Shown in pieces: positions 1-64,000 of a stretch of DNA of 64,000 nt. The notes beneath the pieces were generated by a model. The model was not told the origin of the DNA. It saw only the letters and a program-made list of their open reading frames with translations, and searched no databases. The DNA lies in the NCBI GenBank assembly GCA_017398145.1, contig JAFQHD010000108.1, forward strand, positions 4,456-68,455. Direction: 5' to 3'. The stretch is from Clostridia bacterium (GTDB lineage: Bacteria > Bacillota > Clostridia > Oscillospirales > CAG-272). How positions within the stretch are numbered: the first letter of the stretch is position 1; the number at the start of each line of letters is the position of its first letter. The translations under genes and the position numbers were made by a program.

Positions 1-79
1 AGATGCTTTTTTGTGTGCAAAGGAAACGAAAATAAATAATACACTACCCATTATTTATTTTAAGGAGATCAAAAAGCAA

Positions 80-1180
80 ATGAGTAATTCCAAAAACAAA
101 ATCATTGAATTAAAAAACGTTTCAATGACCTTCCGTGACAGCGATACCCCCGTTCTTAACAACATATCGCTGGACATCCACGACAACGAGTTCGTTACCC
201 TGCTGGGTCCCTCGGGCTGCGGTAAGACTACCACCCTTCGTATCATCGGCGGCTTTGCTACTCCCGATACGGGCGACCTTCTCTTTAACGGTAAGCGTAT
301 CAACGATGTTCCTCCCTACAAGAGACAGGTAAATACCGTATTCCAGAAGTACGCCCTTTTCCCTCATCTCAATGTTTACGACAACGTTGCCTTCGGACTT
401 CGTATCTCAAAGGTACCCGAAAAGGAGATAAAGCAGAGGGTCATGGAGATGCTGGAGATCGTGGATCTGGCCGGCTTTGAAAAGAGAACCATAGATCAGA
501 TGTCGGGCGGTCAGCAGCAGCGTATCGCTATTGCCCGCGCACTTGTAAACAATCCCAAGATACTGCTTCTTGACGAGCCTCTGGGTGCTCTTGACTTAAA
601 GCTCCGTAAGGAGATGCAGATAGAGCTCAAGAAGATACAGCAGCGTATGTCCATCACCTTCGTGTATGTTACCCACGATCAGGAGGAGGCTCTTACAATG
701 AGCGATACCGTGGTCGTTATGAACAAGGGTGAGATACAGCAGATAGGTACGCCTCAGGATATCTATAACGAGCCTGTCAACGCCTTTGTTGCCAACTTTA
801 TCGGTGAGAGTAACATTCTTCCCGGTATCATGCACCGCGATTATCTGGTCGAGTTTGCGGGCAATAACTTTGACTGTGTTGACGGCGGCTTTGAGGAGAT
901 GGAGCCTGTTGACGTCGTCATCCGTCCCGAGGATATCACCATCGTACCCGCTTCCGACGAGGTGCTTAACGGTGTCGTTGAGACGGTTACCTTTAAGGGT
1001 GTTCACTATGAGATCGTAGTAAACGCTTACTCGGATTACTGGATAGTTCATTCCACCAAGTCTGCAAATGTAGGCGAGGTAGTAGGTCTGTCCTTTACCC
1101 CCGAGGATATCCATATCATGAAGAAGAGCGAAATGCCTAAAATTACCCGCTACACCGTAGGTCGCAGTGAGGAGGCATAA
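80..1180 (+). CDS. potA: Spermidine/putrescine ABC importer ATP-binding subunit
   Basis: ORF 11..1180. Walker [10 protein letters not shown], signature LSGGQQQR, Walker B LLLDEP and a C-terminal TOBE-like domain. AAGGAG at 62-67 favours the ATG at 80. Confidence 0.9.
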
Positions 1181-1183
1181 GCG

Positions 1184-2095
1184 ATGAACAAAAACGCTAA
1201 ATGGGCGGCGGGTCCCTACCTTCTTTGGATGGTAGTGTTCGTTATCGTTCCCCTTATACTTATCGGCGTATTCGCCTTCACCACCGAGGCTCCCTTTGAC
1301 CTTGAGGGCAACCGTCTGACCGAGGAGGAGGCGGCATTGCTTATCGAGGAGCAGGGCGAGGATGCAGTGGAAAACAAAACTGTATTCACCTTGAATCACC
1401 TCTTTGAGGTCAGCGAATACCTTCCCGTTCTTTTAAAATCGGCTTGGCTTGCTCTCATAGCAACAGCCATCTGTCTTATTATCGGCTATCCCATGGCGTA
1501 TTTTATGTCACGCTTCCGCCGTGAATGGCAGCAGGTCATTCAGATGCTTATTATGCTCCCCATGTGGATGAACTTTTTGCTCCGTACCTATGCTTGGATG
1601 ACACTTTTAGAGAAAAACGGCTGGATAAACCGTTTTTTAGGGCTTTTTGACATAGGTCCCTTCAATATGATAAACACACAGGGTGCTGTGGTTTTAGGTA
1701 TGATATATAACTACCTGCCTTTTATGATACTGCCCCTCTATTCGGTAATGCTTAAGATAGAGAACACCACCATCGAGGCGGCGCAGGATCTTGGCGCAGG
1801 CTCTGTCCGTGTTTTCACAAAGGTTGTTATTCCCCTGAGTATGCCGGGTATCGCCTCGGGTATCACTATGGTATTCGTGCCTGCGGTATCCACATTTATC
1901 ATCTCCCGTATGCTGGGCGGCGGCACCAATATGCTTATCGGTGACCTCATCGACCTTCAGTTCCTTGGAAATGCCTATAACCCCAACCTGGGTGCAGCCA
2001 TATCCCTTGTGCTTATGGTATTCATCATTCTCTGTATGTCTATTACCAATCAGCTTGACAACGGAGATGAAGAAATGGAGGGCAAGATGCTGTGA
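1184..2095 (+). CDS. potB: Spermidine/putrescine ABC importer permease
   Basis: Six-TM binding-protein-dependent permease with an EAA-like loop (EAAQDLGAG). Sits directly after potA. Confidence 0.85.
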   Translation: MNKNAKWAAGPYLLWMVVFVIVPLILIGVFAFTTEAPFDLEGNRLTEEEAALLIEEQGEDAVENKTVFTLNHLFEVSEYLPVLLKSAWLALIATAICLIIGYPMAYFMSRFRREWQQVIQMLIMLPMWMNFLLRTYAWMTLLEKNGWINRFLGLFDIGPFNMINTQGAVVLGMIYNYLPFMILPLYSVMLKIENTTIEAAQDLGAGSVRVFTKVVIPLSMPGIASGITMVFVPAVSTFIISRMLGGGTNMLIGDLIDLQFLGNAYNPNLGAAISLVLMVFIILCMSITNQLDNGDEEMEGKML

Positions 2096-4110
2096 AAAAT
2101 ATCGGAAGAAGAATCTACATCGCTCTTGTATTTCTGTTCTTATATGCACCTATCGCGGTGCTTATAGTGAACTCCTTCAACGCTTCAAAGAGCCGTTCTG
2201 TATGGGGTGGGTTTACCTTTGACTGGTACCGAAAGCTGTTGATGGACGAGACCATTTTAAAATCCCTTGTTACCACTCTTGTGGTGGCACTTATCGCATC
2301 TGTTATTTCCACTATTCTCGGAACGGCTGCAGCTATAGGTATCTTCAATATGAAGAAGAACTGGCGTTCTGCTATTCTTAACATTTCTTATTTGCCTATT
2401 ATGAACCCCGAGATAGTAACCGGTGTATCCCTTATGCTTCTCTTCGTATCAATGAAGTTGAGCTTCGGATACCTGACCTTGATATTGGCTCACGTTTCTT
2501 TCTGTGTGCCTTACGTCATACTTAACGTCCTGCCGAAGCTGCGGCAGATGGACAAGCACCTTGTGGAGGCGGCGCTGGACCTTGGATGTGACCGCTGGCA
2601 GGCATTCTGGAAGGTGACGGTACCCGAGATAATGCCGGGTATAGTCACAGGCTTTCTTATGAGTATAACCTACTCGGTGGACGACTTTGTAATCAGCTAC
2701 TTTACCCACGGCTCAAAGGCACAGACTCTGTCTATCACCATCTATTCTATGACACGCCGCAAGGTCAGCCCCAAGGTAAATGCACTTTCTACTCTCATCT
2801 TTGTAGTAGTGCTTGTAGTCCTTATCATTGTAAATCTGGGCGATATCAGAAAGAACACTCCCAAAAAGCCCAAGAAAAAGGGAAGAGGCAAAAAAGCGGC
2901 GGCTATGGCTATGACCGTGCTTTGTCTTGTACCGTGCCTTGCCTTCGGCATATCCGCAGACTCCCCCTACTCCGACTCTGTTGACTGGAATAAGTTCCGT
3001 GATCAGGGTGTGGAGATAAATGTTTATAACTGGGGTGAATATATCTCGGTAGACGAGGGCGAGGAGGGTGACTTTGACACCATTGCCGAGTTTGAAAAGC
3101 TCACAGGCATCAATGTAAACTACACTACCTTTGCTTCAAACGAGGAGCTTTACGCCAAGCTTAAAAGCGGCGGCTTTACCTACGATGTTATCATCCCCTC
3201 CGACTATATGGCAGGCCGCCTTATAAACGAGGGAATGGTACAGAAGCTCAACTTTGAAAATATTCCCAATATACAGTGGATAGACGAAAGATTTTTAGGC
3301 TCTGCCTTTGATGTGAACAACGAGTATACCGTACCATATACATGGGGTTATGTAGGCATAATCTATAACAAGACTCTCGTTGATCCCGAGGATGACGTAA
3401 ACACATGGGATATCCTCTGGGACGAAAAGTATGCCAAGAACATACTCATGTTCAACAACTCCCGTGATGCCTTTGCCATAGCTCAGTTCAAGAACGGCTT
3501 TTCGGTAAACACGGCGGACGAGAGAGAGCTGGAGATCGCGGCAGATACTCTGCGCGAGCAGAAGCCCCTTGTACAGTCCTATGTCATGGACGAGATATTT
3601 GACAAGATGGGCGGCGGTGAGGCGGCTCTTGCGCCCTATTATGCAGGTGACGCGGTAACCATGATGGCGGACAACCCCGATCTTGCATTCGCTATCCCCC
3701 GTGAAGGCTATAACTACTTTATCGACTCTATGTGCATCCCCACTACCGCGACCCATAAGGAAGCGGCTGAGATGTTCATCAACTTTATGTGCGAAACAGA
3801 GGTTGCACTTCGCAATATAGAATATATCTGTTACTCCACCCCTCACACAGGAGCTCTTGAGCGCCTTGACGAAGAGGTAAGGAACAACCCCATATTCTAC
3901 CCCTCGGACGAGGATCTGGTGGTAGCCGAAGCATACAACGCTCTGCCCGAGGATGCTACCAAGACCATCGACTCCCTATGGACCGATATAATGAGTAACA
4001 CAGGCTCTATACCCTGGCTTACTCCCGTATTTCTCGTAGTATGTATCGGTGTTGCATCCTATATCAACATCCGCCGCATTCAGAAAAACAAGCGTAAAAA
4101 TGAAATCTGA
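2092..4110 (+). CDS. Fused PotC permease / PotD polyamine-binding protein with an extra C-terminal TM helix
   Basis: GTG start overlaps the potB TGA (GTGA). Residues 1-260 are permease-like (EAALDLGCD loop). A basic linker and hydrophobic segment follow, then a PotD-like periplasmic binding domain of about 330 aa, then a terminal hydrophobic helix (WLTPVFLVVCIGVASYI). Confidence 0.8.
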   Translation: MKNIGRRIYIALVFLFLYAPIAVLIVNSFNASKSRSVWGGFTFDWYRKLLMDETILKSLVTTLVVALIASVISTILGTAAAIGIFNMKKNWRSAILNISYLPIMNPEIVTGVSLMLLFVSMKLSFGYLTLILAHVSFCVPYVILNVLPKLRQMDKHLVEAALDLGCDRWQAFWKVTVPEIMPGIVTGFLMSITYSVDDFVISYFTHGSKAQTLSITIYSMTRRKVSPKVNALSTLIFVVVLVVLIIVNLGDIRKNTPKKPKKKGRGKKAAAMAMTVLCLVPCLAFGISADSPYSDSVDWNKFRDQGVEINVYNWGEYISVDEGEEGDFDTIAEFEKLTGINVNYTTFASNEELYAKLKSGGFTYDVIIPSDYMAGRLINEGMVQKLNFENIPNIQWIDERFLGSAFDVNNEYTVPYTWGYVGIIYNKTLVDPEDDVNTWDILWDEKYAKNILMFNNSRDAFAIAQFKNGFSVNTADERELEIAADTLREQKPLVQSYVMDEIFDKMGGGEAALAPYYAGDAVTMMADNPDLAFAIPREGYNYFIDSMCIPTTATHKEAAEMFINFMCETEVALRNIEYICYSTPHTGALERLDEEVRNNPIFYPSDEDLVVAEAYNALPEDATKTIDSLWTDIMSNTGSIPWLTPVFLVVCIGVASYINIRRIQKNKRKNEI

Positions 4111-4112
4111 CA

Positions 4113-4144
4113 AAAATCAGCCTTTAACCAAGGCTGATTTTTTG
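4113..4144 (+). terminator. Rho-independent terminator after the pot operon
   Basis: Stem AAAATCAGCCT / AGGCTGATTTT with a 7-nt loop, followed by a T-run. Confidence 0.85.
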
Positions 4145-4221
4145 TTATTTCCTATTGATTATAATATAATTTTGTGATACAATGTTATCTGTATGATTAT
4201 GTTTATTCAGGAGAAATGATA

Positions 4222-5943
4222 ATGAGTATTATCGATTTAAGGCTTAGTTTAGCGGCTTGTCTCAAGAAGGGAATTGACAGTATCAACCCCGATGCAGCAC
4301 TTACCGCCTCTGAAATTGCCGATATGTTCGAGTATCCCCCGGACGATAAGATGGGCGATCTGGCTCTGCCCTGCTTCAAGTTCGCAAAGACACTTCGCAA
4401 GGCTCCCCCTATGATAGCAAACGAGCTGTCCGCATCTCTCAAGGATGCAGAGGGCGTAGCCGAGGTACAGGTAGCAGGCGGCTATCTGAATATATTTATC
4501 GAGAGAGCTTCCTTTGCCCGTGACACCGTGGCAGAGGTAAACTCTAAGGGTGAAGCCTACGGCAGGCTGACTGTGGGTGAAGGCAAGACCGTAGTTCTTG
4601 ACTATTCTTCTCCCAATGTGGCAAAGCCCTTCCATATAGGACATTTAGGAACCACCGTTATCGGTCACTCCCTTAAGATGCTTCACGAGTTTGCAGGCTA
4701 TAAGTGCGTCGGTGTCAATCATTTAGGTGACTGGGGTACCCAGTTCGGTAAGCTTATCGTTGCATACCGCAAGTGGGGTAATAAAGAAGAGATCGAGGCA
4801 GGCGGCATTGATGCCCTCGTTGCCATCTACGTTAAGTTCCACGAGGAAGCAGAAAAGGACGAGACCCTTGAGGATCAGGCAAGAGCAGAGTTCACTGCTC
4901 TTGAGGCAGGGGATGAAGAAAATCTTAAGCTCTGGAAATGGTTTATCGAGATCTCTATCGAGGAATACAAGAAGACATATGCACAGCTCGGTATCGAGTT
5001 TGACAGCTATGCAGGCGAGAGCTTCTACTATGACAAGTGTGCTCCCGTTATCGAAAAGCTGAAGGATGCGGCTATTACAAAGGTAGACGACGGCGCTACC
5101 ATAGTTGATCTCTCCGAATACAATATGCCTCCCTGTCTTATACTTAAGCGTGACGGCTCCACCATCTACGCTACCCGTGATATTGCAGCGGCTCTCTACC
5201 GTAAGGAGACCTACGACTTTGACAAGTGTATATATGTAACAAGTGCAGGTCAAAGCCTCCACTTTGCACAGTGGTTCAAGGTGGTTGAGATGATGGGCTA
5301 TGACTGGGCAGACCGTCTTATCCATGTTCCCTCCGGTACAGTTAGCATCGACGATGCAAAGCTTGCTACCCGTACAGGTAAAGTTGTGCTGATAAAGGAT
5401 CTCTTCGCTCAGGCGACAGATAAGGTTCTTGGTATCATGAACGAAAAGAATCCCGATCTTGAGGGCAAGGAAGCTGTTGCCGAGGCGGTAGGCGTTGGTG
5501 CGATAGTATTCCACTATCTGTCCAACAACCGTATCAAGGATATCAACTTCAAGCTTGACGATGTTCTTAAGTTCGACGGCAACACAGGTCCTTACTGTCA
5601 GTACACCTACGCACGTTGTGCTTCTATCCTCAGCAAGGCAGGAAGCGTTGCGGACAACTGCGATTACACAGATATAACCGAAGAGGAATATCAGCTTGCA
5701 AAGACTCTTGCAAGGTTCCCCGAGGCGGTAGAATCTGCTCTTGAGTCAAGCGAGCCTATGATGATAACCCGTTACATCCTCGATGTTGCGACAGCATTCA
5801 ACCGTTTCTATCACGAGTGTCAGATACTGTCAGCCGAGGATGAAAAGATAAAAGAACGCCGTGTGGCGCTTACCAATGCAGCACATACAGTTTTAGGCTC
5901 AGCCTTTGGTCTTATCTGCATGAAGAAAACAGAAAAAATATAA
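4222..5943 (+). CDS. argS: Arginine--tRNA ligase
   Basis: ORF 4174..5943. HIGH-type motif (PFHIGHLG) and ArgS N-terminal and anticodon-binding regions. AGGAG at 4209-4213 favours the ATG at 4222. Confidence 0.92.
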   Translation: MSIIDLRLSLAACLKKGIDSINPDAALTASEIADMFEYPPDDKMGDLALPCFKFAKTLRKAPPMIANELSASLKDAEGVAEVQVAGGYLNIFIERASFARDTVAEVNSKGEAYGRLTVGEGKTVVLDYSSPNVAKPFHIGHLGTTVIGHSLKMLHEFAGYKCVGVNHLGDWGTQFGKLIVAYRKWGNKEEIEAGGIDALVAIYVKFHEEAEKDETLEDQARAEFTALEAGDEENLKLWKWFIEISIEEYKKTYAQLGIEFDSYAGESFYYDKCAPVIEKLKDAAITKVDDGATIVDLSEYNMPPCLILKRDGSTIYATRDIAAALYRKETYDFDKCIYVTSAGQSLHFAQWFKVVEMMGYDWADRLIHVPSGTVSIDDAKLATRTGKVVLIKDLFAQATDKVLGIMNEKNPDLEGKEAVAEAVGVGAIVFHYLSNNRIKDINFKLDDVLKFDGNTGPYCQYTYARCASILSKAGSVADNCDYTDITEEEYQLAKTLARFPEAVESALESSEPMMITRYILDVATAFNRFYHECQILSAEDEKIKERRVALTNAAHTVLGSAFGLICMKKTEKI

Positions 5944-6182
5944 TGAATTGACATCTTCGATATCATGAATTGCCGTTGGCATGAATTGTGCTACGCACAT
6001 GAATTGCACCTTTGGTGCATTAAGGAAACTTTTCGGCAAGCCGAAAACTGATTTAATTATAATTGATTTTTGCTATAGCAAAAATCTTCCTTAATGAAAG
6101 ACCTCGTCTTTCAATTCATGACGGTGTGCCGTCAATTCATGATGACAAAGTCATCAATTCATGCACCTACGGCGCAATTCAT
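5943..6182. repeat. Symmetric array: 4x CATGAATTG, central hairpins, 4x CAATTCATG, with eight palindromic variable spacers
   Basis: ATGAATTG at 5943, 5965, 5981 and 5999. CAATTCAT at 6112, 6133, 6155 and 6175. Every spacer is a 4-8 bp stem with a 3-4 nt loop. Central inverted repeat 6018-6027 / 6087-6096. Confidence 0.9.
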
Positions 6183-6219
6183 ACTAAAATAAATAATAAT
6201 TTTAAGGAGAATATAAATC

Positions 6220-6942
6220 ATGTCCGGACATTCCAAATGGAGTAACATTAAGCACAAGAAAGAAAAGAGTGACGCTGCCAAGGCGAAAATATTTACCAAG
6301 GTAGGTAAGGAGATCGCAGTTGCGGTTAAGGCAGGCGGTCCCGACCCCGTTTCCAACTCCAAGCTTAAGGAGCTTATCGCAAAGGCTAAGTCCTTAAACG
6401 TTCCCAATGACAATATCGACCGTATCATCAAGAAGTCCAGCGGTGCTGATGCCGTTGATTACGAAGAGGTAGTATACGAGGGCTACGGTCCCAGCGGCGT
6501 TGCAGTTATCGTTGAGGCTACCACCGATAACCGTAACCGTACAGGCGGTAATGTAAGACACTTCTTTGATAAGTACGGCGGAAACCTCGGTCAGAGCGGC
6601 TGCGTGTCCTTTATGTTCGAGGATAAGGGCGTTATCATCGTTGAGAGAGAAAGCGGTGCAGACGAGGACAAGCTGATGGAGGATTCTCTTGAGGCAGGTG
6701 CAGAGGACTTCGTTGCTGACGAAGAGGTATTTGAGATCTACACCGTTCCCGCTGACCTTATGGCAGTTAAGGAAGAGCTTGAGGCTAAGGGCTACGTTAT
6801 CGCGTCTGCCGAGAAGGACAAGATCCCCTCTAACTACGTTACCCTCACCGACGAAGAGGATATCAAGAAGATGAACCTTCTTATCGAGCATCTCGAAGAG
6901 GACGACGATATCTCCGAGATCTACCACAACTGGGAAGAATAA
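6220..6942 (+). CDS. yebC: YebC/PmpR family DNA-binding transcriptional regulator
   Basis: N-terminus MSGHSKWSNIKHKK is diagnostic of the family. AAGGAG RBS upstream. Confidence 0.92.
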   Translation: MSGHSKWSNIKHKKEKSDAAKAKIFTKVGKEIAVAVKAGGPDPVSNSKLKELIAKAKSLNVPNDNIDRIIKKSSGADAVDYEEVVYEGYGPSGVAVIVEATTDNRNRTGGNVRHFFDKYGGNLGQSGCVSFMFEDKGVIIVERESGADEDKLMEDSLEAGAEDFVADEEVFEIYTVPADLMAVKEELEAKGYVIASAEKDKIPSNYVTLTDEEDIKKMNLLIEHLEEDDDISEIYHNWEE

Positions 6943-6944
6943 TT

Positions 6945-6968
6945 TACAGGAGGCGAAAGCCTCCTGTA
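6945..6968 (+). terminator. Hairpin terminator after yebC
   Basis: TACAGGAGGC-gaaa-GCCTCCTGTA, a 10-bp stem. The downstream T-run is weak. Confidence 0.7.
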
Positions 6969-6972
6969 ATTA

Positions 6973-7057
6973 AATGCAGAATGCAAAATGCAAAATGCAG
7001 AATTGAGGAGATTTTTGTTGCATTAATGCAACAAAAATTTCATTACATTATGTAATG
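6973..7057 (+). repeat. Heptad array (AATGCAG/AATGCAA x4), then TTGAGGAG, a 11-bp hairpin and a second palindrome
   Basis: 7-nt tandem repeats at 6973-7002. Hairpin ATTTTTGTTGC-attaat-GCAACAAAAAT at 7011-7038. CATTACA-tta-TGTAATG at 7041-7057. Confidence 0.85.
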
Positions 7058-7082
7058 TATGTTCATAAGCGGGAAAGAAGAA

Positions 7083-8060
7083 ATGAAAAAAATCTTATTT
7101 ATAGGTACCGGCGGAACGATCAGTTCAAAGACCTCGTCTGCGGGGCTTGTTCCCGGTCTTGATACAGAAGCACTTATCACAGCTCTGCCGGATATACGTC
7201 AGCTTTGCGATCCTTATGCCCTGAGTCTCTATTCTATAGACAGCTCCGAGATGACCCCCGAGCATTGGTTGGGTATGGCAAAAGCAGTGCGTGACAACTA
7301 TGATAGCTACGACGCCTTTATAATCTGCCACGGTACAGACACCATGGCTTATTCGGCGGCGGCACTTAGTTATCTTGTACAGAACAGCCCCAAGCCCATA
7401 ATACTGACAGGCAGTCAGAAGCCTATTTCCTTTGACATCACCGATGCCAAGCGTAATCTCCGTGACAGTCTGCTCTGCGCTCTTCATCCCGACAGTGCAG
7501 GGGTAAATATAGTTTTTGACGGTAAGATAATTGCAGGCAGCCGTGCGGTGAAGGAAAAGACCTATTCCTTTGACGCTTTTACCAGCGTAAACTTCCCCTA
7601 TCTCGGATATATCAAGGGAGATCAGGTGGTCTACTATATCAAGCAGACCAAGGGTGAGGTGCGCTTCTACGATAAGATGGACGCAAGTATATTTGTGCTC
7701 AAGCCCACACCGGGTATGCCTCTTGATATCATAGATACGCTGGTACGTGACTACGACTGTCTTGTGGTAGAGTGCTACGGTATGGGAGGACTGCCAAAGG
7801 AAACTGCCGACCGTATGGCGTTTGCTCTTAAAAAGAACGACTGTCTTATAGTCATGACTACACAGGTTGCATACGAGGGAAGCAATACGGGCGTTTATGA
7901 GGTGGGCAGATATATTGGAGATAAGTTTGAATATCTCGAAGCTCACGATATGGCAAACGCCGCGCTCTATACCAAGCTGATGTGGATGCTGGGTAACTTT
8001 GAGAGAAGCGAATATAAGAAAATTTTCTATACGCCTGTAGGATTTGATATTTATGGGTAA
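7083..8060 (+). CDS. ansA: L-asparaginase, type I
   Basis: ORF 7059..8060. N-terminal active-site motif FIGTGGTISS and an HGTDTM motif. Confidence 0.88.
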   Translation: MKKILFIGTGGTISSKTSSAGLVPGLDTEALITALPDIRQLCDPYALSLYSIDSSEMTPEHWLGMAKAVRDNYDSYDAFIICHGTDTMAYSAAALSYLVQNSPKPIILTGSQKPISFDITDAKRNLRDSLLCALHPDSAGVNIVFDGKIIAGSRAVKEKTYSFDAFTSVNFPYLGYIKGDQVVYYIKQTKGEVRFYDKMDASIFVLKPTPGMPLDIIDTLVRDYDCLVVECYGMGGLPKETADRMAFALKKNDCLIVMTTQVAYEGSNTGVYEVGRYIGDKFEYLEAHDMANAALYTKLMWMLGNFERSEYKKIFYTPVGFDIYG

Positions 8061-8712
8061 CTGTTATATTATAGGTGCTTTCGGCTTCAATGAGGAAATT
8101 TATCCGAAGGCAGAGGATTTCGTCATAGCCGCCGACGGAGGCTATGAGGCGCTTACGAAAAAGGGAATAAGGGTGGACTGTGTAATGGGAGATTTTGATT
8201 CTCTCGGTTATACGCCCGAGCATAAAAATCTCGTGATACATCCTGCCGAAAAGGACGATACCGACACCCGTCTTGCCGTAGAATACGGCTATTCTTTAGG
8301 ATACCGTAAATTTCTCATTTTCGGCGGTATCGGAGGAAGGCTTGACCATACTCTTGCCAATATGCAGACCCTTCTCGGTCTTTGCCGAATGGGCGCACAA
8401 GCTTATCTTATCGGCGAAGGAAAAATAATAACCGTAGTGGAAAACGGCAGCTTTGAATTCAGCGGAAGCGAGCGCGGATATCTTTCACTTTTCCCCGCCG
8501 ACGGAGCTGTATCCGGAGTATATCTGAAGGGATTGAAATATACCCTTGACAATGCCGGATTGGTATCCGACAGAGCACTTGCGGTAAGTAATGAATTTAT
8601 AAATGAAAAAGCCCTTGTCAGAGTTGACAAAGGCGCACTTTATATAATGTGGTACGAGGACTATAAGGAAGGAGAGGGAAGAGCGTATGATAATAACAGG
8701 TGCAATATTTGA
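8053..8712 (+). CDS. thiN: Thiamine diphosphokinase
   Basis: ORF 8044..8712. GDFDS motif and a C-terminal TPK B1-binding-like domain. The start overlaps the end of ansA. Confidence 0.8.
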   Translation: MGNCYIIGAFGFNEEIYPKAEDFVIAADGGYEALTKKGIRVDCVMGDFDSLGYTPEHKNLVIHPAEKDDTDTRLAVEYGYSLGYRKFLIFGGIGGRLDHTLANMQTLLGLCRMGAQAYLIGEGKIITVVENGSFEFSGSERGYLSLFPADGAVSGVYLKGLKYTLDNAGLVSDRALAVSNEFINEKALVRVDKGALYIMWYEDYKEGEGRAYDNNRCNI

Positions 8713-9337
8713 CCTTGACGGAACTCTTATAGATTCCATGCCCATGTGGCATAATTTCGTTGGGGTTTATCTTGATAAATACGGTATGAAGCCTGACGAA
8801 TATCTTCTTAAAAACGCAAAGGATATGACCTTTGAGGAGTCTTCGGAATATATTCATAAGCATTACGATATAGGCAAGAGCCCTGAGGAAATAGTAAAGG
8901 ATATGACCGATACTGCGGCAGATGCTTACACCAATACCATACCGATAAAGCATGATGTAAAGCCCTTCCTCTTTGCCCTGCGCTGTAAAGGTGTAAGAAT
9001 GTGTATCGCTACAGCCAGTCCCCGCGAATGGGCAGAATCGGTGCTCCGTAGACTTAACATAGATCATTATTTTTCGGTGATACTCTCCTGCTATGACCTC
9101 AAGACCTCAAAGAGTGAACCTATGATATACGACCGTGCCTTTGATATATTGGGTACAGACAGAGAGACCACCTATGTCTTTGAGGATTCGGTAAACTGTA
9201 TCCGCACCGCAAAGGCGGCGGGATATAAGGTCATCGGAGTTAAGGACGAGATGTCCGCACCCGATGAGGAAGAGATAAAGAAGCTCTCTGATATCTACAT
9301 AAAGGATTTCGACGATTTCCGCGGAATGGTAAGATAA
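8687..9337 (+). CDS. HAD-superfamily hydrolase (beta-phosphoglucomutase-like subfamily IA)
   Basis: DxDGT motif (FDLDGTLIDS), with later ATAS and EDS motifs. Confidence 0.8.
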   Translation: MIITGAIFDLDGTLIDSMPMWHNFVGVYLDKYGMKPDEYLLKNAKDMTFEESSEYIHKHYDIGKSPEEIVKDMTDTAADAYTNTIPIKHDVKPFLFALRCKGVRMCIATASPREWAESVLRRLNIDHYFSVILSCYDLKTSKSEPMIYDRAFDILGTDRETTYVFEDSVNCIRTAKAAGYKVIGVKDEMSAPDEEEIKKLSDIYIKDFDDFRGMVR

Positions 9338-9361
9338 AAAGCCTGCGACGCAGGCTTTTTA
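9337..9361. terminator. Bidirectional hairpin terminator
   Basis: AAAAAGCCTGC-gac-GCAGGCTTTTT. Confidence 0.8.
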
Positions 9362-9400
9362 TAATGCGGAATTATGGATGAAAACAGTTGCCAACTGTTT

Positions 9401-9673
9401 TCATTTGTTCTTGATTATCTTATCCGGGAATACAGAGGCGTTTATCAGGTCGGCGGGGTCTATATCCAAAGCATCCGCGATATTGAAAAATATCTCAAGG
9501 GAAAAGCTGTTCGCCATACCGGGTGCTTCGATAACGCTTATAGTATTTCTGCTGGTACCTGCTTTCTCTGCCAACTCCTCCTGAGATAAGCCTCTGAACT
9601 TTCTTAAGGTGGCGATAGCTATGCCTATTTGAATAAATCTGTCCTTGTTCTTATGCGAAACTTCTGCTCTCAT
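9401..9673 (-). CDS. XRE-family helix-turn-helix transcriptional regulator (90 aa)
   Basis: HTH_3-like segment LRKFRGLSQEELAEKAGTSRNTISVIE. Confidence 0.8.
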   Translation of the reverse strand: MRAEVSHKNKDRFIQIGIAIATLRKFRGLSQEELAEKAGTSRNTISVIEAPGMANSFSLEIFFNIADALDIDPADLINASVFPDKIIKNK

Positions 9674-9751
9674 ATATATATATCCTTTAATAGTTTTTCA
9701 ACTATATTATAGGATATTTAACGGCAACTATCAGTAGAGTTAGCAAAGCAC

Positions 9752-9780
9752 TTGACAAATTAGACAAGCAAATATATAAT
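9752..9780 (+). promoter_or_regulatory. Consensus sigma-A promoter (TTGACA-17-TATAAT)
   Basis: TTGACA at 9752-9757 and TATAAT at 9775-9780, with exactly 17 nt between them. Confidence 0.75.
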
Positions 9781-9786
9781 ACATAT

Positions 9787-9916
9787 GGTATTTGCTGTTG
9801 TAGCAATACGGTTATCCGGTCGGACACCGTTCTCTCAATATTCAACTGCCGACGCTTATCGTTGTATTGATTCCGATTCGGATAACAGTAAAAGGACTTG
9901 CATCGCAAGTCCTTTT
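9787..9916 (+). ncRNA. Candidate orphan small RNA (about 130 nt) running from the consensus promoter to a terminator
   Basis: No RBS-preceded ORF. Predicted helices: 9788-9796/9802-9809; GTTATCCG 9811-9818 with CGGATAAC 9879-9886; GTCGG 9819-9823 with CCGAC 9849-9853. Terminator GGACTTGC-atc-GCAAGTCC plus TTTT at 9894-9916. The downstream gene is convergent. Confidence 0.5.
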
Positions 9917-10523
9917 ATAATACTTCTTTTACTTTATTAAATATTTCCTCAGCTATAATCTCAGGTTCTCTTGTTCCGTCAACAATAAGGATGTTTTCTT
10001 TGTTTTTTAATTTATCAAACAGATCAAAGAAATTCTTTCTTATCTGTTGCTGACGGTCTAACTTTTCAAATATCTCTGTCTCACCGCGGCTTGACACTCT
10101 GCTCATCGACTGTTCTGCCGGAACGTCAAGGAAGATATGCAGATCGGGTCTTGCTATATTCGCAGCCTCGCGGTTAAGTGCCATTATCCAGTCGAGGTCA
10201 CAGTCAACCGATTGGTATGCATAGGAGGACAGGTAGTATCTGTCGCAGAGAACTACGTTGCCCCTTGCTAAATTGTCAAGTATACCGTTCTCGGTCGTTA
10301 TATGATGAAGCCTGTCAGCGGCAAAAAGAGCAGCTATAGCTCGAAGATCGGTCTTTTCCTCTCCGCCCAGATATTTACGAAGCTGCTTCCCCATAGGGTC
10401 GTCGGTGGGTTCCTTGGTTATATGTACGGGGATATTCCTTTCGGCGAGGGCTTTGTGCAGCAGCTTTATCTGTGTGGTCTTTCCGCTTCCGTCTATACCC
10501 TCGAATACGATGAATTTTGACAT
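9915..10523 (-). CDS. tmk: dTMP (thymidylate) kinase
   Basis: P-loop FEGIDGSGKTTQ, a DRY motif and a typical length of 202 aa. Confidence 0.92.
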   Translation of the reverse strand: MSKFIVFEGIDGSGKTTQIKLLHKALAERNIPVHITKEPTDDPMGKQLRKYLGGEEKTDLRAIAALFAADRLHHITTENGILDNLARGNVVLCDRYYLSSYAYQSVDCDLDWIMALNREAANIARPDLHIFLDVPAEQSMSRVSSRGETEIFEKLDRQQQIRKNFFDLFDKLKNKENILIVDGTREPEIIAEEIFNKVKEVL

Positions 10524-10557
10524 GTCATTCTCCGAATTTCGTGTTAATGAAAATAAC

Positions 10558-10576
10558 GGGCGACCTAAGGTCGCCC
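10558..10576 (-). terminator. Hairpin terminator downstream of the small acidic protein gene
   Basis: GGGCGACC-taa-GGTCGCCC, followed on the minus strand by GTTATTTTCATT. Confidence 0.7.
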
Positions 10577-10580
10577 CTGT

Positions 10581-10832
10581 TTAAAATGCAAGCTCTTCGC
10601 CGTCGTCGGTACTCTCTGCAACGTCATCAGCCTCATCGAAGAATCCGTCTCCGTCATAGCAGCCTTCGCAGTCATCAAAGAAAAAGTCATCGTCAAAATC
10701 AAAAGGATCGGTATCCTTTACATGGCGCTTCTTGTTGTATTTTTTGTAGATAAGGGCAACAGCCACAAAGATAGCCGCAAGAGATCCGAGGATCACTAAA
10801 ACCTTAATTAAAGTATTATTCTTCTTTTCCAT
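10581..10832 (-). CDS. Small N-terminally anchored membrane protein with an extremely acidic D/F-rich tail (83 aa)
   Basis: One TM helix (LIKVLVILGSLAAIFVAVALIY), then KKYNKKRH and an Asp/Phe-rich tail containing CEGC. I recognise no family. Confidence 0.55.
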   Translation of the reverse strand: MEKKNNTLIKVLVILGSLAAIFVAVALIYKKYNKKRHVKDTDPFDFDDDFFFDDCEGCYDGDGFFDEADDVAESTDDGEELAF

Positions 10833-10966
10833 TCTTCTACACCCTTTCCAAATTTATTTGGTGATAGTATTATAACACAAATATTATCGGATGTAAACAT
10901 GTTTTTGATGCAAAAATTAAAAAAAATATCAATAATTATATTAAAAGTTGCATTTTTCATTTAAAT

Positions 10967-12022
10967 ATGTTATACTACTGTATTATGATGAAAGAAATAC
11001 TCTGTATGATGCCCTCGGAGCTTGAAGAATTGCTTCTGGCTTACGGTGAAAAGGCATATAAGGCTAAACAGATATTTGCGTGGTTACACAGAGGTGCCGC
11101 CTTTGATGAAATGACCGATATCTCAAAGAAAACAAGACAGCTTTTAGCTGAGAATACCACCCTTGTATATCCCGAGATAGCAGAAAAGCAGGTATCAAGG
11201 CTTGACGGTACTGTGAAGTATCTATTCTCCATGCATGACGGACAGCTTATCGAGAGCGTCGTTATGCGCTACAAGCACGGTAACTCTATCTGTATCTCCA
11301 GTCAGGCGGGATGCCGTATGGGCTGTAAGTTCTGCGCGTCCACTCTCGGAGGCAGGGCAAGAGATCTCTCGGCGGGTGAGATACTGTCTCAGATAATCGT
11401 GGCACAGAAGGATATCGGCGAACGCATCGACAATGTTGTTATGATGGGTATAGGCGAGCCCCTTGATAACTATGACAATGTCATCCGCTTCCTTGACCTT
11501 GTGGGAGCCAAGGGCGGACTGAATATCGGCTACAGACATATTTCTCTCTCTACCTGCGGACTGGTGGACAAGATATACCGTCTGGCAGAGGAGAGCTATC
11601 CCATAACTCTTTCTATCTCCCTTCACGCTACCAACGATACCGAGCGAAGCGAGATAATGCCGATAAACAAAAAATGGTGTATAGACGAGCTGCTTACAGC
11701 CTGCAGAGCATATTTTGACAAGACAGGAAGACGCATCTCCTTTGAGTATACCCTTATCCATGGCAAAAACGACAGCCCACAGCAGGCTAAGCGCTTAGCC
11801 GCCCTTTTGCTTAAATATTTTTCGGGCGTGCCCTTCCATGTGAACCTCATTCCCGTAAACACAGTTGCGGAAAGCGGCTTTTCGGCGGGAGACGAGCAGA
11901 GTATTAAGAGATTTATCGACATCCTTGAAAAATCGGGTGTCAACGCCACGAAGCGCCGCAAGTTAGGCTCTGACATAGACGCTTCCTGCGGACAGTTAAG
12001 ACATAAGAAAAATACTGATTAA
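10967..12022 (+). CDS. rlmN: 23S rRNA/tRNA (adenine-C2)-methyltransferase, radical SAM
   Basis: CxxxCxxC-type motif (GCRMGCKFCAS) and the conserved KAKQIFAWLH. The start is ambiguous among the Met codons at 10967-11010. Confidence 0.9.
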   Translation: MLYYCIMMKEILCMMPSELEELLLAYGEKAYKAKQIFAWLHRGAAFDEMTDISKKTRQLLAENTTLVYPEIAEKQVSRLDGTVKYLFSMHDGQLIESVVMRYKHGNSICISSQAGCRMGCKFCASTLGGRARDLSAGEILSQIIVAQKDIGERIDNVVMMGIGEPLDNYDNVIRFLDLVGAKGGLNIGYRHISLSTCGLVDKIYRLAEESYPITLSISLHATNDTERSEIMPINKKWCIDELLTACRAYFDKTGRRISFEYTLIHGKNDSPQQAKRLAALLLKYFSGVPFHVNLIPVNTVAESGFSAGDEQSIKRFIDILEKSGVNATKRRKLGSDIDASCGQLRHKKNTD

Positions 12023-12035
12023 CGGAGGTGAGACA

Positions 12036-12827
12036 GTGTATTTTCTCGGTAAAACAGACATAGGCAAGCAGAGACAGACCAATCAGGACAACTTTCTGAC
12101 TATGCGTGTATGTGATAACATTACCCTTTTCGTTCTTTGTGACGGAATGGGCGGCACCAACGGCGGAAATATAGCTTCAGGTCTTGCCATCCGTACCTTT
12201 GCGGATCATATAGAGCAGGCTCTTGAGCCGTATATTGATGCTGACGACCTTTGCAACACAGAGGCACTTAGCCTTCCCGCACTTATGAACAGCGCAGTAT
12301 CCGCCGCCAACAGCGCGGTATACCGCAGAGCCAGAGAGAACTCCGAGCTTACCAATATGGGTACTACAATAGTTGCTGCCCTTGCCACAGAGGACGAGAT
12401 CCATATTGCAAACGTAGGCGACAGCCGTATGTACCTCTTGGAGGGTAAGACCCTTACCCAGCTTACCCACGACCACTCCTATGTGCAGATGCTGGTGGAT
12501 ATGGGTCAGCTTACAAAGGAGGAGGCGGCGACTAATCCCAGACGGAACATCCTTACCCGTGCGGTAGGCACAGAGCCGACGGTGGATGCGGATGTTATCA
12601 CCGTGGATATGCCAAAGGAAGGCTCTTATCTGATGCTTTGCTCGGACGGACTTTATAATTTTATTTCAGAGAAGGAATTTATAAACATCGTCCGCAAAAA
12701 ATATAAGGATTATGACGACGACGATTATGACGCAGAACTGACCTTTAAAACAGAATTGCTCGTCGATACCGCAAACCAGAACGGCGGCGGTGACAACATT
12801 ACTATTATTCTTATCAAGAACGTATGA
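12036..12827 (+). CDS. prpC: PP2C-family Ser/Thr protein phosphatase
   Basis: GTG start with GGAGG 7 nt upstream. Motifs NQDNF, DGMGG, GDSR and SDGL. Confidence 0.9.
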   Translation: MYFLGKTDIGKQRQTNQDNFLTMRVCDNITLFVLCDGMGGTNGGNIASGLAIRTFADHIEQALEPYIDADDLCNTEALSLPALMNSAVSAANSAVYRRARENSELTNMGTTIVAALATEDEIHIANVGDSRMYLLEGKTLTQLTHDHSYVQMLVDMGQLTKEEAATNPRRNILTRAVGTEPTVDADVITVDMPKEGSYLMLCSDGLYNFISEKEFINIVRKKYKDYDDDDYDAELTFKTELLVDTANQNGGGDNITIILIKNV

Positions 12828-12834
12828 GGAAATA

Positions 12835-14532
12835 ATGATGAACGGATTTGAAAAATATGTAGGTCAGGTATTTGACGGCAGATATAAGATAACCAAGATA
12901 CTGGGCGTAGGCGGCATGGCTGTAGTGTTTGAGGCGTTTGACACCAAGCTCAACCGTATAGTAGCACTTAAGATGCTCAAGGACGAGATAGCCAACGACT
13001 CTCAGTCTGTAAAGCGCTTTATTAACGAGTCCAAGGCAGTTTCCATGCTCTCCCATCCCAACATCGTAAGCATTTACGACGTTTCGGTTAAGGATAACCT
13101 TAAATATATCGTTATGGAGCGTGTGGACGGAATTACGCTTAAGAGCTATATGACACAGAAGGGCGTACTCTCTCTCTCCGAGACCATAAGCTTTGCGGAG
13201 CAGATACTCCGCGCCCTTGAGCACGCACATTCCAAGGGTATCATCCACCGCGATATCAAGCCTCAGAATATTATGCTTCTCAAGAACGGCAGGATCAAGG
13301 TAACCGACTTCGGTATAGCTAAGCTTCCCAACGCCGAGACTGTTACAATGACCGACAAGGCTATCGGTACGGTATTCTATATCAGCCCCGAGCAGGCAAG
13401 CGGTAAGGCTATAGATCAGCGAAGCGACCTTTATTCGCTTGGTGTTCTTATGTATGAGATGACTACGGGCAAGCTTCCCTTTGATGCGGAGAGCCCCGTT
13501 TCGGTTGCGCTCATGCAGGTCAACGCCACCCCTAAGCCTCCACGTGAGATAATGCCCAATATTCCTTTGGGCATCGAGCAGATAATTATGTTGGCGATGG
13601 AGAAGCAGCCTGAGCGCCGTTTCCAGAACGCTCCCCAGATGCTCCGCCATCTGCTCCAGATAAAGAACAACCCCACGTATGTATTTAAGACCAAGAGCCG
13701 TGACGGAAGGCTCACTGTCGGTGATAACGACAGCTCCAAGGGAAGCTCCAAGGCTCAGAAAAAGCCTTCTGTCAAGGGAGGCAGATCTATGTTTCCGGTG
13801 ATATTGGGCGTTACTCTTGCATTCCTTCTTGTCGTTGGAATATCGGTGGGCGTTGTTATCGACCGCTTCAAGGATTCTCAGGAGATGACCGCATCCCAGA
13901 CGGTCAAGGTTCCGGATCTTATGGGACAGATCGTCACAGATGATCTTAACAAGGAGCTTGTAAAGCAGGGCTTCAAGATCACGGTCACCTATGACGACAG
14001 TCAGCCCGAGATCGAGGTAAATACCGTTCTTAAGCAGTCTCCCGTGGCAGGCACCGAGCGAAAGATCATTCCCGGTCAGCAGTACTGCGATATCAATCTT
14101 ACCCTCAGCCGAGGCAAGGATGCCAAGGTGCTTCCCGACTTAACGGTCAAGGATTACCGCGAGGTTGAGATCAAGCTCACCGAGATGGGTCTCAAGTTCG
14201 TAGAGGAATTTGAAGAAAACGACAATATTCCCGTTGGTTATGTTATCCGTACCATGCCTATGGCGGGTGAGAAGGTCAATGCAGGCGAGACGGTTACCCT
14301 CTATATCAGCAAGGGTACGGACGTCAAGTATATTCAGGTTCCTAACTTCGTAGGTCTTACCGAGGCGCAGGCTAAGGCGCAGCTTGTTCAGTACAATCTG
14401 GCGCTGGGCGAGATAACCTACGAGCAGTCCTCCAAGCCCAAGGGAACGGTCATAGAGCAGAGCCGCGAGGCATACGAAAGCGTACCCGAAAAGACGACTA
14501 AGATCGATCTGGTAATAAGCTCGGGACAGTGA
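12835..14532 (+). CDS. prkC: Ser/Thr protein kinase with C-terminal PASTA repeats
   Basis: ORF 12790..14532. Kinase motifs HRDIKPQN and DFG, one TM helix, then three PASTA-like repeats. The ATG at 12835 follows GAGGA. Confidence 0.92.
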   Translation: MMNGFEKYVGQVFDGRYKITKILGVGGMAVVFEAFDTKLNRIVALKMLKDEIANDSQSVKRFINESKAVSMLSHPNIVSIYDVSVKDNLKYIVMERVDGITLKSYMTQKGVLSLSETISFAEQILRALEHAHSKGIIHRDIKPQNIMLLKNGRIKVTDFGIAKLPNAETVTMTDKAIGTVFYISPEQASGKAIDQRSDLYSLGVLMYEMTTGKLPFDAESPVSVALMQVNATPKPPREIMPNIPLGIEQIIMLAMEKQPERRFQNAPQMLRHLLQIKNNPTYVFKTKSRDGRLTVGDNDSSKGSSKAQKKPSVKGGRSMFPVILGVTLAFLLVVGISVGVVIDRFKDSQEMTASQTVKVPDLMGQIVTDDLNKELVKQGFKITVTYDDSQPEIEVNTVLKQSPVAGTERKIIPGQQYCDINLTLSRGKDAKVLPDLTVKDYREVEIKLTEMGLKFVEEFEENDNIPVGYVIRTMPMAGEKVNAGETVTLYISKGTDVKYIQVPNFVGLTEAQAKAQLVQYNLALGEITYEQSSKPKGTVIEQSREAYESVPEKTTKIDLVISSGQ

Positions 14533-14535
14533 TAT

Positions 14536-14582
14536 AATTCGTAATTAAATGAAGAAAATAGTGTCCAAAGGACACTATTTTC
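14536..14582 (+). repeat. Short heptad array (AATTCGT AATTAAA) plus a terminator hairpin
   Basis: GAAAATAGTGTCC-aaa-GGACACTATTTTC at 14554-14582. TAATTAAATGA gives a stop codon in all three frames. Confidence 0.8.
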
Positions 14583-14676
14583 ATCTTTTATGTATTATTT
14601 TACCTTGAAGATTCTTGCCAGTATAGGGGCAAGGAAACGGGGTGATTTTACAACTACTATTTTCATAATATGCTCC

Positions 14677-14835
14677 TTATATGTTTGTAAAATAAACTAC
14701 GCCTGCGCTGATTATGATAAGCGATTCTATGACTACCAGCACAGAGCAGGGCAAAAAGTAGGTCAGCAGGATACCCGCACCAAAGGCAAGGGCAATATAT
14801 CCGGCTGAACGGCAAATACATCTTACTGCGCGCAT
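14677..14835 (-). CDS. Small hydrophobic protein (52 aa), hypothetical
   Basis: Internal ATG of ORF 14677..15006, preceded by GGAAGGGA. Two predicted TM segments. Lies downstream of rsgA on the same strand. Confidence 0.45.
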   Translation of the reverse strand: MRAVRCICRSAGYIALAFGAGILLTYFLPCSVLVVIESLIIISAGVVYFTNI

Positions 14836-14896
14836 AACAAAATCCCTTCCGACATTCTCTAATAACAGAGTATGACAGAAGAGATATTTTGTGATA

Positions 14897-15793
14897 TTAC
14901 TTTTTATCCCATGCATGAATGTTCTTAAGTATCCCGTGAAGCTCAAGGAAACTTTCGTGTCGGCTCTTCGGTATCTTACCCTCTGATAGAGCCTCAAGTA
15001 TGGCACAGCCCTCTTCCTTTGTATGAGTGCATTTTGTGTATTTACACTCGCCTAAATAAGGCCTGAACTCGCGGAAGGTATAGGGAAGCTCATCTACGGT
15101 GTAATCATCGTATATGGTGGGATCAAGCATAGAAAATCCGGGAGTGTCCGCTATAAAACCGTTATAGCTTTCGTCACCGAAAAGGTCGTTGAGGGAGTAC
15201 AGTTCAACATGACGGGTGGTATGCTTGCCGCGCTGTATCTTGCGGCTCACGTCTCCCGTAGCAAGTCCCAGAGCGGGGAAGAGAGCATTAAGAAGAGTGG
15301 ACTTGCCTACCCCTGAAGCTCCCGAGAACGCAGATATCCTGCCGCGGCATTTTTCCTTGAAGAATTCGAGCAGCTCCGCTTTGTCGGAATCGGGGTCTGT
15401 TACAAACACATCCACACCGATGGAGGAATATATTTCTTTCAGCTCATCTGCTCTTTTGGGGTCAAGGTCATTCTTGGTTACTATGACCACAGGCTCGATT
15501 CCCTTGTGGTCGGCGATAGATATCATCTTGTCAAGGGTTGCGGTGACGGGCATAGGCTTTTTTGCTGCCGCTACTATAAAGAGGATATCAAGATTTGCCA
15601 TAGGGGGACGGATAAGAGTGTTTCTTCGGTCGATGATATCAACGATACAGTCATCCTCTATCACAACTCTGTCACCTACGTAGGGAGTTATATTTTCGTG
15701 GCGGAAAACACCTCTTGCACGGCATTGAACAATATTACCGTCGCAGAGGATATCATAGAGACCGCCGAGACCTTTTATAATAATACCTTCCAT
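14897..15793 (-). CDS. rsgA: Ribosome small-subunit-dependent GTPase A
   Basis: N-terminal OB domain, circularly permuted GTPase (TKNDL ... GASGVGKST) and a C-terminal zinc knuckle (CKYTKCTHTKEEGC). Confidence 0.9.
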   Translation of the reverse strand: MEGIIIKGLGGLYDILCDGNIVQCRARGVFRHENITPYVGDRVVIEDDCIVDIIDRRNTLIRPPMANLDILFIVAAAKKPMPVTATLDKMISIADHKGIEPVVIVTKNDLDPKRADELKEIYSSIGVDVFVTDPDSDKAELLEFFKEKCRGRISAFSGASGVGKSTLLNALFPALGLATGDVSRKIQRGKHTTRHVELYSLNDLFGDESYNGFIADTPGFSMLDPTIYDDYTVDELPYTFREFRPYLGECKYTKCTHTKEEGCAILEALSEGKIPKSRHESFLELHGILKNIHAWDKK

Positions 15794-15798
15794 ATAAA

Positions 15799-15848
15799 AA
15801 TTCTCAATTCTTAATTCTCAATTTAAGGTTACTTTTGCCCTGCAAAAG
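15799..15848 (+). repeat. Heptad array (AATTCTC AATTCTT AATTCTC AATTTAA) plus a hairpin, immediately upstream of the rsgA start
   Basis: 7-nt repeats at 15799-15826. Hairpin CTTTTGC-cct-GCAAAAG at 15832-15848. Confidence 0.8.
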
Positions 15849-15901
15849 CTTCATATATATTATATTTATAACAAAAATATTTGTCAAGTAAAGGAAAAAA
15901 G

Positions 15902-17050
15902 ATGTTAGAGCTTTTTAAGTCTGTAATCGAAAAAGGAATACTGAAAAAGATAATTTTAAGTAAGCCTGCCGACAAAAAAATATTAAAGAGTGTTGCCACT
16001 CTTATAAAGATAAAAGAGGAGCTTTATCTTCAGATAGAGACTTTTACAACTGACGGCAAGGCTACTCACCGAAACATCAAGGCAACGGATGCCCCCGATG
16101 CTCTTGTGCTTATGATAGGTCACGACTATAAGCAGGTCAATATTCTCACCGGTGCAGGCGAGGCACAGATAAAGGTCTCGGGCAAGGGCAAGATAACCGT
16201 GCTTGACCGCATAAAGGACAAGGGTGAAAAGGTGGCGGTACAGGGTCACGACCGCCGTAAGCAGCATATCATTTCTTCAACCGAGCCCGTTGACTTTCTC
16301 TTTGAATTAGGCGTTAAGGATCGCGACGGCAGAGTTTTTGATAAAAAGCGTTCCAAGTTCAGACAGATCAACCGCTTCCTTGAGCTTTTGTCTGAGGCGT
16401 ATAAGTTCCCTCGCGACAGAGAGCTTTATATACTTGACCTCTGCTGCGGCAAGAGCTACTTAAGCTTTGCGGTGTATTATTATTTCACAGTTATCGAGGA
16501 AAGAGCTGTCCGTATGGACTGCGTTGACTTAAAAGAGGATGTTATAGAATACTGCAATTCCGTTGCGGAAAAATTAGGATATACCGGACTTCATTTTATC
16601 TCAGGGGATATAAACGACTTTGAGCCTGTGACCACTCCCGATCTTACGGTGTCTCTTCACGCTTGTGATATTGCAACAGATATCGTGCTTGCCAAGGCGG
16701 TGAAATCTGGCAGCCGTGTTATTATGTCCACACCCTGCTGTCACCACGAGATGATGCATCAGTTAAAGCCAAGCGGCTCCGACTGTGATTTTATGCTCAG
16801 CCATTCGATCCTTATGCAGAAGCTCTGCGATGCGGCAACAGACTCGCTTCGCTGTCTTATGCTTGAATCCTGCGGCTACGACGTTACCGCCCTTGAGCTT
16901 ATCGATCCCGAGGAAACTCCCAAGAACGTGCTTATCCGAGGCATACGCAATGACAGGATGACCGAAGAAAAGAAGGCAGAAAAGCGCCGTGAGTACGACC
17001 GAATCTGTCAAAAGCTCGGTATAGAACCATATCTTGCAAAATTGATCTAA
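15902..17050 (+). CDS. Class I SAM-dependent methyltransferase with an N-terminal uncharacterised domain
   Basis: ORF 15881..17050. SAM motif I-like ILDLCCGKSY. The ATG at 15902 follows AAGGA. Confidence 0.7.
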   Translation: MLELFKSVIEKGILKKIILSKPADKKILKSVATLIKIKEELYLQIETFTTDGKATHRNIKATDAPDALVLMIGHDYKQVNILTGAGEAQIKVSGKGKITVLDRIKDKGEKVAVQGHDRRKQHIISSTEPVDFLFELGVKDRDGRVFDKKRSKFRQINRFLELLSEAYKFPRDRELYILDLCCGKSYLSFAVYYYFTVIEERAVRMDCVDLKEDVIEYCNSVAEKLGYTGLHFISGDINDFEPVTTPDLTVSLHACDIATDIVLAKAVKSGSRVIMSTPCCHHEMMHQLKPSGSDCDFMLSHSILMQKLCDAATDSLRCLMLESCGYDVTALELIDPEETPKNVLIRGIRNDRMTEEKKAEKRREYDRICQKLGIEPYLAKLI

Positions 17051-17090
17051 ATAGTGTATAATAAGATATCACTTTATAAGGAATGATAAT

Positions 17091-18944
17091 ATGAAGATTA
17101 TAAGAAATATACTTTTCGGGGACAGGCATCCTCTGTTACGCAGTGCCTTGTCGGTGCTGATACACGTTCTTTGCCTTATGACCCTGGACGTATCCTTCAG
17201 GGTCATATATGAGAAGAACAACACCTCTCCCTTGCCGGACTTGGTCCCCTTTTACACCTCTCTTTTCTGGTGTATAATATTAGCGGGCTTTGCTCTTATA
17301 TTGCCACGGATACTCAGACGTATATACGTCATTGTGACAACTCTGTTCTTTGGCGTACTGGTTATAGTTCACGCCTGTCTTGACAGCTTTTTCGGACAGT
17401 ATATGTCCTTTTCTTCTGTCATGTTTGCGGATGACGGCGCGGCATTCTTTGACCTGTCCTATTTCAAGATACCTAAGAAGCTTATAGCGCTTATCTTGCT
17501 GAGTATAGTGCTGTCTGTTATTGCAGCTCTTATTCTTGCAAAAAGTAAGAAATATCTTATTTCTGCCCTTGCCGCAATCCTCTTGGTCGCCGTAGGTATT
17601 ACGGGAATAGCTCTGTACAGCAACAGCTATTTCAAGGGCGAGAGCGGTGGTATAACCTGGGAGAGCACCAAGAGCCCCGCAGATCATTACGACGATTTTT
17701 CGGATTATCATCTCTGCATGCATATGTGCGGACTATATCAGTATACCTTCCGTGATCTGTACGTAAGCACGGGTGCGGTGGATACCGTAGAAAAGCTTAT
17801 AAACAAGGGACGTATAGACGAGCTTGATGAATATTATTCCTCAAAGCCCATTGATCCCGATAACGAAATGACGGGTATCTTCAAGGACAAAAATCTCCTG
17901 CTTGTTCAGCTCGAATCGATAGATACCTGGATGGTCAACGAGGTGTCTATGCCCTCCCTTTATTCGGTAACGAACAAGGGTATCAATTTCACGAGCTTCT
18001 ATGCTCCGAAATATCTTTGGGCATCCACCTTCAATACCGAGAACGTGGTGAATACGGGGATGATATCTCCTATGAACTCCTCCAAGACCGGATATTTTAC
18101 CAAGACCGATTATCCCTATTCCATGCCCAATATGTTCAAGGCAGAGGGATATACCGTAAACAGCTTCCACCGAAGCGGCAGAGGGATCTATAACCGCGGT
18201 GACGTTCACGAGAACTGGGGATATACCAAGTATTACAGCGGGGCAGAGATGAAGCTCAGCGACCTTGATATGGATTCGGCTCTCATAGAGGCGTACGATA
18301 TGTATGCACCCGCAGAGAGGTTTATGTCCTTTATAATCACCTATACGGGACACGGTCCCTATAACGCCGAACACGAGGCGGTAAAGAAATACGAGGATAT
18401 AATAAGACCGAAGCTTCCCGAGGACGCAGAGGACGAGTATGTATGGGCTCTCTGTTACGCTTACGAGACTGACGTATTCATCGGCTCTCTTATCGAGAAG
18501 CTGGAGGCAGAGGACAGACTCAAGGATACGGTGCTTATCTTCTACACCGACCACTATGACCACTATGTGACGGATAATGCCATACTTACCAAGTATAAGG
18601 GGACCTCGGATACCAACCTGATGTGCAACGTGCCCTTCGTTATATATTCCGAGGAGCTTGAGCCCATGACGGTGGATAAGGTCACGGCTACATATGACAT
18701 CCTGCCTACGGTGGTAAACCTTTTCGGTATGGATAACGACGGCAGATACTATATTGGTAACGATGCCTTTTCGGATAACGGAGGATACGTAATCTTTGCA
18801 GACCGTTCTTGGTATGACGGAAGCGTATATTCCAAGAGCGATACAATGTCCTTTGATCTGATAGAACAGCGAAGCACCGAGATCGACGAAAGGCTTAACG
18901 CCTGCTGGGATTCGATTAAATTTGATTATTTTAAAGATAAATGA
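17091..18944 (+). CDS. LTA synthase / sulfatase-family membrane protein
   Basis: About 5 N-terminal TM helices, then an extracellular alkaline-phosphatase/sulfatase-like domain (LESID, YTGHGPY, FYTDHY). Confidence 0.75.
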   Translation: MKIIRNILFGDRHPLLRSALSVLIHVLCLMTLDVSFRVIYEKNNTSPLPDLVPFYTSLFWCIILAGFALILPRILRRIYVIVTTLFFGVLVIVHACLDSFFGQYMSFSSVMFADDGAAFFDLSYFKIPKKLIALILLSIVLSVIAALILAKSKKYLISALAAILLVAVGITGIALYSNSYFKGESGGITWESTKSPADHYDDFSDYHLCMHMCGLYQYTFRDLYVSTGAVDTVEKLINKGRIDELDEYYSSKPIDPDNEMTGIFKDKNLLLVQLESIDTWMVNEVSMPSLYSVTNKGINFTSFYAPKYLWASTFNTENVVNTGMISPMNSSKTGYFTKTDYPYSMPNMFKAEGYTVNSFHRSGRGIYNRGDVHENWGYTKYYSGAEMKLSDLDMDSALIEAYDMYAPAERFMSFIITYTGHGPYNAEHEAVKKYEDIIRPKLPEDAEDEYVWALCYAYETDVFIGSLIEKLEAEDRLKDTVLIFYTDHYDHYVTDNAILTKYKGTSDTNLMCNVPFVIYSEELEPMTVDKVTATYDILPTVVNLFGMDNDGRYYIGNDAFSDNGGYVIFADRSWYDGSVYSKSDTMSFDLIEQRSTEIDERLNACWDSIKFDYFKDK

Positions 18945-18955
18945 GGTATAAAATT

Positions 18956-19759
18956 ATGGGATTTTTAGAAGGAAAGACAGCTATAATCACAGGCGGCGGT
19001 AAGGCAGAGCCCTTAAAGGACGGCTCCGCAGGCTCTATCGGATACGGTATTGCCATCGCATATGCAAAGGAGGGGGCAAATCTTGTCCTCACGGGCAGAA
19101 ACGTAAAGAAGCTCACAGAGGCAAAGGAAGAGCTTGAGAGCCTCTATGGTATCAAGGTCCTTGCTTGTCAGGCAGATATAAGCCGCGCAAATGACAATGA
19201 AGCAACAGTAAAAAATGTTATCGACAATACGATAGCGGCATTCGGACGTATCGACGTTCTTATCAACAACGCTCAGGCGTCTGCGTCCGGTGTAACCTTG
19301 GCAGACCATACCACGGATCAGTTTGATCTTGCTATGTATTCGGGCCTTTATTCCGCTTTCTACTATATGAAGGCTTGCTATCCTTATCTTAAGGAAACAA
19401 AGGGCTCTGTTATCAACTTTGCTTCCGGTGCAGGTCTCTTCGGTAACTTCGGTCAGTCTGCTTATGCGGCAGCTAAAGAGGGTATCCGCGGACTTACCCG
19501 TGTTGCGGCAACCGAGTGGGGCAAGGACGGTATAAACGTAAACGTAGTATGTCCTCTTGCTTGGACCAGCCAGCTTGAGAAGTGGGCAGAGTATAACCCC
19601 GAGGCATTCAAGGCAAACGTTCATATGCCTCCCATGGGTCACTACGGCAACTCCGAGCTTGAAATAGGACGTGTTTGCGTTCAGCTTGCATCCCCCGACT
19701 TTAAGTATATGTCGGGCGAGACCCTTACTCTTGAGGGCGGAATGGGACTCAGACCTTAA
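18956..19759 (+). CDS. Short-chain dehydrogenase/reductase (SDR)
   Basis: ORF 18941..19759. TGGG cofactor motif (TAIITGGG), NNAQ and YxxxK (YAAAK). Confidence 0.85.
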   Translation: MGFLEGKTAIITGGGKAEPLKDGSAGSIGYGIAIAYAKEGANLVLTGRNVKKLTEAKEELESLYGIKVLACQADISRANDNEATVKNVIDNTIAAFGRIDVLINNAQASASGVTLADHTTDQFDLAMYSGLYSAFYYMKACYPYLKETKGSVINFASGAGLFGNFGQSAYAAAKEGIRGLTRVAATEWGKDGINVNVVCPLAWTSQLEKWAEYNPEAFKANVHMPPMGHYGNSELEIGRVCVQLASPDFKYMSGETLTLEGGMGLRP

Positions 19760-19760
19760 G

Positions 19761-19820
19761 AATTCTCAATTCTCAATTCGTAATTAAATGTGAAAAGTCG
19801 GTTCATTTGAACCGACTTTT
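19761..19820. repeat. Heptad array (AATTCTC x2, AATTCGT, AATTAAA) plus a bidirectional terminator hairpin
   Basis: 7-nt repeats at 19761-19788. Hairpin AAAAGTCGGTTCA-tt-TGAACCGACTTTT at 19793-19820. Confidence 0.85.
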
Positions 19821-20224
19821 CAATTTCTATCAAAATATTCATAGCACGCGAAGCGGATCACATCCTCGGTTACATTGAAATGCTCTGCCAATTCCCATAC
19901 CTCGGTGATGCCTTGGGTAAACGCCTTCTCTAAATTTCCCTTTGGCAAAATATGCTCGATCATCCACATATTTGCCTTATGTTCGCAGCGGCTTCTGGTC
20001 TCAAGGGGAGAGTAGGGTCGGTAGAAGGCTCCCGTCATACAGTGGCCGATCTCGTGAGCAAGATGAACCTTGCGCTCAGGCTCCGTCATATCTCCTTCAT
20101 CCATGATTATATATTTTTCTTTCCCGTCCTCGAAGGATACAGACTTATTAAGCGGCAGTCTGCAATAATCGAGGACTATTTCATTTTCATCACAAAACAC
20201 TGCACATTGTGTGCTTGTTCTCAT
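19820..20224 (-). CDS. ImmA/IrrE-family metallopeptidase
   Basis: HEXXH motif (HLAHEIGHCM). 134 aa, immediately downstream of an XRE repressor gene. Confidence 0.85.
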   Translation of the reverse strand: MRTSTQCAVFCDENEIVLDYCRLPLNKSVSFEDGKEKYIIMDEGDMTEPERKVHLAHEIGHCMTGAFYRPYSPLETRSRCEHKANMWMIEHILPKGNLEKAFTQGITEVWELAEHFNVTEDVIRFACYEYFDRN

Positions 20225-20231
20225 TTGATTA

Positions 20232-20564
20232 CTACTCCTCTTTACTGTGTCTTTTCTTTATCAGCTCTACGGCAAACATAGCTTCCTTCCACATTTCGTC
20301 GGTGACCTCTCCGTCCCCCCCGAATAGAGCAAGCTTGATATCGTTATCGGTGACAGTGCTCTTTGCTGCAGATTCCTTGCCCGTTGTCAGATAGTCGAGA
20401 GAAACACCGAAATGGTCGGCTATCTTTTTAAGCTTATCCTGCTTGGGGGTGGATTTTCCGTTCTTCCAATCGCTGATAGTGGCGGGGGCTATACCCGTGG
20501 CTTTACATACCTGATATGCGGTCATACCGTTCTTTTGTAACAATTCAACAAAAATCTCATACAT
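20232..20564 (-). CDS. XRE/ImmR-like HTH repressor (110 aa)
   Basis: HTH segment MTAYQVCKATGIAPATISDWKNG. Paired with the ImmA gene. Confidence 0.85.
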   Translation of the reverse strand: MYEIFVELLQKNGMTAYQVCKATGIAPATISDWKNGKSTPKQDKLKKIADHFGVSLDYLTTGKESAAKSTVTDNDIKLALFGGDGEVTDEMWKEAMFAVELIKKRHSKEE

Positions 20565-20598
20565 TTTTTGTACGCTCCTACAAAACCGAAAATTATTA

Positions 20599-20775
20599 AA
20601 GAAATCTTACATAAACCCATTGACATTTTCGGAAAACCGATATATAATTTGTTGTAGAGTTTAAGAAATCTTAACTAAACGGGGCTAAGATTTAATATTT
20701 CCGAAATCATTGTATCAGATTTCCGAAGTATTGTCAAGATAAATTTTAAGATTTCTTAAAATTACTTTTCGGTAT
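20599..20775. promoter_or_regulatory. Divergent control region: consensus promoter plus two families of repeated operator-like motifs
   Basis: TTGACA at 20620-20625 and TATAAT at 20643-20648 (17-nt spacer, plus strand). TAAGA-AA-TCTTA at 20599-20609 (partial), 20662-20673 and 20747-20758. TTTCCGAA/TTCGGAAA at 20626-20636, 20697-20707, 20719-20729 and 20765-20775. Confidence 0.7.
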
Positions 20776-20869
20776 AAGAACGAAACAAACCACTCATTTG
20801 CTTCGCTATAAATTTTAGTACAATACATGTCCAAAATATGGGACAGAAAGGAGGAAAAGCTTGGCATAC

Positions 20870-20950
20870 ATGTGTGTAAAAGGGCCATATGAATGTGACG
20901 CGTGCGGTTTCTGCACAAAGAACGAGGATAACGAAGAAAGTGAGGAGTAA
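20870..20950 (+). CDS. Possible Cys-rich micro-ORF (26 aa, or 29 aa from the TTG at 20861)
   Basis: MCVKGPYECDACGFCTKNEDNEESEE. AGGAGG at 20849-20854 sits 6 nt before the in-frame TTG. The ORF ends 2 nt before the next gene. It is below the ORF-track cutoff. Confidence 0.3.
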   Translation: MCVKGPYECDACGFCTKNEDNEESEE

Positions 20951-20952
20951 AA

Positions 20953-21261
20953 ATGAAAAATATTGATTTCAATAAAGTTATAATAACCGGCAAAGCCAAG
21001 GAGAATCCTGAGTTAAAACTGACTACAACAGGTATAGCTGTAACAAATTTCATCCTTGTAAGCGAGGGTGTCAAATCAAATGAATATATAGATGTTACCG
21101 TATGGGGAGAGCTTGCGGAAAAGGTGTATAAGGAAATAGACCCCGACCGACGGATAATGGTGGAGGGGAGGCTTCACCGTACTGCCTCGGAGGAGGGCTC
21201 CTACGGAAGACTTGAGATCACGGCAAACCGAATATTCGGAATAGGAGGAATGTATGATTAA
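20953..21261 (+). CDS. SSB-like OB-fold protein lacking the acidic C-terminal tip (102 aa)
   Basis: Pattern N(K/R)VxLxG ... ELR.T..G..V..F.LA ... W typical of the SSB core (NKVIITGKAKENPELKLTTTGIAVTNFIL ... VTVWGELAE ... VEGRL). GAGGAG RBS. Confidence 0.65.
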   Translation: MKNIDFNKVIITGKAKENPELKLTTTGIAVTNFILVSEGVKSNEYIDVTVWGELAEKVYKEIDPDRRIMVEGRLHRTASEEGSYGRLEITANRIFGIGGMYD

Positions 21262-21466
21262 GTACACAGAGGATATATATACTACCTGTCCCTTTTACCT
21301 CAAGGAGGCGAGCTCACGCCTCATCTGTGAGGGGATCCCTGAGGGAACAAGTAACGTAACCGTATTCACGAACAGCCTTCTCAAGGCAAGACATCAGAAC
21401 AGATATTGCCGTAATGATTACGGTGCCTGTGCTCTGTGTAAAGCTTTAATGAGTAAATATGACTAA
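21254..21466 (+). CDS. Hypothetical Cys-rich protein (70 aa)
   Basis: Overlaps the previous gene by 8 nt. Six Cys residues. I recognise no family. Confidence 0.5.
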   Translation: MIKYTEDIYTTCPFYLKEASSRLICEGIPEGTSNVTVFTNSLLKARHQNRYCRNDYGACALCKALMSKYD

Positions 21467-21500
21467 AGAGGTTTTGAGCCTTGTGCTCAAAACCTCTTTA
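21464..21500. terminator. Perfect 16-bp bidirectional terminator that includes both convergent stop codons
   Basis: TAAAGAGGTTTTGAGC-cttgt-GCTCAAAACCTCTTTA. Confidence 0.9.
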
Positions 21501-22175
21501 GTCATTTAAGCTGATCTCCAACCCATCATACGCAACCTCAATACCGTAGGGCTCAAGGTCACGGCAGATAATATCATGGTCGTCGTGAAGTCCGCAGGAC
21601 ATATGGCTTATGCAGAAACGCTTGATATGCTCCTTGAGAGTTTTTTTCATTTCAATGACCATATTGATATTGTTATGCTCAAAGATACGGTAGTCGCCGT
21701 CCTGATGGCCTACGGTGCAGTCAAGGACGATAAGATCAACGGGAGCGGTATCTATTATCATCTGCACCTCATCGTAGAGAAGCCATGCGGAGTCGAGAGC
21801 GTAATAGATCTTACTCTCTCCGTCGTCAAAGAGATAGTGCTTTGTGGGAACACGGTGATGACCCGTTGAGGCTTTGATCTTAACATCTTCAAGGATTATC
21901 TCATCATCAAATTCAATGAATCTTGCACCCTTTGATTCAAGAAAAGTAAGGGTATCCGAATTAAAATGATCCTTATGCTTATGGGTGTTGATGATATATT
22001 TTATACTTTCGGGAGCAATACCGAATTTTTCAAGAGCGTAGGGAACGGTAGGCCCGGGATCGATAAGGATAGTGTCGTTTATAAGAGCAGAAGCGTTGCC
22101 TCTGTATTCGTCGCCGTGGTCACGGCGCTCAGGCGACCAGTCGGCGGCACCTGTGCCTAAAAATCTGATTTTCAT
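21498..22175 (-). CDS. MBL-fold metallo-hydrolase (225 aa)
   Basis: HxHxDH motif (THKHKDH). Confidence 0.8.
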   Translation of the reverse strand: MKIRFLGTGAADWSPERRDHGDEYRGNASALINDTILIDPGPTVPYALEKFGIAPESIKYIINTHKHKDHFNSDTLTFLESKGARFIEFDDEIILEDVKIKASTGHHRVPTKHYLFDDGESKIYYALDSAWLLYDEVQMIIDTAPVDLIVLDCTVGHQDGDYRIFEHNNINMVIEMKKTLKEHIKRFCISHMSCGLHDDHDIICRDLEPYGIEVAYDGLEISLND

Positions 22176-22876
22176 AATATATAGTCCTCCCCGTCATTGG
22201 GGTAGAGAACTGTAAAAGCTGCTTTTTGTGCTTTGATGTTCTCATATTTTTCAGGCGGCATAACATGTACGAATGCCACCTTATCAACCTTTAACTTATT
22301 GCATTTTGAAACAACCGTTTCGGCATCAAAGTGGGCAGCTTCTATAATAAGCATATCAGCCTCAATATCCGGAAGATCGATTAGTGAAGGAGAAAGATCG
22401 CTTGTGATATAAACCCTCCTGCCTTCGGCTTCGATAAGAAAGCTGTAACAGGGAAGACCCTTCATATGATCGTTCTGATATGAAGTTACCTTAAGTATAC
22501 CGTCATCATAGAAAATTCCTTCCTTGATGAGCTTAAAATTAATTCGGGTGCTGTCCTTATTGCCTAATTGCATATAGGTATAGGTCTTAAATGCATCTAT
22601 ACCCCTTTCCTCCGAGAGATAAATATCACAGCGGATATTAAAGAATTCCGCTAAATTTATCATATCGTTAAGACCGTTCATATGGTCACCGTGGAGGTGG
22701 CTTATAAAGACGGTCTTTATCCGTGACATATCATATTGGGAAAAGGACAGAATGTCGGTTACAGGCGCACCTGCATCAAAGAGGTAGGCGTTTTCGCCTA
22801 CCTCTATAAGGATGCTTTGCTGATGTCGGTTTTTATAAGGGGCACCGAAGCCGGTGCCCAGAAATCTTATATTCAT
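22172..22876 (-). CDS. MBL-fold metallo-hydrolase (234 aa)
   Basis: HxHxDH motif (SHLHGDH). ATGA overlap with the downstream paralog and TAATG overlap with glnA. Confidence 0.8.
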   Translation of the reverse strand: MNIRFLGTGFGAPYKNRHQQSILIEVGENAYLFDAGAPVTDILSFSQYDMSRIKTVFISHLHGDHMNGLNDMINLAEFFNIRCDIYLSEERGIDAFKTYTYMQLGNKDSTRINFKLIKEGIFYDDGILKVTSYQNDHMKGLPCYSFLIEAEGRRVYITSDLSPSLIDLPDIEADMLIIEAAHFDAETVVSKCNKLKVDKVAFVHVMPPEKYENIKAQKAAFTVLYPNDGEDYIL

Positions 22877-24300
22877 TACAGGTTGTAATATTTGTCGAAC
22901 TCAGCAGGATTAGGAATCTTGGCAAGCTCTGCACATTCTGCACGCTTAGCTGCGATGAAGTTCTTTAAGAGCTCCTCGGGGAATACACCGCCCTCTGTGA
23001 GGTAATCGTGGTCAGCCTCAAGGCAGTTGAGGGCCTCGTCAAGAGAGGTGGGAAGATGGCTGAGCTTAGCCTTCTCCTCGTCGCTTAAGTGATAGAGGTT
23101 CATATCGTAAGGACCCCAGCCGTTGGCGTGAGGATCGATCTTGTTCTTAACACCGTCAAGACCTGCCATAAGGATAGCCGCATAGCAGAAATAGGGGTTA
23201 CAGGTAGCATCGGGGTTGCGGAGCTCAAAGCGGCGCTTGTCGGGAGACTTTGCATAAGCGGGAATACGGATAACTGCACTTCTGTTGGAGGTAGCGTAGC
23301 CAACGGTTACGGGAGCCTCAAAGCCGGGAACCAGTCTCTTGAAGGAGTTGGTACTGGGGTTGGTCAGAGCACAGAGAGAGCCGATATGCTTGAGAAGACC
23401 GCCCATAAAGTAGTGAGCTGTTTCGCTTAAGTTAGAATAACCGTTATCATCAGAGAATACGGGCTGTCCGTCCTTAAAGAGGATCATATGAACGTGCATA
23501 CCGCTGCCTGCCTCACCGTAGATGGGCTTGGGCATAAAGGTTGCGGACTTGCCGTACTTAAGAGCGGTGTTGTGGATGATATATTTGATCATCATTGTAG
23601 CATCTGCCATATGAACGACCTCACCCAGCTGAGGCTCTATCTCGAACTGACCGGAGGCAGCAACCTCGGGATGGTGATAGTTTATCTCGATACCCATATC
23701 CTTCATAAGCATACACATCTCGGAGCGGCACTCGTAGGAGATATCAAAGGGCTTTGCAATATGATAGTTCTTCTGCTTGGGAACTACAACGCCCTTACCC
23801 TCAACTGCGCTGTTCCAGTAGGACTGAACGGCGTCAACGGAAGCTGCGATCTGTCTGCCGCTTACCTCCCAGGCAACGTCGTCGAAGAGGTAGAACTCAA
23901 ACTCGGGAAGTATCTTCATTGTGTCTGCAACGCCGGATTTTTTCATATAGTCAACGGCAGCACGGATGATGTTACGGGGATACTGTGCCAGAGGCTTGTT
24001 TTCGGGGGAAGCGATAACCATCGCGTTACCTGTCATGGACAGGGTGGGGATAGAGCAGAAGGGGTCAATAACTGCGGTGTCGGGGTCGGGGATAAATACC
24101 ATATCGCTCTTCTCAACAACCGCATAGCCGTAGTTGGAGGCGTCAAAGCCGATACCCGACTTCATTGTGTCCTCAGAGAAGTTTTCTGCGGGGATGGTAA
24201 CGTGACGGTACTGACCGTTGATGTCAACCATCTTGAAGTCTACCATCTGGATGTCTTTTTCTTTGATAAAATTGAGTATGTCCTGAATGATCTTTGCCAT
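22876..24300 (-). CDS. glnA: Glutamine synthetase, type I
   Basis: 474 aa with GS beta-grasp and catalytic domains (GSGMHVHM, NPSTNSFKRL, RIPA...RFELRNPD). Confidence 0.92.
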   Translation of the reverse strand: MAKIIQDILNFIKEKDIQMVDFKMVDINGQYRHVTIPAENFSEDTMKSGIGFDASNYGYAVVEKSDMVFIPDPDTAVIDPFCSIPTLSMTGNAMVIASPENKPLAQYPRNIIRAAVDYMKKSGVADTMKILPEFEFYLFDDVAWEVSGRQIAASVDAVQSYWNSAVEGKGVVVPKQKNYHIAKPFDISYECRSEMCMLMKDMGIEINYHHPEVAASGQFEIEPQLGEVVHMADATMMIKYIIHNTALKYGKSATFMPKPIYGEAGSGMHVHMILFKDGQPVFSDDNGYSNLSETAHYFMGGLLKHIGSLCALTNPSTNSFKRLVPGFEAPVTVGYATSNRSAVIRIPAYAKSPDKRRFELRNPDATCNPYFCYAAILMAGLDGVKNKIDPHANGWGPYDMNLYHLSDEEKAKLSHLPTSLDEALNCLEADHDYLTEGGVFPEELLKNFIAAKRAECAELAKIPNPAEFDKYYNL

Positions 24301-24371
24301 AATCGTTCTCCTGATATTAATAAAGTTATAATTATTTTATCACTTTTTTTGTCTGTAGTCAACACCAAAAG

Positions 24372-24394
24372 AAAAAACCGTACAAAAGTACGGT
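24372..24394 (-). terminator. Terminator downstream of tRNA-Pro
   Basis: ACCGTAC-tttt-GTACGGT, followed by TTTTTTC on the minus strand. Confidence 0.8.
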
Positions 24395-24404
24395 CTTATT
24401 CTTT

Positions 24405-24480
24405 TGGTCGAAGTGTGGAGATTCGAACTCCAGGCCTCCAGTACCCGAAACTGGCGCGCTACCAACTGCGCTACACCTCG
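24405..24480 (-). tRNA. tRNA-Pro (anticodon CGG), CCA encoded
   Basis: Manual cloverleaf: acceptor CGAGGTG/CACTTCG, D stem GCGC/GCGC, anticodon stem CCAGT/ACTGG with loop TTCGGGT, T arm TGGAG-TTCGAAT-CTCCA. 76 nt. Confidence 0.9.
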
Positions 24481-24509
24481 ATTTTTTGTTATTTGGTTTG
24501 TGGTAGCCG

Positions 24510-24657
24510 CCGAAACCGGCGCGCTTCCTGTTGCAACATCAGCTCTGCTGTCGCAAGCGTTGTTTGCTCTGCAATCGCTGTGTTACTGCCACTCCTCACC
24601 CTCGCTGCATCCGACACTGTCGGCGCTCGGGATCGTCCCCAACTGCGCTACACCTCG
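24510..24657 (-). pseudogene. tRNA-Pro 5'-half copy (positions 1-19 and about 21-37) split by a 113-nt GC-rich insertion, with no T arm
   Basis: 24639-24657 matches the first 19 nt of the tRNA exactly. 24510-24525 matches AGCGCGCCAGTTTCGG at 15 of 16 positions. Nothing corresponds to the 3' half. Confidence 0.7.
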
Positions 24658-24671
24658 ATGTTGCGGATAAC

Positions 24672-24700
24672 ATTATATCATAATAAAAATACAATGTCAA
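24672..24700 (-). promoter_or_regulatory. Consensus promoter (TTGACA-17-TATAAT) driving the tRNA-like copy and tRNA-Pro
   Basis: Minus-strand TTGACA at 24695-24700 and TATAAT at 24672-24677. The predicted TSS is about 8 nt before the tRNA-like 5' end. Confidence 0.75.
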
Positions 24701-24808
24701 GTTTGAAAGGCTCGTAAATTTATTATTTCCTTTTCGGTAATAATCGGTTTACAAACCCCATCCGATTTGGTATAATAACGGTATAAAGATAAAAACGAGG
24801 AAACTAAA

Positions 24809-26014
24809 ATGACAGTAAGCGAAAGATTCTTAAAATACGTATCCTTTGGAACAAACTCGGACGAAAGCTCCGAAACTTGCCCCTCCACCCCCTCACAGCT
24901 TGAGCTCGGAAAATATCTTGCTGAAGAATTAAAGCAGATAGGCCTGACTGACGTAGAGCTTGACAAGGACGGCTACGTTTACGGCTTTATACCTGCCACC
25001 CCCGGAAGAGAAAATGATCCTTCTGTCGGTTTTATTGCCCATATGGATACAAGCAACGCCGTAAAGGGTGACGGAATAAATTCCAAAATCGTAAGCTATA
25101 ACGGCGGCGATATAGAGCTTGGTAACGGTATTAGCCTTGAGGCCAAGAATTTCCCCTATCTTGAAAAGTGGCAGGGAAGTGATATCATCACCACCGACGG
25201 AACGACTCTGCTCGGTGCGGATGACAAGGCTGGTATAGCCGAGATATTCACCGCCTGCGAGTATATCATCAATCACCCCGAGATAAGCCATGGCAGAATT
25301 GCGGTAGGCATTACTCCCGACGAGGAGATAGGCAGAGGTGCGGATCGCTTTGATATAAAGAAATTTGCCTGTGATTGGGCGTATACCGTAGACGGCGGAG
25401 AGTTAGGCGAGATAGAATATGAAAACTTTAACGGCGCATCTGCTAAAATTAAAGTTCACGGTATAAATATCCATCCCGGAAGTGCTAAGAACAAGATGAA
25501 GAACGCAAGCCTGCTTGCCGCCGAATTTATAAATATGATGCCCAAGGCAGAGACCCCCTCAAACACCGAAGGCTACGAGGGCTTCTATCATCTCTGTGAT
25601 ATGAAGGGTGACGAAACTCTGGCAGAGCTTTTCTATATCATCCGTGACCACGATATGGAGAAGTTTACCGAGCGTAAGATATTTGTACGCAATCTTGCAA
25701 ATTACCTCAACACGGTCTACGGCGATGGTACCTTTGAATGTGAGATCAAGGACAGCTATTTCAATATGAAGGAGAAGATCACTCCTCATATGCACATCAT
25801 TGACAATGCCGTAAATGCAATGAAGGCCTGCGGTGTTGAGCCTATGATAGTACCTATCCGCGGAGGTACCGACGGAGCGAGACTTTCCTTTGAAGGTCTG
25901 CCTTGCCCCAACCTTTCCACAGGCGGTGCAAACTTCCACGGCGTACAAGAGTTCGTTCCCGTACAGGCTATGGAAAGGATGGTCGAGGTCATCGTTACCT
26001 TGATGAAGAATTAA
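24809..26014 (+). CDS. pepT: Peptidase T (tripeptide aminopeptidase, M20B)
   Basis: The N-terminus ERFLKYVSFGTNSDE, HMDT and GADDKAG motifs are characteristic of PepT. Confidence 0.9.
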   Translation: MTVSERFLKYVSFGTNSDESSETCPSTPSQLELGKYLAEELKQIGLTDVELDKDGYVYGFIPATPGRENDPSVGFIAHMDTSNAVKGDGINSKIVSYNGGDIELGNGISLEAKNFPYLEKWQGSDIITTDGTTLLGADDKAGIAEIFTACEYIINHPEISHGRIAVGITPDEEIGRGADRFDIKKFACDWAYTVDGGELGEIEYENFNGASAKIKVHGINIHPGSAKNKMKNASLLAAEFINMMPKAETPSNTEGYEGFYHLCDMKGDETLAELFYIIRDHDMEKFTERKIFVRNLANYLNTVYGDGTFECEIKDSYFNMKEKITPHMHIIDNAVNAMKACGVEPMIVPIRGGTDGARLSFEGLPCPNLSTGGANFHGVQEFVPVQAMERMVEVIVTLMKN

Positions 26015-26059
26015 AAATTACGGATCTGAGCTTTTTGCTTGGATCCTTTAATTTTTATA

Positions 26060-26088
26060 TTGACAAATCATAGCATTAATGATAAAAT
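26060..26088 (+). promoter_or_regulatory. Promoter (TTGACA-17-TAAAAT) with an embedded ATCAT/ATGAT inverted repeat, a likely TetR operator
   Basis: TTGACA at 26060-26065 and TAAAAT at 26083-26088. Inverted repeat 26067-26071 / 26079-26083. Confidence 0.55.
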
Positions 26089-26116
26089 AACAAATGATAT
26101 ATAACAATAGATATAT

Positions 26117-26689
26117 ATGGAGATAGACATGCCGCCTAAGATTAAAATTACAAAAGAGGACATAATAAAAACAGCCGTCGGGCTTGTGCGTAAGAACGGA
26201 ACGGGTGCCGTCAACGCCCGTGCAATTGCCGCAGAATTGAACTGCTCCACTCAGCCCGTGTTTTCAAATTTCGCAACCATGGACGAGCTGCAGAAGGCTG
26301 TAATAAACGCCGCATACGATATTTATCTTGATTTCCTTAAAAACGAGGCCGAAAACGGAAAATATCCGCAGTACAAAGCCTTCGGAATGGCTTATATACG
26401 CTTTGCTGAGGAAGAAAAGGAGCTTTTCAAATTTCTGTTTATGAGGGACAGAAAGGGCAGGGAGCTTGTACCGTCCCCCGATTTTACCGCTTCTGTTGAG
26501 ATAATTATGAAAGCCAATTCAGTTACAAGAGAAAAAGCGGAGCTTATGCATCTTGAGATGTGGAGCTGTGTTCACGGTATCGGCACTATGCTTGCCACCT
26601 CGTTTTTATCACTTGATTCTGAGCTTATAAGCGAAATGCTAACCGATATATACCAAGGAATACGGGTAAGGCATTTGCCGAAGGAGTAA
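26117..26689 (+). CDS. TetR/AcrR-family transcriptional regulator
   Basis: N-terminal TetR HTH (IIKTAVGLVRKNGTGAVNARAIAAELNCSTQPVFSNF). Confidence 0.85.
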   Translation: MEIDMPPKIKITKEDIIKTAVGLVRKNGTGAVNARAIAAELNCSTQPVFSNFATMDELQKAVINAAYDIYLDFLKNEAENGKYPQYKAFGMAYIRFAEEEKELFKFLFMRDRKGRELVPSPDFTASVEIIMKANSVTREKAELMHLEMWSCVHGIGTMLATSFLSLDSELISEMLTDIYQGIRVRHLPKE

Positions 26690-26692
26690 AAA

Positions 26693-27421
26693 ATGAATGC
26701 AATTAAAATTGAAGCTCTTACTAAGAAATACCGTGATGTCACTGCCGTTGACGGACTTTCTCTTTGTATCGAAGAGGGCGAGCTTTTTTCTCTGCTCGGT
26801 GTAAACGGAGCGGGGAAGACCACCACGATAAAGATGCTTTCCTGTCTTACCAAGCCTACAGAGGGGGATGCTTATCTTTGCGGTAAGAGTATATGCCGTG
26901 AGGGTACAGAGGTCAAAAAACTTATTGCCGTTTCGCCTCAGGAAACGGCAGTTGCTCCGGGGCTTAACGTCAGAGAAAATCTTGAGCTTATCTGCGGTGC
27001 CCACGGCTTTTCAAAGGAAAAGCAGAATACAAAAATAAAAGAGCTGACAGAGCTTTTGGGACTTGATTCGGTAAGCCGCAAAAAAGCCGGAAAATTATCC
27101 GGAGGCTGGCAGAGAAGGCTGAGTATAGCCATGGCTCTTATAAGCGAACCTAAGATACTTTTCCTTGACGAGCCTACCCTCGGTCTTGACGTGCTTGCAC
27201 GCAGCGACCTCTGGGACATCATCCGTTCTCTCAAGGGTAAGGTTACCATAATTCTTACAACACATTATATGGAGGAGGCAGAGGAGCTGTCCGACCGTAT
27301 CGCAATCATGAAGGACGGTAAGCTCCTTGTCTGCGACACTGCCGAGGGTATAAAAGCGCAGGCAGGCACCGACAGCTTTGAAGAAGCCTTTATCCGCATA
27401 GTCAAGGGGGCGGCAAAATGA
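26693..27421 (+). CDS. ABC transporter ATP-binding protein (ABC-2/DrrA-like)
   Basis: Walker A GVNGAGKTT, signature LSGGWQRR and Walker B LFLDEP. Confidence 0.9.
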   Translation: MNAIKIEALTKKYRDVTAVDGLSLCIEEGELFSLLGVNGAGKTTTIKMLSCLTKPTEGDAYLCGKSICREGTEVKKLIAVSPQETAVAPGLNVRENLELICGAHGFSKEKQNTKIKELTELLGLDSVSRKKAGKLSGGWQRRLSIAMALISEPKILFLDEPTLGLDVLARSDLWDIIRSLKGKVTIILTTHYMEEAEELSDRIAIMKDGKLLVCDTAEGIKAQAGTDSFEEAFIRIVKGAAK

Positions 27422-28149
27422 GAATGCTTACACTTGCAAAAAGAAATACCAAGGAAATTCTCCGCGACCCGCTGAATTTAGCCTTCGGCTTAGGTTTTCC
27501 CCTTGTACTCATATTACTTCTCAGTGCCATACAGGCAAATATCCCCGTAGAGCTCTTTGAAATAGAGCGTCTTGCTCCCGGAGTAAGTGTGTTCGGACTT
27601 TCCTTTATGACGTTGTTTTCCGCAACTCTTATCTCGAAGGACAGAGGCAGCTCGCTTTTACAACGCTTATATACCACACCGTTGACTCCCACAGATTTTA
27701 TCCTCGGATATACACTGCCCATCATACCCATATCGGTTGCTCAATGTATAATTTGTTATATCGCCGCCATCATTCTCGGACTTGATATTACGGTAAATAT
27801 TCTGTATGCTACCCTGTTTATCATCCCTGTATCGGTATTATATATCGCCTTGGGGCTTCTCTGCGGAAGCGTACTCAACGATAAGCAGGTAGGGGGAATC
27901 TGCGGTGCGCTTCTCACTAACCTTTCTGCTTGGGTGTCGGGAATATGGTTCGACCTTGAGCTTGTGGGCGGTGTATTTAAGCGTATCGCCTATGCGCTTC
28001 CCTTTGTCCACGCGGTAGAGCTTGAGAGAGCAGCACTTTCGGGTAACTTCGGAGACATTCTGCTACATTTGTTATGGGTGCTTGGCTATGCCGCAGTTAT
28101 TTTGGTCTTGGCAGTATTGTTATTTTTAAGACAGATGAAAAGACAATGA
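27418..28149 (+). CDS. ABC-2 type transporter permease
   Basis: Six predicted TM helices. 4-nt overlap with the ATPase gene. Confidence 0.8.
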   Translation: MRMLTLAKRNTKEILRDPLNLAFGLGFPLVLILLLSAIQANIPVELFEIERLAPGVSVFGLSFMTLFSATLISKDRGSSLLQRLYTTPLTPTDFILGYTLPIIPISVAQCIICYIAAIILGLDITVNILYATLFIIPVSVLYIALGLLCGSVLNDKQVGGICGALLTNLSAWVSGIWFDLELVGGVFKRIAYALPFVHAVELERAALSGNFGDILLHLLWVLGYAAVILVLAVLLFLRQMKRQ

Positions 28150-28150
28150 C

Positions 28151-28179
28151 AAAAAGCAAGTCGATCGACTTGCTTTTTT
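28151..28179 (+). terminator. Rho-independent terminator
   Basis: AAAAAGCAAGTCGA/TCGACTTGCTTTTT palindrome followed by a T-run. Confidence 0.85.
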
Positions 28180-28229
28180 GGATAGAGCTATGGTATAATG
28201 AATATATCAAATATAAGCAGGTTGAAACA

Positions 28230-28880
28230 ATGAACGAAGAAGCAAAGATAAAAGATGGAATACTCTTCTTTCCGGGAGACCCCGAGTTAAAGGCAATTAA
28301 ATTAAGAACACATAAGCTTAATCTCGATTACAACCGACTTTATGAGGACGAAACAGAAAAAAGAAACGAGATAATAAACCAAATAGTCGGTGAGATAGGC
28401 GAGGAAACCTTTTTTCAGGGACCGGTTACCTTCCATTACGGCGTTCATACTAAAGTCGGACGAAAGTGCTTCTTTAATTTCAATATAACCATACAGGACG
28501 ATGCCGAGGTCACGATCGGTAACAACTGTGATTTCGGTCCCAACGTGACCATCGTTACCCCCATTCATCCAATGGTGGCAGAGGAGCGCAGGGAAATGCT
28601 CTGCGCCGACGGTGAAAAGAGAAGGCTCTGCTACGCCAAGCCCGTGTATATAGGCAACGACTGTTGGTTTGGTGCGGGTGCGATCATATGCTCCGGAGTA
28701 ACTATCGGTGACGGATGCGTTATCGGTGCGGGAAGTGTAGTGACCCGTGATATTCCGCCCCGCTCTTTTGCCGCAGGCGTACCCTGCAAGGTGGTACGTG
28801 AAATTACAGATGCCGACAGTATGAAGTATAAGCCGGATATTCTTGGAGATGCTTTGGTTATCGACTATACAGATAAATAA
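28230..28880 (+). CDS. Maltose/galactoside O-acetyltransferase-like hexapeptide-repeat acetyltransferase
   Basis: ORF 28074..28880. Mac-type N-terminus (MNEEAKIKDGILFFPGDPEL) and left-handed beta-helix repeats (IGNDCWFGAGAIICSGVTIGDGCVIGAGSVV). Confidence 0.85.
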   Translation: MNEEAKIKDGILFFPGDPELKAIKLRTHKLNLDYNRLYEDETEKRNEIINQIVGEIGEETFFQGPVTFHYGVHTKVGRKCFFNFNITIQDDAEVTIGNNCDFGPNVTIVTPIHPMVAEERREMLCADGEKRRLCYAKPVYIGNDCWFGAGAIICSGVTIGDGCVIGAGSVVTRDIPPRSFAAGVPCKVVREITDADSMKYKPDILGDALVIDYTDK

Positions 28881-28896
28881 TTTCAGGAGTAATAAT

Positions 28897-29667
28897 ATGA
28901 GTGAAAAATACAAGATAGTTTATTCCGCTGACAAGAATCTCTATACCGAGGGCTCACCCGTGATAGTCAGAGATTTTTCTCTGCTTCGGGATATCAGAGG
29001 CGGCGGTATGCTGTGTAAAATGCAGCTTATCAATATAAGCGACAAAACTATAAAAAGAGTAAAGGTATCTGCCATTACCGATACCGAGCGCGCTGAGGGG
29101 ATGGCAGACGGGCTATATATCGCCCGTGATATGGATACAGTCATAGATATCCCCTTAAACGGATTTGACCATAAGAATGCGTTCTTTTCTATAGACGAGA
29201 TAGTCTTTACCGACGGCACGAGTTTCTGCGCTGATGAAAAAACTCCTTGGCAGGAGTTAAGCTTCCCCGATACTCTTGAAGAGTATCTTTCGGACGATGA
29301 CCTTGTTCGTGAGTTCAGATCTCATTTTGAGGAGGGTGTATATTACCCGAAGGAAGAAACCGACCTTTGGTTCTGCACCTGCGGAGAACTTAATCATAGT
29401 TCTGAGGGTGCCTGTCACTCCTGTAACCGCACGCTCGTTTCCCTCAAAAAATACGGCGTTGTGGATCTGAAAAATGCAGTTGCCAAGCAGAAGAAACTTG
29501 ATGCCGTAAACAAGGACAAGTTTGAAGAAGTCTACAAACAGGTCATGGTCGAAAAGAAATCGAAGCGCGGAAGAACCTTTCTATATATTCTCATTGTTGC
29601 GGCTATAGCTACGATAATAGCATTGCTTATAGCTACGGACGGAACTCATTATACAACGGCAATATAA
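28897..29667 (+). CDS. Tail-anchored hypothetical protein with an internal zinc ribbon
   Basis: ORF 28843..29667; the ATG at 28897 follows AGGAG. CTCG...CHSC ribbon and a C-terminal TM helix (FLYILIVAAIATIIALLIA). Confidence 0.6.
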   Translation: MSEKYKIVYSADKNLYTEGSPVIVRDFSLLRDIRGGGMLCKMQLINISDKTIKRVKVSAITDTERAEGMADGLYIARDMDTVIDIPLNGFDHKNAFFSIDEIVFTDGTSFCADEKTPWQELSFPDTLEEYLSDDDLVREFRSHFEEGVYYPKEETDLWFCTCGELNHSSEGACHSCNRTLVSLKKYGVVDLKNAVAKQKKLDAVNKDKFEEVYKQVMVEKKSKRGRTFLYILIVAAIATIIALLIATDGTHYTTAI

Positions 29668-29695
29668 AAAAAGCTCTCCTTTGGAGAGCTTTTTC
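29667..29695. terminator. Bidirectional terminator
   Basis: AAAAAAGCTCTCC-ttt-GGAGAGCTTTTT. Confidence 0.85.
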
Positions 29696-29706
29696 AGCAT
29701 CATATT

Positions 29707-30345
29707 TTAGTCAAGTCCAAGTTCCTCGCGCAACGATGAATCCTCTGCCAGCTTGTCCTCGTATTCCTTGAGACCGTTTTTAGCCTGCTCCTCAGTAAAG
29801 CCTGCTTCGGTAAGCTCGGTGATTATCTCGTCATTGGTAAAGGAACCGTAGAGGTAGTATTTTTCTATATACTTATTAGCCATGGAATCCCAATCCACCT
29901 CTACCTGATCGGCACCGTACTGTGCCTCTTCGGGTGTAAACTCCATGTATTTGAGATGGTCGATAATTCCTTGGTATGAGAAGGGCATATAGTAGGTGTA
30001 GAATTCCGCTGTTCCTCTTGCCATCTCCATCCAATCGATGCCGAAGAGATCTACTGCAAATATTGCATCCTCCTCGCTGTGTCCTTCGTCTACAAGGGTC
30101 TTTATGAGAGTAGCTCTTGAAACACCTGCACCGTTGAGGTGCTCCTGAGCAGCCTCTGCTGCCTCCTTCTGGGTATCGTTCATTACGGCATCCTCCGGGA
30201 TCTTGAAGCGGGGCTCGGTCTCTGCAGGGGTAGGCGAGGTTATCTCGCCCGTTTCGTCGGGGTTGTCAACGGTGGTCTTATTTGAGCATCCCACAGAACA
30301 AAGCATTGCCAGAGTGAGAAGTATTATAAGTGATCTTTTAAACAT
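29707..30345 (-). CDS. Lipoprotein with repeated Ltp-like (host cell surface-exposed lipoprotein) domains
   Basis: Lipobox LCSVGC. Three repeats of the type ...S...A...L...GF(S/T)xEEAxxAVD...DW. Confidence 0.7.
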   Translation of the reverse strand: MFKRSLIILLTLAMLCSVGCSNKTTVDNPDETGEITSPTPAETEPRFKIPEDAVMNDTQKEAAEAAQEHLNGAGVSRATLIKTLVDEGHSEEDAIFAVDLFGIDWMEMARGTAEFYTYYMPFSYQGIIDHLKYMEFTPEEAQYGADQVEVDWDSMANKYIEKYYLYGSFTNDEIITELTEAGFTEEQAKNGLKEYEDKLAEDSSLREELGLD

Positions 30346-30403
30346 GTCGCTCTCCTGAATTTTATTTTATATAGTATAACAATTTATAAAACAAATGTCA
30401 ATA

Positions 30404-30433
30404 TTGACACAGACGAATTTGCCGTGATATAAT
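30404..30433 (+). promoter_or_regulatory. Promoter TTGACA-18-TATAAT ending 6 nt before the ATG of the GTPase gene
   Basis: TTGACA at 30404-30409, TATAAT at 30428-30433 and ATG at 30440. No Shine-Dalgarno sequence lies between them. Confidence 0.7.
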
Positions 30434-30439
30434 TTACGT

Positions 30440-32332
30440 ATGAAAAAGACTATAGGAATATTTGCCCACGTGGATGCAGGAAAAACAACTCTTTCCGAGG
30501 CTGTTTTGTATAATACGGGAGCTATCCGCCGAAGGGGCAGTATCGAAGAAAAGAACACGGTGATGGATACCGCATCCATCGAGCGGGAACGCGGCATAAC
30601 CTGTTTTTCGGGGGCTTGCGGCTTTAAATTTAATAATAACGATTATTATCTCATCGACACTCCCGGTCATACGGATTTCCTGCCGGACACACAGAGGTGT
30701 ATGGCTGCTCTTGACTGTGCCGTTATTGCGGTATCTGCCGTCGAGGGTATCGAGGGTAATACGGAGCTTTTGTGGGATATGCTTGCCGAGAGAGGTATAC
30801 CCACCATCTTTTTCATCAACAAGTGCGACCGTGACATTGCAGAGCCTAACAGAGTTTTTGCGGAGCTTAAGGAACGCTTCGGCAAGGCTGTGCTCTGGCA
30901 GGGCGAGGATTATCTTGAGGCTGTGGCGGCAAGTGACGAAGCCCTTATGGAGAAATATTTTAACGGTGTGCTTCCCTTAGATGAAGCAGAGAAAAATGCG
31001 GCAGAGCTTTTTATGCATAGAGAGCTTTGTCCCTGCATCTGCGGCTCTGCTGTGACAAACCAAGGCGCAGACGAGCTTTTAGAGTGTATAGATGCTCTCT
31101 GTAAAACAGATTACCGTATTCAAGGTGAGCTTGTCCTTCAGATATTCAAGGTCAGGCACGAAAAGGATAAGCGTATAATGCTTTGTCATATAAGCGGCGG
31201 TGAGATATCGGTGCGTGACACTCTGCCCAACGGTGAGAGAATTTCCGAGCTTCGTGTTTTTGACGGAACGAAGTCTGTTTCTGTACAAAAAGCATCCGCA
31301 GGAGACGTGGTCGAGATATACGGTATTACAGGCTATAGGGCTGGAGAATGTATAGGCATGTCAAGCGATGAGCCTTGCGTTCCCGGACTTTCTGCAAGGA
31401 TCATATATCCCGAAAGCATCACCTCAAAGGATATGCTGACTAAATTACAGCTTCTTGAGGACGAGGAGCCTATCCTTGCGGTTAGATACGAAAGCGCAAC
31501 GGGCGAGATATCCGTGTCTGTTATGGGTAGGATAGAGCTTGAGATATTACAGCAGCGAATTGCCGAGAGGTTTGATATTGACGTTAGATTCGGCGACTGC
31601 GATGTCGTATATAAGGAAACTCTCACCGAGCCGACGGTTGGTTACGGGCACTTTGAACCTCTAAGGCATTACAGTGAAGTGCATTTAAGGATAGAACCCA
31701 CCGAGCGTGGAAGCGGTATAATGTTTGAAAGCGAATGTTCGTTAAATACACTCACCTCAAACTATCAGAATCTCGTCCGTACCCATGTTTTTGAAAAGGA
31801 GCATAAAGGTGTCCTTGCAGGCTCGACGCTGACCGACGTTAAGATAGTGTTGCTTGCAGGAGCTGCTCACGAAAAGCATACCGAGGGAGGAGATTTCAGA
31901 GAAGCGACCTACAGAGCTATCCGTCACGGAGTTATGAGGGGAGCTTCACGACTCCTTGAGCCCTATTATAAATGCCGCTTTACGGTTGACACCTCCCATA
32001 TGGGCAGGGTGATATCTGATATCACAAGGCTCAGCGGTACTCTTATCTCAAGCGAAAACGAGGGACTGAAGACAGTTATAAACGCCCGTATCCCCATTTC
32101 CGAATTTACTCCCTATCAAACCGAGTTTATTTCATTTACCGGTGGTAAAGGAAGGGTAGTATTCAGCTATGACGGATATGACGTCTGCCACAATGAAGCC
32201 GAGGTCATAGAGCGTATCGGATACGACCCTGAAAGGGATACGGAAAACACCGCCGATTCGGTTTTCTGCGCCCACGGAGCCGGTTTTAATGTGCCTTGGC
32301 GAGAGGTGGAAAAATATATTCATCTCAAATGA
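30440..32332 (+). CDS. TetM/TetO-type ribosomal-protection-like / EF-G-like translational GTPase
   Basis: G1 AHVDAGKTT, G3 DTPGH, G4 NKCD. 630 aa with EF-G domain II-V-like architecture. A resistance function cannot be inferred from sequence alone. Confidence 0.8.
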   Translation: MKKTIGIFAHVDAGKTTLSEAVLYNTGAIRRRGSIEEKNTVMDTASIERERGITCFSGACGFKFNNNDYYLIDTPGHTDFLPDTQRCMAALDCAVIAVSAVEGIEGNTELLWDMLAERGIPTIFFINKCDRDIAEPNRVFAELKERFGKAVLWQGEDYLEAVAASDEALMEKYFNGVLPLDEAEKNAAELFMHRELCPCICGSAVTNQGADELLECIDALCKTDYRIQGELVLQIFKVRHEKDKRIMLCHISGGEISVRDTLPNGERISELRVFDGTKSVSVQKASAGDVVEIYGITGYRAGECIGMSSDEPCVPGLSARIIYPESITSKDMLTKLQLLEDEEPILAVRYESATGEISVSVMGRIELEILQQRIAERFDIDVRFGDCDVVYKETLTEPTVGYGHFEPLRHYSEVHLRIEPTERGSGIMFESECSLNTLTSNYQNLVRTHVFEKEHKGVLAGSTLTDVKIVLLAGAAHEKHTEGGDFREATYRAIRHGVMRGASRLLEPYYKCRFTVDTSHMGRVISDITRLSGTLISSENEGLKTVINARIPISEFTPYQTEFISFTGGKGRVVFSYDGYDVCHNEAEVIERIGYDPERDTENTADSVFCAHGAGFNVPWREVEKYIHLK

Positions 32333-32412
32333 TTAAAAAATACTTGCATTTTTATTTGCTATGTGCTATAATCCCCTTGTATAAAATTTATTCTATACGG
32401 AGGTACTATACA

Positions 32413-32583
32413 ATGGCATACGTTATTGGTGATGCATGCATTGCATGCGGCGCTTGCGCAGAGGGTTGTCCTGTTGACGCTATCTCTGACGGCGGCGACA
32501 AGTACGTTATTGATGCTGATACCTGCATCGATTGCGGCGCTTGTGCAGGTACTTGCCCTGTTGAAGCTATCGCAGAAGGCTAA
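32413..32583 (+). CDS. fdx: 2x[4Fe-4S] clostridial-type ferredoxin (56 aa)
   Basis: Two CxxCxxCxxxCP motifs. GGAGG 9 nt upstream of the ATG at 32413 (ORF track starts at 32296). Confidence 0.92.
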   Translation: MAYVIGDACIACGACAEGCPVDAISDGGDKYVIDADTCIDCGACAGTCPVEAIAEG

Positions 32584-32598
32584 TTACTTATAAGATAC

Positions 32599-32628
32599 AA
32601 GGGCAGGCTCAGAGCCTGCCTTTGTTGT
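32599..32628 (+). terminator. Rho-independent terminator after fdx
   Basis: GGCAGGC-tcaga-GCCTGCC followed by TTTGTTGTTT. Confidence 0.85.
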
Positions 32629-32640
32629 TTAAAGAAGATT

Positions 32641-33363
32641 ATGATATTATATGATGACGAAACATTGACACGCGTCAATGACAGTATAGAATTAATACAG
32701 AAAAAGGAAGGTCTTACCTTCGGTACGGATGCCTATCTGCTTTCCGCATATATGAGGGACGGCAAAAGCTCCGAGGCAGTGGATTTCGGCTGCGGTACGG
32801 GAATAATATCCCTGCTTTGCGCTGCAAGAGGTAAGTTCAAAAAAATATATGCCGTTGACGTGCAGGAGGCGTTTTGCGACGTGGCAAGACGTAACTGTGT
32901 GCATAACGGATTTGAAAATATTGAGGTCATGCACTCGGATGTGCGAGAGCTTAAGCTTGAAGCTGACGTTGTATTTACTAACCCGCCCTACATGAAGGTG
33001 ACCTCGGGCAGAGCAAACGAAAGCTCGGCTAAGAATATCGCCCGTCACGAGGTCTGCGGAGATATTGACGATTTTATGGCATCTGCCTGCCGTGTGCTTA
33101 AATTCGGCGGACTCTTTTATGCCGTATACCGCACGGACAGGCTTATAGATCTTTTGGATGCTATGAGAAGAAACAACATCGAACCCAAGCGTATGACCTA
33201 TGTACACGCTACAGCCAATCACCAGCCATCTATGGTCCTCGTTGAGGGCAAAAGAGGCGGTAAGGCGGGACTTAATATAACCAAGCCTCTCTTTATGGAC
33301 GGGGCTGATATAGACTATATTTACGAGAAGGGAGAGTTCCCGAGTGAGTTCACAATCAAATGA
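32641..33363 (+). CDS. tRNA (adenine-N6)-methyltransferase-like (YfiC/TrmN6 family) SAM methyltransferase
   Basis: NPPY motif (FTNPPYM) and the SAM-binding motif DFGCGTG. Confidence 0.75.
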   Translation: MILYDDETLTRVNDSIELIQKKEGLTFGTDAYLLSAYMRDGKSSEAVDFGCGTGIISLLCAARGKFKKIYAVDVQEAFCDVARRNCVHNGFENIEVMHSDVRELKLEADVVFTNPPYMKVTSGRANESSAKNIARHEVCGDIDDFMASACRVLKFGGLFYAVYRTDRLIDLLDAMRRNNIEPKRMTYVHATANHQPSMVLVEGKRGGKAGLNITKPLFMDGADIDYIYEKGEFPSEFTIK

Positions 33364-34204
33364 AAAGAACCGTATAGAGGGTGGCACTCTCTATCTTGTA
33401 GCCACACCTATAGGTAACCTCTCCGACCTTTCGGACAGAGCGTATAAGGTGTTAAGCGAGGTTGATTTTATCGCCGCAGAGGATACAAGAAACACAGGCA
33501 AGCTCTTATCCGCCATAGGTATATCTAAGTCTATGGTATCCTACTACGAGCATAACAAAAAGTCTAGCGGCGAGCATATCTTAAAAAGACTTCTTAAGAG
33601 ACAGAGCTGTGCTCTTGTGACCGATGCGGGAACTCCCGCCATCAGCGACCCGGGCGAGGATATCGTACGTGACTGCATAGAGGCAGGTATAAAGGTGACA
33701 AGCGTTCCCGGAGCTGCGGCAGTTATAGTTGCTCTTACTCTTTCGGGCATGAACACCCGCCGCTTTGTCTTTGAGGGATTTTTGCCTGTCAAGGGAAAAG
33801 AACGGAAGGAAATGCTGACCGAATTATCCACCGAAAAGCGTACTCTCGTTCTCTACGAAGCACCTCATAAATTAAAGAATACCTTAGACGATCTCCTTGA
33901 ATATTTCGGCTCCGACCGTCGAATAGCTCTCTGCCGTGAGCTTACAAAGCTCAATGAAGAGGTAATGCGCTGTACTTTATCCGATGCCGTGGAGTATTAC
34001 GGTCAAAACGACCCCAGAGGCGAGTATGTTCTCGTCATAGAAGGAGCAAAAGGGGAAAGCATTGGTGCGTTTTGGCAGGATATGGCTGTAGATACTCATA
34101 TCGAATACTATATCTCTCAGGGATTGAAGAAGATGGATGCCATAAAGCAGGTTGCTAAAGACCGAGGGGTTGCGAAGAACGAGATATATAAGCAGACAAT
34201 ATAA
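33344..34204 (+). CDS. rsmI: 16S rRNA (cytidine1402-2'-O)-methyltransferase
   Basis: Tetrapyrrole-methylase fold with the characteristic N-terminus LYLVATPIGNLSD and AEDTR. Confidence 0.9.
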   Translation: MSSQSNEKNRIEGGTLYLVATPIGNLSDLSDRAYKVLSEVDFIAAEDTRNTGKLLSAIGISKSMVSYYEHNKKSSGEHILKRLLKRQSCALVTDAGTPAISDPGEDIVRDCIEAGIKVTSVPGAAAVIVALTLSGMNTRRFVFEGFLPVKGKERKEMLTELSTEKRTLVLYEAPHKLKNTLDDLLEYFGSDRRIALCRELTKLNEEVMRCTLSDAVEYYGQNDPRGEYVLVIEGAKGESIGAFWQDMAVDTHIEYYISQGLKKMDAIKQVAKDRGVAKNEIYKQTI

Positions 34205-34270
34205 GTGCAAAGTGCAAAATGCAAAGTGCAAAGTTTAGGAGGATTTCCGTACTTTGGTACGGAAATCTCC
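34205..34270 (+). repeat. Heptad array (GTGCAAA x3 / ATGCAAA), then TTTAGGAGG and a 13-15 bp hairpin
   Basis: 7-nt repeats at 34205-34232. Hairpin 34238-34270 (GGAGGATTTCCGTAC-tttg-GTACGGAAATCTCC). It fills the rsmI/dapA convergent gap. Confidence 0.85.
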
Positions 34271-34271
34271 A

Positions 34272-35162
34272 TTAGATTATATTTAGTTTTTTTAATTCTT
34301 TTCTTAATTTTTCTTTTCCTGAAGGAGTCATTTCAACTAAAGGTAAACGTAAGGTTCTCGCTTTGAAGCCTAACATATTCATTGCGGCTTTGACGGGGAT
34401 TGGATTGACCTCGGAGAAGAGAAGTGAGTTTAATTCGCAAAGCTTCAAATGCATATCCAGTGCGCTGTCATAATCACGGTCAAACCACTTTTGGCATATG
34501 TCGTGTATGTATTTCGGCATTATATTTGAGGTAACCGATATTACTCCCGACCCTCCTACCGCAAGGGTGGAGATAAGATTGTCGTCGTTGCCTGTGTATA
34601 CGGAAAAATCGTCTCCCATCTCGTGACAGAGCCGAGCGAACTTTCCTATAGAACCGCTTGCTTCCTTTACACCTACAAGGTTAGGGTGTTTCGATAAGGC
34701 TCTGTAGACTTCTACGGGAATATCCACGGTGGTTCTGCCCGGAACGTTATAAATTATCATAGGTATATCCACAGAATCCGCGATCTTGAGATAACTTTTT
34801 ATAAGTCCCTCGTTTGTGGTCCTGTTATAATAGGGAGTGACCAAAAGAAGTGCGTCTGCGCCGTTTTCCTTGGCGCATTTTGACATCATGACCGCGTGGG
34901 CGGTGTCGTTGGAGCCTGTTCCGCATATGAGTGGAGCTCTCTTGTCTATGACCTTTGCGGCGTGAGCTATCATACGCTGATGCTCCACGTCGGTAAGCGT
35001 AGGAGCTTCTCCGGTAGTACCGCAGAGGACCAAGGCGTCTATACCCTCAAGTATCTGAAACTCAAGTATACGGGTAAGCTCGCCGTAATCCACCTCGCCC
35101 ATATCGTTGAAGGGTGTAATAACGGCAGTAGCCGCCCCCTTGAAAATAACCTTTTTATTCAT
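34272..35162 (-). CDS. dapA: 4-hydroxy-tetrahydrodipicolinate synthase
   Basis: GTTGE motif, the Schiff-base Lys region (GVKEASG) and a length of 296 aa. Confidence 0.92.
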   Translation of the reverse strand: MNKKVIFKGAATAVITPFNDMGEVDYGELTRILEFQILEGIDALVLCGTTGEAPTLTDVEHQRMIAHAAKVIDKRAPLICGTGSNDTAHAVMMSKCAKENGADALLLVTPYYNRTTNEGLIKSYLKIADSVDIPMIIYNVPGRTTVDIPVEVYRALSKHPNLVGVKEASGSIGKFARLCHEMGDDFSVYTGNDDNLISTLAVGGSGVISVTSNIMPKYIHDICQKWFDRDYDSALDMHLKLCELNSLLFSEVNPIPVKAAMNMLGFKARTLRLPLVEMTPSGKEKLRKELKKLNII

Positions 35163-35191
35163 AATAAAACCTCTTATTTTTGGAGATAAAA

Positions 35192-36241
35192 ATGATCAAA
35201 AATACTTTACCCGAGACCAATCTTACAAAGCAGGATTTTTACTACGACCTGCCTTCTGAGCGTATTGCCCAGACCCCCTTGGCTGTCCGTGATTCCTCCA
35301 AGCTTATGTGCGTTTCTAAGGAAACGGGAGCACTTGAGCACAAGATATTCCGCGATATAATCGACTATCTGGAGGATGGCGATGTGCTTGTTATCAACGA
35401 TTCCAAGGTCATCCCCGCAAGGCTCTACGGAGTGAAGGAGGACAGCGGTATCGATATGGAGGTGCTTTTGCTTCGCTCACGCGGTCTTGACACCTGGGAG
35501 GTGCTCTGCCGTCCCGGAAGAAGGGCAAAGCCGGGTACTGTCATTATATTCGCAAACGGTCTTCTTCGTGCAACCGTAACCGACGTTATCGAGGACGGAA
35601 ACCGTATAGTTAAATTTGAATATGAGGGGGATAACCTATATTCCGTCTTTGACGAGATAGGTCATATGCCCCTGCCTCCATATATAACCGAAAAGTTAGA
35701 GGACAAGGACAGATACCAGACCGTATACGCAAACGAGCGCGGCTCTGCCGCAGCCCCCACCGCAGGTCTGCATTTTACTCCTGAATTACTTGAAAAGATC
35801 AAAGCAAAGGGTGTGCAGATAGCTCCGGTTATGCTCCACGTAGGTCTTGGAACCTTCCGTCCCGTAAAGGAGGATGCATTAGCCGACCACATAATGCACA
35901 GCGAATATATCAGCGTTTCAAAGGAAAGCGCCGATATCATCAATAACCGCAAGGGAAGGCTTATCTGCGTAGGCACCACCTCCTGCCGTACAATAGAGAG
36001 CGTTGCCACCGATGACGGCAAAATACAGCCTATCTCCGGTGACACGGGAATATTCATCTATCCCGGATATAGGTTCAAAGCGGTGGACGCGCTTATCACA
36101 AACTTCCATCTCCCCGAAAGCACATTGCTTATGCTTGTTTCAGCGTTTTCATCAAGAGAAATTATGCTTAACGCTTACGAAGAAGCAATTAAAAACGAAT
36201 ACAGATTCTTCAGCTTCGGAGATGCAATGTTTATACACTGA
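35192..36241 (+). CDS. queA: S-adenosylmethionine:tRNA ribosyltransferase-isomerase
   Basis: ORF 35180..36241. The [14 protein letters not shown]-terminus and GTTS/FHLP motifs are characteristic. GGAG 6 nt before the ATG at 35192. Confidence 0.92.
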
Positions 36242-36276
36242 AAAGACTCCTCAGGCAACCGCCTGAGGAGTCTTTT
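36241..36276. terminator. Bidirectional 16-bp terminator
   Basis: AAAAGACTCCTCAGGC-aacc-GCCTGAGGAGTCTTTT. Confidence 0.9.
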
Positions 36277-36287
36277 GTTCGCTTGTT

Positions 36288-39200
36288 TTATTCTACCGTG
36301 AAATTAACACGGTCGTATGTTCCGTCAATATATCTTACGTAGAGCGTATATTCACCTGCAGGGAGAGCTGCGCCATAGGTGTAGATGTTGCTGTCACCTA
36401 ACTTTGCGCTCGTCATACCGTAGTAGAGGTTGTTCTTGACCTCTCTGTAGGTGGAGTGTATTCCCTTGCCTATGTAGAGATCCTTGATATTTTCAAGGTC
36501 GCAGATATACGTACGTTTACCGTCGGATACGATTGAAGGAGTATCTGCAAGGGTTACCTTCACGCTTGCCTTTCTGAAGCTGCCGTTGTAGCTGCCGATA
36601 GTCAGAGCCGCAAACTCAGCGCCTGTTCCTTCGTAAGTGATGTCGGTAATATTACAGCCGTCAAAGGTTCCCTGTGCTATCTCAGTTACGTCCTTTGTTA
36701 TCTTAACGCTTGTGACGTTGGTTCCTCTGAACGCCTTTGCGGCGTTGTCGGTAGCAAGAGTTACCTCGCCCGTGAGGTTTGTACAGCCGTCAAACGCCTG
36801 TGTCAGATCCTCGATGCCGATAAGCTCGGGAGCGGAGGTAAGAGCAGTACACTTATAGAAGGCACCCTTAAGTATCTTAACACTTTCGGGAAGCTCGGGA
36901 GTCTCTGTAAGAGAACTGCATCCCCAGAATGCGTAGGTCATATTCTCTACTCCTTCGGGTATCGCGGGAGCAGATGTGAGAGCCGTACAATTCTTAAAGG
37001 TATTGTAAAGCACCTTTACACCCTCGGGAATTGCGAGAGCCTCGGTCATATTGGTACAGCCTGCAAAGGTCTTATAGAGCTGTGTTACGGGAAGTCCGTT
37101 GACCTCTGCTTCTATTGCACCGTAGGAGCTCAGAGTCTTGTCGTTTACTACTGCGTTCCAACCCTCGGGTGCGCCTGTTGCGTGATTGCTGTAATAGGTG
37201 TAGGTGTAATCACCGATAACCACCTGCTGACCGTCGGTGGGCTGAGCCGCACCGCAGGCACATACGCCGTCAATATAGATATGTCCGGTCACAGGCTCCT
37301 TTTCGGTATTGGAATACTCGTATACGTAATTTTCTTCACAACAGCCGTTTATGATATTACGGTATACGATATCGCCCTCTGCGTTGAGAGTGGGATATTC
37401 GTCTGTACCTATAGTCTGCGTCCAAACGGTAGGGATCACGGTTCCTATATATTCCCAGGTCTCCTCGTCGTAAACGTCCTCCTCGGGCTGAGCCGACTGG
37501 AGTAACCAGGTTATTTCACCGCTTGCTAACTGCTCTGCAGTTCTGCCGCCTTTGTCGTTGGCTTCAATCGCAAGATAATAGCTGTTGGTAAAGTCTTGTG
37601 CTATCTGGTTCTTCGTCGAGAAGTAGCCTGACTCAACGATACCGAGATTAAGACAGTTGGCTACGGGGTTGCCGTCACTGTTTCCTGCAATACCGCCCGT
37701 GTTGATAGTACCTGTAATATGTCCGGTATTGATACAGTTTACGATCTCACCGCTGTACATATTGCCGACGATACCGCCGGTGGAGCTGCCGGAATGATAG
37801 AAGCTTACGTCACCTGTATTGCTTGACTTGTAGATACCGCCGCCTATAAGGTAACCCACGAGACCGCCCATATCTCCCGATCCCACTACGGTCAGATCCG
37901 AGTGACAGTTGGTGATCACACTTTCGGCATTGGCAATAAGCGAGCCGACTTCACCGTCTGCTCTTAAATAACCGTTGGTGAGCTTGATGTTGGAAATGGG
38001 GTAATTATACATTGTGTTACCGAAAAGACCTGCCATATCCGCCTCGGGATCGTTCATATAAAGACCGCTTACCGTATGGTTGCGACCGTCAAAGGAACCG
38101 GTATAATAAGCATAGCCTTTACCGATGGGAGTCCAACTGCGAAGCTCGACTGCAGTGTCCTCTGCAGAGTAGCTTCCGTCCTGAGCAAATGTATAGCCGG
38201 GGTTAAGGTCGATGTCGGCTGTAAGCACTGCGTCACCGGTCACGGTGTTCCAGGTGTTAACGCTTCTTGCAAACCAGAAGAGATGTCCCGCCTTGGAAAT
38301 TTCGTAACGGTAGTTTTCTTCATCGAGATAAGCAGGCTCGTAGCCGCCGCATATTACGCAGAAGCCTTCTGCATCAAAGCTGTGGGCTTCGGTAGTGCTG
38401 TCGCACGCACCGCATACGCATACAAGCCAATGCTCGGTGTCGTTAAAATCATATTCAGCAAAATCGTGAGGCTCGGTGATTATCTCGCTGTCACAGCATA
38501 CGTGATATAAAGTATGAGTTCCCGTTTCCTCGTCGTAGAGGTAATAGGTCTCCTCGCTTGTATGGTTGTTCATATCGTAATCACCGAAGGAGTTGCCGCA
38601 GGTGGTACAATATTGTCTGTTCTGACAATCTGCCTCGTGTCCTGAGCAGGGCTGAGTTTCGGTGACGTTATACATCTCACATACCTCGCGTGTACAAACG
38701 TATCTGATATGATAAGCTTCACCCTCTACCGCCGTCCACTCAGAGGGAACGTGATAGCTGTCCTCTTCACTTAAAAGAGGAGTGTTGGAGTAATACATAT
38801 TCGTATTACCGCAGTCGTAGCCTGCGTAAACGGTTGCACCGCCAAGCACGGGGTAAGGATCGGTTCCGATGCTCTGTCCCCAGCTTTCGCCCAGAAGGTA
38901 AGCAACCTCTCCCGACTCAAACTGTTCAGAGGTCTTTGCACCGTTATCGTTTTCGGTATCTGCAAGATAATAGCTGCCCTCGGGACATATGCCGCTTGTG
39001 ATACCGCCGATCTCGCCGCTGTCGGTTACGGCGTTTGCCATACTGAAGCAGTTGTTTATCGAAGCCGAGCTGTCATTCATATTGGTACGCGCACCGACGA
39101 TACCGCCGACACCGCTGACGCCGCTGACATCGGTATTAATAACGAAGCAGTTTGTGATCTCGGATGCAGAGATACCTGCAATACCGCCTACCGAGTTTTC

Positions 39201-41948
39201 ACCGTTGATATAGGAATTGATTATACCGAGGTCTTTTATGATACCGCCCTCGCCCAGTACTCCGATAAAGCCGGTATAATATTCGTCGCGGTCAATATAG
39301 AGACCGGATACGGTGTGGCCGTTACCGTCAAAGGTACCGCCGTATCTGAAATTGTAAAAGTCATAGCCGATGGGAGTCCACTCTTCAAAGGTAACTCCCT
39401 CGGTATCAAAGGGTATGTCGTTTATAACGATATCAGCCATAAGTCTGCCGTTGACTCTTGCAACGCCGTCGTCGTAAACGTAACGGTTTATAAAGTCGGC
39501 AAACCAGTAGAGCTGACCCTTGTTGTATATCTCGTAATATCCGTCTTCTGCTAAGTGTGCAGGCTGTAAGCCGCATATCTCGCAGTAGCCGTCTTCGCTG
39601 TAGTGTTCCTCGGTGTTATACGCTTTTTCGTTGGTGTAGCCTATAGCTTCACCTGTTGAACAGAGCTTACCGTAATATACGGTATCTCCTTCAAATACGG
39701 GATATGCATCCTCACCTAAGGTCTGCTTCCAGCTTCCGTTATGGCTTTCACCGTTAAGGATCCAGGTCATCTCACCCGAAGTAAACTGCTCTGCAGTTCT
39801 GCCGCCTTCCGCCGTTTCGGTATCCGAGAGGTAGTAGCAGTTATCGACCGTAGGACTGTTATATCTGTAAGCTGCTATCTGCGCAACGTTATGATATCCT
39901 TCAACACTTCCGATGTTATAGCAGTTTTGCACGCCGGACTTGTTGTGATAACCTACGATGCCGCCTGCATCTGATTCATAATTCGCGGTCGTTCCCACAA
40001 CACTGCCGCTGTTATAGCAATCAGCGATCTCAGTACGGTAGTTGCTGCCTGCAATACCGCCTAAGTGGTACCATCCGGTCACCAGCCCCGTGTTATAGCA
40101 GCGGTATATCTTTGCTGTTGCCTGATAACCCGTGATACCGCCCGCACCTCCGCCTATGCCGGAGACAACGGTTGAGTTGCTGTGACAGTTATATACGGTG
40201 CTTGAGCTCTGTCCCGCTATAGCTCCTACGCTTTGGTTACCGCAAAAGTAAGAATCGGTAACGCCGAGATTGCGGATAACGCTTCCCGAGTGGGTATATT
40301 TGAACAGACCTATCTTATTATGGTTTGGATCATTATAGTATAATCCCTTGATATCATAGCCCCGTCCGTCAAAGATGCCTCTGAACTCATCAATGGGTGT
40401 CCATTCAAAGAGATTCGAGCCGTCTCCGATAAGCTCGCCGTTTTCATCTATTACCTTGCTGTTTACGGTAACGTCGTTGGTGAGAACGGCGTTTGCCCTT
40501 GGATTTTTCAATTCGTTGGGGAGAGTACCGTTTACGAGTGCCGCAAACCAATAGAGCTGACCTTCGTCACTTATCTCATATACGGAATCCTTTGCTCCGT
40601 CGTCGTTGACGTCGTATTTATCGGTAGTCAGCTCAGCGGGCCAAAATGTGATACCGTAATCGCCTATCTCGGTACCGATAAGATCGCTTGTGTTTCCTTT
40701 GATAAGACCGTAGTTTATGATCCTTCCGTTGTTGACGATATTGCCTTGAACGTCAAGGGTAACACCCTCTTCGATAAAGAGAATCTGATCTGCACCTATT
40801 GTCAGGGTATTGTCCTTGTTGACCGTCAGATCCTCGTAAAGGAAATATTTGTCCCGGTAAAGCGCGCCGTTCCCGTTCTGAAATACTATACCTCCGGTGA
40901 TAGAGGTCGTTACCGCAGAGCCATTTCCACTCTTGCCGATAGGTTCAGCGTCGGCTCCCGAGGTTGCAACAACGATTCCGCCCGTAATATTAACGTTACC
41001 CGGCGCCGTGTCTGATTTGGCAGGGCCGCTGCCGATAGCTGCACTGGCCCATAACGATGTAGCGCCCGACGCATTTACCCTGCCGCCGGATATGGTTATA
41101 TTACCGCAGGAACCCATGTAACCTCCGCCTATTGCGGCTCCCGCCCAACTAAACGTAGCCGTAGCAGTTACGTTGCCTCCGGTTACGGTTATGGTTCCGC
41201 CGGATCCTTCCTTACCGCCGCCGATGCCTGCGCCTGAGCCGTCGGACCGTGCAGTTATATTACCGCCGTTTATGGTGATGCTCTCACCGTTGCCCCCGTC
41301 GCCTCCGCCGCCGATAGCAGAGCCGTATAAAGAAATCGTTGCAACGACCGTACCGCCGTTTATGGTTATGGTACCGCTGTTGCCTCGCCAGCCTCCGCCG
41401 ATAGCAGCAGCGTGACTATTACCGTTAGATGTAACGGTACCTCCGTTTATGGTAATGGTTCCGCCGTTGCCGTCTTTACCACCGCCGATGCCTGCACCTG
41501 TACTGCTGGCCTGTACGGTTATGTTGCCACCGTTTATTGTGATGACCCCCGCACCGTTTTGGTTGTTGCCGCCGATAGCCGCCTGGTCATCGCCGGCACC
41601 GGCAACGATCTTTCCTTGCTTACTCGGATCTGCCGAAACGGCATAGATCGTAAGGCTGTTTCCCGAGTTTACTGCAATACCTGCGTTCGCCGTAAGAACG
41701 GCGTTATCTGCAAGGATGATATTACAGCTGCCGCTTACCGATATACGGGTGTCTGTAGTGAGGCTTCCCCTCACCAGCCACCACCCCTCGGAAAGGGTAG
41801 CTTCGCCTGCATAGACCTTATAGTCGGTGCAGGTCTGCTGATTTCCGTCTGCATCGATATACGTAATACCGTCTGCCGCAAAAGCGTAAAAGGGTATCAT
41901 ACCGATGAGCATTACTGCCGCAAGTAAAATACTGATAAGCTTTTTCAT
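36288..41948 (-). CDS. Giant secreted surface protein (1886 aa): beta-solenoid repeats, GLUG-motif modules, Cys-cluster linkers, C-terminal BspA-type LRRs
   Basis: Signal peptide MKKLISILLAAVMLIGMIPFYAFA. About 29-aa Gly-rich repeats (ITINGGxxT...GGG). Four modules with (Q)LYWFAxxVN followed by repeated GGIAG/GGIVG (GLUG-like). C-terminal LRR_5-like repeats (FxxCTxLTSAPxIPEGV). No LPXTG or SLH anchor seen. Confidence 0.85.
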   Translation of the reverse strand: MKKLISILLAAVMLIGMIPFYAFAADGITYIDADGNQQTCTDYKVYAGEATLSEGWWLVRGSLTTDTRISVSGSCNIILADNAVLTANAGIAVNSGNSLTIYAVSADPSKQGKIVAGAGDDQAAIGGNNQNGAGVITINGGNITVQASSTGAGIGGGKDGNGGTITINGGTVTSNGNSHAAAIGGGWRGNSGTITINGGTVVATISLYGSAIGGGGDGGNGESITINGGNITARSDGSGAGIGGGKEGSGGTITVTGGNVTATATFSWAGAAIGGGYMGSCGNITISGGRVNASGATSLWASAAIGSGPAKSDTAPGNVNITGGIVVATSGADAEPIGKSGNGSAVTTSITGGIVFQNGNGALYRDKYFLYEDLTVNKDNTLTIGADQILFIEEGVTLDVQGNIVNNGRIINYGLIKGNTSDLIGTEIGDYGITFWPAELTTDKYDVNDDGAKDSVYEISDEGQLYWFAALVNGTLPNELKNPRANAVLTNDVTVNSKVIDENGELIGDGSNLFEWTPIDEFRGIFDGRGYDIKGLYYNDPNHNKIGLFKYTHSGSVIRNLGVTDSYFCGNQSVGAIAGQSSSTVYNCHSNSTVVSGIGGGAGGITGYQATAKIYRCYNTGLVTGWYHLGGIAGSNYRTEIADCYNSGSVVGTTANYESDAGGIVGYHNKSGVQNCYNIGSVEGYHNVAQIAAYRYNSPTVDNCYYLSDTETAEGGRTAEQFTSGEMTWILNGESHNGSWKQTLGEDAYPVFEGDTVYYGKLCSTGEAIGYTNEKAYNTEEHYSEDGYCEICGLQPAHLAEDGYYEIYNKGQLYWFADFINRYVYDDGVARVNGRLMADIVINDIPFDTEGVTFEEWTPIGYDFYNFRYGGTFDGNGHTVSGLYIDRDEYYTGFIGVLGEGGIIKDLGIINSYINGENSVGGIAGISASEITNCFVINTDVSGVSGVGGIVGARTNMNDSSASINNCFSMANAVTDSGEIGGITSGICPEGSYYLADTENDNGAKTSEQFESGEVAYLLGESWGQSIGTDPYPVLGGATVYAGYDCGNTNMYYSNTPLLSEEDSYHVPSEWTAVEGEAYHIRYVCTREVCEMYNVTETQPCSGHEADCQNRQYCTTCGNSFGDYDMNNHTSEETYYLYDEETGTHTLYHVCCDSEIITEPHDFAEYDFNDTEHWLVCVCGACDSTTEAHSFDAEGFCVICGGYEPAYLDEENYRYEISKAGHLFWFARSVNTWNTVTGDAVLTADIDLNPGYTFAQDGSYSAEDTAVELRSWTPIGKGYAYYTGSFDGRNHTVSGLYMNDPEADMAGLFGNTMYNYPISNIKLTNGYLRADGEVGSLIANAESVITNCHSDLTVVGSGDMGGLVGYLIGGGIYKSSNTGDVSFYHSGSSTGGIVGNMYSGEIVNCINTGHITGTINTGGIAGNSDGNPVANCLNLGIVESGYFSTKNQIAQDFTNSYYLAIEANDKGGRTAEQLASGEITWLLQSAQPEEDVYDEETWEYIGTVIPTVWTQTIGTDEYPTLNAEGDIVYRNIINGCCEENYVYEYSNTEKEPVTGHIYIDGVCACGAAQPTDGQQVVIGDYTYTYYSNHATGAPEGWNAVVNDKTLSSYGAIEAEVNGLPVTQLYKTFAGCTNMTEALAIPEGVKVLYNTFKNCTALTSAPAIPEGVENMTYAFWGCSSLTETPELPESVKILKGAFYKCTALTSAPELIGIEDLTQAFDGCTNLTGEVTLATDNAAKAFRGTNVTSVKITKDVTEIAQGTFDGCNITDITYEGTGAEFAALTIGSYNGSFRKASVKVTLADTPSIVSDGKRTYICDLENIKDLYIGKGIHSTYREVKNNLYYGMTSAKLGDSNIYTYGAALPAGEYTLYVRYIDGTYDRVNFTVE

Positions 41949-41975
41949 ATATTTTTCCTCCTGAGAGTTTGTTTT

Positions 41976-42644
41976 TTAGGTTTGTGACTCGAGATATGCA
42001 AGCATATTTGAAATGACGTTTTGTGCTATAGTCGGATAATCGAACTTTGATACGAACTCTATTGCTTCGCTTATCTTTTCGTCCGGAACACGGTAGACCA
42101 AAAACGTGGTCTCAAGGAAACGTGCTACCTTTCTCTCCATTGTGAAATACATATCGCAGGGTACCGTCATAAAGTTACGCATAATTCCTGCCGATGCTAT
42201 TTCGTATTCGTAGAAATCCTTTGTTTCAAGGTCGGGAAGATGCTCCTTAAAAATATTTTCGAGCTTATGCGTGATCGCGTGATATATTATCGAAGAGGTT
42301 TTAGGCAAGGAATAGGACACCGAATACATCTCTCTGATATGCTCACTTGACTCTGCCATATAAAGCTGCAGAGTAGTCTCTGCCGCATAAAACAGTATCT
42401 TGTCGTCCGTAATGCCGCAAAGCATTTGTTCGATGGATTTGAACTGTCCCTCAAGCACGTAGGCAACAAGCTCACAGAGTATGTCCTCCTTTGAGCCGCA
42501 GGCTCGTATCATTGCACTTAAGTTGATACCTGCCTCGTCGGCAATATCCCTTACCGTGGATTCGGTATAGCCCTTTGCCAAAAAGAGCTTTGCCGCCGCG
42601 TTCAGACATTTGCTTTTATTGGCTTGTGTTTTACTTGTTGCCAT
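41976..42644 (-). CDS. TetR-family transcriptional regulator
   Basis: ORF 41976..42734; the ATG at 42644 follows GGAAGAGAG. TetR HTH (CLNAAAKLFLAKGYTESTVRDIADEAGINLSAM). It ends 27 nt before the giant-protein start. Confidence 0.8.
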   Translation of the reverse strand: MATSKTQANKSKCLNAAAKLFLAKGYTESTVRDIADEAGINLSAMIRACGSKEDILCELVAYVLEGQFKSIEQMLCGITDDKILFYAAETTLQLYMAESSEHIREMYSVSYSLPKTSSIIYHAITHKLENIFKEHLPDLETKDFYEYEIASAGIMRNFMTVPCDMYFTMERKVARFLETTFLVYRVPDEKISEAIEFVSKFDYPTIAQNVISNMLAYLESQT

Positions 42645-42668
42645 ATATTTACTCTCTTCCCAAATAAC

Positions 42669-42692
42669 AACGCGTTCCGAAACGCGTTTCGG
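42669..42692. promoter_or_regulatory. Perfect palindromes upstream of the TetR gene, a likely operator
   Basis: AACGCGTT (42669-42676) and CCGAAACGCGTTTCGG (42677-42692, 16-bp perfect palindrome). Confidence 0.6.
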
Positions 42693-42821
42693 TTTGTGTA
42701 TTGGAATTATAACACAGGACTCCGAGTTTGTCAATATTCGGTTTACATTTTGTTTAAAAATCAGCGAAAATTATCTTTGGTTTTCTTGTGAGAACGAAAA
42801 AGATCATATACAATTTCCGTT

Positions 42822-42850
42822 TTGACAAACGGGTGTAAATATGATATAAT
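42822..42850 (+). promoter_or_regulatory. Consensus promoter TTGACA-17-TATAAT upstream of the miaA leader
   Basis: TTGACA at 42822-42827 and TATAAT at 42845-42850. Confidence 0.75.
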
Positions 42851-42856
42851 TAAAAA

Positions 42857-43055
42857 CGTATGAAAGGAAGCTGATACAGTATGTCAGATAAAATAAAAAA
42901 ATCCCCCAAAAGCTGACGCTTTCGGGGGAACCCCCGATTAGACCCGTACGCTCGCGCCGCACTCACCGTGCGCGGGTCTGCAAGGTGTAAAAACCGTGGC
43001 ACATGTCCCCGGTTTTTACGGATTTTAATTGTATCGTTTACTGAAGGTGTTGAAT
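42857..43055 (+). promoter_or_regulatory. Structured about 200-nt miaA leader with an 11-codon uORF that duplicates the miaA start
   Basis: uORF 42881-42916 (MSDKIKKSPKS). Mutually exclusive pairings TCCCCC 42902-07 / GGGGGA 42924-29 versus TCGGGGG 42922-28 / CCCCCGA 42931-37. Long hairpin 42940-42979. Terminator-like GTAAAAACCG 42987-96 / CGGTTTTTAC 43010-19. Confidence 0.5.
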
Positions 43056-43970
43056 ATGTCGGATAAAATAAAAATAGCCGCCGTTGTAGGGCCTACCGCA
43101 GGAGGAAAGACCTCTCTTGCCGTAGAGCTTGCAAAAAGAGCAAACGGTGAGATAATCTGCTGCGATTCAATGCAGATATACGAACAAATGAAGATAGGCT
43201 CGGCTGCGCCTACCGAAGAGGAAAAGCAGGGAATACCACATCATCTTTTTGATTTCGTTCCCGTGGACGTGAACTTTTCCGCTGCCGAATATGTTCCTCT
43301 TGCAAGAAAGGCTATAGAGAATATTGCGGGCAGAGGTAAGCTTCCCATACTCTGCGGAGGTACGGGACTTTATCTTGAGAGCCTTATGTACCAGAGCGAT
43401 TACAGCCCTTCGGTAGATCCTTCTATAAGAGTTGAATTACAGACTAAGGACGATGATACTCTCTATAATATGCTTTCAGAGTATGATCCCGAATCTGCAA
43501 ATACTATACACAAAAATAACCGTAAGAGAGTCATCCGCGCTCTTGAAATATATTTAGGTACGGGAAAGACCAAGACCGAGTGGGACGCTCTTTCGAGAAC
43601 TAAGGAAAGCATCTACGATGCTCGTGTTTTTGTCCTCTCATACCGTGACCGCGAGACACTCTACGAGCGCATCAACCGCCGTGTGGATATTATGTTTGAT
43701 ATGGGTCTTGTGGATGAGGTGAAGTCTATAGATTTTCCCGAAGGCTCGACTGCGGGAGATGCCATAGGCTATAAGGAATTAAGAGAATATTTCAAGGGTA
43801 ATATCACTCTTGAAGAAGCAAAAGAAAACATAAAGCAGGCGACCCGCCGATATGCCAAGCGGCAGATAACTTGGTTCAAGAGAGAAAAAAGCGCGGTATC
43901 TCTCTATGCCGACGATCATAACAGCCTTGACGATATTGTAAACATTGTATTAAACCACTTAACAAAATAG
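43056..43970 (+). CDS. miaA: tRNA dimethylallyltransferase
   Basis: ORF 43029..43970. P-loop GPTAGGKT and the motif DSMQIY. GAAGG 8 nt before the ATG at 43056. Confidence 0.92.
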   Translation: MSDKIKIAAVVGPTAGGKTSLAVELAKRANGEIICCDSMQIYEQMKIGSAAPTEEEKQGIPHHLFDFVPVDVNFSAAEYVPLARKAIENIAGRGKLPILCGGTGLYLESLMYQSDYSPSVDPSIRVELQTKDDDTLYNMLSEYDPESANTIHKNNRKRVIRALEIYLGTGKTKTEWDALSRTKESIYDARVFVLSYRDRETLYERINRRVDIMFDMGLVDEVKSIDFPEGSTAGDAIGYKELREYFKGNITLEEAKENIKQATRRYAKRQITWFKREKSAVSLYADDHNSLDDIVNIVLNHLTK

Positions 43971-44015
43971 TATTTTTGTGATATAATTATTTAATTAACA
44001 GAAGGGAGAAAGCGT

Positions 44016-45263
44016 ATGGATAAAAGATATCTTAAAAATGTAGGTATATATCTGCTTTCTGCCGTTCTGTCCGTGTTGCTTATAGCATACATAATCTACC
44101 ACCTGGTCAACAGCTTTTCGCAGGACGTAGAAACTATGGCGGCAGACATAGTCACCGTCAGCGAGACCTTCAGCACCGATGCGTATATCTTCCGTGACGA
44201 GAAGGTACTGACTGCAGGTAATGCAGGTACCGTAAACCTTATGTATGACGACGGAACCATGGTGCGCCGAGGTGCGGCGGTGGCAAGTATTTTTTCGGGC
44301 GGCAATACCGACGAGATAAGAGCGCAGGTGCTTGATCTTGAGAGGCAGATATCCATACTTGAGAATTCAAGCATAGCCAAGGATGTTACCCTGTCCGACT
44401 CCACCGTTATCGACAGCCGCATCTCCTCTCTTTACTATACCATGGAATCTAAGCTCAATTCCGGTGACCTTGATTACGTATTCAGACGAAAGGACGAGCT
44501 CCTTACCTTGCTTAACAAGAGACAGCTTCTTCTTAAGGCTGTAGACAGCTTCAATCCTCAGATGGCGGAGCTGCGTAGCCAAAAGGCATCTCTTACCACC
44601 TCTCTGGGCGGTGCATCCGAGACGGTATATACCGATATATCGGGTTATCTCTATTCCGATGTTGACGGATATGAGAGCATATTTACCCTTGAGGCGGGGG
44701 ATACCTTCACCTTGAACGATTTTCACCAAATGACCGAAAAGGAGCCTGCAAGCACCACGGGTGCCGTGGCAAAGATAGTCGCCGACTACAGATGGTATAT
44801 AGCCTGCGAGGTACCCTCGGTACAGCAGCAGTATTACACCGTAGGCAATATGTATACGGTCAGATTCCCCTACAGCGGAGACGAGGAGCTTCCCATGGAG
44901 CTTCACCGTATCGTTACCTCGGGGGAGGAGGACGGTATAGTTCTTGTTTTCTCTACGGGCAGTGTTCCCGAGGGCTTCAACTTCCTTCGTAAGCAGACGG
45001 TGGAGATAGTCCAGCAGTCCTATACGGGCTACCGCGTTCCGGTATCCGCCGTGCGTATAATCGACGAAAAACAGGGCGTTTTCGTTAAGAAGGGCAACCT
45101 TGCGGTGTTCAAACGCATAGAGCCTTTGGTTGAGATAGACGGTTACTTTATCGTTGCCGAGCAGGACAGGCAGGAGGACGAAAACTATGCCGACAAGCTC
45201 GGTATGTACGATCTTATAATCACGAAGGGAAAGAATCTCTATGAAAACAAAATTATCCAGTGA
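44016..45263 (+). CDS. Membrane-anchored HlyD/barrel-sandwich-like protein (415 aa)
   Basis: One N-terminal TM helix, a coiled-coil-like middle and beta-rich ends. Sits at the head of the ylmE-sepF cluster. Confidence 0.55.
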   Translation: MDKRYLKNVGIYLLSAVLSVLLIAYIIYHLVNSFSQDVETMAADIVTVSETFSTDAYIFRDEKVLTAGNAGTVNLMYDDGTMVRRGAAVASIFSGGNTDEIRAQVLDLERQISILENSSIAKDVTLSDSTVIDSRISSLYYTMESKLNSGDLDYVFRRKDELLTLLNKRQLLLKAVDSFNPQMAELRSQKASLTTSLGGASETVYTDISGYLYSDVDGYESIFTLEAGDTFTLNDFHQMTEKEPASTTGAVAKIVADYRWYIACEVPSVQQQYYTVGNMYTVRFPYSGDEELPMELHRIVTSGEEDGIVLVFSTGSVPEGFNFLRKQTVEIVQQSYTGYRVPVSAVRIIDEKQGVFVKKGNLAVFKRIEPLVEIDGYFIVAEQDRQEDENYADKLGMYDLIITKGKNLYENKIIQ

Positions 45264-45957
45264 GTATAAGGCGGCGATAGCCGAGAGCTTAAGCGATATC
45301 AGAAAGCGTATGCGTGATGCAAACGGCAAGGGTCAGGAGGTAACACTTCTCTGTGCTACCAAAACGGTGCCCGTGGAGGTCATAAACTACGCAACACAGG
45401 AGTTAGGTATAACCGACATCGGTGAAAACCGAGTTCAGGAGCTTCTGTCAAAATATGACGAGCTTGAGAAGGAGAATGTCAACGTCCACTTTATCGGCTC
45501 ATTACAGACCAACAAGGTAAAATATATAATCGACAAGGTCTGTATGATACACTCGGTAGATTCTCTTAAGCTTGCCGCCGAGATAGACAGACAAGCCAAG
45601 AAGCATAATAAGGTAATGGATATCCTTGTTGAGATAAACATCGGCGAGGAGGAAAATAAGGGTGGTATCGCTCCCTCGGAGCTTGAAGGATTCCTTGAAA
45701 AACTGACTGCTTTTGAGAATATAAGAGTCCGCGGACTTATGACCATAGCCCCTTTTTGGTGTGAAAAATCCGATTATCAAAAATATTTTACAAAAACATA
45801 TCAATTTTTTATTGACATTTTGCCCAAAAAAATACATAATATATATAAGCCTGTCCTTTCGATGGGTATGAGCGACAGCTTTGAGACGGCTATTGAATGC
45901 GGCTCAACTCTGGTAAGGCTCGGAACTGTGGTCTTCGGCCGCAGAGAATACAAGTAA
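45241..45957 (+). CDS. yggS: YggS/YlmE-family pyridoxal-phosphate homeostasis protein
   Basis: Alanine-racemase N-terminal fold motifs (LLCATKTV, HFIGSLQTNK, SMGMSDSFE). Confidence 0.88.
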   Translation: MKTKLSSEYKAAIAESLSDIRKRMRDANGKGQEVTLLCATKTVPVEVINYATQELGITDIGENRVQELLSKYDELEKENVNVHFIGSLQTNKVKYIIDKVCMIHSVDSLKLAAEIDRQAKKHNKVMDILVEINIGEEENKGGIAPSELEGFLEKLTAFENIRVRGLMTIAPFWCEKSDYQKYFTKTYQFFIDILPKKIHNIYKPVLSMGMSDSFETAIECGSTLVRLGTVVFGRREYK

Positions 45958-46003
45958 GCAATTTCAAAAAAATAAAGTTAAAAGTACATGGAGGTATATT
46001 ACA

Positions 46004-46426
46004 ATGGGATTCATGGATAAGTTCAAGGATATGGTAAATCCTGAAAGAGATTATGAAGAAAACGACGATTACGGCTACGAAGGCGATGATTATGTAACTG
46101 ACGATCAGCCCGCAGCTAACCAGACCTACGGTTCTGCAACAGGCTCCGCACTTGAGCTCAAGGTAGTTCGTCCCGAGCGCTTTGAGGCAGTTACTCAGAT
46201 CGCAGACCATCTTATCAACAACCGCACGGTCGTTCTCAATCTTGAGGCTACCAACAAGGAGACCGCAAGAAGAATGATCGACTTCCTTTCCGGTGTTGCA
46301 TATTCTATCGAGGGTCAGCTCAAGAAGGTTGCCAACAACACCTTCGTTATCACTCCCGGCAATGTTGCAGTTTCCGGCGAGCAGCAGGCTCAGCCCTTTG
46401 CACAGGCAGCTCAGACTGAGTTTTAA
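46004..46426 (+). CDS. sepF: Cell division protein SepF
   Basis: Conserved C-terminal core (VVLNLE...A.R.IDFLSG..Y...G...KV..N.F...P). Confidence 0.88.
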   Translation: MGFMDKFKDMVNPERDYEENDDYGYEGDDYVTDDQPAANQTYGSATGSALELKVVRPERFEAVTQIADHLINNRTVVLNLEATNKETARRMIDFLSGVAYSIEGQLKKVANNTFVITPGNVAVSGEQQAQPFAQAAQTEF

Positions 46427-46514
46427 TCGGCTTTAGTATACTTATATTGGGAGACTGATATTATCAGTCTCCCATAAAGTGTTTTTTAGAGAATATAATA
46501 AAGGGCGTGAAAAG

Positions 46515-46790
46515 ATGTATATTATGGGTTATATCGTCGGTTCTTTGCTTGGAACGGTCATAGATATTCTGCTTGTTATTATGCTTATTTCCGCAGTTAT
46601 GTCATGGATAGCCCCTATGATGGATCATCCTGTGATGAACTTTATAAACGGCATTACGGATGTACTGGTACGTCCTATGAGAAAGCTGCTTATGCGCTTT
46701 GAATTTGTGCGCAGCTTTCCGCTTGATATTTCCTTCTACCTGACCAGCGTGATCCTGGTTCTTCTGCGCTCTCTTTTCAGGTCTTTATGA
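46515..46790 (+). CDS. yggT: YggT/YlmG-family membrane protein
   Basis: ORF 46479..46790. Two TM helices and conserved synteny after sepF. Confidence 0.75.
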   Translation: MYIMGYIVGSLLGTVIDILLVIMLISAVMSWIAPMMDHPVMNFINGITDVLVRPMRKLLMRFEFVRSFPLDISFYLTSVILVLLRSLFRSL

Positions 46791-47542
46791 TAGACAAGCT
46801 TCTTTGTTCACGAATCGACGATATGCTTTTCCGAGCCGAGCGAGGTGAGGCGGCGTACGGCTCATTTCTCAATGAGACCGAGAGAGCCGAGGCAGAGCTT
46901 TATCTCAGAGGCAGAGCACGTGATCTTGCCTTCAGATTTTTCGGCGGATACGAGGATGCCGAGAGAACAAGACTTTTCATCTATCCCGATTACTACGAGT
47001 TCGGGGATATCTGCGACTGCATAAGGGCGGTCGAGATCAGAGGAAGCGGATACGAATCCCTTCGCCATTCATCATTTTTAGGAGCTCTCACCTCCCTCGG
47101 TATCGACAGAGCCAGGATGGGAGATATCGTGATAAGAGAGCATTCGGCGATACTTTTTGCCGACGAGAAGATAGCGGAATTCTTACTTTCCGAGCCTGCG
47201 CCCCTTACGAGGGTAGGCAGAGATACCGTAAGGATATACGAATATGAGGTGCCCGAGGATTTCGGCAATCACAGAGAATACAAGGACGTTTTTGATACCG
47301 TAGCTTCACCCCGTCTTGACTGCGTTGTGTCGGCTCTCATTAATCTGGGCCGTGAGAAGGCGAAGTCGCTTATTATATCGGGACAGGTCATGGTAAACCA
47401 TATCACCGAGGAAAAGACGGATACCGCCGTAGATGTCGGAGATGTGGTAACGGTGCGCTCGTACGGAAAGTTCCGTATAGAGTCGCTTTTTGACAAAACT
47501 AAAAAAGACAGATACAAGCTTATAGCGAAGAAATATATTTAG
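46787..47542 (+). CDS. ylmH: YlmH-like RNA-binding (S4 domain) protein
   Basis: C-terminal S4-like segment (RLDCVVSALINLGREKAKSLIISGQVMVN). Synteny supports the call. Confidence 0.8.
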   Translation: MIDKLLCSRIDDMLFRAERGEAAYGSFLNETERAEAELYLRGRARDLAFRFFGGYEDAERTRLFIYPDYYEFGDICDCIRAVEIRGSGYESLRHSSFLGALTSLGIDRARMGDIVIREHSAILFADEKIAEFLLSEPAPLTRVGRDTVRIYEYEVPEDFGNHREYKDVFDTVASPRLDCVVSALINLGREKAKSLIISGQVMVNHITEEKTDTAVDVGDVVTVRSYGKFRIESLFDKTKKDRYKLIAKKYI

Positions 47543-47564
47543 CGATTATTGAAAGGAGAATGGT

Positions 47565-48302
47565 ATGATACCTCCCCATGAGTTAAAGTCAGTGGAGTTC
47601 ACCCGCGGTATCCGCGGATACAACACACAGGAAGTTGACGATCAGATAGAATATCTGCTGAAGAGCTATACAGAGCTGTACAGACATACAGCCGAGATGG
47701 AAAAGGCGTATACCGAGCTGTACCGCAAGTACAAGGAAGCCACAGCCGACCGCGAAGCGGTGAAGAGCGACCTTATAGATGCCCGTATCGCAGGAGATAA
47801 GATAATCGAAGCCGCCGAGGAAAAGGCTGAGATGATAATACGCGCTACCAAGACTAACTGCGATTATATAATAAACGATTACAGACGCACGGTATCCGAG
47901 GAGCGTGAAAAGCTCTTAAAGATACAGGCGCAGATACAGGTATTCCGTGAAAAGATGATAGAGGAATGCCACGATTACATAGACCGTATCGAGGAGATGA
48001 CAGAGATCTCGGATACCACTCTCTATTATTCCACCGATGACGAGCTGACCGCAAGGGCTCTTGACGAGATCAAGACCGACGTCAGATACGCCATGGTAGG
48101 CAAGGAGCAGCTTGATACCATAAGTGACGAGGATGCAAAGGTGGACCTTGATTGCTTTACCGAGGAGAAGCCTGACGAGCCCGTGCCCGAGGCCACACGC
48201 ACCGATGTGTTCAAGGGATCAAAGGTAGATCTTTCCGAGACAATACAGATGCCGGATAACTATTCGGATCTTTTAAATAAACTTGATGAAAATAGGGGTT
48301 AG
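47565..48302 (+). CDS. divIVA: DivIVA-domain protein
   Basis: N-terminal DivIVA motif (L...EF....RGY...EVD..I) followed by coiled coil. Confidence 0.85.
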   Translation: MIPPHELKSVEFTRGIRGYNTQEVDDQIEYLLKSYTELYRHTAEMEKAYTELYRKYKEATADREAVKSDLIDARIAGDKIIEAAEEKAEMIIRATKTNCDYIINDYRRTVSEEREKLLKIQAQIQVFREKMIEECHDYIDRIEEMTEISDTTLYYSTDDELTARALDEIKTDVRYAMVGKEQLDTISDEDAKVDLDCFTEEKPDEPVPEATRTDVFKGSKVDLSETIQMPDNYSDLLNKLDENRG

Positions 48303-48423
48303 AACCCCTGCCAAACTGCGGCGGCAAGTTGCCGCACCCAAACTATGCTCTGTGATGCAGCAGTATCTGTTGTTTATCACACGGAATAGTATAAATTGAA
48401 AATAACTAAGGAGTAATATAAAA

Positions 48424-51198
48424 ATGGCAATGGATTACACCGAAACATTAAATCTGCCCAAGACCGAGTTTTCGATGAGGGCAAACCTTCCTACCCGTGA
48501 GCCTGATATGCTCTCAGCTATGTATGAGAAGGATCTTTATCACGCAATGCTTAAGAGAAACGAGGGTAAGGAGTCCTTTATCCTTCACGACGGTCCTCCC
48601 TTCTCCAACGGCAATATTCATATGGGTACTGCGCTCAACAAGGTGCTTAAGGACTTTATCGTAAAGTATAAGTCCATGCAGGGCTACTATGCTCCCTATA
48701 TCCCCGGCTGGGACAACCACGGTATGCCTATCGAGAGTGCCATCATCAAGCAGAGTAAGCTTGACAGAAAGAAGATGTCGGTTTCCGACTTCCGCCGTGC
48801 CTGCCACGAGTTTGCAATGAAGTTCGTAGGCATCCAGATGGATTCCTTCAAGCGTCTCGGCGTTCTTGGCGAGTGGGACGATCCCTATCTTACTATGGAT
48901 CCCAAGTTCGAGGCAAGAGAAGTAAGGGTATTCGGCGAGATGTTCAAAAAAGGCTACATCTACAAGGGTCTTAAGCCCGTTTACTGGTGCCCCAACGACG
49001 AGACGGCTCTGGCTGAGGCTGAGATCGAGTACAAGGATGCTCCCTGTACTTCTATCTTCGTCAAGTTCAACGTAACCGACGATAACGGCAAGCTTGCAGG
49101 CATCTGCGACCTTGCAAACACATATTTCATTATCTGGACAACTACTACCTGGACTCTGCCCGGTAACCTTGCTATCGCAGTACATCCCAGAGATACTTAT
49201 GCAGTAGTTAAGGCAGAGAACGGTGAGTGCTACATCGTTGCGGATATGCTTGCTGACAGAACAATGAAGCAGGGCGGTATCGAAAATTACGAGATCATCG
49301 CTACCTTCAAGGGCTCTGAGCTTGAGTATATGCAGACAAAGCACCCCTTCCTTGACAGAAACAGCGTTGTAGTAAACGCTGACTACGTTACTATGGACAG
49401 CGGTACCGGTTGTGTTCATACAGCTCCCGGCTTTGGTGCAGAGGACTATATTACGGGTATGAAGTACAAGATGGATATCATCGTTCCCGTAGACGATCGC
49501 GGTTATCAGACCAAGGATGCAGGTAAGTTTGCAGGTATGCACTACGAAGAATCAAACGTAGCTATCCTTGCCGACCTTAAGGAAACAGGTGCGCTCTTTG
49601 CAAGTGAGGGTGTTGTTCACTCCTATCCTCACTGCTGGAGATGTAAGAAGCCTATCATTTTCCGTGCTACTCCCCAGTGGTTCTGCTCCGTTGATGCCTT
49701 CAAGGATCAGGCTATCAAGGCGGCAGACGACGTACAGTGGATGCCTAAGTGGGGCGAGGACAGAATGAAGTCTATGATCCGTGAGCGTGCAGACTGGTGT
49801 ATCTCCCGTCAGCGTCACTGGGGTCTTCCTATTCCCGTGGTTTACTGTGAAAAGTGCGGTAAGCCCGTATGTACAGACGAAACAATAAATAAGATCGCAG
49901 ATACATTTGCAGCCGAGGGTTCAAACGCATGGTTTGATAAGGAAGCAAGTGAGCTTCTTCCCGAAGGCTTCGTATGTCCCTTCTGCGGTGATAACCACTT
50001 TACCAAGGAGACCGATACCCTTGACGGTTGGTTCGACTCCGGTTCCACACATTTCAGCGTTCTTGAGAACAACGAGGATCACAGATGGCCCTCCGACCTC
50101 TATCTTGAGGGTGCTGACCAGTACAGAGGCTGGTTCCAGTCCTCCCTTCTTACCGCAGTAGGTGCTAAGGGCGAGGGTGCTCCCTACAAGGCAGTTCTCA
50201 CCCACGGCTGGGTTGTTGACGGCGAGGGTAAGGCAATGCATAAGTCCCTCGGTAACGGTGTTGACCCTGCCGACGTTATCAAGAAGTACGGCGCAGACCT
50301 CCTCAGACTCTGGGCAGCTTCCGCTGACTATACCGTTGATGTAAGATGCTCCGACAACATCTTCAAGCAGCTCTCAGAGATCTACCGTAAGATCAGAAAT
50401 ACCGCAAGAATGTTTATGGCTAACATCGGTACTCCCGAGACCGACTTTGATCCCAACAAGGATATGGTCGACGTAAACGAACTTCTTGATATAGACAAGT
50501 GGGCACTTGCCCGTATGAACAAGCTTGTTGCTAATGTAAACAAGGCTTATAATAACTATGAGTTCCATATTCTTTCCCACGATGTTGCAAACTTCTGCAC
50601 CATCGATATGTCCAAGCTTTATATCGATATCGTCAAGGACAGACTCTATGTAGAGCGCAAGGACTCCAAGGAAAGAAGAAGTGCTCAGACCGCTATGTAT
50701 CTTATCCTTAACGCACTTACCCGTATGATCGCTCCTATCCTCTCCTTTACAGCTGATGAGATCTGGGGCTCTATGGCACACGCCGAGGGTGACGACGTAA
50801 GAAGCGCACTTTTAAACGATATGCCCGTATACGAAGAAAAGTACGCGTTTGCCGATATCGAGGCACATTGGAACAAGCTCTTTGATATGCGTGACGACGT
50901 AATGAAGGCGCTTGAGGAAGCAAGAGCAGCTAAGCTTATCGGTAAGTCTCTTGAGGCTAAGATCAAGATCAGTGCTAACGCTGACAAGCTTGCAGTTCTT
51001 CGTAGCTTTGGTGACGAGCTTAAGACCGTATTCATCGTTTCTCAGGTTGAGCTTTGCGAGCATGATGCCGACGAGCTCAAGGTAGAGGTAGCTGTAGCAG
51101 ACGGCGAAAAGTGTGACCGTTGCTGGATGCACTCCACAGACGGTGTTAAGACCGAGGACGGTTATCTGTGCAAGAGATGCGCGGCAATTCTTGGTTAA
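48424..51198 (+). CDS. ileS: Isoleucine--tRNA ligase
   Basis: HIGH-type (PFSNGNIHMGT) and KMSKS-type (KMHKSLGN) motifs, plus a C-terminal zinc-binding CxxC pair. Confidence 0.95.
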   Translation: MAMDYTETLNLPKTEFSMRANLPTREPDMLSAMYEKDLYHAMLKRNEGKESFILHDGPPFSNGNIHMGTALNKVLKDFIVKYKSMQGYYAPYIPGWDNHGMPIESAIIKQSKLDRKKMSVSDFRRACHEFAMKFVGIQMDSFKRLGVLGEWDDPYLTMDPKFEAREVRVFGEMFKKGYIYKGLKPVYWCPNDETALAEAEIEYKDAPCTSIFVKFNVTDDNGKLAGICDLANTYFIIWTTTTWTLPGNLAIAVHPRDTYAVVKAENGECYIVADMLADRTMKQGGIENYEIIATFKGSELEYMQTKHPFLDRNSVVVNADYVTMDSGTGCVHTAPGFGAEDYITGMKYKMDIIVPVDDRGYQTKDAGKFAGMHYEESNVAILADLKETGALFASEGVVHSYPHCWRCKKPIIFRATPQWFCSVDAFKDQAIKAADDVQWMPKWGEDRMKSMIRERADWCISRQRHWGLPIPVVYCEKCGKPVCTDETINKIADTFAAEGSNAWFDKEASELLPEGFVCPFCGDNHFTKETDTLDGWFDSGSTHFSVLENNEDHRWPSDLYLEGADQYRGWFQSSLLTAVGAKGEGAPYKAVLTHGWVVDGEGKAMHKSLGNGVDPADVIKKYGADLLRLWAASADYTVDVRCSDNIFKQLSEIYRKIRNTARMFMANIGTPETDFDPNKDMVDVNELLDIDKWALARMNKLVANVNKAYNNYEFHILSHDVANFCTIDMSKLYIDIVKDRLYVERKDSKERRSAQTAMYLILNALTRMIAPILSFTADEIWGSMAHAEGDDVRSALLNDMPVYEEKYAFADIEAHWNKLFDMRDDVMKALEEARAAKLIGKSLEAKIKISANADKLAVLRSFGDELKTVFIVSQVELCEHDADELKVEVAVADGEKCDRCWMHSTDGVKTEDGYLCKRCAAILG

Positions 51199-51692
51199 AG
51201 GTAGTCTGGCTGGCAGTAATATCGATAGTATGCGTAGTACTTGACCAGCTTACAAAGCTTCTTTGTGTAAAGAATATCGCACTTGGGGATAGCATTACCG
51301 TTATCCCCGGAGTGCTTGATCTCACCTATATACAGAACCGCGGAGCTGCCTTTGGCAGTTTGACGGGCGCCAGATGGGTGTTTATGATAGCGTCTGTTGT
51401 TATGATAGCGCTTATTACCTGTTACGTTATTTCTAACAGAAAGACTATGAGCTATCCCATGGTCATAACTCTCTCGCTTATAGTAGGCGGCGGTATCGGT
51501 AATATGATAGACCGTATAGCCTTAGGCTACGTTATTGACTTTGTGGACGTAAAATTCCTTCCCTTCTGGAAGTGGATATTCAACGTAGCCGACAGCTTTG
51601 TATGTGTAGGTGCATTTCTTCTGGTGATAATCTTTATCGCAGAAGAATATAAAAATAAGAGGAAAAACAACGATGTCACAACTGACCTTTAA
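51177..51692 (+). CDS. lspA: Lipoprotein signal peptidase II
   Basis: ORF 51168..51692. Four TM helices and the motifs NRGAAFG and FNVADS. The start (GTG 51168 or ATG 51177) is uncertain. Confidence 0.88.
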   Translation: MRGNSWLKVVWLAVISIVCVVLDQLTKLLCVKNIALGDSITVIPGVLDLTYIQNRGAAFGSLTGARWVFMIASVVMIALITCYVISNRKTMSYPMVITLSLIVGGGIGNMIDRIALGYVIDFVDVKFLPFWKWIFNVADSFVCVGAFLLVIIFIAEEYKNKRKNNDVTTDL

Positions 51693-52608
51693 GGCTGAAC
51701 AAGCTGATATCGGTAAGCGTATAGACGTATTTGTGGCGGAACGGGCAGGACTTACCCGTTCCGCTTCTCAAAAGGTTCTGGCGGACGGCGGTATAACCGT
51801 CAACCAGCGACCTATAAAGAAAAACTATAAAATTGCAGAAAATGATATTGTAGAGGTGGAGCTGCCCGAGCCTACCGAGCTTGACTGTATCCCAGAGGAT
51901 ATTCCGGTAGATATCGTATACGAGGACGAGCATTTAGCCGTAGTCAACAAGCCCAAGGGAATGGTGGTTCATCCCGCACCGGGAAATCACACGGGAACTC
52001 TGGTAAACGCTCTGCTTTATCATATGAAGGGCAGACTTTCCTCTATCAACGGTGTTATCCGACCCGGTATCGTCCACCGTATCGACAAGAACACAAGCGG
52101 ACTTCTTATGATAGCAAAGACCAACGAAGCTCATCTCGGTCTTGCCGAGCAGATAAAGGAGCATAGCTTTGAGCGAGTCTACGAGGCGATACTCGTGGGC
52201 AACCTCAAGGATGACGAGGGGACTATAGATGCTCCCATAGGACGTCATCCCGAGGATAGAAAAAAGATGGCTATAGTCAAGGACGGACGCGATGCCGTGA
52301 CCCATTATAGAGTACTTGAGCGTTTTTCCGGCTTCTGCCATGTAGAGTTAAAGCTCGAGACAGGCAGAACACATCAGATAAGAGTTCACTCCAAAAGTGT
52401 GGGACACCCTGTTTTAGGCGATACTCTCTACGGAGCAGGCAAGACCAAATTTGAATTACAAAATAAGAGTATAGTTGAGGAGCAGACCCTTCATGCAAGG
52501 ACGGTTGGCTTTGTTCACCCCATCACGGGTGAGAGCCTTTCCTTCACAAGCGATCTGCCCGAATATTTTGATACATTACTGACAAAATTAAGAAAAATGG
52601 AGGGTTAA
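51673..52608 (+). CDS. rluD: RluA-family 23S rRNA pseudouridine synthase (RluD-like)
   Basis: N-terminal S4 domain, catalytic HRIDKNTSGLL and the RTHQIRVH motif. Confidence 0.9.
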   Translation: MSQLTFKAEQADIGKRIDVFVAERAGLTRSASQKVLADGGITVNQRPIKKNYKIAENDIVEVELPEPTELDCIPEDIPVDIVYEDEHLAVVNKPKGMVVHPAPGNHTGTLVNALLYHMKGRLSSINGVIRPGIVHRIDKNTSGLLMIAKTNEAHLGLAEQIKEHSFERVYEAILVGNLKDDEGTIDAPIGRHPEDRKKMAIVKDGRDAVTHYRVLERFSGFCHVELKLETGRTHQIRVHSKSVGHPVLGDTLYGAGKTKFELQNKSIVEEQTLHARTVGFVHPITGESLSFTSDLPEYFDTLLTKLRKMEG

Positions 52609-52611
52609 ATA

Positions 52612-54525
52612 ATGGAAAAAGAAAAGTTTTATATAACCACCGCCATAGCTTACGCATCCCGTAAGCCCCACATCGGTAATACCTACGAGGTAATAATGAC
52701 CGATGCTATTGCAAGATACAAGAGAATGATGGGATATGACGTATTCTTCCTTACAGGTACAGACGAACACGGCCAGAAGATCGAGGATCTGGCAAAGGAA
52801 GCAGGAATTGAGCCTCAGGCGTACGTTGACGGCGTTGCCGCTACCATCAAGGATATCTGGGATATGGTGGGTGCAAGCTACGACCACTTTATCCGTACCA
52901 CCGACGATTATCACGAAAAGGTAGTACAGAATATCTTTAAGAAGCTCTATGATCAGGGCGATATCTATAAGAGCGAATACGAGGGCTGGTACTGTGTACC
53001 CTGTGAGTCCTTCTTTACCGATACACAGATAGTAGACGGCAAGTGTCCCGACTGCGGAAGACCTGTAGAGCGTACCAAGGAGGAGGCTTACTTCTTCAAG
53101 ATGAGTGCTTATCAGGACAGACTTATGAAGCACATTGAGGAAAACCCCGGCTTCATCGAGCCCGAATCCCGCAAGAAGGAAATGGTAAATAACTTCCTCA
53201 AGGCAGGCCTTCAGGACCTCTGTGTTTCCAGAACCAGCTTCAAGTGGGGAGTTCCCGTTACCTTTGACGATAAGCACGTTATCTACGTTTGGATAGATGC
53301 GCTTTCAAACTATATCACCGCCCTTGGCTATGACGTGGACGAAAAAGGCGAGCTTTATTCCAAGTATTGGCCTGCCGACGTTCATATCATCGGTAAGGAT
53401 ATTCTCCGCTTCCATACCATATACTGGCCTATTATCCTTATGGCTCTGGGTGAACCTCTGCCCAAAAAGGTATTCGGCCATCCCTGGCTGCTCTTCGGTA
53501 CAGACAAGATGAGTAAGAGTAAGGGTAATACTATCTACGCAGATGATCTTGTAAAGCGCTTCGGTGTTGACGGTACACGTCACTACGTGCTTTCCGAGAT
53601 GCCCTATAACTCTGACGGTTCCATCACCTACGAGAACCTTATCGCACGATATAACAGCGACCTTGCAAACAACCTCGGCAACCTTGTCAACCGTACTATT
53701 GCCATGACCAAGAAGTACTTTGACGGTATCGTACCTGCAAGAGGCGAGGTAACCGATCTTGACCGCGAGCTTATCGCCGCAGTTGAAGAAGGCAAAGCGC
53801 AGATGTGCAAGAATATGGATGAATACCGTATTGCAGATGCGGTTGACGCAGTGTTTACCGCACTTCGCCGTGCCAATAAATATATCGACGAGACCACACC
53901 CTGGATACTTGCAAAGAACGAATCTGACAAGCCCAGACTTGGCTCAGTAATGTATAATCTCCTTGAGTCTATCCGTGTGTGCGCTAACCTCCTTTATCCC
54001 TTCCTTCCCGAGACCAGTGAGAAGATACTTTGTCAGCTCAATACCGAGTGCAAGTCCCTTGAGTACGGCAATCTCGAAGAGGGCAAGGCTGTAGGCGAAG
54101 CACAGATGCTCTTTGCAAGAATAGACGAGGCAAAGATGCTTGCTGAGATCGAAGAAGAGCTTAAGGCAAACGAGCCTGTAGCTGTAGAAAAGCCCGAGGG
54201 TCTTGCCATCATCGGTTTTGATGACTTCCAGAAGGTAGAGCTTCGTACTGCTCAGGTAGTAGAAGCCGAGCCCATTCCCAAGGCAAAGAAATTATTAAAG
54301 CTTCAGCTTGATCTCGGTTACGAAAAGAGACAGGTGGTTTCAGGTATTGCCAAGTTCTACAAGCCCGAGGACATTATCGGTAAGAAGGTGGTTATGGTTG
54401 CCAACCTTAAGCCCGCCAAGCTCTGCGGAGTAGAATCTAACGGTATGATCCTTGCAAGCGGCGAGGAGACCATCCGCGTGGTATTCCTTGATCCAGAGAC
54501 CCCCAACGGAGAAAGAGTTTGCTAA
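52612..54525 (+). CDS. metG: Methionine--tRNA ligase with a C-terminal tRNA-binding (EMAP/Trbp111-like) domain
   Basis: HIGN (class I HIGH variant), KMSKSKGN and a CPxC...CPDC zinc knuckle. Confidence 0.95.
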   Translation: MEKEKFYITTAIAYASRKPHIGNTYEVIMTDAIARYKRMMGYDVFFLTGTDEHGQKIEDLAKEAGIEPQAYVDGVAATIKDIWDMVGASYDHFIRTTDDYHEKVVQNIFKKLYDQGDIYKSEYEGWYCVPCESFFTDTQIVDGKCPDCGRPVERTKEEAYFFKMSAYQDRLMKHIEENPGFIEPESRKKEMVNNFLKAGLQDLCVSRTSFKWGVPVTFDDKHVIYVWIDALSNYITALGYDVDEKGELYSKYWPADVHIIGKDILRFHTIYWPIILMALGEPLPKKVFGHPWLLFGTDKMSKSKGNTIYADDLVKRFGVDGTRHYVLSEMPYNSDGSITYENLIARYNSDLANNLGNLVNRTIAMTKKYFDGIVPARGEVTDLDRELIAAVEEGKAQMCKNMDEYRIADAVDAVFTALRRANKYIDETTPWILAKNESDKPRLGSVMYNLLESIRVCANLLYPFLPETSEKILCQLNTECKSLEYGNLEEGKAVGEAQMLFARIDEAKMLAEIEEELKANEPVAVEKPEGLAIIGFDDFQKVELRTAQVVEAEPIPKAKKLLKLQLDLGYEKRQVVSGIAKFYKPEDIIGKKVVMVANLKPAKLCGVESNGMILASGEETIRVVFLDPETPNGERVC

Positions 54526-55299
54526 ATGGAAATTATCGATACCCACGCTCATTACGATGACAGCAGGTTCGATGGTAATAGAGATGAGCTTATAGCCGAT
54601 GTTTTAAACATCGGCTATATCCGAAATATCATCAACTCATCCTATTCTATCGATTCCGCAAAGGTAGCAAGAGAGCTTTCAAGAAAATATCCGCAGTTCT
54701 ATTTTACCGCAGGCATACACCCCCACGACAGCGGAAAGGCAGGGGATAGGGATCGAGCACTTTTTGAGCTTGAGGGACTGCTGCGTGACCCTAAATGTGT
54801 TGCGCTCGGCGAGATAGGTCTTGACTATCATTACGATTTTTCAGACCGTGACACACAGAAAAAATGGTTTGAGTGGCAGATGCAGTTAGCTGACCGTCTG
54901 GGCGTTCCCGTTGCCATACACGACCGTGAGGCTCACGGCGACTGTATGGATATGGTAAGAAAATATCCCGAGGTCATAGGCGAGTTTCATTCCTTCTCAG
55001 GTTCGGCAGAGATGGCAAAGGAGCTGGTCAAGAGAGGGTGGTATATCTCCTTTTCCGGAGTAATAACCTTCAAGAACGCTTCAAAGATTCTTGAAGCGGT
55101 AAAGGCAGTACCCCTTGACCGCATAATGATAGAAACAGACGCTCCCTACCTTGCTCCCGTACCCAAGAGAGGTAAGGACAACAACTCCGCCTATATGAAG
55201 TACACAGCAGAGGCGGCAGCCAACGTGCTGGGTATGGACGTAGAGGAATTCTGTGCGGCAACCACCGAGAATGCCAAGAGACTTTTCGGCATTAAGTGA
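54526..55299 (+). CDS. tatD: TatD-family metal-dependent hydrolase
   Basis: DTHAH N-terminal motif, plus later HDRE and ETDAPY motifs. Confidence 0.9.
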   Translation: MEIIDTHAHYDDSRFDGNRDELIADVLNIGYIRNIINSSYSIDSAKVARELSRKYPQFYFTAGIHPHDSGKAGDRDRALFELEGLLRDPKCVALGEIGLDYHYDFSDRDTQKKWFEWQMQLADRLGVPVAIHDREAHGDCMDMVRKYPEVIGEFHSFSGSAEMAKELVKRGWYISFSGVITFKNASKILEAVKAVPLDRIMIETDAPYLAPVPKRGKDNNSAYMKYTAEAAANVLGMDVEEFCAATTENAKRLFGIK

Positions 55300-55331
55300 A
55301 TAGAGAATAGTGAATAGAGAATAGTGAATAA
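55297..55331 (+). repeat. Heptad array TGAATAG/AGAATAG x5 bridging the tatD stop and the next start
   Basis: TGAATAGAGAATAGTGAATAGAGAATAGTGAATAA. The tatD TGA is the first repeat unit. Confidence 0.9.
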
Positions 55332-55335
55332 CAAA

Positions 55336-55932
55336 ATGACAATAACTTACGAAGACGGTACAGGATTATATATCAATTCCACCAACCGCTGTACCAATAA
55401 TTGCGACTTTTGTGTCCGTACTACTGAGGACGGATATTACGGCAACCTGTGGCTGGAGCGTGAGCCAACTGTTGAAGAAATGATTGCAGATATAGACAAG
55501 AGAGATCTCGCCAAATACACCGAGGTAGTGTTCTGCGGCTACGGTGAGCCTACCATGAGACTTGACGATATTCTTGAGGTAGCAAAGCATATTAAAGAGG
55601 TATGTGACCTGCCTGTACGTATCAATACCAACGGTTTAGCCAACCTTTATTATGAGGACGATATCACTGAAAAATTTGAGGGCCTTATAGATGCAATTTC
55701 TGTCAGCCTTAATGCCGCAAACTCGGACGAATACGTCCGTGTCTGTCATCCCGTATTTGGGGATAAGGCATTCGAGGGAATACTTGACTTTACCGCCAAG
55801 GCTACAAAGTACGTACCCAAGGTCTATATGTCGGTGGTAGAGGGCTTTTTGAGCGAAGAGGACATCAACATCTGCCGTGCCCTTGCATCCTTTGTGGGTG
55901 CAGAGCTAAGAGTCCGCGAGTTTATAGGATGA
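55336..55932 (+). CDS. TatD-associated radical SAM protein
   Basis: CxxxCxxC (CTNNCDFC) near the N-terminus, about 200 aa, adjacent to tatD. The ATG at 55336 has no recognisable SD. Confidence 0.75.
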   Translation: MTITYEDGTGLYINSTNRCTNNCDFCVRTTEDGYYGNLWLEREPTVEEMIADIDKRDLAKYTEVVFCGYGEPTMRLDDILEVAKHIKEVCDLPVRINTNGLANLYYEDDITEKFEGLIDAISVSLNAANSDEYVRVCHPVFGDKAFEGILDFTAKATKYVPKVYMSVVEGFLSEEDINICRALASFVGAELRVREFIG

Positions 55933-56666
55933 AAAGAATAGTTGTATTTTTACTTGCAGTCTGCCTCTGCTTTCCCTTTATTTCCTGTACAAAAGAGGAA
56001 AAGGAAAACAAGGTCATATCCGACATTCTGTTTTTAGGGGACGACCTGATGGAGACAAGCAAGGTATATGAATACTTTGAGGAGCTCTGCCGTATCAACG
56101 GTAAGACCTCGGTCAGCATAACTCATTATGCTCTTGAGGATGCCCGTATGTATACTTACGCCGATATGTGTAAGGAGGACAAGGAGTTTCGCTCCCTTGT
56201 AAAGAATGCCGACGTTATCCTCTTTCAGGAGGGAAGTGCTGAGACTGCCACCACGTTAGAGTCGGTTACCAAGCTATTGGAATATGCTGACGATCCCTTG
56301 GTAGTTTGTATCTCCTACTACGGATATCCCCGCTGGATGCACCGCAACATTTTTCTCAATTCCCATCCCGATTTTAGATATGCAGACTCCAACACCGTTA
56401 TCGGCGGCATACTTACCCCCGAGGATGCGCCCGTAGGCTACGAGCATCTTTACGAGGATGATTACAGGCATCCAAATGAGCTTAACGGCTTTATAGTTTC
56501 TTTGATCTGCTATTCCAAGGTCTATGACGTTAAGCCTGCAAATATCAAATGGCAGGGAATAGAGGAAAAGCAAGGACTTATGGTCGGTACTCCCTGTACT
56601 ACTGCAGCGGAGCTTGCCGAATTGCTTTCCGAACTACATAAAGGCGTAATTAAGCATATAAATTGA
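55929..56666 (+). CDS. Putative lipoprotein, hypothetical (SGNH-like?)
   Basis: Lipobox-like PFISC after a signal peptide. 4-nt overlap with the upstream gene. Confidence 0.55.
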   Translation: MKRIVVFLLAVCLCFPFISCTKEEKENKVISDILFLGDDLMETSKVYEYFEELCRINGKTSVSITHYALEDARMYTYADMCKEDKEFRSLVKNADVILFQEGSAETATTLESVTKLLEYADDPLVVCISYYGYPRWMHRNIFLNSHPDFRYADSNTVIGGILTPEDAPVGYEHLYEDDYRHPNELNGFIVSLICYSKVYDVKPANIKWQGIEEKQGLMVGTPCTTAAELAELLSELHKGVIKHIN

Positions 56667-56691
56667 CCGCACTCTTTTGAGTGCGGTTTTG
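56666..56691 (+). terminator. Rho-independent terminator
   Basis: ACCGCACTC-tttt-GAGTGCGGT followed by TTTT. Confidence 0.85.
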
Positions 56692-56732
56692 TCGATATGT
56701 TTCGCCTATGGCGAAACGAGAAGAGTAAAAAG

Positions 56733-56755
56733 AAAAAGGTGCGAAAGCACCTTTT
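56733..56755 (-). terminator. Terminator of the minus-strand sugar-acid operon
   Basis: AAAGGTGC-tttc-GCACCTTT followed by TTTTCTTTTT on the minus strand. Confidence 0.75.
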
Positions 56756-56852
56756 ATCTTTTTAACGTATAGGAAATTGCGTTGTGACGTGTGACAGACA
56801 AAAGCCAATATCTAAGTTTCAGAGCGCAGTATGCCCGCGGGGGCTTCCCCGC

Positions 56853-57929
56853 TTATCTTTTAACTCTTGCGTTACCGCCCCAGATGGACCAGACCTGATC
56901 CTCATCCATGGGCTGTGCGTAGTCGGTTAAGAATGTGGTCGCCATAGCACCTGTAGCCCAACCGAACTGTATCCACTTCTCGGATTCCCAACCCTTGAGA
57001 ATGGAGTAGAGAAGACCGCCTACAAAGCCGTCACCGCCGCCGATACGGTCAAGTACGGTGATATCTCTGGGTTCAACCACGTGCCAATCGTCGCCTGCGA
57101 GGAGAATTGCTCCCCAGAGGTGATGATTTACGCTGATGACCTGACGAAGGGTGGTAGCAAATACCTTTGCGTTGGGGAACGCTTTTCTTACGTTCTCGAT
57201 CATACCCTTGAAACCGTCGATCTTAGCGGCAATATCCTTGCCGCCTGCCTCGGGACCCTGAATGCCTAAACAAAGCTGGAAGTCCTCCTCGTTACCGATA
57301 AGGATATCGGAAACGGAAGCGATCTCGGTGAAGATATCGTGGAGCTCCTGCTCTCTGCCTTCCCAGAAGGAAGCGCGGTGGTTTAAGTCAAAGGAAATAA
57401 GTGTGCCGTACTTCTTTGCCGCTCTTGCAAGCTCAAGACAGAACTGGCTTGTCTCGTGAGAAAGAGCGCCGATAAGACCGGAGAGATGGAGGATACCAAC
57501 ACCCTCCTCGCCGAAGATACGGTCAAGGTCAAAGTCGTTTATATTAAGTGTACGTCCTACCTCGCCTGCACGGTCGTTGCATACACGGGGACCACGTGCG
57601 CCGTAGCCGCTGTCAGCAATGTTGAACTGATGACGGTAACCCCAGGGGCCGCCCTGAGGAACCTCAGGACCTTCAAAATCCATGCCTCTGGAACGAAGAT
57701 CGCGCTTGATAAACTCTGCTATGGGGCTGTCCTTAACGAAGGTGGTAAGCACCTTTGTGGGTAAGCCCAGGTAAGCGGAGATAGATGCAACGTTGGTTTC
57801 CGCTGAGGTAGCCTGCATCATAAACATATTGCTTGATGCAACAGGCTGACCGTTAGGAGGGCAGATACGAACGCCCATACTGGTGGGAACGACAAGGCTG
57901 TATTTACAATTATCTTTAATCTTTAACAT
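56853..57929 (-). CDS. PfkB-family sugar(-acid) kinase (KdgK-like)
   Basis: Ribokinase-like fold with the C-terminal motif DRIGGGDGFVGGLLY. 358 aa. Confidence 0.8.
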   Translation of the reverse strand: MLKIKDNCKYSLVVPTSMGVRICPPNGQPVASSNMFMMQATSAETNVASISAYLGLPTKVLTTFVKDSPIAEFIKRDLRSRGMDFEGPEVPQGGPWGYRHQFNIADSGYGARGPRVCNDRAGEVGRTLNINDFDLDRIFGEEGVGILHLSGLIGALSHETSQFCLELARAAKKYGTLISFDLNHRASFWEGREQELHDIFTEIASVSDILIGNEEDFQLCLGIQGPEAGGKDIAAKIDGFKGMIENVRKAFPNAKVFATTLRQVISVNHHLWGAILLAGDDWHVVEPRDITVLDRIGGGDGFVGGLLYSILKGWESEKWIQFGWATGAMATTFLTDYAQPMDEDQVWSIWGGNARVKR

Positions 57930-57944
57930 TTTACTTTCTCCAAT

Positions 57945-58110
57945 CGTTATTCACTATTCGTTATTCTCTATTCACTATTCACTCTTAAAAAGCATCAGTG
58001 AATAATGAATAGTGAATAGTGAATAGATAATAGTGATGGTTGAAAACTGTTGCTTTAATGCAACAGTTTTCTTCCTTAATTTTGCATTTTTTATTTTGCA
58101 TTTTGCATTT
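57945..58110. repeat. Composite element B: inverted heptad arms, TGGTT, 12-bp hairpin, TTCCTTAAT, (TTTGCAT)n
   Basis: CTATT-type arm 57945-57983 and GAATAG-type arm 57997-58036. Hairpin GAAAACTGTTGC-tttaat-GCAACAGTTTTC at 58042-58071. TTTGCAT repeats at 58081-58110. Confidence 0.9.
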
Positions 58111-58120
58111 TTACAATGCT

Positions 58121-59572
58121 TTACGCATTGTAAATGGTTGCCGCAGTATCGCCGCCCATGCCGGTCCAGTTGGTGTGGAAGAACTCGCCTCTGGGGCAGT
58201 CAACTCTCTCGTAGGTGTGAGCACCGAAGTAGTCTCACTGAGCCTGGAGCAGGTTTGCGGGAAGTCTGTCACAGCGGTAGCCGTCATAGTAGGTGAGAGC
58301 TGTAGCCATAGCGGGAGCGGGAATACCGTTGGTAAGAGCTGCCGCACATACACGTCTCCAGCCTGCCTGAGCCTCGTCGATGATACCCTTGAAGTAGGGG
58401 TCAAGAAGGAGGTTGGTAAGCTCGGGATTAGCGTCAAATGCTTCCTTGATCTTACCGAGGAACACGCTTCTGATGATACAGCCGCCGCGCCACATAAGAG
58501 CTATGCCGCCGTAGTTGAGGTTCCAGCCGTAGGTCTTAGCTGCGGTTCTCATAAGAGCGTAGCCCTGAGCGTAGGAGATGATCTTGGATGCAAAGAGAGC
58601 GGACTTGATATCCTTGATAAATGCTTCCTTGTCACCCTCGAACTTAGGCTCGGGACCGGTTAAGATCTTGCTTGCCGCAACTCTCTCTTCTTTGATAGCA
58701 GACAGACATCTGGAGTAAACAGCCTCACCGATAAGAGTCAGCGGAACACCCTCGTCAAGAGATGCGATAGCAGTCCACTTACCTGTACCCTTCTGTCCTG
58801 CGGTGTCAAGGATTTTTTCTACTATGGGCTCACCGTCTTCATCTTTATAAGCTAAAATATCACGGGTGATCTCGATAAGGTAACTGTCAAGCTCCTCCTC
58901 GTTCCACTTAGCAAATACCTCGTGCATTTCGTCGCAGGACATACCGAGGTAATTCTTCATTATCTGATAAGCTTCGCAGATAAGCTCCATATCACCGTAC
59001 TCGATACCGTTGTGTACCATCTTAACGAAGTGACCTGCGCCGCCTTCGCCAACCCAGTCACAGCAAGGAGAGCCGTCCTCTACCTTTGCACAGATAGCCT
59101 GGAAGATAGGCTTAACAAAGGGCCATGCTGCGGGAGAGCCGCCGGGCATCATGCTGGGGCCGTTAAGTGCGCCCTCTTCACCGCCGGAAACACCGGTACC
59201 GATGTAGAGAAGACCCTTAGACTCAACGTACTGCGTTCTTCTGATAGTGTCGGGAAAGTGGGAGTTACCGCCGTCGATAATGATATCGCCTTCTTCAAGG
59301 AGGGGGATAAGGGTCTCGATCATAGCATCAACAGCAGAGCCCGCCTTGATCATCATCATAACCTTACGGGGCTTTTCGAGAGAAGCAACAAGCTCCTCAA
59401 GGCTGTATGTGCCGACTATATTTTTGCCGGCAGCACGACCTTCAACGAAGTTCTTTACCTTTTCTGTAGTTCTGTTGTATACGGATACGGTAAAGCCCTT
59501 GCTTTCCATATTCATAACAAGATTTTCGCCCATTACGGCGAGGCCGATAAGACCGATGTCTGACTTTTTCAT
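58121..59572 (-). pseudogene. gnd: 6-phosphogluconate dehydrogenase (decarboxylating) interrupted by one in-frame TGA (58235-58237)
   Basis: 445 codons (GLIGLAVMGENL ... LPANLLQAQ), then TGA, then 37 more in-frame codons ([37 protein letters not shown]) that continue the conserved Gnd C-terminus. Confidence 0.85.
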
Positions 59573-59600
59573 GATTGTCTCCTATATAATTAATTATTTT

Positions 59601-59749
59601 TTATTCGGTTATTAACTATTCACTATTCGTTATTCACTATTCACTAACTATCGGTTTTATATAACAAGTGAATAGTGAATAGAGAATAGATAATAGTGAA
59701 TAGTGATGGTTGAAAACCGCCAAAGCGGTTTTCTTCCTTAATTTTGCAT
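59601..59749. repeat. Composite element C, with the same architecture as element B
   Basis: Arms at 59601-59646 and 59668-59706. Conserved GTGATGGTTGAAAAC. Hairpin GAAAACCGC-caaa-GCGGTTTTC at 59712-59733 (stem differs from B, pairing kept). TTCCTTAATTTTGCAT at 59734-59749 overlaps the PHP stop codon. Confidence 0.9.
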
Positions 59750-60586
59750 TCCCTCTAATACCGAATAGGGAATTGTCATATTTCCTAATCCTTTTCCGAT
59801 GGAAATATGAGGCTTGAACGCACCGTGGAAATCGGTGCCGCCTGAAATTGCAAGACCAAGCTCTGCTGCCATTGCTTGATACTCCTCTTGCATCTCGGGA
59901 GTGTAGTCTGTGTAGTAGCCCTCAACACCATAAAGACCCTTCGCCTTTAATCGGGTGAGGAAAGCCTTGAGTTCATCGTGAGGCTTGCGGGTAAGATGCA
60001 GATGAGCTACAAACGCCTTACCCCCTGCCTGATTTATAAGCTCTACACATTCTTCATCTGTCAGAGCCTGTCTGCCAGAATAAGCGGGTCTGCCGTTGGC
60101 AAGATACTTGTCAAAGGCTTCTCTTACCGACTCGCAGTAGCCCTTCTTTACCATTATTTTTGCAAAGTGGGCGCGACAGAGCACATCTGTCTCGGCTATT
60201 TCCTCAACCTCGTGCATTGTAACGTCAAAACCAAGTCCACGGAGCTTTTCGCATATCTCTTCTTCTCGCTCGATACGCACCTGACGCACATATTTGAGCT
60301 TTTCGAGAAGAACCTCGTTATTAATGTCTATAAAATATCCGAGGATATGGGTTTCGGTATCAGATTCTGCCGAAAGCTCTATTGCAGGGATGACCTCAAT
60401 ACCGATACGCTCGCCTTCAGCCACCGCCTCGGCAACACCCGAAAGGCTGTCATGGTCGGAAAGTGCAATAGCGGAGATACCCTCCGCCTTTGCGTGGCAT
60501 ACCAGCTCTGTAGGAGTCATAGAGCCGTCCGAATATATCGAATGTGTGTGTAAGTCTATTATTTTTTCCATAATCATAAGGTCCAA
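59738..60586 (-). CDS. PHP-domain metal-dependent phosphoesterase
   Basis: DLHTHSxxSDG N-terminal motif and the later motifs SDHD and GGTDFHG. Confidence 0.85.
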   Translation of the reverse strand: MDLMIMEKIIDLHTHSIYSDGSMTPTELVCHAKAEGISAIALSDHDSLSGVAEAVAEGERIGIEVIPAIELSAESDTETHILGYFIDINNEVLLEKLKYVRQVRIEREEEICEKLRGLGFDVTMHEVEEIAETDVLCRAHFAKIMVKKGYCESVREAFDKYLANGRPAYSGRQALTDEECVELINQAGGKAFVAHLHLTRKPHDELKAFLTRLKAKGLYGVEGYYTDYTPEMQEEYQAMAAELGLAISGGTDFHGAFKPHISIGKGLGNMTIPYSVLEGMQN

Positions 60587-61815
60587 AGTCCGAGAGCGGG
60601 ATTGCTGATATAGAATATCTCCTCACCGTCAATAGTATGGAAGCCGTCTGTCAGCACCTTGGGGTCATACTTCTTTGTGATCTCGTCGTAGGGAATATAC
60701 TTAAAGTTGACTCCCTCAACCTCTTCCTTGCCTATCTCCTTTGTACAGTAGGTGATAGAGAAGCGGTCATCGCTTGAACCGTGGATAAGATGAGCCGCAA
60801 CAGAGAGGTTCTGCTTGAGATCGTCATGCTCTTTTACAAGCTCAAGAACCTTTTCTCTGCCGACATAGCCGTACTTACGGATAAGACGGTCGTTTTCATC
60901 GTCCTCACCGAACTTCTTTACAGCAGGCGCAAGGATGATAAGCTCGCCCTCATCGGCGATAGCCATACGGGTACGGTAAACCGCCTTGTTGCCAAGCCAT
61001 GTGCTCTTGAACTCACGGGGATCGAGGTAAACAACTACCTTCTTAAGAGGCTTGTCCATCTTGTTGAGGTTGGTGCCCTGGCTGTTCTTTACCGCCATCT
61101 CAAAGAGCTCACGCTTTCTGCCTATATACAGACCGTGGATGAAGGTATCGTCCCCCTTGTTTGTGGTAACGGTAAGAACGTACATAAGCGGAACGTCTTT
61201 CAAAAAGTTTTCCTCAGCGTAGTCAAACACCTTACGTACAGGGGAGAAATCCTTGCCCATAATACGCTCCATACCGTAGAAGGCACCCAGCATATGGGAA
61301 GAGTTTATCATAGAGGAGCCGCCGCAACCAACGAAGATGTTCTTGGAGTAGTTAGCCATACCCACTACCTCGTGGGGAACTACCTGACCTGCGGAAATGA
61401 TAAGGTCGTACTTTTTGTCCATAATACGGCGGTTGACCTCAACATCGATCTTATCGGTAACAAGACCCTCGGAAACCTCTGAAACAAATTCACCGGGAAC
61501 CTCGCCTAACTTTATAACATCGGTCTTCCAGTTGTGTACAAGTATCTTTTCGAAGGGAACGTCTGCACCGAAGAACGCCTTGCATTCAGCCTCGGTCATG
61601 GGTTCGTGAGTGCCGAGGGCAGGCATAATGTCAACCTCGCACTTGTCCTTTAAAAGATCGTAATAAATTTCGGTTATCTTGCCTGCGCCCGAATACATAC
61701 GGGTGTAGTCGGGAGGCAGAATTAGAACCTTTTTCAGATCCTTGCCCTCAAGGGATTTTGCAAGAGCCTCGCGGAGCTCGGTATCATTTAAGCCTTCTTT
61801 GCTTTCGTAAAACAT
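60574..61815 (-). CDS. LarA-like (lactate racemase domain, DUF2088) protein
   Basis: GTH motif, then PH-x9-K-x15-H (PHEVVGMANYSKNIFVGCGGSSMINSSH). As I recall it, this spacing matches LarA His174/Lys184/His200. Confidence 0.7.
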   Translation of the reverse strand: MFYESKEGLNDTELREALAKSLEGKDLKKVLILPPDYTRMYSGAGKITEIYYDLLKDKCEVDIMPALGTHEPMTEAECKAFFGADVPFEKILVHNWKTDVIKLGEVPGEFVSEVSEGLVTDKIDVEVNRRIMDKKYDLIISAGQVVPHEVVGMANYSKNIFVGCGGSSMINSSHMLGAFYGMERIMGKDFSPVRKVFDYAEENFLKDVPLMYVLTVTTNKGDDTFIHGLYIGRKRELFEMAVKNSQGTNLNKMDKPLKKVVVYLDPREFKSTWLGNKAVYRTRMAIADEGELIILAPAVKKFGEDDENDRLIRKYGYVGREKVLELVKEHDDLKQNLSVAAHLIHGSSDDRFSITYCTKEIGKEEVEGVNFKYIPYDEITKKYDPKVLTDGFHTIDGEEIFYISNPALGLWTL

Positions 61816-61917
61816 AATTCTTTCCTTTTATATAAATAAAATCACAAGTATTCTAGCACAAGGGTATCCTAAAGTCAATAATGAAGTCCAATATATTATT
61901 GCCCATTCTTTGTAAAT

Positions 61918-62889
61918 TTACATTTTTTCGTTTTCTGTGAGTATTCTGTCGAGAATTGATACGACCTCGTCGGCAGATTCGGAATGGTTGATGTCAACCC
62001 TTGCCGTTGCGGCAGAGCGCATACCCTTCAGATACCACGCAAGATGCTTTCTTGCCTCGCGGATACCCGTATACTCACCCTTGTCCGCAATAAGCATCGA
62101 AAGATGCTCCTTGGCTACGGCAATACGCTCGGCAACAGACGGAGAATTATATTCCTTGCCCTCAAGGGCACAGCCTATTTCCTTGAATATCCAAGGGTTG
62201 CCGTAAGCACCTCTTGCCACCATTACACCGTCACAGCCGGTATACTCTAACATATGCACAGCATCGGCGGCGGTATATATGTCGCCGTTACCGAGTACGG
62301 GAACGGACAGAGCAGATTTTACATCTTTTATTATATCAAGGTCGATGCCGGGATTATACATTTGGGATTTTGTGCGTCCGTGTACAGTTATCATATCTGC
62401 TCCGGCCTTTTCCATACGGAGAGCAAAATATACGGCGTTTTTGCTGTTCTCGTCCCATCCTGCTCTTATCTTGACGGACAGAGGAGCTTTGATGGCGGAG
62501 GACACCGTTTTCACTATCTCCTCAGCAAGGACGGAATCCTTCATTAGAGCAGAGCCCTCACCGTTTGAAACTATTTTTTTAACGGGACAGCCCATATTAA
62601 CGTCTATCATATGAGGCTGAAAACGCTTTTCCAGCATTGCCGCCGCCTCTGCCATAATATCAGGCTCGTGACCGAATATCTGTATAGAGCAGGGAGAGGT
62701 GAGAGCGTCAAATTTTGCCAGATCCTCTGTTTTTTCGTCTCCGTAGTGCAGAGCCTTTGCTGATAACATTTCGGTCACCGACATTTCCGCACCCATACGG
62801 TGGCAGAGTACGCGCATGGAATAATCGGTGACCCCTGCCATAGGCGCGAGGAAAATACCTTTGTCGAATTTTAAATTTTTTATCTGCAT
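61918..62889 (-). CDS. dusB: tRNA-dihydrouridine synthase
   Basis: ORF 61918..62970. LAPMAGVTD N-terminal motif and an FMN-binding TIM barrel (GCPVKKI, HGRT). The ATG at 62889 is favoured. Confidence 0.9.
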   Translation of the reverse strand: MQIKNLKFDKGIFLAPMAGVTDYSMRVLCHRMGAEMSVTEMLSAKALHYGDEKTEDLAKFDALTSPCSIQIFGHEPDIMAEAAAMLEKRFQPHMIDVNMGCPVKKIVSNGEGSALMKDSVLAEEIVKTVSSAIKAPLSVKIRAGWDENSKNAVYFALRMEKAGADMITVHGRTKSQMYNPGIDLDIIKDVKSALSVPVLGNGDIYTAADAVHMLEYTGCDGVMVARGAYGNPWIFKEIGCALEGKEYNSPSVAERIAVAKEHLSMLIADKGEYTGIREARKHLAWYLKGMRSAATARVDINHSESADEVVSILDRILTENEKM

Positions 62890-62998
62890 ATTTACTCCAA
62901 ACTGTATATTATTAATAGTATATAATAATAAAAAAGCTTTTTCAACCCTCTGTATTATAGAAATGTTCAATAAATATTAATAAATTTGTGAATTTTTA

Positions 62999-63027
62999 TT
63001 GACAAATAAATTTTTGTGTGGTATAAT
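62999..63027 (+). promoter_or_regulatory. Consensus promoter TTGACA-17-(TGg)TATAAT
   Basis: TTGACA at 62999-63004, an extended -10 TG at 63019-63020 and TATAAT at 63022-63027. Confidence 0.75.
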
Positions 63028-63073
63028 TCAGCATATTTATTTTTTATTACATAATTTCAGGAGGATTTCAATT

Positions 63074-64000
63074 ATGTCCAAGAAGATTATTGCTCTTGTT
63101 CTCGCAATGCTCATGGTAGTATCCATCTTCGCAGCATGCGGCAGCAAGGACCCCGCAACAGATGGTGAAGGCACTATCAAGATCGGTCTTTCCGGTCCTC
63201 TCACAGGAGCTGCAGCAGTTTACGGTGTTGCAGTTAAGAACGCAGCAGAGATGGCTGCAGAAGAGATCAACGCCGACGGCGGTATGAACGGTATCAACAT
63301 CGAGATTCTTGCTACCGACGACGCTCACGACCCCGCAAAGGTTTCCACCAACTACTACAATATGGTTGGCGAAGGCATGCAGGTTTCTCTCGGTTGTGTA
63401 ACATCCAACCCCTGTCTCGAGTTCTGCAAGCTTTCTGCTGAGGATAACGTATTCTTCCTCACACCTTCCGCTTCCAACGATGACGTTCCCGCAGCAGACA
63501 ACGCATACCAGATGTGCTTCGCTGACGGTAACCAGGGTGGTGTTGCAGCTAACACAGTAAACAACCTCGGTCTTACCAAGATCGGTATCTTCTACAAGTC
63601 CGACGACTCCTACTCCAACGGTATCTACGAGCAGTTCAAGGCTAACCTCAACGAGGGTATCGAGACCGTAGAGGCAGTATTCACAAGTGCTAACGAGACT
63701 GACTTCTCCACACAGATCAGCTCTCTCAAGGATTGTGAGTTCATCTTCATGCCCATCTACTACACTCCCGCTTCTCTCTTTATGACTCAGGCTAAGGATA
63801 CAATGGCTGCAAACACCGTATACTTCGGTTGCGACGGCTTTGACGGTATCGAGTCTGCAGAGGGCTTTGACATTACCACCATTCCTCAGAAGGTTACAAT
63901 GCTTTCTCACTTTAACTCCAAGGCTACCGAGGGTATGGCGGCTGACTTCATCGCTAAGTACACCGACAAGTACGGCGCTGACACTCTCAACCAGTTCGGT
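63074..64000 (+). CDS. ABC transporter substrate-binding lipoprotein (LivJ/branched-chain amino-acid-binding type), 3'-truncated by the window edge
   Basis: Missing from the ORF track because it has no stop in the window. AGGAGG at 63059-63064. MSKKIIALVLAMLMVVSIFAACGS lipobox, then IKIGLSGPLTGAAAVYG typical of type I periplasmic binding proteins. The antisense ORF 63068..63910 is a shadow. Confidence 0.8.
   Translation, partial: MSKKIIALVLAMLMVVSIFAACGSKDPATDGEGTIKIGLSGPLTGAAAVYGVAVKNAAEMAAEEINADGGMNGINIEILATDDAHDPAKVSTNYYNMVGEGMQVSLGCVTSNPCLEFCKLSAEDNVFFLTPSASNDDVPAADNAYQMCFADGNQGGVAANTVNNLGLTKIGIFYKSDDSYSNGIYEQFKANLNEGIETVEAVFTSANETDFSTQISSLKDCEFIFMPIYYTPASLFMTQAKDTMAANTVYFGCDGFDGIESAEGFDITTIPQKVTMLSHFNSKATEGMAADFIAKYTDKYGADTLNQFG

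Follow-up and report, generated by a model that had tools for sequence, protein, structure and literature searches.

Structured repeats between genes, among them REP, BIME, BOX and MITEs, shape how operons are expressed, how plastic genomes are and what is exchanged between phages and hosts; in the uncultured Clostridia dominant in rumen and gut they have, to our knowledge, hardly been studied. REPs are imperfect palindromes of about 20-40 nt, conserved in sequence within a genome and bearing a GTAG head, and their RAYT is a Y1 HUH tyrosine transposase. When present in mRNA, REP/BIME can stabilise upstream messages, and BOX elements can affect the expression of neighbouring genes. Intergenic tandem heptamers are represented by the cyanobacterial STRR and by the TAACTGA repeats of Beggiatoaceae, Cyanobacteria and Bacteroidetes (PMC4679880), and MITEs conserved between phages and their hosts are known (PMC11602168). 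C-GNA-G and GCGAAAGC are hyper-stable DNA mini-hairpins; mini-hairpin DNA is reported to be bound poorly by SSB, and its sites include the G4, St-1 and alpha3 primase sites, ssiA of RSF1010, which lies on the opposite strand from ssiB, and the N4 hairpin promoters (PMC13037366).

In the window, by which we mean the whole 64,000-nucleotide stretch of Clostridia DNA that was analysed, the spacer between argS and yebC holds rows of small hairpins separated by a constant linker. It belongs with similar multi-copy arrays of gut and rumen Clostridia of the Oscillospirales type and of their phages; this family of two-armed, structured intergenic repeats is apparently undescribed. Its members share a constant 7-9-mer linker, hairpins that differ from one another, as a rule four to an arm, and a second arm inverted with respect to the first. 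In the full-text literature we found heptamer repeats, REP/RAYT, MITEs and mini-hairpin DNA only, and no description of constant-linker/variable-hairpin arrays.

The inserted array between argS and yebC

The features of the locus are the following (window coordinates).

5788..6323, no strand: tract near-identical to L212, with one differing base (5979); flanking genes 82-94% identical
5944..6199, no strand: whole inserted block, relative to the empty spacer of related strains, in which TATAA is joined to TTTTAAGGAG
5943..6019, minus strand: left arm, four copies of (A/C)ATGAATTG at 5943, 5965, 5981 and 5999 alternating with hairpins
5949-5965, 5971-5981, 5987-5999 and 6005-6019: left-arm hairpins
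6018..6027, plus strand: Shine-Dalgarno-like box CATTAAGGAA, pairing with 6087-6096
6030..6047, no strand: core hairpin 1, TTTTCGGC-aa-GCCGAAAA, with A/T-tract flanks, terminator-like
6055..6064, no strand: dyad centre AATTATAATT
6066..6085, no strand: core hairpin 2, ATTTTTGC-tata-GCAAAAAT
6087..6096, plus strand: anti-SD-like box TTCCTTAATG, inverted copy of 6018-6027
6095..6182, plus strand: right arm, hairpins alternating with four copies of CAATTCAT at 6112, 6133, 6155 and 6175
6095-6113, 6119-6134, 6140-6156 and 6162-6176: right-arm hairpins
6183..6199, no strand: A/T-rich tail ACTAAAATAAATAATAA, arriving with the insertion and common to L008
6200..6222, plus strand: native yebC ribosome-binding site TTTTAAGGAG and start codon (ATG at 6220), outside the element

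The linker ATGAATTG is read on the plus strand in the left arm and as its reverse complement, CAATTCAT, in the right arm, and the eight copies, all within 5943-6182 and all where the preliminary description had placed them, are the only matches in the 64 kb searched (2.76 expected per 64-kb window). That description spoke of an invariant 9-mer; the first linker, which abuts the argS stop codon TAA (5941-5943), has A instead of C ahead of ATGAATTG. Five nucleotides of linker are left between hairpins (TGAAT in the left arm, ATTCA in the right arm), and the eight inter-linker segments form the hairpins already described, with 47 of 49 stem positions paired. Once the constant TG...CA base is removed, 31 of 33 stem pairs are formed, against a maximum of 19, reached alike when each segment was shuffled 20,000 times and when random genomic segments were drawn 20,000 times. 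No shuffle came close. The two mismatches, previously noted as well, are C.A in 5949-5965 and A.C in 6162-6176, both G.T on the minus strand; the window element and L212 total three, all G.T on that strand, in agreement with the strand polarity of the loops. Folding exceeds that of shuffles on the two strands for RNA (z = -8.1 and -7.8) and, both strands alike, for DNA (z = -9.1). Rfam returned only a tRNA in the 64-kb window at the gathering threshold, leaving the element without a match, and no score above 18 bits in 5850-6300 at a permissive threshold.

The core between the arms was recovered just as described, with CATTAAGGAA, TTCCTTAATG, both hairpins and the dyad AATTATAATT in place. Core hairpin 1 in L008 reads CTTTCGCCC-ttg-GGGCGAAAG, with compensatory changes relative to the window, and the right flank of the element is 97% identical between the two. 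The dyad is not conserved: L008 has GATTGAAATT, and the phage copies are without it. A promoter at the dyad (TATAAT) was rejected, having no -35 box and no flag in the scan as well as no counterpart in L008 or the phage copies. Intrinsic terminators consist of a G+C-rich stem followed directly by a U tract on the transcribed strand, and this arrangement is not found in the element; the scan flagged none of the eight mini-hairpins, and the two core hairpins are terminator-like on the minus strand only. The yebC ribosome-binding site is left intact by the insertion and is unpaired in the fold. The box TTAAGGAAG, which is the SD-like box of the core, also stands ahead of hairpins at 58080-58040 and 59742-59705 (both minus strand) and in L007 and L165. 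The heptad/hairpin modules elsewhere in the window have this "TTAAGGAAG plus hairpin" box in common with the array, and the linker core TGAAT recurs within the (GTGAATA)n heptads of these sister modules, so that the kinship proposed earlier is borne out.

According to comparison with related strains, the block is an insertion of about 256 bp from the argS stop codon to the yebC ribosome-binding site, the empty spacer of 17-20 bp being found in L006, L009-L011, L133, L214 and L217. With A/T-rich sequence (ATAA) at either junction, the block boundaries can be placed only to within 1-5 nt; empty and filled sites have just 4-5 nt of A/T-rich similarity and no clear target-site duplication, and none is common to the phage copies compared. 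At this site L008 has a diverged hairpin array, and further relatives have either a hairpin accompanied by (CTTTGCA)n or (TTCTGCA)n or the module (GAATGCG)n-hairpin-(CTCCTAA)n. The element is missing from strains whose YebC is 98-99% identical, which speaks against the suggested yebC control region, YebC operator or argS terminator, and close relatives have neither the 9-mer nor the hairpins between argS and yebC, a result against any reading tied to this locus. The tract shared with L212 is the footprint of an import by homologous recombination that carried the element, and this tract of about 536 bp is the sole movement documented; transposition was rejected as the source of the near-identical copy, since the tract continues into argS for about 155 bp and into yebC for about 100 bp. 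Besides argS and yebC, the neighbourhood holds genes for a polyamine ABC transporter and an asparaginase, and no cas, par, rep or integrase gene adjoins the array. In the 64 kb of this genome and the fragments of 20 kb or less of the others, no transposase is found among the annotated flanking genes.

Related arrays in Clostridia and phages

A blind detector was set to call any k-mer present three or more times at intervals of 12-34 nt, provided that the spacers were all hairpins and all different. In 1.3 Mb of relatives it called arrays with other linkers (L145, L165 and L193), and none in 636 kb of unrelated control DNA. The control was made up of the 109 matches, all by chance, of a metagenome scan with the core pattern AAGGAA..CTGATTT..GATTTTTGC. 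Scans of viral contigs, from which 61 of 69 matches to three ATGAATTG copies were left out as ordinary tandem repeats with identical spacers, gave eight loci with ATGAATTG arrays whose palindromic spacers are all different (L222 with three arrays, L231, L244, L246, L250, L251, L275 with two, and L277); TCGATAT and AGCTAAATT arrays were found in the viral contigs L306, L309/L393, L411 and L417. Linkers across the family, in MAGs and phages, are of several kinds, CATGAATTG in the window, TCGATAT, AGCTAAATT and ATATCAC, and the ATGAATTG 8-mer itself recurs in unrelated genomes differing in G+C content, phages included. Among the genes of L275 and L277 are those for portal, major head and terminase, and 28 bases of the rumen phage contig L277 are identical to the window. 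BLAST of the window element and one phage copy against 50,697 GenBank phage records gave no match.

All clearly annotated copies lie between co-directional genes, the sites including one upstream of a phage major head gene and one downstream of a terminase gene; with members in phage structural-gene operons, a role specific to argS and yebC is not tenable. The inverted two-arm layout is seen at the linker level in the window, L193, L222, L275, L277 and L306, and in the window a core with two terminator-like hairpins and the SD-like and anti-SD-like boxes is added between the arms. No autonomous parent copy with the same ends was seen among the loci examined. Several other ideas were discarded: a Chi-like site (the ATGAATTG 8-mer is nowhere else in the window), a HutP/TRAP-type triplet array (UAG is in some heptads only), a stop-codon trap (TGA is in the window linker and missing from other linker families) and TG...CA as transposon termini (other families are without them).

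Pairing, loop polarity and candidate readings

Between the window and L008, whose flanks are 86-94% identical with third-codon positions differing at 17-32%, 36 aligned stem pairs include six double compensatory changes; of the 16 loop positions that align, 12 are different. Phages L222/L251 and L275, about 85% identical, keep elements at the same three sites, again with compensatory changes. Judged from these alignments, compensatory substitution preserves the stems, and the loops are free to drift. Pooling all inter-linker segments (n=81, 75 distinct), 387 of 393 stem positions are paired, against a mean of 193 and a maximum of 216 in shuffles, and the hairpin covers 93% of the segment; the hairpins GAAATC-N3-GATTTC, CCTTACGG and GAAGC-N3-GCTTC recur in many copies. 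These data support the view that the hairpins are selected or maintained as structures, the linker alone being constant in sequence.

The loops are strongly polarised. Triloops make up 54 of the 81 hairpins, and after deduplication, on the strand named by the linker, 22 read C-TNC-G versus two C-GNA-G (p = 3.6e-5), while the complement of a GNRA tetraloop is counted there in eight cases versus none. A polarised apex is carried by 28 of 48 triloops, versus 2% of background triloop hairpins. It is thus the strand reading CAATTCAT that has C-GNA-G triloops and GNRA tetraloops, and the literal GCGAAGC and GCGAAAGC are present in L222. Polarity is weak in the window copy, where two loops fit and one is opposite; the minus strand of its left arm has GAA and GTA loops, of the C-GNA-G type, in two of four hairpins. 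The order of the GNA and TNC arms relative to the centre varies among linker families.

We tentatively favour, with confidence somewhat below even, the reading that the block is a copy of a structured element resembling REP/BIME or MITEs which acts in single-stranded form, probably as ssDNA; of the comparisons first proposed, a structure-specific REP/BIME-like array on ssDNA or RNA proved the closest. Such an element would act strand-specifically. Once replication, recombination or transcription separates the two strands, the CAATTCAT strand would snap into a compact row of hairpins, and the constant linker would be presented four times, single-stranded and at even intervals, to a factor recognising its sequence, by the same logic as REP/BIME with RAYT and as hairpin-marked ssDNA initiation signals. 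Within each arm the stems are free to vary yet have to pair, and the second arm is an inverted copy of the first; diversification of the stems would prevent units from mispairing and collapsing by slippage. Our data show that the block belongs to the family, that its insertion is polymorphic, that pairing is constrained, that the loops are polarised and that copies sit between co-directional genes. We infer ssDNA, not RNA, as the active form, and the existence of a trans-acting factor; any account of how copies spread is likewise conjectural. Against this reading, no transposase or other cognate protein was found, the palindromes, unlike REPs, are not conserved in sequence, and the sole movement documented is recombination. 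The lack of a clear target-site duplication, the weak polarity of the window copy, the antisense placement seen in only two clean single-arm arrays, the varying order of the GNA and TNC arms and the presence of both arms in mRNA count against it as well.

It is conceivable, though we hold it doubtful, that these arrays represent a new class of strand-specific single-stranded signals, in which rows of hyper-stable GNA/GNRA hairpins would display the constant heptamer to a putative dedicated enzyme or binding protein, each linker family having its own partner, in use by phages and their Clostridial hosts. They could then be a new kind of mobile element guided by hairpins, or a new signal, passed between phage and host, for priming, processing or regulation.

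A rather unlikely alternative is an RNA module between cistrons, transcribed as part of the polycistronic mRNA and closing on itself as a compact domain of many hairpins. Its single-stranded UGAAU/AUUCA linkers might be RNase Y/E-type endonuclease sites, the hairpins might protect mRNA ends made at the linkers, or structure in the untranslated spacer might keep Rho and RNases from acting, so that translational coupling across the insertion survives. Every clearly annotated copy is in a transcribed inter-cistron spacer, and both arms are therefore certainly in mRNA; each such copy lies between a stop codon and the ribosome-binding site of the next co-directional gene, the site of yebC staying unpaired. 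Compensatory change conserves pairing, RNA folds at z = -8, bacterial copies have SD-like and anti-SD-like boxes, and two-fold symmetry would give the same RNA architecture in either orientation of insertion. GNRA tetraloops are classic RNA caps, also stable in RNA, and leave room therefore for a function there. However, triloops dominate, and C-GNA-G, the apex that is enriched, is not particularly stable as RNA. In the clean single-arm arrays (n=2 only) the GNA/GNRA strand is antisense to the genes and therefore absent from mRNA, which receives the weaker UNC loops; the window-copy mismatches are C.A on the sense strand, and Rfam has no match.

We judge it improbable that the arrays are a neutral mutational by-product, in which hairpin-seeded palindrome growth and 7-nt slippage around terminator hairpins would leave functionless rows, quasi-palindrome template switching keeping the stems perfect without selection. 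Period-7 tandem arrays do number 29 in the lineage, versus 0-3 for periods 5, 6, 8 and 9, heptads evolve in concert and differ among strains in copy number, arrays usually flank hairpins, and templated correction would give double "compensatory" changes in one step. Yet the same 8-mer linker stands in unrelated genomes of different G+C, including phages, the apex is strongly biased to one motif with a polarity fixed to the linker, for which palindrome correction alone is insufficient, and compact phage genomes retain three copies across about 15% divergence.

A protein-binding array on duplex DNA, whether iterons, a parC-like centromere or an operator of YebC or another regulator, is very improbable and already largely refuted. 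Four sites per arm, with the arms inverted, and a yebC product of the YebC/PmpR family (named DNA-binding transcriptional regulators by NCBIfam) would suit it, as would the right-arm linker spacing of 21, 22 and 20 bp, on which the spacing of about two helical turns had been proposed; in the left arm, however, the spacing is 22, 16 and 18 bp and helical phasing is for this reason not constant. Palindromic spacers are needless and loop polarity is meaningless for duplex binding, and the element is missing beside near-identical YebC and has members in phage late operons and other unrelated loci. Iterons and parC centromeres are direct repeats at a fixed helical phase beside a Rep or ParR gene, and an array spaced at 16-22 bp with no rep or par gene adjoining is not of this type.

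Although short constant repeats alternate with differing spacers here, a CRISPR-like or other array recording independently acquired palindromes is next to inconceivable, and the "inverse CRISPR" of the preliminary description finds no support in any mechanistic sense. The recording array is refuted because the spacers are homologous to one another, orthologous and paralogous hairpins of different elements and strains differing by point and compensatory substitutions, and CRISPRs have 23-55-nt repeats, non-palindromic 26-72-nt spacers and usually cas genes or a leader, whereas this array has 8-9-nt repeats, self-complementary 8-16-nt spacers and housekeeping neighbours.

The grammar of the family is unusual and very clean (a 7-9-mer linker, stems free but paired, about four units per arm, one polarised loop type), which makes members easy to find computationally and lends the grammar to simple bench tests on short oligonucleotides. 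Should there be a cognate factor, the linker families would be a ready-made set of specificities, and shared copies could link uncultured phages to their hosts.

Comparison with known systems

Integron attC sites are imperfect palindromes of 57-141 nt with RYYYAAC/GTTRRRY core sites and an integrase nearby; the array, with units of 16-22 nt, no GTTRRRY cores and no adjacent integrase, is not an attC array. The BOX elements of Streptococcus pneumoniae (boxA-boxB(n)-boxC) resemble it in being modular, intergenic and strongly folding, with internal units of variable number, and in belonging to Firmicutes, but their modules are of 45-59 nt, conserved in sequence, unrelated to it and without a constant-linker/variable-hairpin logic.

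Heptamer repeats also have lineage-specific 7-nt units, in 2-6 copies just upstream of start codons, and are suspected sites for single-strand-binding proteins. The sister modules in the window are plain head-to-tail heptad arrays of this kind (unit GTGAATA); the array at 5943-6182, unlike them, has a different hairpin between units and an inverted duplicate. The ssDNA initiation signals built on d(GCGAAGC) and d(GCGAAAGC) share the identical apex motifs and the strand specificity (PMC13037366), but these signals are single conserved sites at origins or promoters, neither rows of four variable hairpins on a constant linker nor multi-copy elements between cistrons.

MITEs are, like the array, small (130-300 bp), non-coding, present or absent at orthologous sites and shared between hosts and viruses. 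Their inverted arms have a counterpart here at the linker level; the arms of the array are a periodic motif-plus-hairpin row rather than a conserved terminal inverted repeat, and we found neither a clear target-site duplication nor a parent insertion sequence or transposition, the one transfer traced being by homologous recombination.

The REP/BIME elements of Proteobacteria differ in that the array stems, of 3-8 bp, are nearly all different (75 of 81 segments distinct), the constant part being the linker between hairpins; that the flanking motif is CATGAATTG, TCGATAT, AGCTAAATT or ATATCAC and never GTAG; and that the arms are regular rows of about four units, with copies in phages. A RAYT gene, which in REP-bearing genomes is flanked by REPs, was not identified in the stretches covered. 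They nevertheless resemble the array most closely: both are extragenic, mostly between co-directional or (for REP/BIME) convergent genes, are clustered in direct and inverted order, combine short hairpins with an adjacent short constant motif, occur as several families per clade with motifs of their own, are transcribed into mRNA and, as we propose for the array, would have their structure recognised on one DNA strand.

The hairpin array between argS and yebC

The element is a row of eight mini-hairpins set in two inverted arms (5943-6019 and 6095-6182) around a core, and it lies between two genes.

4174-5943, + strand: argS, upstream neighbour
6220-6942, + strand: YebC/PmpR-family gene (yebC), downstream neighbour

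The linker separating the hairpins, ATGAATTG, is found on the plus strand at 5943, 5965, 5981 and 5999 and on the minus strand at 6112, 6133, 6155 and 6175, and these eight copies, all within the element, are the only ones in the 64-kb window. Using the 5-nt cores TGAAT and ATTCA as linkers, all eight segments between them are complete hairpins with loops of 3-4 nt. Pairing extends to 47 of 49 stem positions, or 31 of 33 once the constant TG...CA base is removed, against a maximum of 19 in either control (20,000 shuffles; 20,000 random draws of genomic segments); the eight linker copies and palindromic segments of the preliminary description are therefore real. Its account of the core also matches, this being the dyad AATTATAATT flanked by two inverted copies of (C)ATTAAGGAA followed by an A/T-flanked hairpin. 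Compared with shuffled sequence, both strands fold strongly as RNA (z about -8) and as DNA (z about -9), and Rfam gave no match at the element.

The argS stop codon TAA abuts the first linker (5941-5950) and, in the viral contig L246 (3179-3198), a TGA within the second ATGAATTG linker terminates the ORF lying upstream, so the linker can provide stop codons to the gene where the element lands.

Distribution and drift in relatives and phages

The source lineage comprises uncultured Clostridia/Oscillospiraceae MAGs of ruminant and other animal guts, and we retrieved the orthologous argS-yebC spacers from strains whose YebC is 95-100% identical.

argS-yebC spacers in related strains
L001-L003: 276 bp, same as the window
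L212: window-type but for one pair-breaking SNP
L008: architecture retained but element diverged, linker (C)ATGAAA(A/T), 5+4 hairpins
L006, L009-L011, L133, L214, L217: empty, 17-20 bp, TATAA-TTTTAAGGAG
L004/5, L020, L132, L216, L213: hairpin + CCTCCATAA + (CTTTGCA)n or (TTCTGCA)n
L007: (GAATGCG)4 + hairpin + CTTCCTTAA + (CTCCTAA)4

By this comparison the block is an insertion that is absent from many close relatives. The native ribosome-binding site of yebC is intact 3' of every variant, so that the regulatory region dedicated to argS or yebC that had been suggested earlier is excluded. In L212 a 536-bp tract (5788-6323) containing the element is identical to the window but for one base, amid genes that are just 82-94% identical, so this copy moved between lineages through homologous recombination. 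The heptad unit of the spacer switches in concert between strains (CTTTGCA versus TTCTGCA in L004/L005, L020/L132/L216 and L213), with about 1 to 4 copies, as in a fast-evolving microsatellite. One strain (L217, 1835-2191) has a gene for a 23S-rRNA-intervening-sequence protein (PF05635) between yebC and an asparaginase gene.

Between the window and L008 lineages, argS is 86% and yebC 94% identical, third-codon positions differing by 17-32%, and the element is 59-70% identical in its arms and 84% in its core. Five hairpins could be aligned without gaps, giving 36 pairs: 26 are identical, six have changed on both sides with pairing kept, and four are unpaired in one sequence, three of these being the outermost pair, which changes with the linker. 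The first core hairpin contains two more compensatory changes, all linkers have changed in concert (TGAAT in the window, TGAAA in L008), and loop turnover is very fast, 12 of 16 aligned positions being different. Similarly, the phages L222/L251 and L275, about 85% identical, keep elements at the same three sites with compensatory changes (GCGC-aga-GCGC to GTGC-tcc-GCAC; GGAC/GTCC to GGGC/GCCC). When 19 arrays with five linker types were pooled (81 inter-linker segments, 75 distinct), 387 of 393 stem positions paired, as compared with a mean of 193 and a maximum of 216 in shuffles, and the hairpin made up 93% of the segment. The same hairpins (GAAATC-N3-GATTTC, CCTTACGG and GAAGC-N3-GCTTC) are found again in different elements, so that the spacers, first described as eight independent palindromes, are related by descent and not independent acquisitions.

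We also scanned for arrays of any linker, defined as a 6-mer present at least 3 times at 12-34-nt spacing, with all spacers different and each a perfect hairpin over at least 80% of its length. This detector recovered no array in 636 kb of unrelated metagenome DNA, the element locus alone in the window and, in 1.1 Mb of sequence from 80 related species, three further arrays with different linkers.

L193: linker ATATCGA four times and TCGATAT four times, two-fold symmetric
L165: linker ATATCAC, adjoining a hairpin + CTTCCTTAAC
L145: linker AGCTAAATT

In IMG/VR, ATGAATTG was present in three copies spaced by 7-19 nt at 69 loci (L218-L286). Eight of these harbour genuine members of the family, whose palindromic spacers differ from one another: L222 (three elements), L231, L244, L246, L250, L251, L275 (two) and L277. 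The other 61, many from giant-virus MAGs, are plain tandem repeats with identical spacers, unrelated to the family. Both L275 and L277 come from genuine phages and have genes for portal, major head protein, terminase and replication; 28 consecutive bases of L277 (CCTTAATGCACCAAAGGTGCAATTCATG) match the element's minus strand in the window, and this contig additionally carries a heptad module. Viral contigs L306, L309/L393, L411 and L417 carry TCGATAT and AGCTAAATT arrays, and nothing similar was found in GenBank phages. Wherever flanks are readable, the element spans the gap from a stop codon to the ribosome-binding site of whichever co-directional gene follows. The family is thus multi-copy, common to host and phage, and present or absent at orthologous sites between cistrons. 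Some contigs end within hairpin or heptad arrays (L145 18340-18419, L275 10058-10127, L194 11587-11694); such repeats probably break short-read assemblies and are hence under-represented in MAGs.

Heptad arrays and other features of the window

Tandem arrays of 7-nt units are numerous in the window, and most are joined to a Shine-Dalgarno-like box and hairpin as in the element core.

Heptad modules and heptad hairpins in the window
6944-7057: heptad/box/hairpin module
15799-15850: heptad/box/hairpin module
19761-19815: heptad/box/hairpin module
34203-34270: heptad/box/hairpin module
58040-58125, - strand: heptad/box/hairpin module
59705-59745, - strand: heptad/box/hairpin module
57944-58036 and 59610-59706: two (TATTCAC)n/(GTGAATA)n hairpins of 35-40 bp, between cistrons of the minus-strand hexonate operon

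The modules have the units AAATGCA, AATTCTC, AAGTGCA and AAAATGC, boxes TTAAGGAAG, TTTAGGAGG or TTGAGGAG, and A/T-flanked hairpins. The two long hairpins lie directly 5' of the ribosome-binding sites of the sugar kinase gene and gnd, in an operon that also encodes a LarA-like epimerase and a PHP phosphatase. A bare array (GTGAATA/GAGAATA, 4.7 copies; 55295-55330) occupies the 24-nt gap from a TatD-family gene to a radical-SAM gene, where no canonical Shine-Dalgarno is visible. Since the heptad GTGAATA and the linker ATGAATTG have the core TGAAT in common, the hairpin array can be viewed as a series of heptads in which hairpins are inserted between consecutive units. Period 7 is specifically enriched among the tandem arrays of this lineage: there are 29 in 1.3 Mb of relatives (L001-L022, L132-L217), as against 0-3 for periods 5, 6, 8 and 9, and two in 636 kb of unrelated control DNA. 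One relative, L133 (YebC 98% identical), has a 240-bp two-armed heptad element at 18464-18700, (AGTTAGG)n-box-hairpin ... hairpin-CTTCCTTAA-(CTCCTAA)n, absent at the orthologous site of the window (14880-14905).

Elsewhere in the window, the 5' 21 nt (CCAACTGCGCTACACCTCGAT) of a tRNA gene (24408-24480, - strand) are repeated about 180 bp away, at about 24640-24660; a scar left by an integrated or excised element, or else a partial duplication, could explain the repeat. At 36288-41948 (- strand) lies a very long ORF (1886 aa).

Loop polarity and possible mode of action

Two thirds of the loops are triloops. On the strand with the linker ATGAATTG, TCGATAT or AGCTAAATT, 26 hairpins have a C-TNC-G apex and 2 a C-GNA-G apex (22 versus 2 after removal of duplicate sequences, p = 3.6e-5), and the tetraloops comprise eight GNRA complements and no GNRA; it is therefore on the opposite strand (linker CAATTCAT, ATATCGA or AATTTAGCT) that the triloops read C-GNA-G and the tetraloops GNRA. 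A polar apex is present in 28 of 48 triloops, compared with 2% of triloop hairpins in control DNA, and local compositional skew is ruled out by the placement of the arms on opposite strands. In the window copy polarity is weak, with GAA and GTA in the first and third left-arm hairpins (strand reading CAATTCAT) and one right-arm hairpin opposite in polarity; the stem mismatches of this element and L212 are all G.T on the minus strand (3/3). The GNA strand includes literal GCGAAGC and GCGAAAGC, a type classic among extraordinarily stable DNA mini-hairpins. Mini-hairpins of this type have been reported for primase sites (phages G4, St-1 and alpha3), RSF1010 ssiA and N4 hairpin promoters, and SSB is reported to bind them poorly (PMC13037366, a 2026 review). 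Loop polarity is unreadable in duplex DNA, and strand polarity points to a single-stranded form.

The design follows fixed rules: within a family the linker does not change, stems may have any sequence but must pair, and loops are polar; four units per arm and period 7 are preferred. We tentatively favour an element that acts as a single strand, a reading that we put at slightly less than even odds. Opening of the duplex would let one strand per arm snap into about four successive hyper-stable mini-hairpins, leaving the constant linker single-stranded as a repeated site for a putative sequence-specific factor. Differing stems would stop the units from mispairing with one another and the array from collapsing through slippage, and two-fold symmetry would render the element functional in either orientation.

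The main rival, an RNA module for processing, end protection or insulation between cistrons, we consider less likely: operon transcripts certainly include both arms and GNRA loops suit RNA too, whereas it is weakly opposed by the prevalence of triloops, by the GNA apex and by two clean single-arm arrays (L246, L165) in which the GNA-favoured strand is antisense to flanking genes. A purely mutational origin fits the slippage-prone heptads but is improbable, as the linker is conserved across unrelated genomes and the polar apex is left unexplained. Duplex-DNA models (operator, or the iteron or centromere proposed initially) are effectively excluded, and so are CRISPR-like models.

A full-text literature search found no description of constant-linker/variable-hairpin arrays and, to our knowledge, this grammar is undescribed. 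The palindrome is not conserved and has no GTAG head, unlike REP; no RAYT or parent insertion sequence was seen among the loci examined, there is no clear target-site duplication and no transposition event is documented. The element is related to intergenic heptamer repeats (PMC4679880), yet is not a tandem repeat, and it resembles the MITEs common to phages and hosts (PMC11602168). It is a structured intergenic repeat element that departs from REP/BIME and MITEs in defining features, and the single-strand logic proposed for it resembles that of REP/BIME and their RAYT, as well as that of ssDNA signals marked by hairpins.

Follow-up and report, generated by a model that had tools for sequence, protein, structure and literature searches.

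Downstream of yebC, in an uncultured genus of Oscillospirales (Clostridia) from herbivore guts, four direct heptanucleotide units lie between two hairpins, and the question raised by this locus is whether such an array is a signal that something in the cell reads or a repeat that comes and goes between genes. The locus belongs to the 64,000-nt stretch of DNA that was analysed here as a whole (the window). A sequence-only reading of this DNA had described four loci sharing ARTGCAR heptads, a Shine-Dalgarno (SD)-like motif and a hairpin, always in one orientation and just downstream of a stop codon, and had offered a ribosome or anti-SD interaction, an omega-type operator or a REP/MITE-like family as possible meanings. 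When the window was re-read, the coordinates and sequences of the array copies proved to be as described.

Heptad arrays in the window

The features at yebC are as follows:

6940-6942, forward strand: stop codon TAA of yebC
6944-6969, forward strand: hairpin 1, TTACAGGAGGC GAAA GCCTCCTGTAA, immediately 3' of the yebC stop codon and kept in the sister species L124 and L125
6973-7003, forward strand: array (AATGCAG AATGCAA AATGCAA AATGCAG)AAT, 3' of yebC, flanked by the two hairpins
7001-7010, forward strand: linker AATTGAGGAG, in which a degenerate fifth heptad is joined to a run of purines, the motif likened to an SD in the earlier reading
7008-7041, forward strand: hairpin 2, GAGATTTTTGTTGCA / UGCAACAAAAAUUUC, 15 bp

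The final three nucleotides of the linker AATTGAGGAG are paired within hairpin 2. The other array loci of the window are:

15799-15848, forward strand: (AATTCTC AATTCTT AATTCTC)AATT, TAAGGTTA and the hairpin CTTTTGC CCT GCAAAAG, at rsgA
19761-19822, forward strand: (AATTCTC)2.7 right after the stop codon of an SDR gene, then a 14-bp terminator hairpin (19791-19822)
34202-34204, forward strand: stop codon of rsmI, fused to the array
34203-34234, forward strand: array (AGTGCAA AGTGCAA AATGCAA AGTGCAA)AGT, with its four units at 34204-34231
34232-34242, forward strand: linker AGTTTAGGAGG, whose GGAG is the lower stem of the hairpin and pairs with CTCC
34238-34270, forward strand: hairpin of 14 pairs between the convergent rsmI and dapA-like (DHDPS) genes
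55295-55330, forward strand: (AGTGAAT AGAGAAT)2.5, reaching from the stop codon of tatD up to 5 nt short of the radical-SAM start codon
57944-58036: inverted arrays (TATTCAC)n, 14 nt, (AGTGAAT)n, a long stem-loop in the gnd/pfkB gap and part of the gnd composite element
58042-58081, reverse strand: gnd linker AATTAAGGAAG (58081-58071) and hairpin GAAAACTGTTGC ATTAAA GCAACAGTTTTC (58071-58042)
58079-58111, reverse strand: array AATGCAA AATGCAA AATAAAA AATGCAA, 3' of gnd, AATAAAA being a degenerate unit
58121-58123, reverse strand: stop codon of gnd
59602-59706: second copy of the inverted heptad-arm stem-loop
59712-59750, reverse strand: PHP copy, with one AATGCAA unit, linker AATTAAGGAAG holding the stop codon, and hairpin GAAAACCGC TTTG GCGGTTTTC

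The layout attributed to four loci is thus present as an array at yebC, rsmI and gnd, but the PHP copy is a single AATGCAA unit (59750-59744) inside the PHP coding sequence (gene 59738-60577), where it reads GGA ATG CAA AAT TAA. Similarly, the placement just after a stop codon holds at rsmI, where the two are fused, but at yebC the array begins 31 nt on, behind another hairpin. ARTGCAR is also only one of several heptad families, a point that the earlier reading overlooked, since the window contains at least three (ARTGCAR, AATTCTC and AGTGAAT/AGAGAAT).

Three consecutive ARTGCAR units with at most two mismatches occur eight times in the window against 0.01 expected from shuffles; lone units are not enriched (40 against 31.7 expected). 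When periods from 4 to 13 were compared under an equal-probability criterion, 7 was the sole over-represented period, with five arrays in the window and none at any other, and the same criterion gave three genuine period-7 arrays in 57 kb of close relatives and seven in the 1.1 Mb of 77 further Oscillospirales loci. All ten of the window arrays fall in the approximately 7% of the DNA that is non-coding, and where they meet a gene it is at its stop or its start codon and nowhere else. They agree in this strong intergenic bias with long simple sequence repeats (LSSRs), and likewise in being tandems of a 5-11-nt unit that are longer than chance predicts. Between conspecific assemblies, array copy number shows zero differences. 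The possibility that the arrays are unstructured spacers was rejected, their unpaired probability being 0.50, 0.49 and 0.70 against 0.59, 0.57 and 0.67 in composition-matched shuffles placed in the same context. We take the resemblance of the units to Spo0A boxes, SinR sites, Fur-type 7-1-7 boxes and CodY boxes, and to the Haemophilus uptake sequence and the Oct-1 octamer, to be one of partial matches only.

Module architecture and turnover between species

Fourteen modules of the window and of its sister species, once aligned, display a common architecture, composed of four heptads in an A-R-T-N-N-N-N register, a degenerate fifth unit, a purine-rich linker of the type ARTT.AGGAG and a hairpin. 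A is invariant at columns 8, 15 and 22, T3, T10 and T24 are nearly invariant, and four units followed by ARTT.AGG are found in 11 of the 14. The hairpin is of terminator type, with a conserved stem base (an A-tract or GGAGGATTTC), a variable apex, stems of 12-15 bp and fold z-scores of -8.9 and -9.2; the whole gnd-pfkB intergenic region folds at -60.7 kcal/mol (z = -8.9). The T-run is largely paired with the upstream A-tract, a clean U-tract is absent, and the hairpins at 7008, 34238 and 58042 were not called in a scan for consensus terminators. The hairpin between rsmI and the dapA-like gene is probably a bidirectional terminator. One subfamily, with the GGAGGATTTC stem, comprises rsmI and, in antisense, the argS-yebC intergenic region of L124; another, with the ATTTTTGTTGC hairpin, the yebC locus of the window and a locus next to rsgA in L125; and a third, with a GAAAAC hairpin, gnd and PHP. 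A covariance model of the module was set aside, as these subfamilies are too divergent. The related GTTGC...GCAAC hairpin cores pointed out earlier at yebC and gnd are real.

The species compared share 82-93% nucleotide identity, and among them modules have been gained, lost, inverted and recombined. The yebC array is identical in L124, inverted in L125, where hairpin 2 is missing, and absent from L126 and more distant relatives. Hairpin 2 and its 3' tail are found again in L125 at the non-orthologous locus by rsgA, here behind (AGTTAGG)4, and the argS-yebC intergenic region of L124 carries an antisense (AATGCAG AATGCAG AATGCAA AATGCAG)AATTATGGAGG-ATTTCTGACC..GGTCAGAAAT, of which array and linker align gap-free with the rsmI module. 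The constant orientation reported for the four loci therefore describes the window but does not extend to the sister species. Modules occur at non-orthologous loci, in different heptad units and in either orientation, and their parts are swapped, one hairpin being combined with different heptads and one heptad with different hairpins. As non-orthologous intergenic copies of a palindrome in either orientation they conform to the REP/BIME type in this respect, and together with the presence or absence of modules between sisters this upholds the REP/MITE-like reading in substance.

The copies at gnd and PHP are paralogues, duplicated from a single composite element of about 140 nt, and are therefore counted as one independent case; the whole element at 59573-59737 is missing in three related species, in which a gap of 2-16 nt separates PHP from gnd. 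The rsgA module is an insertion of the window lineage only, and it replaces the AGGAG Shine-Dalgarno sequence that L124 and L125 keep. In L125, an insertion of about 240 nt (18455-18705) is bounded by inverted AGTTAGG arrays, and inverted heptad arrays likewise form the arms at L201 12393-12599 and at 57944-58036 of the window; a target-site duplication was not identified at any of these three. A transposase, a target-site duplication and terminal inverted repeats were also looked for around the array-linker-hairpin module and none was found, so that we infer its mobility only from its distribution. The window gene tables contain no Y1 transposase, and the modules have no GTAG motif. Outside the hairpin subfamilies the flanks of same-unit arrays are dissimilar, and simple copy-and-paste thus does not explain the recurrence of AATTCTC or AATGCAA at unrelated loci. 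A metagenome scan with Gnd gave a best match of only 87% identity, which was uninformative for this genus, but led to a further heptad-rich contig, L251, with the units AATTAGG/AATTGGG.

Within a single locus, turnover can be followed at rsmI. In the four species examined there, 94.6% of the hairpin cells pair and three pairs have compensatory changes; the array has exactly four units in each, with the register kept and the unit being AGTGCAA, AATGCAA/AATTCAA or AATTCTC. These unit changes are accompanied by 14-nt-periodic variants, which are seen within arrays, and the combination of such variants with concerted unit change implies cycles of slippage or conversion.

It could be argued from this that nothing is mobile, that arrays arise in place by 7-nt replication or repair slippage at stable palindromes, and that the modules are alike because all intrinsic terminators of this genome are alike. 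Read in its A-R-T register, every array has a hairpin or a start region some 4-12 nt further on, whichever strand carries it, the hairpin at 58042-58071 is approached from both sides (by the gnd array on the reverse and the AGTGAAT array on the forward strand), the window holds many A-tract/T-tract hairpins without arrays, and the 14-nt-periodic variants fit; heptamers also top the long simple repeats of many prokaryotes, for which polymerase-footprint slippage has been proposed (Mrazek 2007, as summarised in PMC4679880 and PMC4692102). Against this stand the identical units at unrelated loci and in distant genomes, the linker-plus-stem GGAGGATTTCTG...CAGAAATC and 3' tail TTCATTA.ATTAT that non-orthologous loci share, the PHP-gnd element, which is plainly a duplicated block, and the fixed number of four units, which slippage alone leaves unexplained. 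Slippage in place as the whole explanation is unlikely.

Ribosome-binding and operator interpretations

The first of the earlier proposals takes the module for a 3'-UTR device: its SD-like motif, together with start codons present in every frame, would capture ribosomes at termination or interact with the anti-SD. Arrays do lie shortly behind stop codons, most modules have a GG-containing purine run at a similar distance past the array, and in a few 5' contexts the GGAG is a real SD, as for pfkB (57937-57941) and for the gene following the equivalent of the linker motif in the phage contig L092. A Shine-Dalgarno sequence would, however, be GGAGG-like, conserved and placed 5-10 nt before a real ORF, and the motif does not fit this description: it reads AAGGTAG in one rsmI orthologue (L336) and AAAGAGG in another (L338), is base-paired in the hairpin, of which it forms the stem base at rsmI, and has only ORFs of 2-10 codons downstream, with none above 10 codons at SD spacing. 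The AATTCTC and AGTTAGG arrays of equivalent modules contain neither ATG nor GTG, and a ribosomal signal sits poorly with an antisense module in L124 and an inverted array in L125. The Met-Gln-Asn-stop "mini-ORF" of the PHP copy is in fact the last four codons of the PHP gene. We regard this interpretation as very improbable.

The second proposal, that the contiguous heptads serve as an operator like that of the omega repressor of pSM19035, was taken here to cover RHH-type repressors and partition proteins too and is, in our estimation, more improbable still. The arrays share with the omega operators contiguous 7-bp units, direct or inverted, in 3-6 copies, and TATTCAC/ATTCACT matches WATCACW at 6 of 7 positions. 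ARTGCAR matches it at only 4 of 7, and where an omega operator would have two or more contiguous WATCACW overlapping a promoter, the ARTGCAR arrays lie after stop codons beside terminators and not over promoters; no RHH gene is adjacent in the window gene tables, several unit families coexist in a genome and the unit switches at a given locus. The omega heptads are operators of a plasmid-specific regulon, whereas the present arrays are located in 3'-UTRs, chromosome-wide and in phages.

Arrays in phages and distant Oscillospirales

In phage contigs, the number of units per array is two in 12 cases, three in 20, four in 37, five in two and six in two. Within a phage contig the arrays are strongly co-oriented, usually with the coding strand. 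Phage ARTGCAR arrays begin 2-16 nt past the stop codons of structural genes, and AATTCTC arrays precede the ATG of long GC3-rich ORFs by 4-27 nt; several of these ORFs have no SD. The terminal ATG of the phage ARTGCAR arrays was considered as a start codon and rejected (an ORF of at least 60 codons follows in 8 of 50, with a poor GC3 signal). A special viral enrichment of ARTGCAR is not supported either: in a scan of viral contigs the permuted controls ARGTCAR and ARCTGAR gave at least 120 matches each, as did ARTGCAR, and heptad arrays of many units are common. An exact search of the viral contigs for the 23-nt module junction AATGCAAAATTAAGGAAGAAAAC returned no match. The array contigs of 60% GC are phages, and their tape-measure protein is 50% identical to a homologue in an Oscillospiraceae MAG; the phages may therefore infect the same order as the window lineage, and a claim across phyla is not made. 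Among distant Oscillospirales, 4 of 7 loci are within one mismatch of a window unit, compared with 6.6% for random heptads, and the related units AATGCAN and AATGAAT recur in such genomes.

Such observations bear on the idea that the array is a selected, polar and periodic cis-element, bound by one protomer per 7-nt unit and hence four per array, which marks cistron boundaries. The binder would be clade-specific and could be a cold-shock-domain/OB-fold protein on RNA or an RHH-type protein on DNA, with roles in 3'-end formation, mRNA stability or re-initiation in Oscillospirales and their phages. The peak at four units in phages and the constant four at rsmI despite sequence turnover are in its favour, as are the recurrence of AATGCAN and AATGAAT, the co-orientation of phage arrays, their closeness to structural-gene stops and to the ATG of GC3-rich ORFs, and, in the window, the array that replaces the rsgA SD and the one that fills the tatD/radical-SAM junction, where no canonical SD was found. 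Several unrelated units per genome and the switching of units across species at rsmI, on the other hand, make a single sequence-specific binder unlikely. The inverted yebC array of L125 and the antisense module of L124 also count against it, arrays are gained and lost between sister species regardless of the flanking gene, both composition-matched controls likewise gave at least 120 matches in viral contigs, so that ARTGCAR is not singled out, and structure prediction gives the arrays no less structure than their own shuffles. On balance we hold a selected platform to be unlikely.

A related and somewhat less likely suggestion is that the four-unit array is a length-constrained polar cis-element with a 7-nt register that is read by a conserved Oscillospirales factor. 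An RNA binder of the cold-shock-domain/OB-fold kind, a DNA-binding oligomer and the ribosome are all candidates for this factor; an array behind a stop codon would govern 3'-end formation or stability, one ahead of a start codon would serve as a landing pad in place of the Shine-Dalgarno sequence, and the unit families would correspond to different specificities, used by host chromosomes and phages.

A proposed family of small modular intergenic repeats

The reading that we consider somewhat more probable than the contrary is that this lineage has its own REP/BIME-like family of small modular intergenic repeats, with the ARTGCAR arrays as the variable arm. The modules turn up duplicated or relocated among intergenic regions in either orientation, their parts recombine, and the arrays evolve concertedly in 7- or 14-nt steps, presumably by slipped-strand mispairing and short-patch gene conversion. 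The functional part would be the hairpin, most likely an intrinsic and often bidirectional terminator or a 3'-end stabiliser, and the heptad arm would have neither a gene-specific nor a ribosome-binding role. Since 7 cannot be divided evenly by 3, an insertion can be accommodated only where it interrupts no reading frame, in practice just past stop codons or just ahead of start codons. The modules behave as fast-turnover repeats beside terminators and not as a ribosome-binding device. The mode of exactly four units, sharp in the window, at rsmI in four species and in the phage contigs, is not predicted by neutral turnover; together with the related units in distant Oscillospirales and the phage co-orientation, it hints at selection on the array itself.

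The lineage offers a clean comparative series, with unit turnover at a constant four, a covarying hairpin, module gain, loss and inversion, and phage counterparts, in which neutral slippage and mobile-repeat dynamics can be tested against a selected periodic binding platform. If a conserved factor does read the arrays, this would be the first function for the long-noticed excess of heptanucleotides in bacteria; if they are neutral, they are an ordinary genus-specific repeat family. For annotation, it matters that such a module can take the place of a ribosome-binding site, as at rsgA, or alter the C-terminus of a gene, as at PHP.

Comparison with known systems

The enterobacterial REP/BIME and the BOX elements of Streptococcus pneumoniae are small non-coding modules dispersed after stop codons, whose stem-loops influence both termination and the stability of mRNA; in BOX the middle module is repeated in tandem, and the number and orientation of REP, BIME and BOX modules vary between strains. 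The window modules are likewise small, non-coding, modular, dispersed, placed after stops and stem-loop-bearing, but they have no sequence similarity to these elements, possess a 7-nt sub-unit and show no GTAG-type motif, and no RAYT was identified.

Rfam, compared over the whole window at gathering score and E <= 1 as the sequence-only reading had suggested, has no family that matches the arrays. Elsewhere in the window, the matches were one tRNA and two spurious sub-threshold miRNA. A text search of a library of papers for the exact strings AATGCAGAATGCAG, AATGCAAAATGCAA and AGTGAATAGTGAAT and their complements gave no match either. The impression that this is not a described element is therefore right for the exact strings, but the class to which they belong has been described (PMC4679880, PMC4692102, PMC2700814).

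That no other long simple repeats are as over-represented as heptanucleotides in many prokaryotes was reported by Mrazek et al. (2007), as summarised in two later papers (PMC4679880, PMC4692102). The prokaryotic heptanucleotide LSSRs of these summaries are, like the window arrays, over-represented 7-nt tandems that are intergenic, sporadic and lineage-specific, with slippage as the proposed origin. Compared with these LSSRs, the window arrays are short, with a tight mode of about four units and few recurrent unit families, and are coupled to a linker and a hairpin in a module that occurs at non-orthologous loci.

Geobacter metallireducens has elements of four or five tandem heptanucleotides, with 49 copies for GGACCGG and 15 sites for MTYCTGA, the latter in inverted pairs, for which a regulatory role was guessed (PMC2700814). 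The similarity extends to sites of 4-5 heptads, scattered copies numbering in the dozens, the coexistence of unit families in a genome and inverted pairs; the Geobacter elements differ in belonging to another phylum, in their GC-rich units and in having some copies in genes, and a coupling to linker and hairpin is unreported for them (PMC2700814). The TAACTGA direct repeats of marine Beggiatoaceae, cyanobacteria and Bacteroidetes (MacGregor, 2015; PMC4679880) consist of 2-6 tandem heptamers that are intergenic, co-oriented with genes and often replace the ribosome-binding region before starts, a placement that is paralleled here by two window arrays, AGTGAAT at 55295 and GAGAATT at rsgA, and by the phage AATTCTC arrays. 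ARTGCAR arrays, in contrast, lie after stops and before hairpins, with unrelated units and several coexisting families.

The cyanobacterial STRR and the GGGAATC and GGGGA(T/C)T repeats of Xanthomonas and Nostoc are also heptameric and intergenic, occur as direct and inverted pairs, and vary in length and sequence at the same locus between closely related strains (PMC4692102). Their units are G-rich and quadruplex-capable, with far longer arrays possible (PMC4692102), whereas ARTGCAR cannot form a quadruplex. The STRR proper are defined by CCCCAGT, TTGGTCA and CAACAGT in heterocystous cyanobacteria, and the units described here (ARTGCAR, AATTCTC and AGTGAAT, in a Clostridia MAG lineage) are not among them. 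The window family is thus a new one within the known class of bacterial intergenic heptanucleotide repeats.

Heptad Arrays in the Window

No repeat period other than seven is enriched in the window, whether with Tandem Repeats Finder or in our own scan: a looser rule gives 11 arrays at period 7 and 0–3 at any other, and an equal-probability criterion gives five at period 7 and none at the remaining periods from 4 to 13. The non-coding part, about 7% of the window, contains 10 of 10 arrays. Three consecutive ARTGCAR units (at most two mismatches) match eight times, at three places, against 0.01 expected from dinucleotide-preserving shuffles, much as the sequence-only reading had proposed for the whole genome; single units are not enriched in the window (40 observed, 31.7 expected). 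That reading had described a single ARTGCAR family at four loci, each with a stop codon, heptads, a motif resembling a Shine-Dalgarno (SD) sequence and a hairpin. The four sequences re-read as described, with the PHP locus differing in nature, and the single family has to be widened by two others, AATTCTC and AGTGAAT/AGAGAAT.

Heptad modules and further arrays of the window
yebC, 3' side: stop codon 6940-6942; GNRA-loop hairpin 6944-6969; four units plus AAT 6973-7003; AATTGAGGAG; 15-bp hairpin 7008-7041
rsmI, 3' side: stop codon fused to four units, 34204-31; then AGTTTAGGAGG; then hairpin
gnd, 3' side, minus strand: stop codon; four units, one decayed to AATAAAA; AATTAAGGAAG; 12-bp hairpin
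15799, 19761: AATTCTC family arrays
55295, 57944, 57997, 59602, 59667: AGTGAAT/AGAGAAT family arrays (complement TATTCAC)

The hairpin at 58042-58071 is approached by arrays on both strands. According to the gene calls, PHP ends in a stop codon at 59738-59740; the AATGCAA unit reported there is thus present, but as a single coding unit and not an array, and the supposed Met-Gln-Asn-stop mini-ORF consists of the last codons of PHP itself. At 55295-55335, (AGTGAAT AGAGAAT)2.5, with a perfect 14-nt period, fills the junction between tatD and the radical-SAM gene, running from the stop codon of the former until 5 nt short of the ATG of the latter; it lacks GGAGG, and each of the three frames contains TGA or TAG.

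The SD-like motif belongs to the linker and the stem base and is paired within the hairpin (GGAG with CTCC at rsmI); its conservation as an SD was not seen in the comparison of rsmI orthologues, and the ORFs that follow it have only 2-10 codons. Engagement of the 3' copies by ribosomes through the anti-SD, as had been suggested, finds no indication and is highly improbable. In some 5' contexts (pfkB, phage L092) the corresponding GGAG is indeed the SD of the following gene, from which the SD-like look of the motif may derive.

The Same Loci in Related Species

Exact window proteins were found on metagenome contigs only, and in the species-representative genome collection the relatives of YebC belong to herbivore-gut MAGs of uncultured Eubacteriales, Clostridia or Oscillospiraceae. 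Among the compared loci, L124 is about 88-93% and L125 about 82% identical to the window in nucleotides, while L126 has only yebC in common with it. Arrays are dense in the window, close relatives have three genuine ones in 57 kb, and in 77 other Oscillospirales loci they are rare (seven in 1.1 Mb, clustered in four genomes). Units with at most one mismatch to the three families of the window are used at four of the seven array loci of distant Oscillospirales, against 6.6% for random heptads. No copy-number differences were seen among conspecific assemblies. Arrays of other genomes, with units AATTAGG/AATTGGG/AAAAGGG (L251, a metagenome contig of 62% GC), AAGATAC (L185) and AATGCAA (L201), are mainly paired in inverted orientation at distances of 20-140 nt; a T-run follows the pair of L185, so that the terminator there is built from heptads alone.

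The yebC array is identical in L124. L125 retains the first hairpin and has the array inverted (AATGCA, then TTCTGCA TTCCGCA CTCTGCA TT), with neither SD-like motif nor second hairpin, and no array or hairpins occur at the yebC locus in L126 and all more distant genomes compared. The rsmI spacer aligns without gaps in four species (RsmI 91-100% identical), with exactly four units in each.

Units of the rsmI array in the window and three compared loci, with RsmI identity
Window, 100%: AGTGCAA AGTGCAA AATGCAA AGTGCAA
L336, 97%: AATGCAA AATTCAA AATGCAA AATTCAA
L337, 93%: AGCGCAA AGTGCAA AACGCAA AGTGCAA
L338, 91%: AATTCTC AATTCGC AATTCTC AATTCTC

This series indicates that ARTGCAR and AATTCTC are inter-convertible states of one array. 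The changes are spread with a 14-nt periodicity, and in the hairpin 94.6% of cells are paired across the four species, three pairs having changed on both sides. In L339 (86% RsmI identity) the two genes overlap and the spacer is absent.

At rsgA, the AGGAG ribosome-binding site kept in L124 and L125 is replaced in the window by a block of about 52 nt, (AATTCTC)3.5 followed by AATTTAAGG and a hairpin. Within 15794-15855 the rsgA start codon is now preceded by (GAGAATT)3-TTTAT, the AGGAG SD being lost, and a perfect TTGACA-17-TATAAT promoter lies nearby on the minus strand (15887-15859). Elsewhere, L125 has an (AATTCTC)4 array between two conserved hairpins where the window has only AATGCGGAATTATGGATG, and an insertion of about 240 nt with inverted AGTTAGG arrays at its ends.

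A Dispersed and Modular Family

The gnd-pfkB and PHP-gnd spacers hold two copies, 77% identical, of one composite element, in which AATGCAAAATTAAGGAAGAAAAC is followed by a variable-core hairpin, GTTTTCAACCATCACTATT, (CACTATT)n, a spacer and (AGTGAAT)n, the inverted heptad arms pairing into a long stem; for the entire gnd-pfkB spacer the predicted fold is at -60.7 kcal/mol (z = -8.9). In three relatives (PHP 82-88% identical) PHP and gnd are only 2-16 nt apart, and the 165-nt PHP-gnd element of the window arose recently, by local duplication of the one that follows gnd; this event also rewrote the PHP C-terminus (...GMQN* vs ...NMKIKHKEI* in relatives). The gnd-pfkB spacer differs in each species compared: a CACTATT array precedes the pfkB SD in L333, and L331 has AATTAAGAGG with a yebC-type hairpin. 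The gnd gene itself (58121-59572, minus strand; 6-phosphogluconate dehydrogenase) carries an in-frame TGA at 58235-58237, a conserved position with AGA (Arg) in the conspecific L285 and L286; it is one of only 3-4 differences across 21 kb and either a strain-specific nonsense mutation or a sequencing error.

In the argS-yebC spacer of L124 an antisense module reads (AATGCAG AATGCAG AATGCAA AATGCAG) AATTATGGAGG ATTTCTGACC...GGTCAGAAAT; its array and linker align without gaps to the rsmI modules, with which it has the stem base GGAGGATTTC/GAAATC in common. The yebC hairpin ATTTTTGTTGC...GCAACAAAAAT recurs with its 3' tail next to rsgA in L125, after four AGTTAGG units. The constant orientation noted at the outset thus holds within the window but not for the family, given this antisense module and the inverted L125 array. 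An alignment of 14 modules has a common grammar of four heptads, a fifth, degenerate one (ARTT.AG), a run of purines and a hairpin, with A1 of the heptad invariant and T3 nearly so. Slippage in situ at hairpins would account for the adjacency of array and hairpin, but leaves the flanks common to the modules unaccounted for, and we consider it improbable.

These comparisons show the module recurring at non-orthologous loci and in both orientations, its parts swapped between modules; modules are gained, lost and inverted between sister species, and the arrays evolve in concert, in 7- and 14-nt steps, with covariation in the hairpin.

The argS-yebC spacer of the window (5943-6182) holds a composite palindromic element of another type: four ATGAATTG copies at a spacing of 16-22 nt, with a small hairpin after every copy that differs from one to the next, a centre of ATTAAGGAAAC and the hairpin TTTTCGGC/GCCGAAAA, and four mirrored CAATTCAT copies spaced 20-22 nt. 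This spacer is only 20 nt in L125, and L124 has the antisense ARTGCAR module instead.

Arrays in Phages

Among the matches listed for three ARTGCAR units, several viral contigs of 58-63% GC carry 5-11 arrays each. L047 and L074 are phages, since they encode portal, major head and tape-measure proteins, the last being 50% identical to a homologue whose name comes from an Oscillospiraceae MAG. In the multi-array contigs unit number peaks sharply at four (two units, 12 arrays; three, 20; four, 37; five, 2; six, 2), and arrays start 2-16 nt past the stop codons of long ORFs and are co-oriented within a contig; those of L074 form long hairpins with inverted copies. In another phage group AATTCTC arrays lie 4-27 nt ahead of the start ATG of long ORFs rich in GC3, some without an SD. 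Two permuted control heptads likewise have at least 120 matches in viral contigs, with multi-array contigs of their own, which makes heptad arrays a general phenomenon; a special status of ARTGCAR is unsupported by the viral scan.

In four IMG/VR contigs of 58-59% GC (L363, L340, L351, L359), intercistronic spacers are filled by (AATTCTC)3-5 running directly into the start codon (AATT-ATG) of ORFs of 460-1001 aa (GC3 0.78-0.85) without an SD, which suggests SD-independent initiation from a heptad leader.

Other Features of the Window

A conserved small ORF at 14600-14890 (minus strand), between the PASTA kinase gene and rsgA, is not among the contig gene calls; it is predicted to encode a hydrophobic peptide of about 50 aa (MRAVRCICRSAGYIALAFGAGILLTYFLPCSVLVVIESLIIISAGVVYFTNI), and its DNA is conserved in L125. 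Two tandem metallo-beta-lactamase-fold genes (21498-22876, minus strand) match the Anti-Pycsar Apyc1 family and lie near a peptidase M78/HTH pair and an SSB gene (19820-20564, 20953-21261); this may be a prophage remnant or an anti-defence islet. Downstream of them is a perfect 20-bp hairpin (21460-21504, TGACTAAAGAGGTTTTGAGC...GCTCAAAACCTCTTTAGTCA), which, with one tRNA, gave the only matches in a permissive Rfam scan of the window (those of the hairpin being spurious miRNA hits). Between queA and miaA, 36288-42734 encodes an 1886-aa beta-helix/Glug/LRR_5 protein with an adjoining TetR regulator; the gene is also in L336 and absent from L337 and L338, where miaA directly follows queA, and the region is a lineage-specific insertion. 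A 14-nt direct repeat (26078-26117, AATGATATATAACA, 2.8 copies) directly upstream of a gene starting at 26117 overlaps a promoter-like TTGACA-17-TAAAAT and may be an operator.

Interpretation and Comparison With Known Repeats

The best-supported account, towards which we lean, treats these modules as one family of modular intergenic repeats that is specific to the genus. A terminator-type hairpin would be the functional core of the module and the four-unit array its variable arm, without a specific role and presumably homogenised by slippage and gene conversion. Three features are left unexplained by this account: that unit number is fixed at four, that a few types of unit recur, and that the phage arrays have a strand polarity. 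These same features keep alive the rival in which the array has been selected as a periodic binding platform, which we regard as unlikely, if less so than slippage in situ. The omega-operator of the sequence-only reading is poorly supported and very doubtful.

The feature is real and non-random, and represents a previously undescribed member of a known but unexplained repeat class. It is of moderate interest, mainly for the rsmI series and the phage parallels, which make the long-standing question "why heptamers?" testable. A literature search gave no match to the ARTGCAR, AATTCTC or AGTGAAT strings, and Rfam, a comparison also proposed earlier, has no family that matches or explains these arrays in the window. 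For the STRR, TAACTGA, GGGAATC and Geobacter heptad repeats we know of no established function. As far as the summaries of Mrazek (2007) in PMC4679880 and PMC4692102 go, among the long simple repeats of many prokaryotes those with 7-nt units show the strongest over-representation, an excess for which polymerase slippage has been proposed. Described cases include the cyanobacterial STRRs (PMC4692102), the TAACTGA repeats that precede start codons in Beggiatoaceae (PMC4679880), and GGGAATC repeats of locally variable length and sequence in Xanthomonas (PMC4692102). Geobacter metallireducens carries GGACCGG in sets of four heptads (49 elements) and MTYCTGA in sets of five, arranged as inverted pairs (15 sites; PMC2700814). 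In their dispersal, part swapping, gain and loss, the modules behave like REP/BIME or BOX elements, in keeping with the REP/MITE-like family first suggested.

Follow-up and report, generated by a model that had tools for sequence, protein, structure and literature searches.

Trans-encoded small RNAs (sRNAs) of the Firmicutes, e.g. RsaE/RoxS, are transcripts of ~100-150 nt without an ORF, which have their own promoter, end at an intrinsic terminator and present exposed C/U-rich loops. Short, conserved, pyrimidine-rich single strands are carried on their stem-loops, and their transcription is under the control of dedicated transcription factors. A different case is that of the CreT RNA toxins, which are repressed through CreA/Cascade. 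In regions of the C.AhdI, SinR and phage CI/Cro type, a small HTH_3 protein is encoded next to a divergent strong promoter, with repeated sites covering the -35 element and the spacer.

The locus described here lies between two housekeeping genes of an uncultured animal-gut Clostridia bacterium known from metagenome assemblies, in a stretch of 64,000 nucleotides referred to as the window. It combines a predicted RNA with a gene for an XRE-type regulator, hereafter XRE (Table 1). Like the RsaE/RoxS-type sRNAs, the RNA has a strong promoter of its own, an intrinsic terminator, a similar size, no ORF, exposed pyrimidine-rich strands and an associated regulator; it differs in matching no Rfam family, in its very narrow distribution and in being predicted from sequence. 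The arrangement of C-protein, SinR and CI/Cro regions is also reproduced, but the controlled product here is a predicted RNA instead of a protein, and the candidate operator consists of two direct AGCA repeats 21 bp apart, whereas the C-box of the C proteins is palindromic and demonstrated. The locus shares with CreT a very strong promoter beside a tightly linked putative repressor, and losses which never remove XRE alone; unlike CreT, the RNA lacks a start-codon-plus-rare-codon module, and a protein takes the place of the RNA-guided complex as the putative repressor. Another related arrangement is a cassette in which a homologous XRE (54-77% identity) and the same promoter block, with the same spacing and divergent layout, are joined to a gene for a YpsA-type SLOG protein, whereas the payload of the window is a 130-nt RNA without detectable similarity to the SLOG gene. 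The unit is most likely a genuine, lineage-restricted sRNA gene of ~130 nt, putatively repressed by XRE and placed in the cargo slot of the cassette, a reading to which we assign a probability of roughly 0.55.

Table 1. Features of the RNA unit and of the adjoining genes, in positions of the window.
Feature	Position	Strand	Basis or remark
XRE regulator, HTH_3, 90 aa	9401-9673	-	ORF; Pfam HTH_3, E = 4e-10
XRE promoter: -35 CTGATA 9734-9729, -10 TATAAT 9711-9706	9706-9734	-	10/12
AGCA repeats: AGCAC 9747-9751, AAGCAA 9766-9771	9747-9771	+	21 bp apart, conserved
RNA promoter: TTGACA 9752-9757, 17 nt, TATAAT 9775-9780	9752-9780	+	12/12 consensus
Predicted RNA, ~130 nt	9787-9916	+	from the inferred start (G 9787, 7 nt past the -10) as far as the U tract
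P1, 5' hairpin (GUAUU-U-GCUG / UAGC-AAUAC)	9788-9797/9801-9809	+	in the minimum-energy fold
P2 (long-range helix), 5' strand (GUUAUCCGGUCGGA)	9811-9824	+	fold and lineage comparison
CU-rich tract UUCUCUC	9830-9836	+	unpaired in the fold
CAACUGC motif	9843-9849	+	mostly unpaired; invariant in 5/6 lineages, CAUCUGC in L107
P2, 3' strand (UCCGAU-U-CGGAUAAC)	9872-9886	+	fold and lineage comparison
Intrinsic terminator AAAAGGACUUGC-AUC-GCAAGUCCUUUU (DNA AAAAGGACTTGC-ATC-GCAAGTCCTTTT)	9890-9916	+	14-pair stem reported at 9888-9918
tmk	9915-10523	-	stop codon 9915-9917 overlaps the RNA terminator

The ORF map agrees with an earlier note on this DNA, which had described tmk as convergent and XRE as divergent relative to the unit. 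A point of the layout absent from that note is that tmk and XRE share the - strand, with tmk upstream, so that the RNA unit is antisense within the tmk-XRE spacer. A riboswitch or 5' leader would be followed by a gene on the same strand; since tmk, the gene that follows, runs towards the unit and the transcript would end inside its stop codon, the unit does not fit either class. The same layout, with tmk likewise convergent, is found in L188, and in L107 the neighbouring gene is convergent too, with no ORF seen in the ~480-nt spacer. The closest solved relatives of XRE are the controller protein C.AhdI and SinR. It has more than 1000 homologues, the best among those listed being ~72-79% identical, and their records derive from uncultured Clostridia, Eubacteriales and Oscillospiraceae genomes from animal-gut metagenomes. 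The protein comprises an HTH only, without a peptide-sensing domain, and PADLOC and NCBIfam returned nothing but generic HTH matches for it.

The perfect consensus promoter that had been claimed for the unit, TTGACA-17-TATAAT, was found at 12 of 12 positions. The 64-kb window contains seven such sites, where shuffled sequence would give 0.01, so they are regarded as real signals, used as promoters by the organism. The remaining six are located at 15859-15887(-), 20620-20648(+), 24672-24700(-), 42706-42734(-), 42822-42850(+) and 62999-63027(+); one perfect promoter lies ~190 nt upstream of tRNA-Pro (24405-24480, -), and two form a divergent pair near 42.7-42.85 kb.

The promoter of XRE is placed back to back with that of the RNA, and its -10 and -35 hexamers occupy fixed positions in 22 family members (ATTATA ... 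tCtGta). The block upstream of XRE keeps a fixed spacing in these 22 loci, in which the XRE -10 and -35 are followed by aAAGCa.TTGACta.ttt..t.AGCAat..TATAAT. Outside the promoter hexamers, information among the 22 family promoters is highest at the AGCA repeats, the first of which overlaps the -35 on its upstream edge, the second lying in the promoter spacer. They are likely to be half-sites of an XRE operator, binding to which would shut the divergent promoter. The locus thus has the make-up of an XRE-family cassette, i.e. an HTH_3 protein, back-to-back promoters and AGCA repeats at fixed spacing. The promoter 29-mer is identical in the window, L005 and L085, despite the XRE synonymous sites being only 56% identical between the window and L085, and it is kept at 100% between genomes whose fourfold-degenerate sites are 40-55% identical. 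The label 'orphan', under which the earlier note had placed the unit, is therefore misleading, as the promoter is the family-wide divergent promoter of XRE and the slot behind it usually holds a YpsA-type SLOG gene. For the pairing with XRE, offered in that note as a guess, the link is stronger than guessed, given the family-wide promoter and the conservation of both AGCA repeats.

In 10 related loci, the conserved promoter is followed by a SLOG protein which starts with ..YTVSFFGHR.. and measures 138-188 aa where full-length; L016 retains a 33-aa stub and the gene of L109 runs off its contig. Pfam YpsA (PF06908) is matched by four of eight SLOG members (best E = 7.8e-7), and PADLOC and NCBIfam returned nothing for this cargo. 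Other cargo behind the same promoter includes an AbrB/MazE-like protein, a 52-aa protein and a 200-aa protein without a family. Since the same promoter drives a SLOG protein in related cassettes, the RNA is seen as an alternative payload under the same switch. Some cassettes look decayed, with a short unit without an ORF in L013, a truncated promoter in L015 and the 33-aa stub in L016. XRE with a divergent YpsA-type SLOG gene, behind a near-consensus promoter, was observed at L006, L007, L008, L018, L108, L109, L110, L112 and L113; no description of this pair was found in the literature, and the two-gene cassette appears to be undescribed. ORF-less stretches running from promoter to hairpin are also present in other cassettes (L013 at ~2880-3000 on the - strand, L009/L010/L012/L111 and L092), with sequences and folds unrelated to those of the window RNA. 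The L013 stretch is ~110 nt long and ends with GGCTCCCGAAGG...CCTTCGGGAGTTTTT; immediately behind the promoter it reads *YKV*FISHRHL, possibly a SLOG N-terminus in decay.

The start of the RNA was placed at ~9787 from promoter geometry alone, 103 nt from the terminator. Folding of 9787-9918 yields -46.5 kcal/mol (z = -6.1), and the RNA body without the terminator -28.2 kcal/mol (z = -2.6). The 5' hairpin and the long-range helix GTTATCCG/CGGATAAC drawn in the earlier note both belong to the minimum-energy fold. Its inner helix, GTCGG (9819-9823) with CCGAC (9849-9853), is not supported, as it is absent from the fold and CCGAC is missing in the closest relative, L005; GTCGG extends P2 by pairing with 9873-9877, both in the fold and in L005. 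In the window, P2 counts 14-15 bp and closes a loop of ~50 nt. The core of P1 is the inverted repeat TTGCT/AGCAA; all close variants retain the hairpin, in which U-A pairs have changed to U-G, and a hairpin of unrelated sequence stands at its position in L107. Equivalents of the CU-rich tract in the other lineages are CUUUU, UUUCUC, UCUCU, CUCUCCU and CCUCCUU, and the tract could act as a seed resembling an anti-Shine-Dalgarno sequence. The constraint on P1 and on CAACTGC could also act on DNA sites, in the case of P1 a protein site, and not on the RNA.

The strong hairpin terminator which had been claimed ~110 nt past the promoter is indeed present. Being palindromic, it works in both directions, and it is common to the RNA unit and tmk. 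Its stem is invariant in four lineages, with a variable loop, and in L188 and L107 its place, immediately behind P2, is taken by terminator hairpins of unrelated sequence, which indicates that termination is conserved there and not its sequence. A short transcript bounded by its own promoter and an intrinsic terminator is thus predicted from sequence in six lineages. The hairpin GGACTTGC/GCAAGTCC, with flanks GATAA..AAAAG / CTTTTATAAT, serves as the RNA terminator and is also the terminator of the HAD gene in L086 and L099, so that in L099 it flanks XRE and the RNA on both sides. The terminator sites compared are 9890-9916 and 9328-9352 in the window, 93-111 and 653-671 in L099, and ~3480-3510 in L086. 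On the HAD side of the window a different stem (GCCTGC) is found within the same flanks as those of the RNA terminator, and the terminator loops differ by inversion, reading ATC in the window and GAT in L085. The duplicated hairpin may mark the ends of an inserted cassette.

The RNA was seen only where XRE adjoins a HAD hydrolase gene, and it lies between tmk and HAD in all cases except L107. Six diverged versions were distinguished: that of the window (= L001-L003), L005/L101, L085/L094/L097/L098/L105, L099, L188 and L107. No more than about six lineages at species level carry the RNA, in each case at one and the same syntenic site. They represent different species: in the RNA-bearing loci compared, fourfold-degenerate identity to the window is 39-50% for tmk and 51-68% for HAD. 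In all six lineages, a 5' hairpin is followed by a long helix and, immediately behind that helix, by a terminator. The helix is anchored on UAUC.../...GAUAA, counts 10-17 bp across lineages and closes ~50-55 nt, in which a CU-rich tract, CA(A/U)CUGC(U) and ACCG recur in all six.

For P2, a helix alignment was made by the analyst by means of the anchors and with bulges removed, and therefore leans towards pairing. In this alignment, columns 3-11 and 13 are paired in all six lineages, column 12 is A.C in the L085 group, and the pair types vary at column 7 (CG/UA), column 8 (GC/CG/UA/UG) and column 9 (GC/GU/UA). With the same leaning towards pairing, 91.9% of its cells are paired against 79.9% in shuffles (0/500 reach this value), six pairs have changed on both sides (10/500 shuffles), and the covariation score is 0.372 against 0.189 (0/500 shuffles); in slid registers, only 24-46% of the cells pair. 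Between the window and L005, four substitutions fall in the 3' strand of P2, three of which are compatible with pairing (C to U, A to G, U to C), with the fourth in a bulge. A covariance-model alignment of the eight closest sequences in the register of the window contains one double-sided change, a count reached by 63/500 shuffles. The check proposed in the earlier note, covariation in homologues, is thus positive on the anchor-based alignment and weak on the covariance-model register, in a sample of about six independent lineages.

The covariance model, built from these eight sequences with the terminator included, recovers all eight together with the half-deleted copies in L095/L096. Its further hits are only look-alike terminators, and the diverged L107 copy is not found; L107 and L188 were therefore called homologues by position, promoter, layout and short motifs instead of by score. 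An exact-pattern scan of JGI metagenomes with the promoter 29-mer gave 0 matches, exact scans of viral contigs with the RNA motif pattern and with the family promoter pattern gave 0 matches each, and BLAST of 9674-9920 against plasmid and phage collections returned no match. In Rfam 15 at the gathering threshold, the whole window yields only tRNA-Pro (24408-24480). The statement that the RNA belongs to no recognised family stood up to the Rfam scan, without a match even at E <= 10, a level at which the unit, within 9300-10300, is overlapped only by terminator-type look-alikes far below threshold. A reading of the inverted repeat as integron attC-like or MITE-like was discarded, as the core sites mismatch and it occurs as a single copy in 64 kb.

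The RNA unit has been deleted at least three times independently in wild populations. In contigs with the XRE variant P0003 (L086, L087, L089, L090), the spacer is reduced to 23 nt, with the junction at a TCCTTT direct repeat, and L100 has an independent junction of 33 nt at the same TCCTTT microhomology. Two clean excisions (L086-L091 and L100) at the direct repeat TCCTTT(T)A are thus observed, which leave XRE 23-33 nt behind tmk. In L095/L096, an internal deletion of 123 nt has taken the XRE -35 together with the RNA promoter and half of the RNA, on its 5' side; the deletion is polymorphic among contigs with an identical XRE protein, that of these loci being the same as in the intact L094. 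In all observed losses, the RNA or its promoter is taken, and never XRE alone. In view of three independent deletions, the RNA unit is dispensable; together with the small number of carrier lineages, the rapid change of the interior and target searches that gave no hit, these deletions weigh against an important role.

As for sequence divergence, the identity between the window and L085 is ~72% for the RNA (interior ~65%), lower than the 85-95% of two neighbouring spacers. When the window is compared with L005, identity reaches 98-100% over XRE, both promoters and the initial ~45 nt of the RNA, against 84-86% for tmk and HAD; beyond ~9830, divergence returns to the background level. This pattern points to a recent recombination tract of ~430 bp (9401-9830) which would have carried the regulator between species and has one end inside the RNA gene. 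Diversifying selection on the RNA interior was considered for the same pair and set aside, as a tract ending near 9830 offers a better explanation.

The main rival to an sRNA gene, which we consider possible but rather unlikely, is a transcribed relic, in which a protein cargo of the YpsA-type SLOG kind was lost and the RNA between promoter and terminator has no function. The promoter would survive as it is interlocked with the autoregulated promoter of XRE, and the terminator would stop antisense transcription into tmk and end that of tmk itself. Ten related cassettes with a SLOG gene behind the same promoter speak for a relic, as do the decayed appearance of L013, L015 and L016, the three separate deletions and the fast-evolving interior. 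A cargo origin is suggested by a 10-nt match, TCGGACACCG, with the codons for F-G-H-R in the cargo genes of L007 and L008 and by a 49-column alignment, and local nucleotide alignment of the RNA with cargo 5' ends reaches p = 0.02 for L005 against shuffles. The corresponding values for the window (0.24), L099 (0.99) and L107 (0.43) are not significant, the remaining one is 0.08, and searches for a SLOG remnant in the RNA unit by tblastn and with a four-sequence HMM (hmmsearch) returned ~0 bits; significant residual similarity, as expected of a SLOG pseudogene, was thus found neither at the protein level nor, L005 apart, at the nucleotide level. Moreover, compensatory and wobble changes that preserve a helix of 10-17 bp in six lineages, the re-acquisition of an unrelated terminator immediately behind that helix and a CAACUGC that stays invariant amid changing neighbours are not what a relic would show.

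The strand on which the structure acts bears on a further alternative, which is very improbable, namely a structured spacer or 5' leader within tmk-to-XRE read-through transcripts, which controls XRE from the - strand and renders the + promoter incidental. The co-orientation of tmk and XRE, the good fold of the - strand (z = -5.2), the bidirectional terminator and the deletion variants with XRE 23-33 nt behind tmk are compatible with it. However, the P2 alignment contains eleven G.U cells, which would turn into A.C mismatches on the - strand and pair only in a + strand RNA, and thereby place the RNA on the + strand; the + promoter is perfectly conserved and family-wide, and XRE is served by a conserved promoter of its own, located downstream of the structure. 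The least probable alternative is a small, possibly leaderless hydrophobic peptide (MVFAVVAIRL...), acting as a type I toxin or as a signalling peptide paired with an XRE-type regulator. It draws on the ATG at 9785, at or before the predicted transcript start, and on the hydrophobic character of the first ten residues. The claim that the unit lacks a credible ORF has nevertheless stood: the frame (9785-9940) lacks a Shine-Dalgarno sequence and, with 51 aa here, extends across the terminator, but has 17 aa in L005; its ATG is replaced by ATT or missing in L085, L099 and L188. CAACTGC falls in different frames by lineage, and the frame through the motif has no conserved start codon; across the RNA versions neither length, start codon nor frame is conserved, and a 68-aa frame on the - strand is not conserved in frame either. 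A type I toxin-antitoxin system would comprise a conserved hydrophobic ORF with an RBS and an antisense RNA, and no conserved ORF was found on either strand. The lack of a peptide-sensing domain in the 90-aa, HTH-only XRE also weighs against a signalling peptide, and an RRNPP/Rgg-type regulator with its peptide gene was rejected on the size of the regulator (90 aa versus ~280 aa) and the lack of a conserved small ORF.

On the preferred reading of an XRE-repressed sRNA gene, an XRE dimer would bind the two AGCA repeats, at the -35 edge and in the spacer, and keep the sigma-A-type promoter shut, with XRE itself expressed from its own back-to-back promoter, as the conserved geometry suggests. When XRE occupancy falls, the promoter would fire from ~9787, and the transcript would fold into the 5' hairpin and the 14-15 bp helix closing the ~50-nt loop and end at the adjoining terminator, a structure proposed because the six-lineage comparison supports it. 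The RNA would then probably act in trans, using the exposed CU-rich tract and CAACUGC to engage an mRNA or a protein, a further step which we regard as tentative. Duplexes of the RNA with the RBS/start region of XRE gave z values from -3.0 to +1.1, in five of six lineages no better than shuffles, and the best match of the RNA loop to 56 local translation starts (z = -2.3) is what is expected for the extreme of 56. The stop codon of XRE lies inside a hairpin, GAAAACAGTTG-C-CAACTGTTTTC (window 9381-9403), the 5' arm of which, in the mRNA, contains CAGUUG and one more base, complementary to CAACUG and one more base of the RNA (9842-9849), a match noticed post hoc. The flanking base of the RNA is U, G or A where that of the XRE mRNA is G, C or U in the window, L085 and L099, respectively (U.G, G-C, A-U), and both CAACUG and CAGUUG are missing in L107. 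A pairing of the RNA motif with the terminator hairpin of the XRE mRNA is an unproven, post hoc lead.

A more speculative and improbable extension is that the cassette is a portable 'guarded payload', in which one clade swapped the YpsA-type SLOG protein for a structured RNA effector; the RNA would then be functionally equivalent to the protein cargo, for example a growth-arresting or defence RNA kept silent under XRE and released on its inactivation. It would explain why losses take the RNA or its promoter and never XRE alone. If expressed and functional, the unit would be an unannotated sRNA family from uncultured animal-gut Clostridia, with a single conserved repressor-promoter switch that controls a protein or an RNA, depending on the genome, and comparison of the payloads provides a natural experiment on what the cassette is for. 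If the unit is a relic, it would be a clean and datable case of a regulated promoter outliving its gene and then being erased by short direct repeats.

Further observations concern the surroundings of the locus. An 83-aa protein (window 10581-10832, -), whose N-terminal segment is hydrophobic and whose C-terminus is very acidic and rich in Phe and Asp, matched no Pfam or NCBIfam family; its gene is syntenic beside tmk wherever DNA upstream of tmk was recovered. At 91-95% identity between species that agree in only 39-50% of their tmk fourfold sites, the AT-rich spacer between this gene and rlmN (10833-10966, GC ~21-35%) is better conserved than the flanking coding DNA; on its - strand it contains a TG-extended 11/12 promoter (10897-10869). 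A repeat-like insert, made of GGAATGCGG units and ..GGCA(C/T)TCCCTAC(G/A)GTC(GGAATT).. hairpins, is present in different spacers of related genomes, at ~2560-2750 in L085, in spacers of L098, L104 and L105, and at ~600-940 in L107, and may be a small REP- or MITE-like element.
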